From Welwitschia mirabilis (lineage: Eukaryota): 42,544 nt of DNA. The notes under the pieces are model-generated. The model did not search any database. It was not told the origin of the DNA and worked only from the letters and a program-made list of their open reading frames with translations. Position 1 is the first letter of the stretch. Each line of letters opens with the position of its first letter. Both the position numbers and the translations under genes were made by a program. The DNA lies in the NCBI GenBank assembly GCA_051453625.1, contig JBOZIK010000001.1, forward strand, positions 28,170,472 to 28,213,015, given 5' to 3'. This document shows, piece by piece, positions 1 through 42,544 of this stretch.

Positions 1-742
1 AATAAAAGTCTAAATCCTATTTTATCACATGATACTAATCAGTTTTAAAAAACTTTATTGATAGGTAGTGTCTTAATAACCACTCTATTTTAATTAATAT
101 TAAATCCTAAACCAAAAATCATAAATACTAAATTACAACTTTCTTAAGGTTTAAATACAAAAAACAATAGAAAAGTCAAAAATCACAACTAAAAAGTGCA
201 GAAAAATTCTTCATTGAAATGTACAGCTAATTTTACTTGAAGTAATATGCCTTTTGCTTAATTGTAAAGGCTTCACAAACCTTTGAAATGTTTTCATTTT
301 ACTTCTTCTCAATTTATTTACCTCCTCTCTAAGATAAATTTCAAGCACAATGACATCTAAAACCTCTCCTTGTTAAGTATTCTTCTAGATGTTACATTAG
401 TATATTAAGTATCCTTTCAATGTCTTTATCAAATTATCACATCAGTATTACTTTTCTTAAAGTATTATCATTTTAACTAATGGTTTATTTTTCTCTTTTA
501 TAAGTACAAGTTTCCATGATGATTCTATAGACATCTAATCAGTCCTACATGAAATACTGACATCTAATACTAGCTCTTAGCTAAGTTTGTTTCTATAAAA
601 TAAAATATTAGCATCTTATAATATCTTCAAGACCTCTTTTTAATTCAAAACTATAATAGTGGTGTTTTATACTATCTAGAAGGTCTTCTACTAACTTATA
701 ATTAAAACACTATTGTTACTTACAAACTATGGTACCTTTTAT

Positions 743-930
743 GGACTCAAAATTAGAACACAGATATCTTATTAATGATAAGAATTTCTAGTGACTTAAG
801 ATTAGAACATTGACATCTTATATTGATTGTAAAATCTTTTTGTAACTTAGGATTAGAAGATTATAATTCTACATTAACTACATGACTTTCTATTGATTTA
901 TGATTAAAGTATTGTATTCTTGCTTAGATT
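743..930 (+). repeat. Degenerate ~50-bp tandem repeat, about 4 units
   Basis: Units begin GACTCAAAATTAGAAC, GACTTAAGATTAGAAC, AACTTAGGATTAGAAG and GATTTATGATTAAAG at about 50-bp spacing. Confidence 0.55.
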
Positions 931-1173
931 ACTTTTTTAACTTTATAACTAAAAATAGGTTTCTTATAAAATGTTCTAGTTTATCAAAAGTCATCATAGA
1001 GCATTGGGTATATATATAAAAAATAAATAATGGAGTTAGGGTAATTGTCTAAATAAAAAATTGATGCCTTGCATACCAAAGTCAATGCTATATTGAATGT
1101 AGAATTTATGGACAATAAGGATTACATCATATAGAAACAAGACTAATATTCATACAAGGGTGGTCTTCATTAC

Positions 1174-1851
1174 AATGCATATGTTACTGACTATCATGAT
1201 GCTATTAATCTTTTATAGGACTTCTTATCAAGGAAAACTTTCTACCTCATGAAGCTATCATTATTTCCTCTTATGATGCTATTTTTTTATTTGAGGATTC
1301 ATGTCTCTAGTAGATTTAAAGACATGGTTACTTGCACTAGTCGCTTACTCTTAATATTGACAATCTTGATAATGCACATTTCTATTTAGTACAAGAATTT
1401 TTCTTTGAATGACTCTACCTAATTTTAAAAAAAAATTTGAAATGGGAATTTCTCTTATAGCATATTTTTGTAAGATTTACTCTACATCTGAAGAGGATAT
1501 TTGTAAAACCTTTGAGATGATAAATAAGTTTAGTGTTGATGCTATAAAAAAAACTTCATAGCCTGATTTAGAATGTCAGGCTAAGGGATTGAATGATATT
1601 GATTGTAAGGGTCCTACATATTTTGAAAATATAATGGAAAAGGGTGAATTATATTTAAATATCAAAATTATTGATAAGGATTATGAGGATGCTATACATG
1701 ATTAAGGTGAGCTTGATAAGAGAATGTTTATAAATGATGATGATTCTCTACTTTCTATAGTTAGTATTTTAGCTAGTAGTGCTATTGCATCAGGAGTAAA
1801 GAGAAAATATAAAGCTATTGCATCACCTACAAAACTATAACAAACCCCTTT
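1174..1851 (+). pseudogene. RBR: Retinoblastoma-related protein gene fragment (N-terminal region, before pocket A), with stops and frameshifts
   Basis: Manual translation: NAYVTDYH...LRIHVSSRFKDMVTCTSRLLLILTILIMHISI*YKNFSLNDST*F...LIAYFCKIYSTSEEDI...DKDYEDAIHD*GELDKRMFINDDDSLL...SGVKRKYKAIASPTK. Recalled plant RBR: [78 protein letters not shown]. Weaker similarity may extend up to ~1040. Confidence 0.9.
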
Positions 1852-2799
1852 ATACAAGGCCTTCCTTTGATATCACATGTAATAAAGGCTTCACTTCTGA
1901 TAGTGTAAGGATACCATCTCCAACACTAGTAACTGAAGCAATGTGTTAGTCTTGTTGAGTTATGTCTCAAGCATAATAGGCTTATACACCCACCTTAGGA
2001 CTTTAGTCTAATAACAGAGTTATAGATATTAAAGTTATTTGGAAATTCTCTTAAATTTTTATCAGAAATATTACCATTATCAAATTTTCTATAGTTATCA
2101 CCTACAAATGTTCAAATAGAGGGCAATCAATTCTTATCTTGTGTTGATATCTAAATCAATATAGACAACATCCCCTATTTTGCATTAATGCATAAACTCT
2201 ATGCCTTTTTCTCCCTAATTTTCCAATTCTCATCTTGTTAACTTCCACTTATTACATCTTCTCTCGCTAAATTACTATAAAATAAGATTTAATCCTTAAA
2301 ATTGATTAGAAGGATATAAGTAACATCCTAGCTAAGCTAATTTTGATGGACCTAAATCACTCCTTAATTTTCTTTCCTTTTTAAAGGAAGCTCTCTAAGC
2401 TCTGAGATGCTACTTCTATTATGTTACTCTGAAAACTTAAATGCCTTCTCAACCTTGAAATTAAGAGATGCCATTCAGACTGTTGAATCCTTCACTGATG
2501 ATATTATGCACTAGACTAATAAAATGTTTAAAGTTAGCATGCATAGCATGATTGTTTAAGCTTCCTCCTAGATTTCCATAAGTAAGATCATGTTTTTATG
2601 AGGGATATAATGGTAAATGGTGATAAGCTTCTAGAGAATCTAGCAAATAGTTGTACTTGAGGAGGCATCTAAGGCACTATAGATGAAATATTTTATGTTT
2701 TATTTTTCTCCTTCTAAACTACCCAAAAGGCACTTCAAATGCATCATGTCTAGATGCTATCTCACTATTCCAAGAATAATTACCTAGATAATTGAAATA

Positions 2800-3171
2800 A
2801 GTTGGTTGCATCTATAGTAATTTAATCTTTGTTTTCCTTGTGTTCTTTGTGGAATGCCAACCTTCTATCCTCCCTATTATTGAAGGGCTTCACTGTCCTT
2901 CGTAATTTCAATCATAATAACTTCATATTGGCACTTCCTTCTTTTATATTAGCTAATGCTATTTTTGAAGAATGGTTATCCTATGAGTTATCTTTAAATG
3001 GCAATAATTTTTTAGAAAAAATTCCTATCTCTCTATTTACCTCATGTGTGAAACTTTAGAGCTTGAAACTAAACATTAGCTCAAATCTTTTGTTAAGAAC
3101 TATTATCATAACAAATTATAGTTCCTTGAAGTTTCTAAATTCCTCATGCAATGGAATGAAAGGACTAATAC
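2800..3171 (+). pseudogene. RPK2/TOAD2-type LRR receptor-like kinase fragment (island domain plus following LRRs), copy 1, cut by a gap
   Basis: ORFs 2829-3059 and 3063 onward are the same frame, split by one TAG: TVLRNFNHNNFILALPSF..LSYELSLNGNNFLEKIPISLFTSCVKL*SLKLNISSNLL..SSLKFLNSSCNGMKGLI. Recalled RPK2: [72 protein letters not shown]. Confidence 0.75.
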
Positions 3172-3271
3172 NNNNNNNNNNNNNNNNNNNNNNNNNNNNN
3201 NNNNNNNNNNNNNNNNNNNNNNNNNNNNNNNNNNNNNNNNNNNNNNNNNNNNNNNNNNNNNNNNNNNNNNN

Positions 3272-3708
3272 GATGTTCATATTGAGAGAGAAAACATCCC
3301 CTATTTTGCATCAAGGCATAAATGTTGTGCCTTTTTCTCTCTTGTTTTTTGATTCTCATCTTATTAACATTCATCTCTTACATCTACTCTAGCTAAGATT
3401 ACTATAAAATAATCTTTGATCCCTAAAATTGATCAAAAGGGTATAAGCAGCATCTTAGCTAAACTAATTTTGATGGATTTAAATCACTCCTTAATTTTGA
3501 GGGTATAAGTAGCATCTTGAAAACATTCTTGTCTTTCTATTTACCTCATGCATGAAACTTTAAAGATTGAGAGTAAATATCAGCTTAAATCTTTTATTAA
3601 GCACTGTTCTTATAAATTATAGTTCCTTGAATTTTCTAGATGCCTCATGCAATGGAATGAAAGGACTAATACCCACGTTCCTAAGCAACATGTCCTTCTT
3701 AGAAAGTA
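3272..3708 (+). repeat. Diverged, internally deleted duplicate of ~2150-3171
   Basis: 3292-3498 resembles 2167-2371 and 3519-3672 resembles 3016-3171, with many substitutions. About 640 bp of intervening sequence is missing from this copy. Confidence 0.85.
3519..3708 (+). pseudogene. RPK2-type LRR-RLK fragment, copy 2
   Basis: ENILVFLFTSCMKL*RLRVNISLNLLLSTVLINYSSLNFLDASCNGMKGLIPTFLSNMSFLE, including a plant LRR motif (LxxLDxSxNxxxGxIP). Confidence 0.75.
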
Positions 3709-3796
3709 ATACTATAAAGCTTGATTCTTAAGCTTGATTCTACTATATAGTAAAATCATGAAAACCATATTTAAATTATAAACATGCGTTTAATAC

Positions 3797-4620
3797 TTCT
3801 TTTGCATTTGATGTTTTCTCCATTTCCTCAAGGATCTGTAGTAATTCATTTCTTAATTCTAGATTAATTTGTGGTTATTCATGACCACTAAAATCATCTA
3901 GATTAAAAAGTTTCCATGGGCTATGCTTTTGAGTTTTAGTCAAATCATAATTATAAAGAACATAATATTTGTTCCAAGAACTATCTAGAATTTATCTGAC
4001 GCTAGTTTTATGGATGTGATTCTATCATCATACCAAGCTCCCTCACTTTTATCATCTTTCCATCATACTTTGCACTTGTCTATAATAGTCTAATTTATAT
4101 TTAATGAAGCTTTGTATCAGTTTTTCTCAATAATAAAATCAACATTGTATGTCAATTTAGGCAAATTTAATTTAAAGGTTTTTCCATAAACATTAGAACT
4201 AGGATGAATAAACCTGAGGGCTAATTTGTAAAAAGTTTCTCTAAATTCTAGAATAGTTGAATACTCAAGACTAATGACATAAAAAAGTTACACAAATCTG
4301 ATATTGCCTTTAATGGACTTCCAAGGTCCACATTCTTGAAATGGGCTTCTTAACAAAAACTCTTCATGCCCCTAATAACATGACACTCTTAGTAGACATT
4401 ATAGAAAATCTAGAAATAATAAACATTATTAGGTCTTACAACTAGAAAAGCAATTTACAAATACCTATCTTACATATGCAACTTCCTCTTCAAGTTGTGA
4501 AATATAGTAGATTTCAAATTTAGCTTCATAAAGCATAAGACATAACTATCTTTCTACTGTTTGTTTGCTAATGTTCTTATGAGTCAATATCTTAGAAATA
4601 CTATTTGGGATTCCCTTCTT
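3797..4620 (-). pseudogene. BRWD/PHIP-type bromodomain and WD40 protein gene fragment (region upstream of the bromodomain), two exons with a retained intron
   Basis: Minus strand: *LCLMLYEAKFEIYYISQLEEEVAYVR* | intron | GHEEFLLRSPFQECGPWKSIKGNIRFV*..LRFIHPSSNVYGKTFKLNLPKLTYNVDFIIEKN*Y..DKCKV*WKDD..GAWYDDRI..DSSWNK..KHSPWKLF. Recalled plant BRWD: WLMLS..RYIPQLGDEVAYLRQGHQE..GPW.SLKGNIRAVE..FKLTLPE..DFLVERTRY..DKCKVWW..HSPWELF. GT at 4464-4463, AG at 4373-4372, next GT at 3796-3795. Confidence 0.9.
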
Positions 4621-5408
4621 ATCAGTGTAATCTCTAAAATCCCAAACAACCTATTCATTAGATTCTGAATTGCAACTATTCCATTTTAAAGGCTTCTATT
4701 AACGAAATTAAAGCCTATGATAATTGAATGAACTTATTTCCATAACTCCTCCAAATGGATTACTTCTCTCATGCTAATTTACTAAGAAAAAAGTGATCTT
4801 CATTCTTCTATATTTCTTAGAATCTATAAGCTAGACCGTTTCATTCATTAAATGAATAAGAAGTTAAAGTTCATAATATATTTTAATAATTATAAATCTT
4901 TTCTCAAAGACATAATTCATGCATTCACTGGCTGACTATTGCACCCCATTTTTATGAACACTATGAGATCCTTCTCTAAATATAATAATAGTGAGATAAT
5001 TACTTGAATCTTTTGAAAGTGACACCATTTCAGAAAGGCACTCTTGGGACACTGAAAGTTACTATTTTTGCATGTTATGAGATGCATGTATTATGAACCA
5101 AAGTCCAGAATGAGAACTTGATTCATTTCATTAATCACATTATTTATGATGCCTACTCTTCGCATCATTGTTCTATAGCATTGAAGTAGAAAGAAAGAAG
5201 CATCCTAATATTTCACAAAGTTTTAAATATTTTCAGAACTCATACTTATAGATGTAGAGTTAAGTCTCTTCTATCTTTAGCATTTTCACTGGTAATGGAG
5301 AGAATATTAGTCTAATATTAATAAAATTAATGGTTCTTATATCACACCACTAAATATCTAGGAAAAAGCCTCTTATTCCTCAAAAGGAGTATTTAATGAA
5401 AGGATTGA

Positions 5409-6508
5409 TGTTATGTCACCAGCTTATATGTATTTGATAGGGTATTATAAGTTGTTTTGGAGGTAAATTAAGAGATAAATGCTTAATTCTTATGATAATT
5501 AAGAACTGAGATGAAAAGAATAAAAACATGCAGTTTCTAGATAAATTACAAGCATTTCATATAGATATGAATAAATATTATTTTTGGATAATTATTCCTG
5601 CAAAAAATGAGTGATCAGTCTAAATGAAGATTGATAAAAGCCTGTCATCCACCTCATCGTCTGAACGTCACTAGCAGATAACATCTCAAACAGGGTAATA
5701 CCAAGTTCACATGCAGATCACAAGCAGTTAAACTAGAAGCTAAATAGATATCTAATTGTCAGTCTTCGATGTCTTCTCCTTTTTCTGAATGACTAGTAGG
5801 ATGACACTATCCTCTTATACTTCTACTGAATGTTTTCCTTAGTTGTCGCTACTTCTTTATGACTTTACTTTGCATGTTAGCTAGGGTTTCTCCTCTACTT
5901 CTTTGTCAGTTTCTTTTCCTTTTCTGTCTATAAATAAAGGTCTCCCCCTTGATTCCTAATTATTTTTGATAGTACATGACATTCTCATAATAGAAGATCT
6001 TAGGACCAACGAACCATCTTGTAATCTAGAGAGATGGTACCTTGGTATTGGGTTGCGTATCCTCCATTAAGGAATGACTACTTTGTAATACAAATGTATT
6101 TTATGCTTCTTAATATGAATTATCTTTTTTGTTCAATATATATAGGAATCTCTCCCTCATAGTTTATGTTGTTTAAGATTTATGACAGGTTTCTTCTATT
6201 ATATAGATTATGAGGATAGCCTTTATCAAGAGTGAGCTTGATTAGATTAGGTGCATTATTATTTCTTTTCATAGATTAGTTTTGCATTGTTATTTCAATT
6301 ACATGCATTGCAATTTATTTTAGTAGATTAGGGTTACATATTTCTATCTTGAAACCAACTCTATTATTTCTATACTATTGGCCTTCGATGGAATTATGAT
6401 ATTTAGATCACTCCCAACTATACTAGCATGTTATGTTTGTGTATCTTATTTATAATTAACAAGAATTAGATCAAGGCATGAAACATTGCATAAATATGCA
6501 CCGCAACA
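5409..6508 (+). mobile_element. Solo LTR of Athila type (1100 bp) with perfect 5-bp TSD
   Basis: TG...CA termini (TGTTATGTCACC...GCACCGCAACA) flanked by ATTGA at 5404-5408 and 6509-6513. Reverse complement is closely similar to the LTR at 33085-34182. No PBS or PPT adjacent. Confidence 0.92.
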
Positions 6509-6843
6509 ATTGACAGCCACATTTATAAGTAACATGTCTCTCTAAAGCAAAAGGAGTATTTAATAAATGCCTTAAGTAAATGAAGTTTCTAGGCATACTA
6601 AATGAACATCATTCATTGCAAATTTTAAATTCATTCAACCTATAATCTATAAGAAAAAATAATTGTTATAGATTTTATTCAACATTCATAGAATCTAGAT
6701 GAAAAATGGAAAGGAAGACTTCACAAATATAATAAATTTTAGAATTACATTAAATCTGGGAGATCTACAACACAACTAGGAAGAAATTATAAATCCTTAC
6801 CTCAGTCTAATGCTTTTCCAGCATAGACAAATAAGATCTATAA

Positions 6844-7165
6844 AAAATCTTCTCAGAGGTTGTGATAATAATAAATGGAAATGGAATGTCAAGAGGTTTT
6901 AGATTTGTCAACTTTAAAATACATAAAGATGTTCGAGCTGCAATACAGAGATTTAATAACTCTCAGCTTTATTCAAAGATATTATTTATATGAAGATCAC
7001 AAAATAAAGAAGAGCATATACAAATCCTGAAAAGAGCAATTGTAGATGCCCGAGTGTATGTAAAAAATCTTGAGGATGCTATGAATGAAGATGTATTACA
7101 TAAGCTATTCAGATGTAATGACACATAACATCTGCTATGATAATGTATCATGAGAAAAGAGTAAA
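6844..7165 (+). pseudogene. Poly(A)-binding protein (PABP) gene fragment, RRM3 to start of RRM4
   Basis: KIFSEVVIIINGNGMSRGFRFVNFKIHKDVRAAIQRFNNSQLYSKILFI*RSQNKEEHIQILKRAIVDARVYVKNLEDAMNEDVLHKLF..(frameshift)ITSAMIM. Contains RNP1-like RGF(G)FVNF, the PABP motif LYVGRAQKK (TGA at 6991-6993 replaces Gly) and RNP2 VYVKNL. Confidence 0.85.
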
Positions 7166-7290
7166 CAAATACATAGGATAGTGTTGATTAATCCTAATTG
7201 TATACTTTATTTTTTGAAAATGTAATGTTGCACTTTCCTCGATTACACACATGGCTTAATTGTATTTTTATATCTTTTACAATATTTATC

Positions 7291-7546
7291 CTATTAAATG
7301 CCTTAAAAATTCCTCACCTTTTGTAGTTTTATTTGGTTAAGAGCCTTAAAAGACTAGAAACATTAAAGGCATTGATATATAAATGCCTTAACAACATTTT
7401 ACATTAGCTTTTAAGGTGTTTCTTTAAAAATATCTTAATAAAACTATTTTTTTCCAAAACATTTATTTAAATGAATACCTTAAAATGCTCTATAATTAAT
7501 TTATTTATTTAAATAAATACCTTAAAAGCATCTATTTCTTATAGTG
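7291..7546. repeat. CACTA subterminal repeat array plus right TIR
   Basis: AAATGCCTTAA-like motif at 7296, 7341, 7381, 7475 and 7516, inverted at ~7363 and ~7409; TIR at 7535-7546. Confidence 0.8.
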
Positions 7547-10500
7547 AAAGCTTTCGGTTTTCTACTTCAAGTGGATCATCAAATAAGGTATGCTCATAAA
7601 GCATTAATTATCTTTCTTCAAGTGGACAATGTTGTCAAAATTAGACTAGGTTTAATTTCTCCTTTAATATTCAACTCATCACCTAAATCCTTTTCAGTAG
7701 CATCAAATACTCTAATGGTAAACTTTTTATTTCCTAAGTGACATTCCATCATTCTAGTTCTAGTATCGATAATGCATTGAGCTATTGCACAAAAAGCTCC
7801 ACCTAGAAGTAATGGAGAACCTTCTTTATACTTAAATTTAATCACAATAACATATATAGGATAGAATGCTTCTTTAATTTAAATTACCAAATCTTTAATT
7901 ACTTCTAAATATTTCTTTAATGATGTATCTACTCATTCTAAGACAATCTATGTAGGTTTAATTCTACCTTCTAAACCAAGTTATTGACAAATATGTGAGT
8001 GCATAATATTAACACTTGATACTATATTAATTAGTGCTTTTTTTATATTTTATTTGCTTCTNNNNNNNNNNNNNNNNNNNNNNNNNNNNNNNNNNNNNNN
8101 NNNNNNNNNNNNNNNNNNNNNNNNNNNNNNNNNNNNNNNNNNNNNNNNNNNNNNNNNNNNNNNNNNNNNNNNNNNNNNNNNNNNNNNNNNNNNNNNNNNN
8201 NNNNNNNNNNNNNNNNNNNNNNNNNNNNNNNNNNNNNNNNNNNNNNNNNNNNNNNNNNNNNNNNNNNNNNNNNNNNNNNNNNNNNNNNNNNNNNNNNNNN
8301 NNNNNNNNNNNNNNNNNNNNNNNNNNNNNNNNNNNNNNNNNNNNNNNNNNNNNNNNNNNNNNNNNNNNNNNNNNNNNNNNNNNNNNNNNNNNNNNNNNNN
8401 NNNNNNNNNNNNNNNNNNNNNNNNNNNNNNNNNNNNNNNNNNNNNNNNNNNNNNNNNNNNNNNNNNNNNNNNNNNNNNNNNNNNNNNNNNNNNNNNNNNN
8501 NNNNNNNNNNNNNNNNNNNNNNNNNNNNNNNNNNNNNNNNNNNNNNNNNNNNNNNNNNNNNNNNNNNNNNNNNNNNNNNNNNNNNNNNNNNNNNNNNNNN
8601 NNNNNNNNNNNNNNNNNNNNNNNNNNNNNNNNNNNNNNNNNNNNNNNNNNNNNNNNNNNNNNNNNNNNNNNNNNNNNNNNNNNNNNNNNNNNNNNNNNNN
8701 NNNNNNNNNNNNNNNNNNNNNNNNNNNNNNNNNNNNNNNNNNNNNNNNNNNNNNNNNNNNNNNNNNNNATTTTTCAAAATGATAAATTCATACTTACATT
8801 TCACATTAAGGATTTAATATATTCATCAAAGGTAGGATTAGCATTTAGTCTATCAAGCCAAGAGGTAGCAGTTTTCTTACCTTTATCTTGAATAGCATTT
8901 TTCTTTAAATTATTTAAAATCGAGGGGAAAATATGGTTTTTTAAATTTTAATATCCCCTTATTCTTCATCATTTTTTTGATTTTGAGATGTTTAAGTCTC
9001 ATGAATTGTAGGTGTTATATCATTTTTACTTCCTATCACAACCTTATAGTATTTTGTTTACTTCATTAGGGTTTGGTAAAGGTTGTGTTGTAAGTAACTC
9101 TTATGATATTTAATTAGTAAGCATAGTTTATTAAATAATATTAATAAGATTTGCAATGTTTGAATTTGTTTTTTGTTGAGATTTTATTAACTCATCAATA
9201 CAGTTTTTAAGTGGAACATTTTGGTTTTGTGAGTTTGATGTTCTTACTTGAAAATTTAACTTGCTTAGTTGGAAGTTTGAGTTATTTGTCTAAAAATTAG
9301 CATTTTCAAGTCTAATTTCTAAATGGTTAAAAATCTAGTTGATTTTCTTGAAATTTCTTAAATTTCTTTTCAAAATATTAAGAATTTGGTTATCCATTCA
9401 TCCTAGCTTAAAATTAATTTGATTTTGATTTTGATTTTGATTTTTAAAGTTTGAATATTTTTTATTAAATGCACACACCTCTTCATAAATATTTTCTTTG
9501 TAAATAGGTAATAAAGGACAATCTTTTATTACATGGTAGTTGTCTTCACATAAATTACAAGTTAGAATCACAAACACACTCTTTTTAATTGCTACCTTTG
9601 TATCTAAGATCATTTGAGTGATTTTTTTTTTTTTAAAGTATTGTAGTGAAATACTTAACAATATTTCTTCATTCTTGTTCTATTTTTACTTCTTCTTTTT
9701 CTTTTTTAACTTTTTTAAGATCTTTTATATTTTATCCTACTATATGATTAGGTATTAGTTTAGACCAAGTTTAACTTTTCACAATTTCTTTCCATAATCC
9801 CCATGTATTTTCTAAAATGAGATTTATCAAATTTCCTCTACATAAAAAATCTACAAGTTATTAGGTTTGGCTATTAAGTTTACTATAGAAATAATCTATA
9901 AATTCTGCTTGAGTGAAAGCATCTATAGGGTTATAATGTATGGTAGTAAAAAATCGCTCATAATTAAAGGCATAATCTTTATTAGGTTGTTGTTAAAAAT
10001 TCATTACTTCTTTATTTCTTTTTCTTATGGTTGTTTTACTTATAAATCTCTTTATATATGCATCTTTAACTTAGTTTAATGTTTTTAAAATTTTATGTAG
10101 AATAGTTCTTAACTATAGTTTAGCTTTTCCTTTTAGAGTAATGATAAAAATAACTATGTAAGTACAATCATTAATTCATTTTTTACCATTTCTGAAGGTA
10201 AGTACTAATTATTTGATATCAGCTATATGTCGAAGGGGATCTTCATCATTTTCTTCATTAAAAATAAGATAACATTTCAATTTTCTAACTCAATATCATC
10301 ACTAGGAGGTAAGTTAAAAGGGTTTCAAATTTTACATTTCTTATTTGCTATGAGTTATTTAAGGGTAACATTAGCATTCAAATTTATGGGAGTAGTAGAG
10401 GTTCTAATAATAATAGGAGGATTAGACGAAGCAACCTATTTTTATTTTTGTAATGAATTCAATATTGTGATAAAACAACTTTCTTCTAAACTATATTATA

Positions 10501-11114
10501 ATTTTTTTTAATTGGGAAAATCAGAGTCATAAATAATAAATTCAAAAAAAATATTTTTGCTCAACTCTTGAAATATTTTGCATACTTAGGATGTGTGTAC
10601 CTAGGTTAAGTTTTTAATCAACCAAGCCTTCTCATTTTTTTTAATTAATAGTCATTGTCTCTAATATTTCATCTTTTACTAGAATTTATCATAACTCAAC
10701 ATGGTTAGTTCTATTTTAAGTTCATAATCTTTATGATCATTTAAATGATTTACCTTGATGATAGCACATAAAAAAAATCTAAAAACAAGAAATGTAGAAA
10801 AACAGAATCATAAAATAACATAGAATAAAAATAGCTAATCATCTATTAAGTCATTGGACGATAGAGGGAATAATAAGAAAATCTTAGTTCTTAAGAAAAA
10901 TAAAAAACCTAAGTCTCATAAGCTATCAATATTGTGTGTCATATAGATGACTAGGAGAATGACAAGAAATTTATTTTAAAAGGCAAAACAAAAACCACAA
11001 AAAGAAAAATCTACATTTTCTATTATAAGAATCTAATACTATTGTATAAAATACTTGAACTAAAATCCAAAGAACTTACATTAGAAATGATAATCCTTAA
11101 ACTCTAAGTATTCT

Positions 11115-11132
11115 TCCTTGATAATGATGCCA
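11115..11132 (-). promoter_or_regulatory. Primer-binding site (tRNA-Asp type) of element A
   Basis: Minus strand TGGCATCATTATCAAGGA versus Athila consensus TGGCGCCGTTGCCGGGGA; all 7 differences are C>T or G>A. It lies 3 nt from the LTR end. Confidence 0.8.
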
Positions 11133-11135
11133 AGA

Positions 11136-12384
11136 TGTTATGATGTGGTTTAGTGCAAATGTTATGTCCTCAAATAAATACTGTAAATCATAAATATATA
11201 TAGATTTACATAACATAATATACTAATATAAATGGTAGTAACCCAAACGTCATATTCGTATTGACAGTGTAGGTGATAAGAAAGGGAATTAATTTCATAA
11301 ACAAAATACTATATCCTCAAAGTATAATAAAATAAAAGTGCAAATTAACATACTATGCAAATGAAATGCAAGATTAAACTAAATGCAACTTTCATTCGAT
11401 TAGTAAATCAACCTATCATAGAGATTGACCTTGTATAACCTAGATCAATCAAAAAAAGCCATCACTAGATCAAAGCAAATCTAAGATATCAGATACATTG
11501 AATAGAATATGAAAATAATGCAAAGTTAATATAGAAAATGAAATTAAATATACCTAAACTAATAATATTAACCTTAACAATGGTTACCCTCATGATCTAT
11601 ATCACTAAAATGCTGTCACAAAATTAGAGGCAATATAAATCATAAGGAAGATGCATAAAATAAAATATATGAAAAGAAAAATAGAGTTCTAATTAAAATA
11701 AAATCAACATCCACGTTATAAAGTAGCAACTCCTCAATGAAGGATGCTTAGCCGAACATCAAATAAGACATCTCTCTGTAATAATAATGGATGAACCTCC
11801 AATGTTCGATCTCTTTCCACGTGAATTTTTAATGAAAATAAAAATAAAAGCAAAGTCAAATGTAGAGGAGGTATTTATTACAAAATAGCTTTTAAAATCA
11901 AAAAATATTAATAGACACATGAATAACCTAATAACCACACAAGGAATTGTGAGATAAATGGCTAAAGTTTGGTGAAGTTTGATAAAGAATTTATCTCAGA
12001 TTTCATCCTACTAGTTGTTTGGACATCATAAGATATGGTGCCACCTCATAAGAGTTTCACATTAGTTGTCAAATTGATCTAGTTAGCATCCTCCTTAGCT
12101 TAAGTTTTATTGGCATCCATACATTCATCTAGATAATGAGGTAAACAATAGGGTTTTATAAAGTATTCCATGTATCACATTAGTCTTTTTGACTGTAGGA
12201 GTATTGTTTCATATAGAAAATATTATAAATTACCTTAAATGATATCAAATGTAATAAATATTACATGTTTCATGATATTTGGCTTATCTCTCCATTATCA
12301 TAAAAACTTAGCATAAACCTATATGATGTTCTACAAAACTACTCAATATATTCTATCAAGTATATACAATTTGGTAGTGCAACA
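11136..12384 (-). repeat. 5' LTR of element A
   Basis: TGTTATG...GTGCAACA termini; homologous along its length to 15656-16924 and 28433-29601. Confidence 0.85.
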
Positions 12385-13122
12385 CCCTTAATGACCTATA
12401 TTACAAATTAAGATATCATGAAATCATAAGCAACATAAACAATAAAGGCATGCACATGAATATGAATAAAACTAAACGAAGATTTCCATTAAACTAAAAC
12501 CAACATCTTGTTATAAAGTAATAGCACGTTAATGAAGACACAGAAGATCCCTCTCTACAATAATGAAATGGATCTCTACTCCTTTGATCTTCTCTCATGA
12601 GAATTTTGGATGTAACAATGATGATCAGAGTTAAGGGTGACTTTGGTATTTATCGACAATAACATAAAAAAAAAAAAAAGACAATTCTAATACACATATG
12701 ACAAACCTTAATGGCATATAGAAAGTGCATGACATATTGCACAAGTTTGATAAAGTTTGGTACACTTACTAAATTTAGATTATCATTCTTGTTATCATCC
12801 AGAAAATGGTGGGAATGATTCCACTCAAGAGAGTTCTATATTTAGCCTTTATGTTGATCTAATTAGCATCCTAGTCATCATGCAAATGGTATTGTCCTAT
12901 TGATCATCTAGTTGATCAAGGAGATGATAAACATATTTCAATCTCTTAATCAAGTAAATTTATCTTTATAAATGTTAATTCCACCTCAAAATATGAAGTA
13001 TTAGAATTAATTAAAAATTCCCTTAAAAGTACTAGTATTTGTTCATTTCTGTGATTTTCTTCTTGATTCTTAATAATCATCATTTTGTGCTTAAACCTAT
13101 TTGAATTTCCTACTAAAATTAC
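12385..13122 (-). repeat. Truncated related Athila-type LTR (apparent target of element A)
   Basis: Starts mid-LTR directly after A's terminal CA. Resembles 11587-12340 and runs into the gap at 13123. Confidence 0.7.
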
Positions 13123-13222
13123 NNNNNNNNNNNNNNNNNNNNNNNNNNNNNNNNNNNNNNNNNNNNNNNNNNNNNNNNNNNNNNNNNNNNNNNNNNNNNN
13201 NNNNNNNNNNNNNNNNNNNNNN

Positions 13223-13698
13223 TATCATTTTTGGTTTTATGTAAGAGTATATGTACTTGTTTAAATACTCATTTATTTCAAAATACATAAAATTTATTAA
13301 TCACATAAAATAAAGAAGAAAATATTTATTCATAATATAGTATACCTATCACATTTTCCAAGCATTTAAATAAGTAAATAATATGCAAAATATATTATTA
13401 TATCCCCTTGAAATTTTTAATTTATAGTTTTATCATGTTATTTTAATTCCTCACATAATGGAATTATCTAATTTTAAATGTTTGGATAGCTTTTTTTATA
13501 AAAAACTTTCTAACATAATTTTTTATCAATTTCATAATAAAGTATAAAAATAAAAATCTAAGTTTAATTTAAAATGCCATCTTATTTTGATAAGGCATTC
13601 AAATAAGGATAATTAATTATTTGACTAAAAGCTTAACATACTTAATATTCAAGTAAATAATGTTTATAAAATATGAGATATGACATCCTCCCCTACTT
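13223..13698 (-). repeat. PPT and part of the 3' LTR of Tekay element C
   Basis: Minus strand AATTCCTAGGAATGAATCAACCTAAGTAGGGGAGGA-TGTCA resembles the Tekay/Del 3' motif plus PPT (13686-13698). LTR starts at 13685 and runs into the gap. Confidence 0.7.
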
Positions 13699-13756
13699 AG
13701 GTTGATTCATTCCTAGGAATTAAGATATATAAAGAGCTTAAGAACCCGAAACTACA

Positions 13757-15655
13757 TACTAGGAGATTCAAAAAGGTTTGAGTGTTAATTTTTCATTATT
13801 TATTCTAGCTCCCATTTAGCTTTATTAAGACTATGATTAATCCACTTTATCCTCACTTGATGGATCTTTCTGCTTTGTAAATTGATAGTTCTTTGGCTCA
13901 ACACTACTTCCAAATTTTCTATAGTTGAATAATATGATTCCATCTAATTATGAAACCAATTTAACACATGAGAAAGATTTGCAATATGCTTTTTTAACAT
14001 ACTTACATGGAATACATCATGCATGTGCTATAATCTAGAAGGTAGAGCAAGATTATATGTAACAAGCCCAATACTTTCTAATATTCCAAATGGTCTAATG
14101 AATTGTGAGCTAATTTTAATCTCTTAACTCCTCTCATTACTAATTTCATTAGTGACAATTTAAGAAATATATGATCGTCTATTTTAACTTAAAATAACTT
14201 TTTAATGATACATATACCTTTTTTTTAATCTATTACATTTTTAGGTCTATTTCCAATTATCCTTATTTTATTTTCTATTTTTTATAAGATTTCTAGTCCT
14301 ATAACCAATCTTTCTTTAGATTCTATCCGTGAAGTAGATGCTCTACATTTTATACCATTTAGGAATTCAAATAGAGAGATTTGAATTAAACTCTAAAAAT
14401 TATTAATATATTTATACTATACCAATGATAACTGCTCTTCTTGACTCTACGGATGATTTAAAATATATGCTTTAAAAAGATCTTTCACAATTTAATTAAC
14501 TCTTTTTGCATTTGTTTGATAATGAAATGTAATGCTCATATTTAACTTGGTTCCTAAATCCATTTATTCTTATCAAAATTTAGAACTAAATGTTGATTCT
14601 TTATTAGAGATAATTACTAAAGCTACTTCATGTAACTAAACAATATTTTAAATATATACTTTAGCTATATTATTAGCATCATAAATAGATTTAACTTGAA
14701 TGAAATATGCTAACTTAGTTATTCTATCAATTATTACCATGATAGAGTCATTATCTCTTTAATTTTTTAAAAGTCATAAAATAAATGCTATGCCAACCAC
14801 ATCCCATTTATATTCTAGAATATCAAAAGAATAAAGTACTTTTTCTACATTTTTATGTTTTGGTCTAAATTATTAATAATTAAAACATATTAATATAAAT
14901 TTTTCTTTATCATTTTTCATCCTTGATCACCAAAAGTTTTGTTTTATGCTTTGATACATTTTAGTATCTTTAGAATGACCTACTATAGATGAATTATGAA
15001 ATTCAAATAGTAGCTTATGTTTAATTCCGTCTACATTAGTAAATAAAAATATTTTTTTAATCTAATTATACCATCTGAATCAATTCTAGATTTCTTTACA
15101 TCTATTGATTTTTCTAATTATTCCTTTACCATCTAATTATACCATCTAAATCAATTCTAGATTTCTCTATAGCTATTGAATCAATTTTTTATAATTCTCA
15201 TCCTCTTTTAATACCTCTAAAATAATGGTAAGAATTTAATTTTAAATTTTCATGATTATTTTAAGATAACCTCATCTACTAAGAACATATCCAACATTAT
15301 TTCCTTTACCTTCATGGTATAAAATATTTAAATTAAAATCATATAGAAATTTCATCCATCTTATTTATTTAAGGTTTAAATTTAATTAAGTAAAAATGTA
15401 TTTTAAACACTTATGATCTATTTAAACTTAAGACTTTACATTTTAGAGATAATTATTTTACAATTTTAAAGAAAAAATTATTATAGCTGATTCAAGATCA
15501 TGAATAAGATAATTTCTCTCATAAGTTTTAAATTATCTTCATCCATAAGATATTACTCTTTTATCTTATTTAAAAAATATTTTAAATCCTTCTCCGAATG
15601 CATTAGTATAAACTTAAAAGCTCTTTGAATTATTTGACATTGTTAAGACTACAGA
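13757..15655 (-). pseudogene. Tekay/Del chromovirus pol, 3' part (RNase H, integrase, chromodomain), decayed
   Basis: VLTMSNNSKSF*VYTNAFGEG (RNase H start), KISSQFIRPFGILESIGLVTYNLALP..HDVFHVSMLKK (GPF region), VRIKWINHSLNKAKWELE..NLF (chromodomain). Confidence 0.9.
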
Positions 15656-16924
15656 TGTTGTGGTACATATTTATGTAAATATTACATCCTTAAAAAATTA
15701 CTAAAAATCACCAATATACATATACATATATTACATAATATAACAAACTAATAAAGATGGAGGTGACCAAAATGTCATAATTTTATTGAAGGCATAGGTA
15801 AGAATAAAGATAATTGATTTGAAAATGAAATACTTATGTAATTTCTAAGTAGAATAATAATAATGCAAAGTAACAATGAAAATAATACACTATACAAATG
15901 AGATGCAAGTTTTATTCTAGATGCAATATCTATTTAATTACCAAATCAACCTATTATAGAGATCGGTCCTATATAATTTAGATCAATCAAGGAAAGTCAT
16001 TACTAGACTGAAACTAACCTAATCTATCAGGTGAATCAAATAAAATATAAAAATAATGCAAACTTAATCTAGAAGATGAAATGCATTATACTTAAACTAA
16101 ACATGTTAACCTTAATAAAGGTTACTCTTATGATCTATATCATAGATGAAGCTATCACAAAATCATAAGAAACATAAAGCATAATGGAAATGCACATAAC
16201 AAATGATATGAAAAGAAAAATAGAGTTCTGATTAAGTTAAATCAACATTTGTATTACAAAGTAGTAGCACCTCAATAAAGGATACGCAACCCAATACCAA
16301 GAAGTTGTCTCTTTGCAATAACAAAGGATGAATATCCTACCTTGTAGTATCCTATCATGAAAATATCTAATGTCAAATAATATAAAGTCAAATTCAAGGA
16401 TAAAAAAGATATTTATTACAAACATAGACTTTAAATACAATAAAGGCTAATAGACAAGATAAAATCCTAGTAGCTATGCAAGAAGAAAGAAGACACATGG
16501 TAGAAGTTTGATGAAGTTTGATAAAGTGTTATTTTTAGGTTTCATCCTCTTGGTTATCTAGACATCATAAGAGATGATGCCATATCATATACTATCCAAA
16601 TCAAGTACTTGATTAGATCAATAATTGTCCTAGTTAGCAGGCGTTCTTCTATTATCCATATAATTGTTTGAACGATAAAGTGGAGAATAGGCTTTATAAA
16701 GGTATTTCTTATATCAGATTAGCTTTTTTAATTATAAAGTTACTACTTCAGATAAGAATTACTTTATTTTGTCTAAATTACTATCAAATGTAATGAAGAC
16801 TGCATGTTTTTGTGATATTTGCCTTAGTTCTTCATTATCATTGAAACTCAGCATAAACCTATCTAATGCCTTGTAAAACTACTTAAAATACTATGTTAAA
16901 TACATATAATTTTGTAGTTCAATA
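15656..16924 (-). repeat. 3' LTR of element B
   Basis: TGTTGTGGTACATATTTATG...TTTGTAGTTCAATA; on the minus strand it is preceded by purine-rich AAGGCTAAGTGGAGGAGTA. Confidence 0.88.
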
Positions 16925-17579
16925 TACTCCTCCACTTAGCCTTATCAGTTCCTCACTAAATCATGTGAGTAATATGATTATAAACCAAATTGGCTAACGA
17001 AGAAATCAACTAGGGAATCATGAAATAAACTCAAAAATAATCTCAAAAATCTTATAATGTAGAATAGAAATGTCAAAAATATATAATTAGACTTTTCATA
17101 TGTGTAGTATAGGTAGTCATACTATCATTTTTATGGTCATACACACAATGGAGGGGATGACATTCTCAAAAATTATTCTTGAAAAATAGAAGCATAAAAA
17201 AAAAAAATTCTTAGAAAGATAAACATTAAAATGTAGCAGTGTTGATAGTCCCTTATTTAAATGTATAATAGATACTAAAAATTATTCATGTATATCATAA
17301 GAAAAAATCTCATCATGAAATTTAAAAAATGATATATAAAATATGTATATAATATTTCAATAATAAAAATGTACATCATGATCATACTTAGAAAACAATA
17401 TGTCTATGTAAGAAAATCATGAGTTTTCATATAATCCATGAAGGGAAGATACATAATATAATAAATCACTTTCCTTATTATGTAAAATGAATTCCCGATG
17501 CATAGTAAACTAAAGTATAGGTGGAAAAAAAGGAGGGTACTCAATATCTAGAAGAACACAATGATCAAATGATGTCATA

Positions 17580-18640
17580 ATGAAGCATGTCGTCTCATTC
17601 CCTTATACTCTAAGTACCTCTAATAGGTCAACTGTCACACCATGCTCAATACATAATATGTGCTGTCACACATCAGTCAGCAGCTCCTTAATGTGATAAA
17701 CTATCCTCTCAATTGTAGACATACTCTGCTTAAGCATGATAATACCTTATTCTATCATCTCTTTAATGCTCTGTGTAGTGTCTACTAAGAGATCCTGAAT
17801 CTGCTTAATAGTGATACCAATTATAGGCTTTTGTACCTGAGGTCTCTCTTCCTCTCTTAATATCTAAATGCCCATGTCTTGTATGTAATGAACTAATGTG
17901 TAAAGATGCATGAATATCTACTTGTCCATGGGCTTAAGTATACCAAAGCCTCTAAACATAGCTGAGAGGAGGTAAGGATATCCTAGAGTCCATAATTATT
18001 ATGTATTAATCATACTCCTAGGTATTCTTTAAATAAAGTCTAATAGATCCATATGTGTCCTTCACTTGAATACTAATAGTATTTAAAAATGAGAAACTAT
18101 AGTGTAACTATCATGAAAGTAAGGGTTGATATTATGAATCAATTCTCTTGAAGAATCTAATAGGTAGATGATAATTATGTCACTAAATCTACCTACCTAT
18201 CACTAGTCAAGTTATCTGTTATGTCTAATGTTATGTCCTAAGCATATGCTTCTCTATACTACCCATTGAATGGATATATATACTCCGGATGCAACTTAGA
18301 TTAGTAATAGTAATGATGTGGCTTGGANNNNNNNNNNTGATCATATCAACTAGATGGTAATGAGCATTGAAATGCCTATTTATATGCATAGTATCTTAAA
18401 ACTCTCTAGTTTCTAAGGTGTAATATGTATCATGTGCATTTATAAGTCATTTGAGCTATAGATCTATTAGTTTATGGTCAATATCTAGCTCTAAACAACT
18501 CATGAAATTACTAAAATGTCTCTTTACTTGAATAGAAGCTATCCGAATAAAAAGAGATCAAGCCTATGAGGTGGTACTAATGGGTTTATTTCCTACTCTA
18601 CTACCTTGGCCTCATCCTTAATCTATCTTTCTCATTGAGT
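17580..18640 (-). pseudogene. Decayed Athila accessory ('env-like'/plant transposon protein) ORF
   Basis: YTLETREF*DTM...LIHNINPYFHDSYTIVSHF*ILLVFK*RTHMDLLDFI...LGYPYLLSAMFRGFGI resembles the recalled pattern YxxLVREFYAN..NLxPxxHxS..IDVGxxI..LPFPSLITxLCxxxGV. It lies between pol and the 3' LTR. Confidence 0.6.
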
Positions 18641-20511
18641 ACATGACCTAATAAATCGTAAATGAAAAATGCATGACATAAGATCAAGTGGAAATAGTTA
18701 AAATGTATCTTGTAAAAGCTTTAAATGACCCAAAGATTACTTTTTATGTGTAAAAATCATAAAAATATGTTCTGTTCCCTCATCTTCTAAGAGAATCAAT
18801 ATGTTTGACATTGCCTAGTTATGTATAGAAAAAGTTAAAACATTAAAAACAGATAGGCCTCACATAAGGTTAAAAATGAAAAAGCTCAAATTAAAAATCT
18901 AATCTAGTAGAATCATAGAGTTCATTGTAATAATCAGTTTATTATAAAGATGCACTACATTTTTATTTACATCTTTCAAGAAAATAAGGTTTAAAGTTAA
19001 AAAACTAATTATACCTTGTAAAATGCATAATTCAAGATAGCTCACAATATATGTAATGAAAATTAGATCTATAAGTTCCAATTCAAAGAGCATAAAAAAC
19101 TAAATGACATACATGAAAACTACATAACAAAAGTCTCAAAAATGGGAGAAAAAATAAAAAATAATAAGGGAGAGAAAAACATGCCTCATTTTGATAAATT
19201 CATTTCAAACTCATAATTTAAGATGCTAATCTCACAAGGGTAAGTTTCATAACATCGATAACCACTAATGTGATGATTTTCTCTTAAATAAATAATAAAA
19301 ACAACTTATAAATAAAGAAAAATAAAGAAAAAGAATCATGAACTTAGATTTATTGCACTATTATTTTGTCATATCATCGGCATGACAGCCCTAGGGAAAC
19401 TCTCAAAAAAATCTCAACTATTGTTTATCATGTTCTCTGGATGACTTGGTAAATGATAGCACTTTGAAGAGATTCATAAAAATAAAAATATTAGTTGAAC
19501 AAGTTAGACTTAGATGTTAGTGTGAACGTATTAGACTTTATTAGAAAACTTAGAAAATAGGGAATGATAAAGAATCATGATAAATGAAGATAGAAAATGA
19601 GAAAATCTTAAAAGAATCAAAAGATAGGATGATGAAAATGCACTAAGTAGGATAAATCCTAATATAGAAAACTAAACAAACATGTGTAAATAGAAAAATG
19701 ATCATAAAAATATGTAGACATCTAAAAAGAGTCAAAGGAATCTCATAAAAAATCATAAAGAAAATCATTTTAAGTATAAGAGATAATCATGACAAAACAA
19801 ATTGCTAAAAGAAAATTAACTCTGATTAATAAAATAAATTAAGTGAAAATAAAAATAATAACAAGAAACCTACTAAATGATAAGGCCCTAAAAATAATGA
19901 TGAAAATGTAAAAAATAACTTTAAAATGATAAATTAATTAATTAAAAAATACAATAAAAATAAATACTAGGACCATGAAGAAGATAGTGTATCTACCCTT
20001 AATTCTTACCTAGCAAACCCTCTCAGAAGACATCAAAAAGATATCTATGTAAAGATGCATAACAAAATGTATCAACTCCATAAAGTTTCACTCAAAAAGG
20101 TATTGATTATAATGACACTAAAGATCAAGTGCTCAAAACAATGAATGATAAGATTAAATACTACTAAGAAATTGACTCACCTACTTACAACATAAAACAC
20201 ACTCAAATCCTAAAAACTAAAATGATCATATAGACATACTAAGATTGTAGAAAATGAGTAATACCTCTGATAATACAAGGAACATCAGTGATTCCATAGC
20301 CTCAAAGTTTTATTTCTACTTTTTATGATTAAGGAAGTGAAACCATAGACAGAGAAGTAAATACTAGTGAATCATGATCAACAAATCCATTAGTGAAGTT
20401 TCCATAGCTACCCATACTACCAAAGGTTCCTTTTAAAACAATTTACCATAGTATGGTAGGACATCATCATATATCATGTATTTTAGCAGAGATACCATAG
20501 ATCATGGTCAT

Positions 20512-20514
<3 letters not shown>

Positions 20515-20572
<58 letters not shown>

Positions 20573-21403
20573 NNNNNNNNNNNNNNNNNNNNNNNNNNNN
20601 NNNNNNNNNNNNNNNNNNNNNNNNNNNNNNNNNNNNNNNNNNNNNNNNNNNNNNNNNNNNNNNNNNNNNNNNNNNNNNNNNNNNNNNNNNNNNNNNNNNN
20701 NNNNNNNNNNNNNNNNNNNNNNNNNNNNNNNNNNNNNNNNNNNNNNNNNNNNNNNNNNNNNNNNNNNNNNNNNNNNNNNNNNNNNNNNNNNNNNNNNNNN
20801 NNNNNNNNNNNNNNNNNNNNNNNNNNNNNNNNNNNNNNNNNNNNNNNNNNNNNNNNNNNNNNNNNNNNNNNNNNNNNNNNNNNNNNNNNNNNNNNNNNNN
20901 NNNNNNNNNNNNNNNNNNNNNNNNNNNNNNNNNNNNNNNNNNNNNNNNNNNNNNNNNNNNNNNNNNNNNNNNNNNNNNNNNNNNNNNNNNNNNNNNNNNN
21001 NNNNNNNNNNNNNNNNNNNNNNNNNNNNNNNNNNNNNNNNNNNNNNNNNNNNNNNNNNNNNNNNNNNNNNNNNNNNNNNNNNNNNNNNNNNNNNNNNNNN
21101 NNNNNNNNNNNNNNNNNNNNNNNNNNNNNNNNNNNNNNNNNNNNNNNNNNNNNNNNNNNNNNNNNNNNNNNNNNNNNNNNNNNNNNNNNNNNNNNNNNNN
21201 NNNNNNNNNNNNNNNNNNNNNNNNNNNNNNNNNNNNNNNNNNNNNNNNNNNNNNNNNNNNNNNNNNNNNNNNNNNNNNNNNNNNNNNNNNNNNNNNNNNN
21301 NNNNNNNNNNNNNNNNNNNNNNNNNNNNNNNNNNNNNNNNNNNNNNNNNNNNNNNNNNNNNNNNNNNNNNNNNNNNNNNNNNNNNNNNNNNNNNNNNNNN
21401 NNN

Positions 21404-21465
<62 letters not shown>

Positions 21466-21471
21466 TCTCTC
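20515..21471. repeat. (CT)n/(AG)n microsatellite spanning an assembly gap
   Basis: Pure CT runs at 20515-20572 and 21404-21460 on either side of Ns. Confidence 0.95.
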
Positions 21472-21804
21472 CCCCCTTCTTTTTTTCACATAAATAAGTC
21501 CCACATAATTACATACTTAAAAAGACAAAGATGAAAAAGTGATATGAAAGACAAAAAAAACATACTTAAATAACTAAAGATCTTAAACTATTGAAAAAAG
21601 CATAAGAATCAATGCATCTTCTTTCAAAGTAGATTTTATATACATGTAAATGTCTTATAGTTAAATGAATCTAATCTTGTCATTGTAAAAATGCCCATGT
21701 ACAAATACTAATCATGGAAACTTCCTAAAGCAAATACATTAGTCAAGTTAAAGATGATTAACTGATATCATAACATTTATCAAAGGAATAGATTATGAAA
21801 GAAT

Positions 21805-24800
21805 TCAGACAATGATAGGAAGGAAGTCCTTGCCATTGGGGAAAACCTCCAAAGCAATTACTTTTATTATGTTTAAGGTTATATTAAAGGGTTTTTCATA
21901 TAATTTCAACCTTTGTCCATTAATTTTCTAAATCTCCTTAGTATCTAAGTTATAAATATCAATAAAGCCATTAGAATGTATTTTCTTTATAAGATAAGGA
22001 CCTAAGCATTTATAGGTAAACTTGTTATGTGAAAAATGTACTCTAGTATTATATAAAAGAATAAGTTGACCAAGTTCAAACTTTTTATGAAGTAACTTTC
22101 TATCATGTTTGAATTTAGCTTGGGCTTTATGAATGAGTTAATGATGTATCGCATGAGTACATTTTTTATTAAAGTGATTACACTAGGAAAATCTATTTTT
22201 AAGATTTTTATAAAGATCTATAAGATTAAGTTGACGAGAAAAATAATAAGAGTTATAACACACATCAACTAGTGAAATACAAAATTTTTTGTATATAAGT
22301 TTATAAAGTAAAAAATTAAGAGAATTACCCCAAGTAGTATCATAATACCAAAGAATATCATTAAGCTTAGAAGCCCAAAATTCTTATTAATGAAGATAAC
22401 TTTTTAAATAATTTTCTTCATTTCCCTATTTGCATTTTTAGGTTTAGCACTAGTTTGTGGATCATAAGCATAACCTATTCTATGTCTAATTCTAATGGAG
22501 AAAAAAAGTTTTCTAAAAAGTTGATTAATAAAATAAGTCCCTTAATCACTAATTAATAATTCTAGAACCACCAAAACATTGAAAAAAAATGAGTTCTAAC
22601 AAAAGCACAAATAGTTCATGCATCATTTGTAAAAGTAGAAATAGCTTCAACCCATGTAGTAACATAATCAACAATCACTTAAATATATTTATTATCATTA
22701 TAAGGTGATTTAATGGGATTTATAAAATCAGTTTACCAATAATTAAAATGTTTACATTCAAGAATTAGTTTAAGGGACATATCATGAGAATGAATAAGGC
22801 TACCATAATGTTGACAAGCATAATACCTTCTAGAAAAATCAAAAGAGTCCTAAAAAAATAGACCAATAAAACCTAAATTGAAGAATTTTCATTATTGTTT
22901 TNNNNNNNNNNNNNNNNNNNNNNNNNNNNNNNNNNNNNNNNNNNNNNNNNNNNNNNNNNNNNNNNNNNNNNNNNNNNNNNNNNNNNNNNNNNNNNNNNNN
23001 NNNNNNNNNNNNNNNNNNNNNNNNNNNNNNNNNNNNNNNNNNNNNNNNNNNNNNNNNNNNNNNNNNNNNNNNNNNNNNNNNNNNNNNNNNNNNNNNNNNN
23101 NNNNNNNNNNNNNNNNNNNNNNNNNNNNNNNNNNNNNNNNNNNNNNNNNNNNNNNNNNNNNNNNNNNNNNNNNNNNNNNNNNNNNNNNNNNNNNNNNNNN
23201 NNNNNNNNNNNNNNNNNNNNNNNNNNNNNNNNNNNNNNNNNNNNNNNNNNNNNNNNNNNNNNNNNNNNNNNNNNNNNNNNNNNNNNNNNNNNNNNNNNNN
23301 NNNNNNNNNNNNNNNNNNNNNNNNNNNNNNNNNNNNNNNNNNNNNNNNNNNNNNNNNNNNNNNNNNNNNNNNNNNNNNNNNNNNNNNNNNNNNNNNNNNN
23401 NNNNNNNNNNNNNNNNNNNNNNNNNNNNNNNNNNNNNNNNNNNNNNNNNNNNNNNNNNNNNNNNNNNNNNNNNNNNATTAACTATGTCAACATACAAAAA
23501 GTTTTTCATCTAGAAAAGAATCATTAATCATAAAATAATTAAGATAAGAAGAAAGATGTGATAAATGATCTGCTATCCTATTATGTTTTCTTTCTTTATC
23601 AATGATGGTAAGATTAAACTATTATGTAAAGAGGATTCATCTAATGAGTCTAACACTAGAATCTTTCTTAGTCATGATGTATCTAGTAGTTGCATGATTA
23701 ATATAAACATTTGTATAAAAGCATAAAGAATAGAATCTAAGAGTATCAAGGTANNNNNNNNNNNNNNNNNNNNNNNNNNNNNNNNNNNNNNNNNNNNNNN
23801 NNNNNNNNNNNNNNNNNNNNNNNNNNNNNNNNNNNNNNNNNNNNNNNNNNNNNCTAAGAGTATCAAGGTAAAAAGTTATGCCTAACACTTCTTTTGTAGT
23901 AGTAGTACAATTTAATTGAGCTTTAAAATAAGTTTTACTATAATAAGATATAGTTTTAAAATTATTTTTTTACTTGGATCTAAGAATCCCATTGATGATA
24001 ATATTGCTAGTATTACATATTAATGTAGAATCCTTATTTTAATCAAGTCCCATTACAATACATGTATAAGAGATTTTATTTTTAAGTGTTTTAAAAGTAA
24101 GTTACCAAGATTTTTTCTATTGAAATTTAGCTTATTTTTAACTAATGAGTAAAGCGGTTTACAGATTTTGGCATAATCCTAAATAAAACAATGGTGAAAA
24201 TCACAATTGCTAAGGAAAGATTAAACTTATTTTACATTTTTTAGAGGAGCTAAGTTTTTAATTATACTTACCTTTTTAAGATCCATTCTAATTTTTTTAC
24301 TAGAAATGTAATGACCTAAGACACTTCCATTATCAACTAGAAGGAAATCCTTATACCAACTCAAATATAGGCCACTCTCAATGTATCTATTAAGGACTTT
24401 CTCTAACATTTTTAAGATTTTTTCAAATATTTCACCATAGATTGAGAAGTTATTCATAAAAATTTCAATTAAATTCTCTAATATATTAGAAAAAGTACCC
24501 ATAATTGAATATTAAAAAGTGCCAAGAGAATTATAAAGTCCAAAAGCTATGCATCTAAAAGAAAATATTTTAACAAGTAAGTAAAAGTTATTTTTGCTTG
24601 ATCCTCAGTAGCTATACAGACCTAATCATGATCACTATACTTATCAAAAAAGTAATAAGAGAATGTCCTTAGATTCTATCAAGTATTTGATCGAAAAAAG
24701 GTAAAGGACAATGGTCATTTTTAGTTACTTCATTTAGCTTTCTAAAATTAATACACATTCAAAACTTTCCAAATTTATTAGGCACTACTATTAAAAGGCT

Positions 24801-27800
24801 AACCCATTCACTATTAGATTTGATATGAATAATTGTAACATCTATTAATTCAATGATTTCATATTTTATAACTTGTTAAAGGATTAGACTTAATCTACAT
24901 TTAAGTTACCTAATAGATTTTGAATTATTCTCAAGGTAGATTTTATATTGAACAATGGAAGTCGGAATGGTTGTTAAGTCTTTATGGGTCTAAGCAAATG
25001 CATTAACCTTAGTATTTAAAAGTGCAATTAAAATTGATTCTTCTTAAGAAGAGAGACCCTTATTTATTATCAATGGTTTATTTTAATCATCACATAGAAA
25101 GATATATTTCAATACAATAGGTAAAAGGTTTTAAATTTAAATTTAAATTTTTAGTTTTAGTTAATTTTTTATCAAAGTTAACCATCTTCTTAGACCATTT
25201 CCTGGATAACATGAAGTGAGGACCTCCCTTAAAATATGAAATGTCAATTGTTTTCAAATTTTGGACTTCGTTATAGATTGTAATTTCAGTTTCTTCACTC
25301 TCCTAATCAAAATAGTCAGTTCCTAAATACTCATAGTTGAGTTTATCATCATCAAAAGCTTTGAAGTTTTCTACTTCAAGTGGGTCATCATAAAAGGTAG
25401 GTTTATAAAGAATTAACCATCTTTCTTTAAGTGGATGATGCTATAGAAATAATGTTCACTTAATTTCTCCTTCAACATTTAACTCATCACTTAGGTTTTT
25501 TTAAGCATCATTAAAAACTTTAATGGTAAAATTTTTATTTCCTACATACCATTCCATCATTCTAGTTTTGTATTAATAATAAAATGGGATACTACACAAA
25601 ATTCTTTATCTAGAATTNNNNNNNNNNNNNNNNNNNNNNNNNNNNNNNNNNNNNNNNNAACATCCATTATTCTTAACTTTAATTACAATCATATCTATTG
25701 TATAAAATGCTTAATTTATTTGAATCTACAAATATTTTATTACTTCTAACTTTTTTTCCACTGATGCATCTATCAATTCTAAAATAATACATGTGGGTTT
25801 AATTCTACTTTGGAACCAATTCATTGATAAATATATAAAGGCATAATATTAACAATTACTCCTATATTGATTAAGGATTTTTTATTCTTTTATTTTTTTT
25901 ATAATGTAACACGAATTATTGCTACCCCTGGATCCTTAGATTTTGGACATTTTTGCAAAACTAAGTTAGTTATAGATTGGGCTAGGAAGATTTTACTAGG
26001 TATGGTTCATTTTTATTTCCTCCTAATTAGAACTTTTAACAACTTAAAATATTTATGATTTTCTTATAAGAGTTTCCAAAATGATAAATTTATGCTTACA
26101 TTTTGTATTGAGGCTCTAACGTGATCATCAAAGATAGGATTAATATTTAATCTATCAAGCCAAGGGGTAGTAAGCTTCTTACCTTTATCTTAAGAAGAAT
26201 TCTTCTTATTAATATTATCACTTAAAGGAGAAGGAAAAGCATGACCTTCTAAGATTTCAATATCCTCTTATTCTTCATCATTATTATTATTTTAAGAAGT
26301 TGAAGCCTTATGGATAAGACATATTATTTCATTCCTACTTCTTCTCACAACTTTATAATCTTTTCTTATTTCATTAAGGTTTGATAAAGTTTGTATTACT
26401 AGTTATCCTTATGGTCTTTGATTTCCAAGCATAGTTTGTTAAAGAATAATTACTAGATTTTTAATGTTTGAATTGTCTTCTCTTGAGCTTTTTTTAATTT
26501 ATCAATACAATTTCTAAGTGGATCATTTTAATTTTGAAAATTTGATGTACTTAATTGATAATTTGAGCTACTTAGTTGGAAATTTAAGTTGTCTATTTGA
26601 AAGTTAGCATTCTGAAATCTATTTCTAAATGTTTGGAAATTTAGGTGATTTGCTTCAAAATCCTTGAATTTGTACTCAAAATATGGGAAGTTAAGTTGTC
26701 CATTCATAATAGGTTAAAATTGATTCTCATTTTGGTTTTGGTTTTAATTTTTAGAGTTTGAATCCTTTTGATTAAATGTATACACATCATCATAGATTTT
26801 CTCTTTATAAGTTAGTAATAAAGTACATTCTTTAGTTACATGATAGTTTTCTTTACATAAATTACAAGTTGAAGCTATACTCTTTTTAGTTGCCACTTTT
26901 ACATCTACAATAATTTAAGTGTACTTTTATAATATTATTATAAAATTCTTTATTACATTTATTTGTTTTTTCTGATTTTACTTTCTCCTTTTCTTGTTTT
27001 AGTTCTTTAAGATCTTTTATGATTTGGCCTATAGTATGATTTTATTTAGATATTAATTTAGGCCATGTTTAACTTAATTCAACTAGTTCTTTGACCAATT
27101 TAGTGCATTTTCTAATGTTATATTCATTAAATTCCACCACATAAAAAGTATACAAATTTTTTGGTTTGACTATAAAGTTCACTATAGAAATACTCTACTA
27201 ATTCTTTGTGAATAAATGCAAGTATAAGATTAGAAGGTTTTGTAATAAAAATTATTTATAAGTGGAGGCATAATGTTCATTAGGTTATTGTTGGAAATTT
27301 CATACTATTTCTTTCTTTTTCTTATTATTGTTCCACTCATAAATTTTTTCATAAAGGCTTATTAAACTTAGTTCTATGTTTTTCAGCTTTTATGTAAAAT
27401 AGTTCTTAACCATAACTTTTTTTTTCTTTGAATGTGATGAAAAAGATAGCCATGTATGTATGATCACTAATCCATTTTTTACCATTTCTATAAGTAAGCA
27501 CTAGTTGTTCAATGTTGGCTATATGTTGGAGGGGATCCTCATCATTTTTCCTATTAAAAATAAGATAAGCATTTAGACTTCTTAACTTGTCATTATTATC
27601 AAGAGGTAGATTAAAAAGAATTTGGATTTCACACTTTTTTTTGCAATTAGTTCTTTAAGAGTGATATTAACATTTAAATTTATGATGATAGTAAAGTTCT
27701 TGATCATACTATAAGAATTAGCCAAAGCTACTTGTTTCTATTTTTGCATAAAATTTGACATTACAATAAAATAATTTTTTTAAACTTGTTTTGAAAAATT

Positions 27801-28000
27801 TGCTTTGAAAAAATCAAATTCAAAAATAGTAAATGCAGAAACATATTCTTGCTTAATTCTTGGAGTATTTTGCATACTTGGGGTGTTCATACCTTAGATT
27901 AGTTCATAGTCAATCAAACCTTCTCAGATGTTTTCTTAATCAATAGTTACTCTCTCTAATACTTTATCTTTTTAATAGAGTTTACCATATCCCAATATGC
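21805..28000 (-). pseudogene. Decayed gag-pol of element B
   Basis: ORF 24227-24502 contains IEIFMNNFSIYG (decayed FMDDF RT motif) and VLGHYIS. Also HATTRYIMTKKDSSVRLIR (RNase H) and the KINGQRLKLY integrase tail. Many stops. Confidence 0.9.
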
Positions 28001-28411
28001 TTAGTTATATTTTTGTAAATATCATCTTTATGGTCATATAAATGATGCATCTAGATGATATAATACATAATAAACATAAAAATAAAAAAAATAGAAAAAT
28101 AGAATTACTAATTAAGATAGAATAAAAAATGACAATTATCCTCTGAGTTGTCTGGATGATAGAGGGGATGATAAAAAATCCTAATTATTATAAAAATGAA
28201 AAATCCTAAATTTTACAGGCCATCATTACTACATGTCATTTCGATAACAAGAGGGATGACAAGGCATTAGTTTTAGAATAAAAGTCAAAAAATGTGGAAA
28301 TAAAAACCTATGTTTTCACTATAAAGATATAGTGCTTATATAGAAAAATACCTAAACCAAAATGCAAACTACTTATTTGATCAATGATAGTTCTCAAATT
28401 CTAAGCAGCCT

Positions 28412-28429
28412 TCCTCAACAATAGTTCCA
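28412..28429 (-). promoter_or_regulatory. PBS (tRNA-Asp type) of element B
   Basis: Minus strand TGGAACTATTGTTGAGGA, 3 nt from the LTR end, at the same position as in A. Confidence 0.7.
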
Positions 28430-28432
28430 AGA

Positions 28433-29601
28433 TGTTGTAGTGCATATTTATGTAAATGTTACATCCTTAAACAATTCCTAAAATCATCAAAATATATATA
28501 TTACAGAACATAACATACTAATATAGATGGGAGTAATCCAAATGTCATTATTTCATTTAAGGCAGAGGCAAGAAAAAAGAGAACTAATTTCAAACAAAAC
28601 AGTTATGCAATTTCTAAGTAGAACAATAATAATACAAATAACATACTATGTAAATGAGATGCAAGTTCTATTCTAAATGCAATATCTATTCAATTACCAA
28701 GTCAACCTATCATGGAAATTGATCTTATATAATCTATATCAATTTAGAAAAGTCATTACCAGATCAATTTCAATATAATCTATCAAGTGCATCAAAGAGA
28801 ATATGAAAATGATGCAAATTTAATCTATAATATAAAATGCAATGCACCTAAAATAATAATGTCAACCTTAATAAAGTTTGTTCGTTTGATCTATATCATA
28901 GATAAAGTTGTTACAGAATCATAAATAAATAAATTACAAGGGAGATACATATAATAAATGATATAATAAAAAAATAGAGTTTTGATTAAATCGAATCAAC
29001 ATCCATGTTATAAAGCAGTAGCATCTTAATAAAGGATACATAGTGCAACATCAAGAAAGACATATTTTTACAATAACAAGGGATGGTTCTCCTACCCTTA
29101 AGTCTTCTATCATAAGAATTTTTAGTATCAAAGAAGATAAAGTGAAAGTCAAGGGTGAAGAAGGTATTTAATACAAAAATAGACTCTAAATATAATAAAC
29201 ACTAATAGATGCAAATATTCATGCAATAAATTGTAAGGCATGTAGATGAAGTTTAATGAAGTATTATCTTTAGGTGGCATCTTGATAGTCATTTAGATGT
29301 TATAAGTTACAATTCCACATCATACAAAATCCAATGTGGTTCTTTTATCATCCATCTAATCATCCAAATAATAAGGTGGATGACGGGCATTGTAAAGTAT
29401 TTCTTGTATCATATGAGCCTCTTTGATTACAAGGTTGCTGCTTTAGATAGGAAGAATTGTAATTTTCCTACTTGTTAAATGTAATGAATATTGCATTTTG
29501 TGATATTTGCATTATCATTAAAACTTAGCATAAACCTGTCTAATGTCCTAGAAAACTACTTAGAATACCTTATCAAATATATACAATTTGGCAGCATAAT
29601 A
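28433..29601 (-). repeat. 5' LTR of element B
   Basis: TGTTGTAGTGCATATTTATG...GGCAGCATAATA; aligns with 15656-16924 with substitutions and indels. Confidence 0.88.
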
Positions 29602-31990
29602 AGAAAATTAGTTACATATTTCTAAGATAATTAAATAGCCATTGACATTTTTTAATCTATTGGAACTAATTGTTATTATTTAAAAGGCTTATTAATGAAT
29701 AAGCCATGTTAGAGAAATTGAAGATGAATCAATGATAGTACTCAATAGGACTAAAAAATATTCTAATCCTAATAATATTTATAGGTGTTGTCCATTTTAT
29801 AATTACTATAACTTTACTTTAATCCACTGATATACCTTTCTTGGATATTACATCACCTAAAAACTAAATAGATTCCTTCCAAGAAGAGTAATTTTTTATG
29901 TTAGCATAAAATTTGTAATTCTAAAAGTTTATGATACTATTTTCAAGTGTTTTTCATGCTCTTCATAATTATTAAAATAAATTAGGATATCATTAATAAA
30001 TAGTATTAAAAAGAAATCAACATGTAATTGAAAGATATAATTCATAAGACATATAAATAATATAGAGGCATTAGTTAAATCAAAAGATATAATAGTGAAC
30101 TTAAAATGTCCATAGTCAGTTCTAAATGTTATTTTATAAATATCTTCTTCTTTGATTTAAATTTGGTTATATCTAGATTTTTATCAAATTTTAAGAACAA
30201 CTTAGCTTTCTTTAGCTAATAAACAAGGTCATTTATTCTTAGTGTTGAGTACTTGATCTTAATGATAACCTTATTTAACTATCTATAATAAATGCATAAT
30301 CTTACTATTCCATCCTTATTCTTTAAAAATAATATAGATACTTCTCATAGTAAAATGCTACGATGAATAAACCTTATTTGTAAAGCTTTTATAAGCTAAA
30401 TTTTTAATTCTTTCATTTATATAGGAGAAATTCTATGTAGTGCCTTAGAAATTAGTTAGGATCCTAGGATTAATTTAATAAAAACTAAACTTCCTCAAGT
30501 GGTGGTATTCCTAGTAATTATGTTATAAATACATCAAGATATTTTTGGAATATTGGTATATTCTTTATTTATGTTTTTCTTTCTTTCAAGATAATTAATT
30601 TCAAGTATAGCACATAGACTAGTGATTCTTTCTTAATTTTATTTTTATATGATTTGCATTAATTATATCATTCATTACTAATTTGTAATGACCTTAAAAG
30701 ATTATTCTTTAACCATGATTAATGTTTTAGTAATTTATAACTACTCTAATTTATATTAATAGTTCATACCAAAAAAATCATATTTTCTTAAGTCTATAAC
30801 ATTTTGTTATATTTAAAAATCTCACCCACCTATGGATAAAGTACAATTTTTGAATTACTAATTAACTTTGGACATGAACCCACTTGATATCTCTATGGAT
30901 CCCTTAATTGAACCACAACATTATTTTTTTAATAATAATCCTAAAAGATATAAAACAATGAATTATTCCATAATAAAAATAAAATGGTTAGTTCATTATT
31001 ATTAAGAAAAGATCTACCTTCTGACATAGAGCTTTGAAATTGCATTCCTTAATTATTAACTACTACTCTAAGTCATCCTATTAATTAAGGAATGTTTTTT
31101 ATCCTTAAGGATTTTCTGGTTATTGTCTAGGAGGGTCATAGTTACATGATAAACATTATTTTACTTTATGATTTCTCTTATTTTAAAAGTGTTTTCATTA
31201 TTATATTAGTTCTAATACTGATACTCATTAGGAAATTGCTAAAACTTGGACCTCTAAGATTGATTACTTGCATATCTTTAACTACAAACATTCCAATTTC
31301 TTTTAAATGGAGGCTACTATAGTTGATTAAAATTCCTATTTCTACTATTACTTCTACTAACATTATTTTTGTTGAAGTGCCAATTTTTTTTAATAATACA
31401 TTTATTATCAAATTTTTTTAAAGATATGTCATCATGAAGGAATTATTTTCTTAATTTTTTATTATTTTTACTTTTTTTTTTGTATCTTTGCCTTTTCTAC
31501 AACCTCTACTAGATTCTTAGGTTAAAATATAGATACTTTGATAGTAAAAAAAGGAATAATATTATTAATAAAGATATTATTTTAGCTTCTTCATCTAGAT
31601 GCATATATGATAGATATCTTAATAATTCTATAAATTTGCATTCATAAGATGATATGGTAACATTAGGGGCTTATCTTAGATTATAGAATTTTATAACATT
31701 CTAGTGAATATAGAACTTAGTGATATACCTCTCCTTAAATATATACTTAAATTCCCTCTATGAAAGTTTTAAACCTTTCAATTTGGGCATTTTCATTTTC
31801 CACTATAGGTTAGCTTCTTCTTGTAATACATAAAAAGCTAAATAAGGTTTTTCATATTCATCATATCTTAAGGTGTCTTTAATCCTTTCAATGTTACTTA
31901 TCCATGCTTTAGCTTTATATGGGTTTAAACCTCTATTGCAAGTCTAACTGCTAATAGTTAGCACCATGTTTAAAGTGTGCTTCTAGGTTC
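29602..31990 (-). pseudogene. Tekay/Del chromovirus gag-PR-RT, 5' part of element C
   Basis: FINDILIY (RT YxDD motif, decayed), FLGDVISKKGISVD*SKV, and gag NPYKAKAWISNIERI..AFYVLQEEANL*W. Confidence 0.88.
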
Positions 31991-32149
31991 TTTTTATAGG
32001 TTTAATGCTTCAATTAACCACTTTTAATATTAAACATTTAAAAAAGAATTTAAATAAAAATGGAGTAATTATGAAGCATTTGAGAAAAACATATGATAGA
32101 AGATGTTACACTAAAAATAAATTTCATATAATTAAGAAAATAATACACC

Positions 32150-32280
32150 AAGAAGATGTTACATCAAAAGCATATTAGACAAGAAGACATTACATTAAGA
32201 AGACATTATATTAAGAAAGATGTTACACTAGGAAGACGCTACATCAAGAAGATGTTATATAAAGAAGACATGTTGAAGAA
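32150..32280 (+). repeat. ~16-bp tandem repeat, about 8 units (AAGAAGAYRTTACAYY)
   Basis: aagaagatgttacatc, aagaagacattacatt, aagaagacattatatt, aggaagacgctacatc, aagaagatgttatata and others; an isolated unit near 32097. Confidence 0.85.
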
Positions 32281-32416
32281 TATGATTGAAATGTAAGAAA
32301 ATAATTAATGGACAAAATAACTTATTAGCCAAATAATTAAGTAAAGATTAGTGAACTTTAATTCAAAAACATAAGATAAGAAAATTTCATTTTAGTCCAA
32401 AATAGCAAAAGACAAT

Positions 32417-33084
32417 TGATGCAGCATCAAATTATATGTATTTGATGGGGTGTAATGGGATATTTTGTATGACATTTATATAGGTTTATATGTAATTCTG
32501 AGGATTATGAAGAGTTAATGGATGATCATAGAAACACGTAATTTTTGGCATGTTTAGAGGAATTTTAGACATATTCTAATGCTCAGTGCTTTGAAGGAAG
32601 ATTAATAATGCTAAAGATAATTTCTTTTGATATGAAATAATAAGGAGGACTATTGTTTCCATTAACATCCACATGGCAAACAGGATGATAGCACTGTATA
32701 AGCCAAATGGAATGCTGATGTGAACTAGAAATGGAACTAATGGAGCCCTGTTTTGTAAAGAATTCATCCCTAATGTCATTTATATGACATAAAGGAAAAT
32801 GAATGATAATGCATGTATGATTTTCCTAGGTATCATCCCCATGATAATTAAGATGACATCTAAAACAACTACCTAGTTTTCACTTGTTTCATCCATTTCT
32901 TTCTCTAATTTGAGCATTTTTTTAGTGCATTTTGAGTGATGGTTATGCCTTATTTATTTTATAAATAAACTCTTACTTTGATCCTTCTATCATCTTTGAT
33001 ACACTAGAAATTCTTGTAATAAGAGATTGAAGGATGGAAGATCCATCTTGTGTAGTTGTAGAAAGATGTTTTCTTGGTGTTGGA
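32417..33084 (+). repeat. Athila-type LTR, 5' portion, interrupted by element D
   Basis: Starts TGATGCAGCATCAAATTATATGTATTTGAT like the LTR at 5409, and stops mid-LTR (..CTTGGTGTTGGA) where an opposite-strand LTR begins. Confidence 0.75.
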
Positions 33085-35935
33085 TATTGTGATGCATATT
33101 TACACAATGTTTATGCCCTGATTAGAATTCTATCAACCACAAATAATATGCACAAACACAACATAATAGTATTTATGTGAGTAATTCGAATGTCATAATC
33201 TGTTAAAGGCCAAAATATGGAAATAAAAGAACTGCTTTCAAGATAAAAAATGTAACCCTAACTTATAAAAATAATTTGCAATCTATGGAAATGAAATAAA
33301 ACACACATGTGAAAAAATAATCTAGGAAAGGAAATATCAATTCACTTAAACTAACCAAGTACAACCTTGACAAAGGTTGCCCTCATAATCTATATCACAA
33401 AATAAGCTTGTCACCAAATCTCAAATAACATAAATTATAAGGGAGAAGTCATTCATACATCTAAATACAAAATAAAATATTTCATATTAAAATATGCATA
33501 TTACATCCATATTACAAAGTAGCCATTTCTAAATGGAGGAAATGCCACCCAACACCAAGGGAACGTGTCTTTGAAATTACAAAATGGTTCTCCATTCCTT
33601 TGATTTCCTATCATGAGTATGTTGGGTATTGTCGAAGATGATTAAGAATCAAGGGGGAGACCTTTATTTATAGACTTAAAACAAGAAAGGAAACTGATAG
33701 AAAAGCATAGAAAAATCCTAACTACCATGCAAAGAGAAGTCACAATTAAGTGGCGACAGCTTAGGTGAACATTTGGTGCAAGTGTCAGAAAATAGTATTG
33801 TTCATATGATCATCTAGACGATACAGGAAACAATGCTGATTAATAGTTAGATTGCATGTATGCTACTAGTTTAACTACTTATGAGACCTATTATCATCTA
33901 GTTGCATAGTTGTCCATATTGATGTTTGGATGATGAGCTAGACGATGGTCTTTAATCGATCTTCAATTAATCTAGTTGCTTTGTTATTTGCATGAAATTA
34001 TCATCCAAAATACCATTTATTCATATTTGCACAGAATGCTTGTAATTTATTTGGAAATCACATGTTTCCATCATTTTTATCCTAGTTATCCATTATCATA
34101 AGAACTAAGTATTTATGTGCCAATTTATTTGCAAAACAACTCAGAATATCCTATCAAATACATTTAATTTAATGGTTCCACATAGCCCTCCACTTAGCCT
34201 TATTAGTCCCTAACAAAACTAGGTGATAAGCCACAATTTTGAGCTAATTTTTNNNNNNNNNNNNNNNNNNNNNNNNNNNNNNNNNNNNNNNNNNNNNNNN
34301 NNNNNNNNNNNNNNNNNNNNNNNNNNNNNNNNNNNNNNNNNNNNNNNNNNNNAATATCCTATCAAATACATTTAATTTAATGGTTCCACATAGCCCACCA
34401 CTTAGCCTTATTAGTCCCTAACAAAACTAGGTGATAAGCCACAATTGTGAGCTAATTTTTTTGATAATAAAAATAACTCAGACATCTATAGAAATTATCT
34501 AAAAATGATTTAAAAAATACTTCCAAGATAGGTTGACTTTATAGAAAATTCAAAACACTAAACATAAATACCTATAAAACATCAAAGATTGGTTGTCCAA
34601 TATGGTTATCCGGATGATGAAAAGGATGAAAAGCTTCTNNNNNNNNNNATCATGATAAACAGTCCTACATTGTAATAAATAGTTAAATAATCATAAAAAT
34701 CAAATAGAATTAATACACCATGCTAAAACAAAATGTAGAATCACTTCCCTCGTCTATGCATGATGAATCATAATTTAGTAATTGGCTCAGAAGTAGAGGG
34801 AAAGGAAGGAGGATCTATAATAATAATTCTTATAATCAATAAAAAATTATCAAAAATACTAAAAATAGGTCTTATCTCCCCTATAAAATATGCAATACCC
34901 CCCGAATTTTTGAATCATGAGAAGAAGAAATGGAGAAAAATGTGGTATCATGATTGAACAGCAAGAAAACTACTAAATAATTAAAGTCCAAAGAAGAAAT
35001 AAGAAAATTCAGCAATGACTTTAAAACAATAGACTCAAAAATAGAAGAAAACAAGAGTAAAAATGGATACAAGAAACAAGGAAAAGATTGTTTACCTATT
35101 CTAAGTACTAATCTAGCAAACTTCCAAGGAAAACATCATAACATTACCTGAGTAAATATGCATGACAAAATGTATTAACTCTATTAAGTTCATTAAAAAA
35201 GGCAGTGGTTATAGTGATATCCAAAGTTTTAAGTGTGTATAACAATGAAGGGAAAAACCAAAAGTTACTTAGAAGTTAACTCATCTACTTCTACTCCATA
35301 AACTCACCGGGATCTCCAAAAGTAAAATAATTAAGTGGAAATACAAAGAGTCTATGAAATAATTTTTTTTAACATGATGAGGGGAGTGTAACCACTATTA
35401 GAGGAGTAAGGACTCTTAAAGTATGACCAACTGACTAGCCAGTGGAGTTCCCAGAACTATATATTAAACTACTAAAGGCTCCTCTCAGAAATATTTAACC
35501 TAGTGTACTTGCAGTAGGACATCATGATAACCATGTTTTTAAGATATAAAATAGAAAACATCATGGTCTTTATTTCACTGTTTCTTTTTTTTTTTTTACT
35601 TTTTTTTTAATTTTTTTTACACAACATTCCCACATGTTCACATACTCAAGAAAGACGAAGGTGAATAAGTGAAATAAAAGACAGAAATGAACACTTTCAA
35701 ATAACCTAAAATTTAAACACCATTAACAAAAATACAAGAAACTAAGGCATCTTCCTTTAAATAAAGTCCATAGACATGGGAATGTCTTAAGATTTGGTGA
35801 ATCCAATCTTATCACTTATAAATGCCCCATTATAAAGCTAATCATGATACTTCGCAAAGTAATACATAAGTCAAGTTTAAAAGATGATCAAGTAAAATCA
35901 TAATATTTAACCTAAGGAGTAGGCTAAGAAAGAAC

Positions 35936-38900
35936 TTAGACAATAATAAAGAGGAAGTCCTCCTCATGGAGGGGAACCTCCAAAACAAGTGCTTCTACCA
36001 TATTCGTGGTTTTATCTAGAGATCCCTCATATAATTTTAATTTTTCCCCATTAACCTTCTGAATCTCTTTAGTTTCTAAATCTAAAATTTCAACTAAGCT
36101 ATTAAAATGCACTTTCTGTACAAGATAAGGACATGATCATTTTGAGGTTAACTTGTTATTCAAAAGGTAAACTCTAGTGTTATACACTAAAATCAGTTGA
36201 TTTGATTCAAACTTTTTATAAAAAATACATTTATCATGTTTGAACGTTGCTTAGGCTTTATAAATTAATTAACGATGTATGGCACTAGTTAATTTTTTAT
36301 CAAGATGATTTAATTGTGCTAACCTATACTTAAGATTTTCAACAAAGTCCACAAGACTAAGTTGATGAGTTGTACGATAAGAATTATAACACACATCAAT
36401 CGGTAAAACACAAGCTTTACCATAAACAAGTTTGTAAGATGAGAAACCAAGAGAAGTACACCAAGTAGTATAGTAGGCTCAAAGTACATTGTTAAGCTTA
36501 GAAGCCCAAGTCTTTTTATTAATAGAAACAGGTTTTTAAAGCATTTTCTTTATTTCTCTATTAGCATTTTTACCTTGTTCATTCATCTAAAGATGATATT
36601 CTAATGGATAGAAGAAGTTTCTTAACAAGTGAATTAATAAAATGAGTGCTCTAATCACTAATAATGATTCTAGAAAAACCAAACCTCTGAAAGATATGAG
36701 ATTTAAGAAAATGATAGACAGTTTAGGCATCATTCAAAGAAGTAGGTATGGCTTCAACCCATTTAGTCACTTAATCAACAACCACTAAAATGTAATTTTT
36801 ATTACTAAAAAATGGGTGATTAGAGCCCATGAAATCAATACACCAATAATCAAAAGGATCACACTCAAAAATAGATCTAAGGAGCATTTTCTATAAATGA
36901 ACAAGGCTATCAAAATATTAACAAGGATCATACCTTCTAACAAAATCATATGAATCTTGAAAAAGAGAAGGCCAGTAAAAATTAGAATGAAGGATTTTCA
37001 TGGTAGTTTATTATTCACTAAAATGTCCTCCACAAATACCACCATGACAAAGATGAATAATCTCAAGTATTTCATAATTGGGCACATATTTTATCATAAT
37101 CTGATCTTTGCACCTACTATAAAAATATGGCTTGATCCACTCATAGTCACCTATATAATGAAGAAAATATTTACGCTTATGATAGGTCTAATGTTGTGAT
37201 GTTTTTATAGTTACAAGATAGTTAAAAATGTTGACATACCATGGAGGGGAATAGGAAGAAGAGACAGTGAAAATATGCTTATCAGGAAGGGAATCATCAA
37301 TGAGAATACCATCTGAAGGAGAAGGAAGTTGAGATAAATGATTAGCAATAGAATTGTGCTTCCCTATTTTGTCTATGATGGTTAAATTGAACTCTTACAT
37401 AAGGAGGATCCATCTGATCAAATGGGCACTAGAGTCCTTCTTGGTTATGAGGTAACAAATGGTGTCATGGTCGGCATAAACATTTATGTAAAAGCCTAAA
37501 AGATACTGTCTAACAAAATCAAGGTAGAAGATAATGGTAAGTATTTTTTTTTTTTTCTGTAGTAGTGTAGTTCATCTGAGCTCTATACAATGACTTGCTA
37601 TGGTAAGATATAACTTTGAAGTCCTTGTTATACTTTTGGCAAAGAATCCCACCCATGATAAAATTTCTAGCATCACACATAAGTTCAAAGTTAAGTTTCT
37701 AATTGGGTCCTGTTACTATAGGAGCATGAGACAATCTATGTTTAAGCCTATTGAAAGCAATTTGATAAGATTCATTCCATTTGAATTTTGCATCTTTCTC
37801 AAGAAATGAGTGAAGGGGTTTACAAATAAAAGCATAATCATGAATGAATCGATGGTAGACCTATTTAATATTTATAGGGGGATTAAGATTTTGAATAATA
37901 CTAACTTTAGAAGAATCCATCTTAATCCCCTCTTGAGAAATATGGTGACCTAAAACAATGCCACTCTCTACAAGAAAATGACTCTTTTCCTAACTTAAGT
38001 GGAAGCCACTGGAAATGCATTGATCTAAGACTTTCTCTAAATAATCTAAGATTTGCTCAAAATTTTTGGCATAGATAGAGACGTCATCCATAAAAATCTC
38101 CATGGAATCCTCAAGAATATTAGAAAAAATACCCATCATATCACAAAAAAAGGTATTGGGAGCATTGTAAAGTTTGAAAGGCATGCATCTATAGGTAAGG
38201 GTACTAAAATAAGAAGTGAAGATAGTTTTAGCTTGGGCCTTAATGGCAATGCAAAATTGATTGTAACCACTATAACTATCAAGAAAATAGGAAAAATCAT
38301 GTCCCTTAATCCTATCAAGAATTTAATCAAGAAAAGGTAAAGGATAGTGATCTTTTTCAGTTACCTCATTTATTTTTCAGAGGTATATGCACATATGCCA
38401 TTTTCCACCCTTTTTAGGTACTACTGTCAAGGGGCTAGCCCACTTACTATCAGCAATGGAGTAAATGATTCCAGCATTTATAAGTTTTATGATTTCATCT
38501 TTTACAATTTGCTTTAGGGCTGGTTTTAGTCTTCATTGGAATTACCTCATAGGTTTTGCATTTTTTTAAGGTAGATTTTGTGTTACACAATGAAAGTAGG
38601 AATGGCTAATAGATTGTTATAGAACCAAGCAAATTCATGAAACTTTGATTCTAAGAGAGAAATGAGTTCTGTTTCTTATTGAGGTAAGACATTTTTGTTG
38701 ATAATCAAAGGTTTATTCAAATCTCTATTCAAAAAAATTTATGTTAGTCCAATGTTTAAAGGTTTAGGTTCATATTAAGGTTCAGACTTCTCGATACTAG
38801 AAAATTTTTAGAAAAGTTAATTGTCATCTTAGACTATTATCTCATACTATTGTCTAGATATTAATAGTGGATGACTGACCTCAAAATAAGAATTTTTAGG

Positions 38901-41700
38901 GTTTTCAAGTTCTCAGACTTCAGAACAATTTATAGACTTAGACTTACTCCTTTTCAAATAAGAAAACTTAGTTAAAATATGGTCAAACTCAAGTTTTTCG
39001 TTAAGCACATAAAGCTAGTCTACTTCTGTTTGATCATTAAATAAGGTTGGCTCATGAAGCATGGACAGCCTCTCCTCAAGTTAATGGTGCTATAAAAATA
39101 GGGTTGGATTTATTTCTTCCTCCAAATCTAAATCGTTGCCTAAATATTTTTCAGCCATATCAAACACTCTTATTGAAAAGTGTTTGTTTCCAAAATGGCA
39201 CTTCATTAATCCTGTTCTTATGTTTAGTATGCAATGGACTGTTTTATAAAAAGCTCTACCTAGAAGTAGGGGATATGCACCATGATGCTTAACTTCTAAA
39301 AAAACTACATCAATTGGATAGAAAGCTTCCTCTATTTGAATGTCCAAGTCCTTGATCACACCTAAAGGTTTCTTTATGGATGTATCGGCTAACTCCAAGA
39401 TAATGAGTGTAGGCTCTACTCTTTCTTCTAACTCAAGACATTGACAAATGTACAAGGGCATAATATTGACACTAGCTCCTATGTCTATCAAAGCTTTCTT
39501 AATTTTGTGGTTTCCCTCTAAAGTAACACTAATGGTTACCGCCCCTAGATCTTTAAACTTTGGACACCTTTTATAAACCAAGTTACTAATGGATTTAGCT
39601 AAGAAAACTTTACTAGAAATGGTTCGTTTTTGTTTCTTTCTTATTGGGTCTTTCCATAGCTTAGAGTATTTTGGATTCTCTTATAAAAGTTTCCAAAAAC
39701 ATAAGTTGATACTCATGTTTTACATTAAGGCTTTCAAATAATCATCAAAGATGGGGTTTATATTAAGCCTATCAAGCTATGAGGTAGTGGGTTTCTATTT
39801 TGAAGGATCTTTCTTTTTTTTACTAAGTGAGAAAGGGAAGAACTGGTTTTTTGGGATTCTATGTCCTCTTCCTCATCATTTTTGTCATTTGTAAAAGTTG
39901 AAGCCTCATGGGTAGGGAGAGTTGTGTCATTTCCACTCCTTGTCACTACCTTATAATCTTTTCTTACTTTATTAGGATTTGGTAAAGGATGAGTGGCAGG
40001 GGTCCCTTATGGTCTATGTATGGCAAACATGGTTTTTTATAAAATACTTATAAGATTTTCTATATTTGCATTTTTTCTTCCTTGAGTTTTTCTCAATCCT
40101 CAATGGAATTACTAAGAGGATCACTATGGTTTTGGGAGTTGAAAGGGCCTGCCAAATTATTTGGATGGTTGAATTAGAATTTTGGATGTCCAAATCTATT
40201 TCTAAAAGGCTGGAAGTTAGGATGACGTATTTGGAAATTTCTAGAATTTGGTTGCTCACTCATCCTATTTTAAAAGTTGTGATTTTAGACTTGTCTTTGA
40301 TTGTGGTTTTGCGTGTAATTGGAAAGTATTTGGTTAAGGGCACAAACTTTCTCATAGATTCTCTCTTTGTAAATAGGAAGTAAAGGATAATCTTTTGTGA
40401 CATGGTAACTATCTTCACACAAATCACATATTGAAACAACAACTTCACTCTTCTCGGTTACCACTTTAGCATCAAAGATAATTTGGGTGTATTTTTCTAA
40501 GGTAGAAGTGAAATCCTTAATAACATTATTTGGTTTATTTTCTATTTTGGTTTTATTCTTCTCATGTTTGACTTCTTTTAGGTTCTTAATGATTTGGCCT
40601 ATGGTTTAGGACAATTTGACTTACTTCCACTAAATCTTTCAACATCTTCTAAGCATCTCCTAAGGTTTGGTTTCATAGGTTGCCTCCACAAGAAAAATCA
40701 ATGAGTTGCTTGGTATAACTATTCAATCCACTATAAAAATAGTCAATTAATTTTAGCTCTGAAAAGGAATCTATGGGGTTTGAATGTAAAGCAACAAAAA
40801 ATTTCTCATAAGTAGAGGCATAGTCCTCGTTAGGTAATTGTTGGAAGTTGTGACTTCTTTCTTACGCTTCCAAATGGTGGTTTCATTCATGAATCTCTTT
40901 ACGAAGGCTTCTTGAACTTGACTCTAAGATTTAAGGCTCTTATATGGAATCATTCTAAGCCAAGCTTTGCTTTATCTCTGAAGGTGATGGGAAAGATAAC
41001 CATGTAGGTTTTATCACTAATTTGTTTTTTACCATTTTCAGAAGTAAGAATAAGTTGCTCAATTTTAGTGATGTGTTGCAAAGGATATTCATTAGGCTCT
41101 TCACTAAAGGTAGGATAAGCATTCAAGTTTTAATCACCTACTTCTGCCTGCCACTCCAAGTGACTGTAGCTTTCGCTGATCCAATATATGTAGCTGATAC
41201 TGATACAACCATACCAGCCCATACCCGGATAATTGGACCGCTCGTGGACTCTCTACACGGAACCAACCAACACAACTAGGAGTTTCTATCTATTCATATA
41301 ACGTCGGGGTATTGTATCAGGTCGGTGCACTACTGAAAATGAAAACTAGTTACACAACTACAACCACGTCAATAACTAGGTTGTAACTATCCATAGTACT
41401 TTAGATACTTATAATCCACCTTTATCATATAGCGTAACCCACCTTTCCCATATAGTGTAAAGGATAAACAAGGCCTGCCCACCACCGGCACTCATCATCA
41501 CTGTGAGGTAAGTTAAAAGGATTCTAGATTTCATGTTTTTTATTTGCTATAAGATCTCTCAAAGTAGCTTGAATATTGAATTGAGAAGAAGTTAAAGTAA
41601 GGGTTCTAATAACATGGGTTGAATTTGAAGAGATAAGTTGTTTAAGTTTTTATTATATGTCGATATGATAGTAAAATCAGACTCTACAGGAAAAAGTGGA
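35936..41700 (-). pseudogene. Decayed gag-pol of element D
   Basis: Protease KALIDIGASVNIMP..PLLLGRAF (ORF 39090-39581), RT MPFKLYNAPNTF..EIFMDDVSIY (37990-38184), RNase H NYTTTEK, integrase FDYWCIDFMG..YILVVVD*VTKWVEA. Confidence 0.92.
41141..41491. other. ~350-bp foreign insertion in gag of D, GC-richer and CpG-retaining
   Basis: Absent from homologous positions in A (~10290) and B (~27585); gag homology stops at 41140 and resumes at ~41492. Confidence 0.75.
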
Positions 41701-41812
41701 AATTAAAGGAATTTCAAAATCTTACATAACTTTACTATTTTAATTTGTTTCTATTTCAAAATTTATTAAACCTTCATTAATGTTTTTAGCAATTAACAGT
41801 CGTTTTCTCTAG

Positions 41813-41907
41813 TATTTCGGTGTGTATTTATGCAATAGTTCACGTTTCAATTTCAATCCTGTTAATTATCAATAAGATGCAAAATACAACACGCTAGTAT
41901 AGACGGA
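41813..41907 (-). repeat. End of another Athila-type LTR, cut by gap
   Basis: TATTTCGGTGTGTATTTATGCAAT...CAACACGCTAGTATAG resembles the start of 33085 and the reverse complement of the 6508 end. Confidence 0.7.
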
Positions 41908-42007
41908 NNNNNNNNNNNNNNNNNNNNNNNNNNNNNNNNNNNNNNNNNNNNNNNNNNNNNNNNNNNNNNNNNNNNNNNNNNNNNNNNNNNNNNNNNNNNN
42001 NNNNNNN

Positions 42008-42544
42008 TCTATCAAGGATTTTTTAATTCTATGATTTCCCTCTAAAGTAATACTAATAGTTGCTCTCCCAGGATCTTTAAAATTTAGAAACTTTTTGTAA
42101 ATCAAGTTGCTAATGGATTAAGCTAGGAAGACTTTACTAGGAATGGTTTATTTTTGTTTTCTTCTTATTAGATCTTTTCATAGCTTAGAGTATTTTGGAT
42201 TCTCTTGCAAAAGTTTCCAAAAAGACAAGTTAATTCTCATATTTTGTATTAAGGCTTTTAAATGATCATTAAAGNNNNNNNNNNNNNNNNNNNNNNCAAG
42301 CCATGGGGTAGTGGGTTTCTTTTATGAAGGATCTTTCTTTTTGTTGCTAAATGAGGAAGGGAAGGAATGGTTTTCTAGGATTTCTATGTCCTCTCCCTCA
42401 TCATTTTTATCATTTTGAAAAGTTGAGGCCTCATGGATTGTGTCATTTTCACTCCTTATCATCATCTTATAATCTTTTCTTACTTCATTAGAGCTCAGTA
42501 AACGTTGAATGGGAAGGGTCCTTATGATCTTTGATTAGCAAGCA
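42008..42544 (-). mobile_element. Fragment of a further Athila copy E (gag-protease junction)
   Basis: Similar but not identical to ~39483-40020; KFLNFKDPGRATISITLEGNHRIKKSLI. Confidence 0.85.

Follow-up and report, generated by a model that had tools for sequence, protein, structure and literature searches.

The first 7,546 nt of the stretch analysed here hold the right terminus of a many-copy CACTA family, the junction at which this terminus entered a retrotransposon, pieces of three host genes (one of them in the spliced state), and a later LTR insertion. The whole stretch, referred to as the window, comprises 42,544 nt of Welwitschia mirabilis (GCA_051453625.1, contig JBOZIK010000001.1, 28,170,472 to 28,213,015, forward strand), a plant whose genome is 27% GC and heavily deaminated; we studied positions 1 to 7546 together with the flank into 8061. 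In the reading that we favor, with a probability of about 0.55, one CACTA element carries all of the pieces, and its left terminal inverted repeat (TIR) and target duplication lie beyond the window. The window would then contain the right end together with no less than 6.4 kb of internal sequence, a patchwork of decayed host gene pieces and a later solo LTR; this interior would be low-copy, carried by the present copy and by a few sisters. A non-autonomous transposon of the En/Spm type would have entered the interior of a Ty3/gypsy element between protease and reverse transcriptase, and its family would number several hundred copies with only about 270 bp of terminus in common.

Right terminus, family, and retrotransposon target

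The element ends at 7535 to 7546 (– strand) with the TIR CACTATAAGAAA, the reverse complement of these positions. This is the sole exact match in the window, and it coincides to the base with a homology break and a pile-up of loose contig ends at 7546/7547. Termini of the CACTA superfamily start with CACTA, En/Spm-like TIRs are 12 to 13 bp long, and the terminus at 7535 to 7546 resembles the TIR of maize En/Spm. Arabidopsis CACTA TIRs are described as starting with CACTACAA (PMC8903248). At two or fewer mismatches, CACTATAAGAAA has 24 matches in the window versus 17.0 expected, so that matches to the relaxed pattern carry no significance by themselves. On the + strand of 1 to 7546, the best matches to a left TIR have two mismatches, at 1833, within the retinoblastoma-related (RBR) piece described below, and at 6645, a position spanned by paralog contigs.

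The subterminal region is rich in repeats. The motif AWRCCTTAA occurs 11 times in the window versus 3.84 expected (11 or more in 0 of 100 shuffles), with 5 of the 11 matches located within 6567 to 7525, every one on the + strand; the narrower ATRCCTTAA has just five matches in the window, all + and all between 6567 and 7525. Two direct copies and one inverted copy of a 23-nt unit are found at 7407 to 7529 (mean of 0.4 in 30 shuffles), and subterminal repeats in both orientations lie near the terminus (D10, D16, D18, I3, and I5). An outlying motif copy at 6557 to 6577 (+, containing AATAAATGCCTTAAG), among the five ATRCCTTAA matches, lies left of the poly(A)-binding protein (PABP) piece, and one read contig connects 7437 back to 6558. 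Both the CACTA-type right TIR and the subterminal repeats proposed in a preliminary description of this DNA are thus borne out.

Public-read contigs from runs X1 and X3 were used for end counts. Contigs stopping at 7546/7547 number 84 + 63 = 147 in X1 and 83 + 71 = 154 in X3, and beyond this point they enter unlike flanks (consensus agreement, 0.40); the position therefore marks where members of a many-copy CACTA family end. The region common to this family, with direct and inverted subterminal repeats, spans 7274 to 7546. The depth is 3918 in the bin 7264 to 7532 versus 24 to 38 in the bins 6726 to 7263 (exact single-copy contigs there give 5 to 7.5), and 55 contigs of X3 diverge leftward at 7274. 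Family members are alike in 7274 to 7546 only; leftward of this most of them differ, and a nested insertion at that point could also be the cause. With the step in depth and the divergence at 7274, the family displays the Pack-type pattern of shared termini with a differing, low-copy interior; conserved ends with a variable and less repeated interior are described for Tpn1 and Pack-CACTA (PMC5105172, PMC6379663, PMC8903248).

To the right of the terminus, 7547 to 8061 (–) is the protease-side interior of a retroelement (copy A), the insertion target, which is 70% identical to 25355 to 25895 and 69% identical to 39019 to 39506, with homology beginning at 7547 and 7561. Copies B and C of the retroelement are uninterrupted across the point where copy A homology begins (7547). 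At the insertion site, copy B reads CAAAAGCTTTG, containing CAAAAG, and AAA at 7547 to 7549 may represent the right-hand copy of a target duplication of 3 bp; from this visible right flank, we infer such a duplication for the CACTA insertion. Judged by domain order, the host retroelement appears to be of the Ty3/gypsy type, and the minus strand of copy Y encodes reverse transcriptase, RNase H, and integrase. Homology comparison within the window detected no part of the retroelement pol in 1 to 7546; therefore, all visible sequence there is inside the insertion. Support is strong both for the CACTA terminus and for its having inserted into a retrotransposon.

No transposase family was detected at an E value of ≤1 by Pfam in six frames of 1 to 8000, and to that extent the preliminary description holds; the same scan also missed the retroelement protease at 7547 to 7998, and its sensitivity in this decayed DNA is therefore low. 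A large CACTA element that was once autonomous, whose transposase genes lie left of the window or in the scaffold gap or have decayed beyond recognition and in which the gene pieces are passengers, is distinctly unlikely. An interior of more than 6.4 kb visible without a left end would suit such an element, a decayed transposase could escape the scan as the protease did, and large CACTA elements exist, one of 20.5 kb among those described (PMC2613891). However, no transposase family was found at an E value of ≤1 in the six frames of 1 to 8000, and the interior by the terminus is low-copy and unlike that of most members, which is the Pack/Tpn1 pattern.

Host gene pieces and the later solo LTR

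The RBR piece lies at 1276 to 1852 (+) and corresponds to about amino acids 204 to 395 of a 1,023-residue RBR. Protein searches gave 69 matches at an E value of ≤0.001 (best, 9.2e-30), with an RB_A domain in 12 of the 12 matches scanned, which confirms the RBR fragment noted earlier. The piece is decayed, with a one-base frameshift near 1418 to 1446 and stops, and is present in roughly 10 to 20 copies at ≥85% likeness in reads. Introns are absent: it is gap-free over the intron positions at amino acids 313/314 and 378/379 of P0004, and the positions crossed are common to many plant RBR genes, two or three of them being conserved. Because the piece is unbroken across shared plant intron positions, it derives from spliced RNA, and this spliced-RNA origin is what is new here. 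Pack-CACTA cargo is typically, though not by strict definition, a genomic copy that retains both exons and introns, and the RBR piece departs from this. With at least one spliced piece in the cargo, one may ask whether DNA transposons of such genomes take up gene debris that has already been processed, or even cDNA as such.

Two leucine-rich repeat (LRR) pieces follow. Copy 2, at 3519 to 3728 (+), is a piece of a plant LRR receptor ectodomain: it matches 65 PDB sequences at an E value of ≤10, and all 17 at <1e-3 are plant LRR receptor kinases or proteins, with AT5G25930 as the best match (1.5e-6). RPK2 is not among the PDB matches of the LRR pieces; the earlier label "RPK2-like" accordingly holds at the level of a generic plant LRR receptor and not specifically for RPK2. 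Copy 1, at 2859 to 3170 (+), is weaker: it has a 24-residue LRR periodicity, weak PDB matches to animal LRR proteins alone (best, lamprey VLR, 0.0033), no Pfam match, and no match when the query was extended; its 3' part is 81 to 95% identical to copy 2.

A scaffold gap of 100 N at 3172 to 3271 lies inside this diverged duplication, which pairs 2146 to 2371 with 3272 to 3498 and 3015 to 3171 with 3519 to 3672. The RBR piece and LRR copy 1 are connected to the terminus contig by scaffolding only, and we take the sequence to be continuous across the gap. Each side of the gap has separate support from exact contigs of three runs, which leaves the join neither proven nor disproven. It is very improbable that a scaffolding error placed the contig 1 to 3171, which holds RBR and LRR copy 1 and would be a paralogous sister sequence, beside 3272 to 7546. 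The gap does fall within a pair of 77 to 95% identical segments, and another 100-N gap in the window has on either side 108-nt copies with 98% identity (34145 to 34252 and 34353 to 34460), so that unmerged joins do occur in this assembly; however, the segments duplicated here, at 77 to 87% over most of their length, are too diverged to be one locus assembled twice.

The PABP piece at 6853 to 7161 (+) comprises the end of RRM3, the linker, and the start of RRM4. It matches Pfam RRM_1 (8.9e-9) and, across RRM3, linker, and RRM4, yeast Pab1 (6r5k_D, 7.5e-22), which upholds the earlier assignment. A fourth piece at 3850 to 4326 (–) had been claimed as BRWD/PHIP-like, with a resemblance around CKVxWKDD...GAWYDDRI; PDB, Pfam, and word-index searches of this segment returned no match, and it is at most a candidate. 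The "four unrelated genes" of the preliminary description are therefore RBR, an LRR receptor, and PABP, with BRWD/PHIP unmatched. The "mixed orientation" came from the BRWD/PHIP piece alone; every verified piece (RBR, both LRR copies, and PABP) lies on the + strand. In short, the interior patchwork would include PABP and a plant LRR receptor, probably RBR, and perhaps the BRWD piece. A coding function of this decayed cargo is unlikely. The element could, as suggested earlier, be a source of siRNAs against RBR or PABP.

The solo LTR (TGTTATG...GCAACA) at 5409 to 6508 (+) is a later insertion with a perfect 5-bp duplication, ATTGA, at 5404 to 5408 and 6509 to 6513. It is 72% identical over 1,103 nt to 33087 to 34167 in reverse. 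LTR-free paralog contigs connect 5409 to 6526 and represent the empty site, which confirms the later LTR insertion described before. The order of nesting at the locus is cleanly dated, with the Ty3/gypsy element first, the CACTA insertion second, and the solo LTR last; such a three-layer nest in a heavily deaminated plant genome is the first value of the locus, and the spliced cargo piece is the second.

One element or several

The preliminary description took 1 to 7546 as the cargo of one element. Gene pieces do lie behind a CACTA end, but the 100-N gap and a copy number that varies about 100-fold along the stretch weaken the claim of unity. Depth in X1 is about 380 at 1 to 538, 66 to 131 at 539 to 1883, and 4 to 43 at 2153 to 4842, with steps at about 538, about 1884 (the end of RBR homology), and 7274; a mosaic of different repeats fits this variation just as well. 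In favor of a single element, 4948 to 5409 is joined with 6526 to 6649, and 5107 to 5210 with 6586 to 6763, in paralog contigs of about 86% identity; hence, the interior adjoining the PABP piece is a repeated unit in its own right.

The copy number steps would also suit an arrangement in which the gene pieces are not CACTA cargo at all and the sequence left of 7274, different as it is in most family members, is other DNA nested in or joined to the terminus, such as a Bs1-type chimeric reverse-transcribed sequence or another transposon. That RBR is spliced at two or three conserved intron positions and that all verified pieces are on the + strand, as expected from co-linear RNA copies, points the same way, and the maize LTR retrotransposon Bs1 is described as holding segments of three host genes (PMC13317346). 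We consider this arrangement rather unlikely. No LTR pair surrounds the pieces, the sole LTR inside being a solo one with its own 5-bp duplication; Pfam in six frames found no reverse transcriptase or other retroelement domain in 1 to 7546; and to the left of the PABP piece there is a motif copy of the CACTA type. The pieces are gene-internal and have no poly(A) tails, and they are hence not ordinary LINE-made retrocopies. Under the conditions of one maize study, no intact LTR retrotransposon carried pieces of more than one gene (PMC2774510).

With one CACTA element as the preferred reading, we infer that all pieces lie between one TIR pair, and likewise how they were captured. Simple genomic capture of the Tgm-Express1 style fails for the RBR piece because it is spliced; cargo uptake would most likely have occurred at the DNA level, the captured DNA already holding processed, spliced gene debris. 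For Pack-CACTA, it has been proposed that two neighboring, terminally deleted copies are re-mobilized together with the chromosomal DNA in between. Direct uptake of spliced host transcripts by the family, for instance through excision-gap repair from cDNA or RNA, seems unlikely; if true, the cargo would be a same-strand chain of processed pieces from unrelated genes, and a DNA transposon would be shuffling exons via an RNA step.

Comparison with known systems

The soybean CACTA element Tgm-Express1 is described as 5.7 kb long, with five gene fragments, no transposase, and introns kept (PMC1947982). As far as that description goes, the element here is similar in its CACTA end and in its several unrelated host gene fragments crowded into a few kilobases, and Pfam matched no transposase in the six frames of 1 to 8000; however, Tgm-Express1 retains the exons and introns of its donors, whereas the RBR piece is spliced, the element here exceeds 6.4 kb with the right end alone visible, and its cargo is heavily decayed.

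Cargo of the Tpn1 family is genomic in origin. This non-autonomous, En/Spm-related family of Ipomoea nil is reported to have hundreds of copies in which the TIR and subterminal-repeat ends are conserved and the interiors are swapped for captured host sequence (PMC5105172). The reported pattern of ends and interiors matches that of the 7274 to 7546 family, but Tpn1 elements are active and mutagenic, whereas the copy here is an old, deaminated one into which a solo LTR has inserted.

Host gene segments in Bs1 lack introns. Like Bs1 as described, the stretch has several host gene segments in a single orientation, acquired in Bs1 through RNA; here, the spliced state is found in RBR and the + strand in all verified pieces. 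Two LTRs enclose the pieces of Bs1, whereas here the sole LTR in 1 to 7546 is solo, no LTR pair brackets the pieces, and the adjoining terminus is of the CACTA type.

Pack-CACTA elements of Arabidopsis and maize are described with CACTA-like termini, a 3-bp duplication, and shared ends with differing interiors, and those of maize carry pieces of several loci (PMC6379663, PMC8903248). Arabidopsis Pack-CACTA elements are a few kilobases long with both ends known, whereas a single end is visible here and one cargo piece is cDNA derived. The class, CACTA elements carrying gene fragments, is already known from soybean, morning glory, Arabidopsis, and maize.

The CACTA terminus and its retroelement target

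By pattern search, CACTATAAGAAA, the reverse complement of 7535-7546, has its sole exact match in the window at this site. Taken alone, the TIR is weak evidence for a terminus, because the pattern with up to two mismatches is not enriched (24 matches in the window versus 17.0 ± 3.8 expected, with 5 of 100 shuffles reaching 24). The motif AWRCCTTAA is found 11 times versus 3.84 expected, a number that none of 100 shuffles attained, and five of the 11 matches lie on the + strand at 6567-7525; a 23-nt unit occurs three times at 7407-7529, twice in direct and once in inverted orientation, whereas 30 shuffles averaged 0.4. The window contains several Ty3/gypsy-type retroelement copies, and self-comparison showed that the homology of copy A starts at 7547 with copy B (=25355) and at 7561 with copy C (=39019), whereas copies B and C align with each other unbroken past the insertion point (37550-41123 with 23889-27573). 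In the three-way alignment, the break falls between TAGTG and AAAGCTTT, where copy B reads CAAAAGCTTTG.

Contigs from three public sequencing runs and raw reads from a fourth were compared with 1-8061 at a likeness of at least 85%. Contig ends accumulate at 7546/7547 (84/63 in run X1 and 83/71 in run X3), and these contigs run on for a median of 61 to 95 letters, where consensus agreement is only 0.40. Many copies with a common end base and differing neighbours show that 7546 is a transposon terminus. The subterminal repeats, the homology break, and the contig pile-up are three independent results, which together make the case for the terminus strong; both the CACTA end at 7535-7546 and its insertion into a retrotransposon, as claimed in the preliminary description, are therefore real.

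The depth in X1 is 3918 in the 7264-7532 bin versus 5 to 7.5 for exact single-copy contigs, indicating a CACTA family whose copies number several hundred. Fifty-five X3 contigs leave the window sequence left of 7274 toward other, moderately consistent sequence (agreement of 0.59), so the family has only 7274-7546 in common with the window copy. The sister copies' consensus left of 7274, TTAATAAACTTAG, was uninformative (92 window matches with up to three mismatches versus 86.5 expected). Two alternatives were rejected: a short element with ATCTATAAGAAA at 6645 as its boundary, because this sequence has two mismatches and paralog contigs cross that point, and a terminal-deletion remnant of ~270 bp, because retroelement sequence does not restart left of 7274. 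An Rfam scan of 1-8061 found no families, and a tandem-repeat scan of the same stretch found one trivial 13-nt repeat.

On the minus strand of copy Y, the domains are arranged as RVT_1, RT_RNaseH, Integrase_H2C2, and rve, which is the Ty3/gypsy order. The insertion point in copy A corresponds to the segment that separates protease from reverse transcriptase. No part of the retroelement pol was found in 1-7546 by self-comparison of the window; therefore, everything visible left of 7546 is inside the inserted DNA, which measures at least 6.4 kb after a later solo LTR is subtracted. Most of the window is occupied by nested minus-strand elements of the Ty3/gypsy type (7547-12382, 15653-29594, and 33087-42544), with a mutual identity of only 65 to 72%. 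One copy is apparently full length, with LTRs of ~1.25 kb at 15653-16922 and 28430-29594 (minus strand); a second, also minus, continues from an LTR at 33087 beyond the window edge, and the LTR of copy A lies at 11149-12382 (minus). The left LTRs of these copies are bordered by a tract rich in purines (reverse complement of ACTCCTCCACTTAGCC).

Gene pieces left of the terminus

The retinoblastoma-related (RBR) piece at 1276-1852 (+ strand) was identified by exhaustive protein search and TBLASTN. The exhaustive search gave 69 matches at an E value of ≤0.001 (13 of them at ≤1e-10; lowest, 9.2e-30), and RB_A was present in all 12 RBR matches scanned, most of which also have DUF3452 and RB_B; the piece had no PDB match at E ≤ 10 and none in the word-index search. 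TBLASTN with a 1,023-aa RBR placed aa 204-260 at 1276-1446 (frame +1) and aa 251-395 at 1418-1852 (frame +2), both gapless, and no other RBR exons in the window. The 5' edge of the piece shows a 77-bp tandem duplication (1184-1220 and 1261-1297, 70% identity), and a DYH motif in its first copy presumably extends the RBR homology upstream.

Many of the 69 matches are short ORF-like proteins, and the 53 with lengths of ≤400 aa were compared by BLASTP with the full-length RBR reference P0004. Eleven begin matching at aa 311-314, after 13 to 41 unrelated pyrimidine-rich residues; 12 stop matching at aa 378, followed by 12 to 142 unrelated residues, and the first of these past the K at aa 378 is V (GTN) in 11 of the 12; three further proteins break at aa 254-256. 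The K|V breaks are those expected of a gene caller reading from an exon into a phase-0 intron, and at least 14 other short matches span 313/314 unbroken, in the manner of spliced models or transcripts. Across 254-256, 313/314, and 378/379, the window piece is collinear and gapless. Since it crosses the inferred intron positions in this manner, it descends from spliced RNA, as judged from intron positions common to the RBR genes of many plants. Its one-base frameshift falls at aa 254-256, and its ends, at about aa 204 and aa 396, lie away from intron boundaries. Among the proteins P0005 to P0069 of a public representative library, many short ones are translations of plant RBR exons that continue into the adjacent intron (...K|V...), and their shared break points yield intron positions without genome annotation.

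Pfam analysis of the six frames of 1-8000, with stops as X, found RRM_1 as the sole family. This belongs to the poly(A)-binding protein (PABP) piece at 6853-7161 (+ strand; RRM_1, 8.9e-9), for which 105 PDB sequences scored at E ≤ 1. The top match is yeast Pab1 (6r5k_D, 7.5e-22), and its alignment covers the last part of RRM3, the linker, and the beginning of RRM4. Two leucine-rich-repeat (LRR)-like pieces lie on either side of a 100-N scaffold gap. Copy 2 (3519-3728, + strand) matched 65 PDB sequences at E ≤ 10; only plant LRR receptor kinases or proteins reach E < 1e-3 (17 sequences, including AT5G25930 [1.5e-6], ERL1/2, GSO1, PSKR1, BRL2, MIK2, and FLS2). Copy 1 (2859-3170, + strand) gave weak animal LRR matches only in PDB, and its extended query had no PDB match at E ≤ 0.01. 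The BRWD/PHIP-like candidate (3850-4326, minus strand) was proposed from a motif resemblance and was found neither in PDB (in-frame query) nor by Pfam or word-index search. In word-index protein searches (lengths "longer"), queries from the RBR, BRWD, and LRR pieces returned nothing; these blanks carry little weight, because the exhaustive search later found RBR easily. The verified pieces (RBR, LRR, and PABP) are all on the + strand. Thus, of the four families named in the preliminary description, RBR and PABP hold, the RPK2-like fragment stands as a plant LRR receptor piece (copy 2) with RPK2 itself not indicated, and BRWD/PHIP is unsupported.

A later LTR, decay, and the extent of the element

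In self-comparison, 5424-6506 matches the window LTRs in reverse (72% over 1,103 nt with 33087-34167). LTR-end alignment and flank reading define a solo LTR (TGTTATG...GCAACA) at 5409-6508, flanked on both sides by ATTGA (5404-5408 and 6509-6513). In X1 and X3, paralog contigs lack the LTR and pass from 5409 to 6526 with 11 other letters at the join, and contigs of ~87% likeness join 5210 to 6586 (two in X1, two in X3, and one in run X7), so the proposed later LTR insertion is borne out. Because paralog contigs join across the LTR site, 4948-6763 is shown to be itself a repeated unit. A 20-nt direct repeat, CAAAAGGAGTATTTAAT(G/A)AA, occurs at 5381-5400 and 6548-6567 (95% identity); its copies lay ~60 bp apart before the LTR inserted, and the second continues into an outlying subterminal motif.

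The decay of the whole window is extreme and methylation driven. Its GC content is 27%, it contains twelve N runs, and CG stands at 0.16 of expectation, CAG at 0.46, CTG at 0.44 (CHG, ~0.45), and CCG/CGG at 0.16 to 0.21, a depletion characteristic of plant-type methylation at CG and CHG sites with subsequent deamination. Where paralogs in public reads depart from the window sequence, transitions dominate (X1 counts: A>G 227, C>T 237, G>A 192, and T>C 268 versus 15 to 73 per transversion class). A ciliate-type genetic code, considered for the many in-frame TAA/TAG, was dropped because open frames are short in any reading and the CG/CHG depletion indicates methylation decay of the plant type. 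In the copies richest in AT, even retroelement domains escape Pfam.

Several results count for one element: a subterminal motif copy lies left of the PABP piece (6557-6577), the interior around the LTR site is common to sister copies, the X1 depth of 11 to 68 in bins 3229-5380 and 6726-7263 corresponds to a few sister copies, and the pattern of conserved ends around a variable interior of lower copy number is that of Tpn1 and Pack-CACTA. On the terminus-bearing contig, LRR copy 2 and PABP are both verified and unrelated to each other. Against one element, the left end is outside the visible sequence, and the X1 depth steps from ~380 (1-538) to 66 to 131 (539-1883, RBR included) and then to 4 to 43 (2153-4842). 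In addition, the 100-N gap (3172-3271) sits inside a diverged duplication (2146-2371 with 3272-3498, 77 to 87%; 3015-3171 with 3519-3672, 81 to 95%), so only the scaffold join ties RBR and LRR copy 1 to the terminus. A nested insertion might also account for the break at 7274. The claim of a single element spanning 1-7546 is thus likely but unproven, its terminus, insertion, and later LTR having stood.

The 1-538 stretch has ~50 to 70 genomic copies at ≥85% likeness (X1 depth of 370 to 390 versus 5 to 7.5 for single copy), with A, not G, at positions 64 and 68 in all paralogs; it could be another module of the CACTA element or a different repeat. Elsewhere, 108-nt copies of 98% identity (34145-34252 and 34353-34460) flank a 100-N gap (34253-34352) that looks like an unmerged contig overlap; given such flanks, 100-N gaps of this assembly are unreliable distances.

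Origin of the cargo and known systems

We favor a non-autonomous Pack-type CACTA element, with a probability of roughly 0.55. Uptake of its cargo would have taken place as DNA, by the route suggested for Pack-CACTA, in which two nearby copies with terminal deletions move again together with the intervening chromosomal DNA (PMC6379663 and PMC13317346), and the captured DNA would already have contained processed gene debris. The main rival, that the pieces are nested or adjoining retro-derived DNA, has a precedent in maize Bs1, which carries three host gene segments (PMC13317346, in excerpt), but no LTR pair surrounds the gene pieces in the window, and we consider it rather unlikely.

A Pack-type CACTA element would belong to a class that is already known, of which the window element is one more member: like Tpn1 and Pack-CACTA, it has conserved ends and a variable, less-repeated interior (excerpts of PMC5105172, PMC6379663, and PMC8903248). 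No title or abstract opening that we found addresses spliced cargo in CACTA elements, and novelty is not claimed. The closest CACTA example, Tgm-Express1, has intron-bearing cargo (PMC1947982, in excerpt), retaining the donor introns, whereas the RBR piece of the window is spliced and is for this reason the only genuine departure from known cases.
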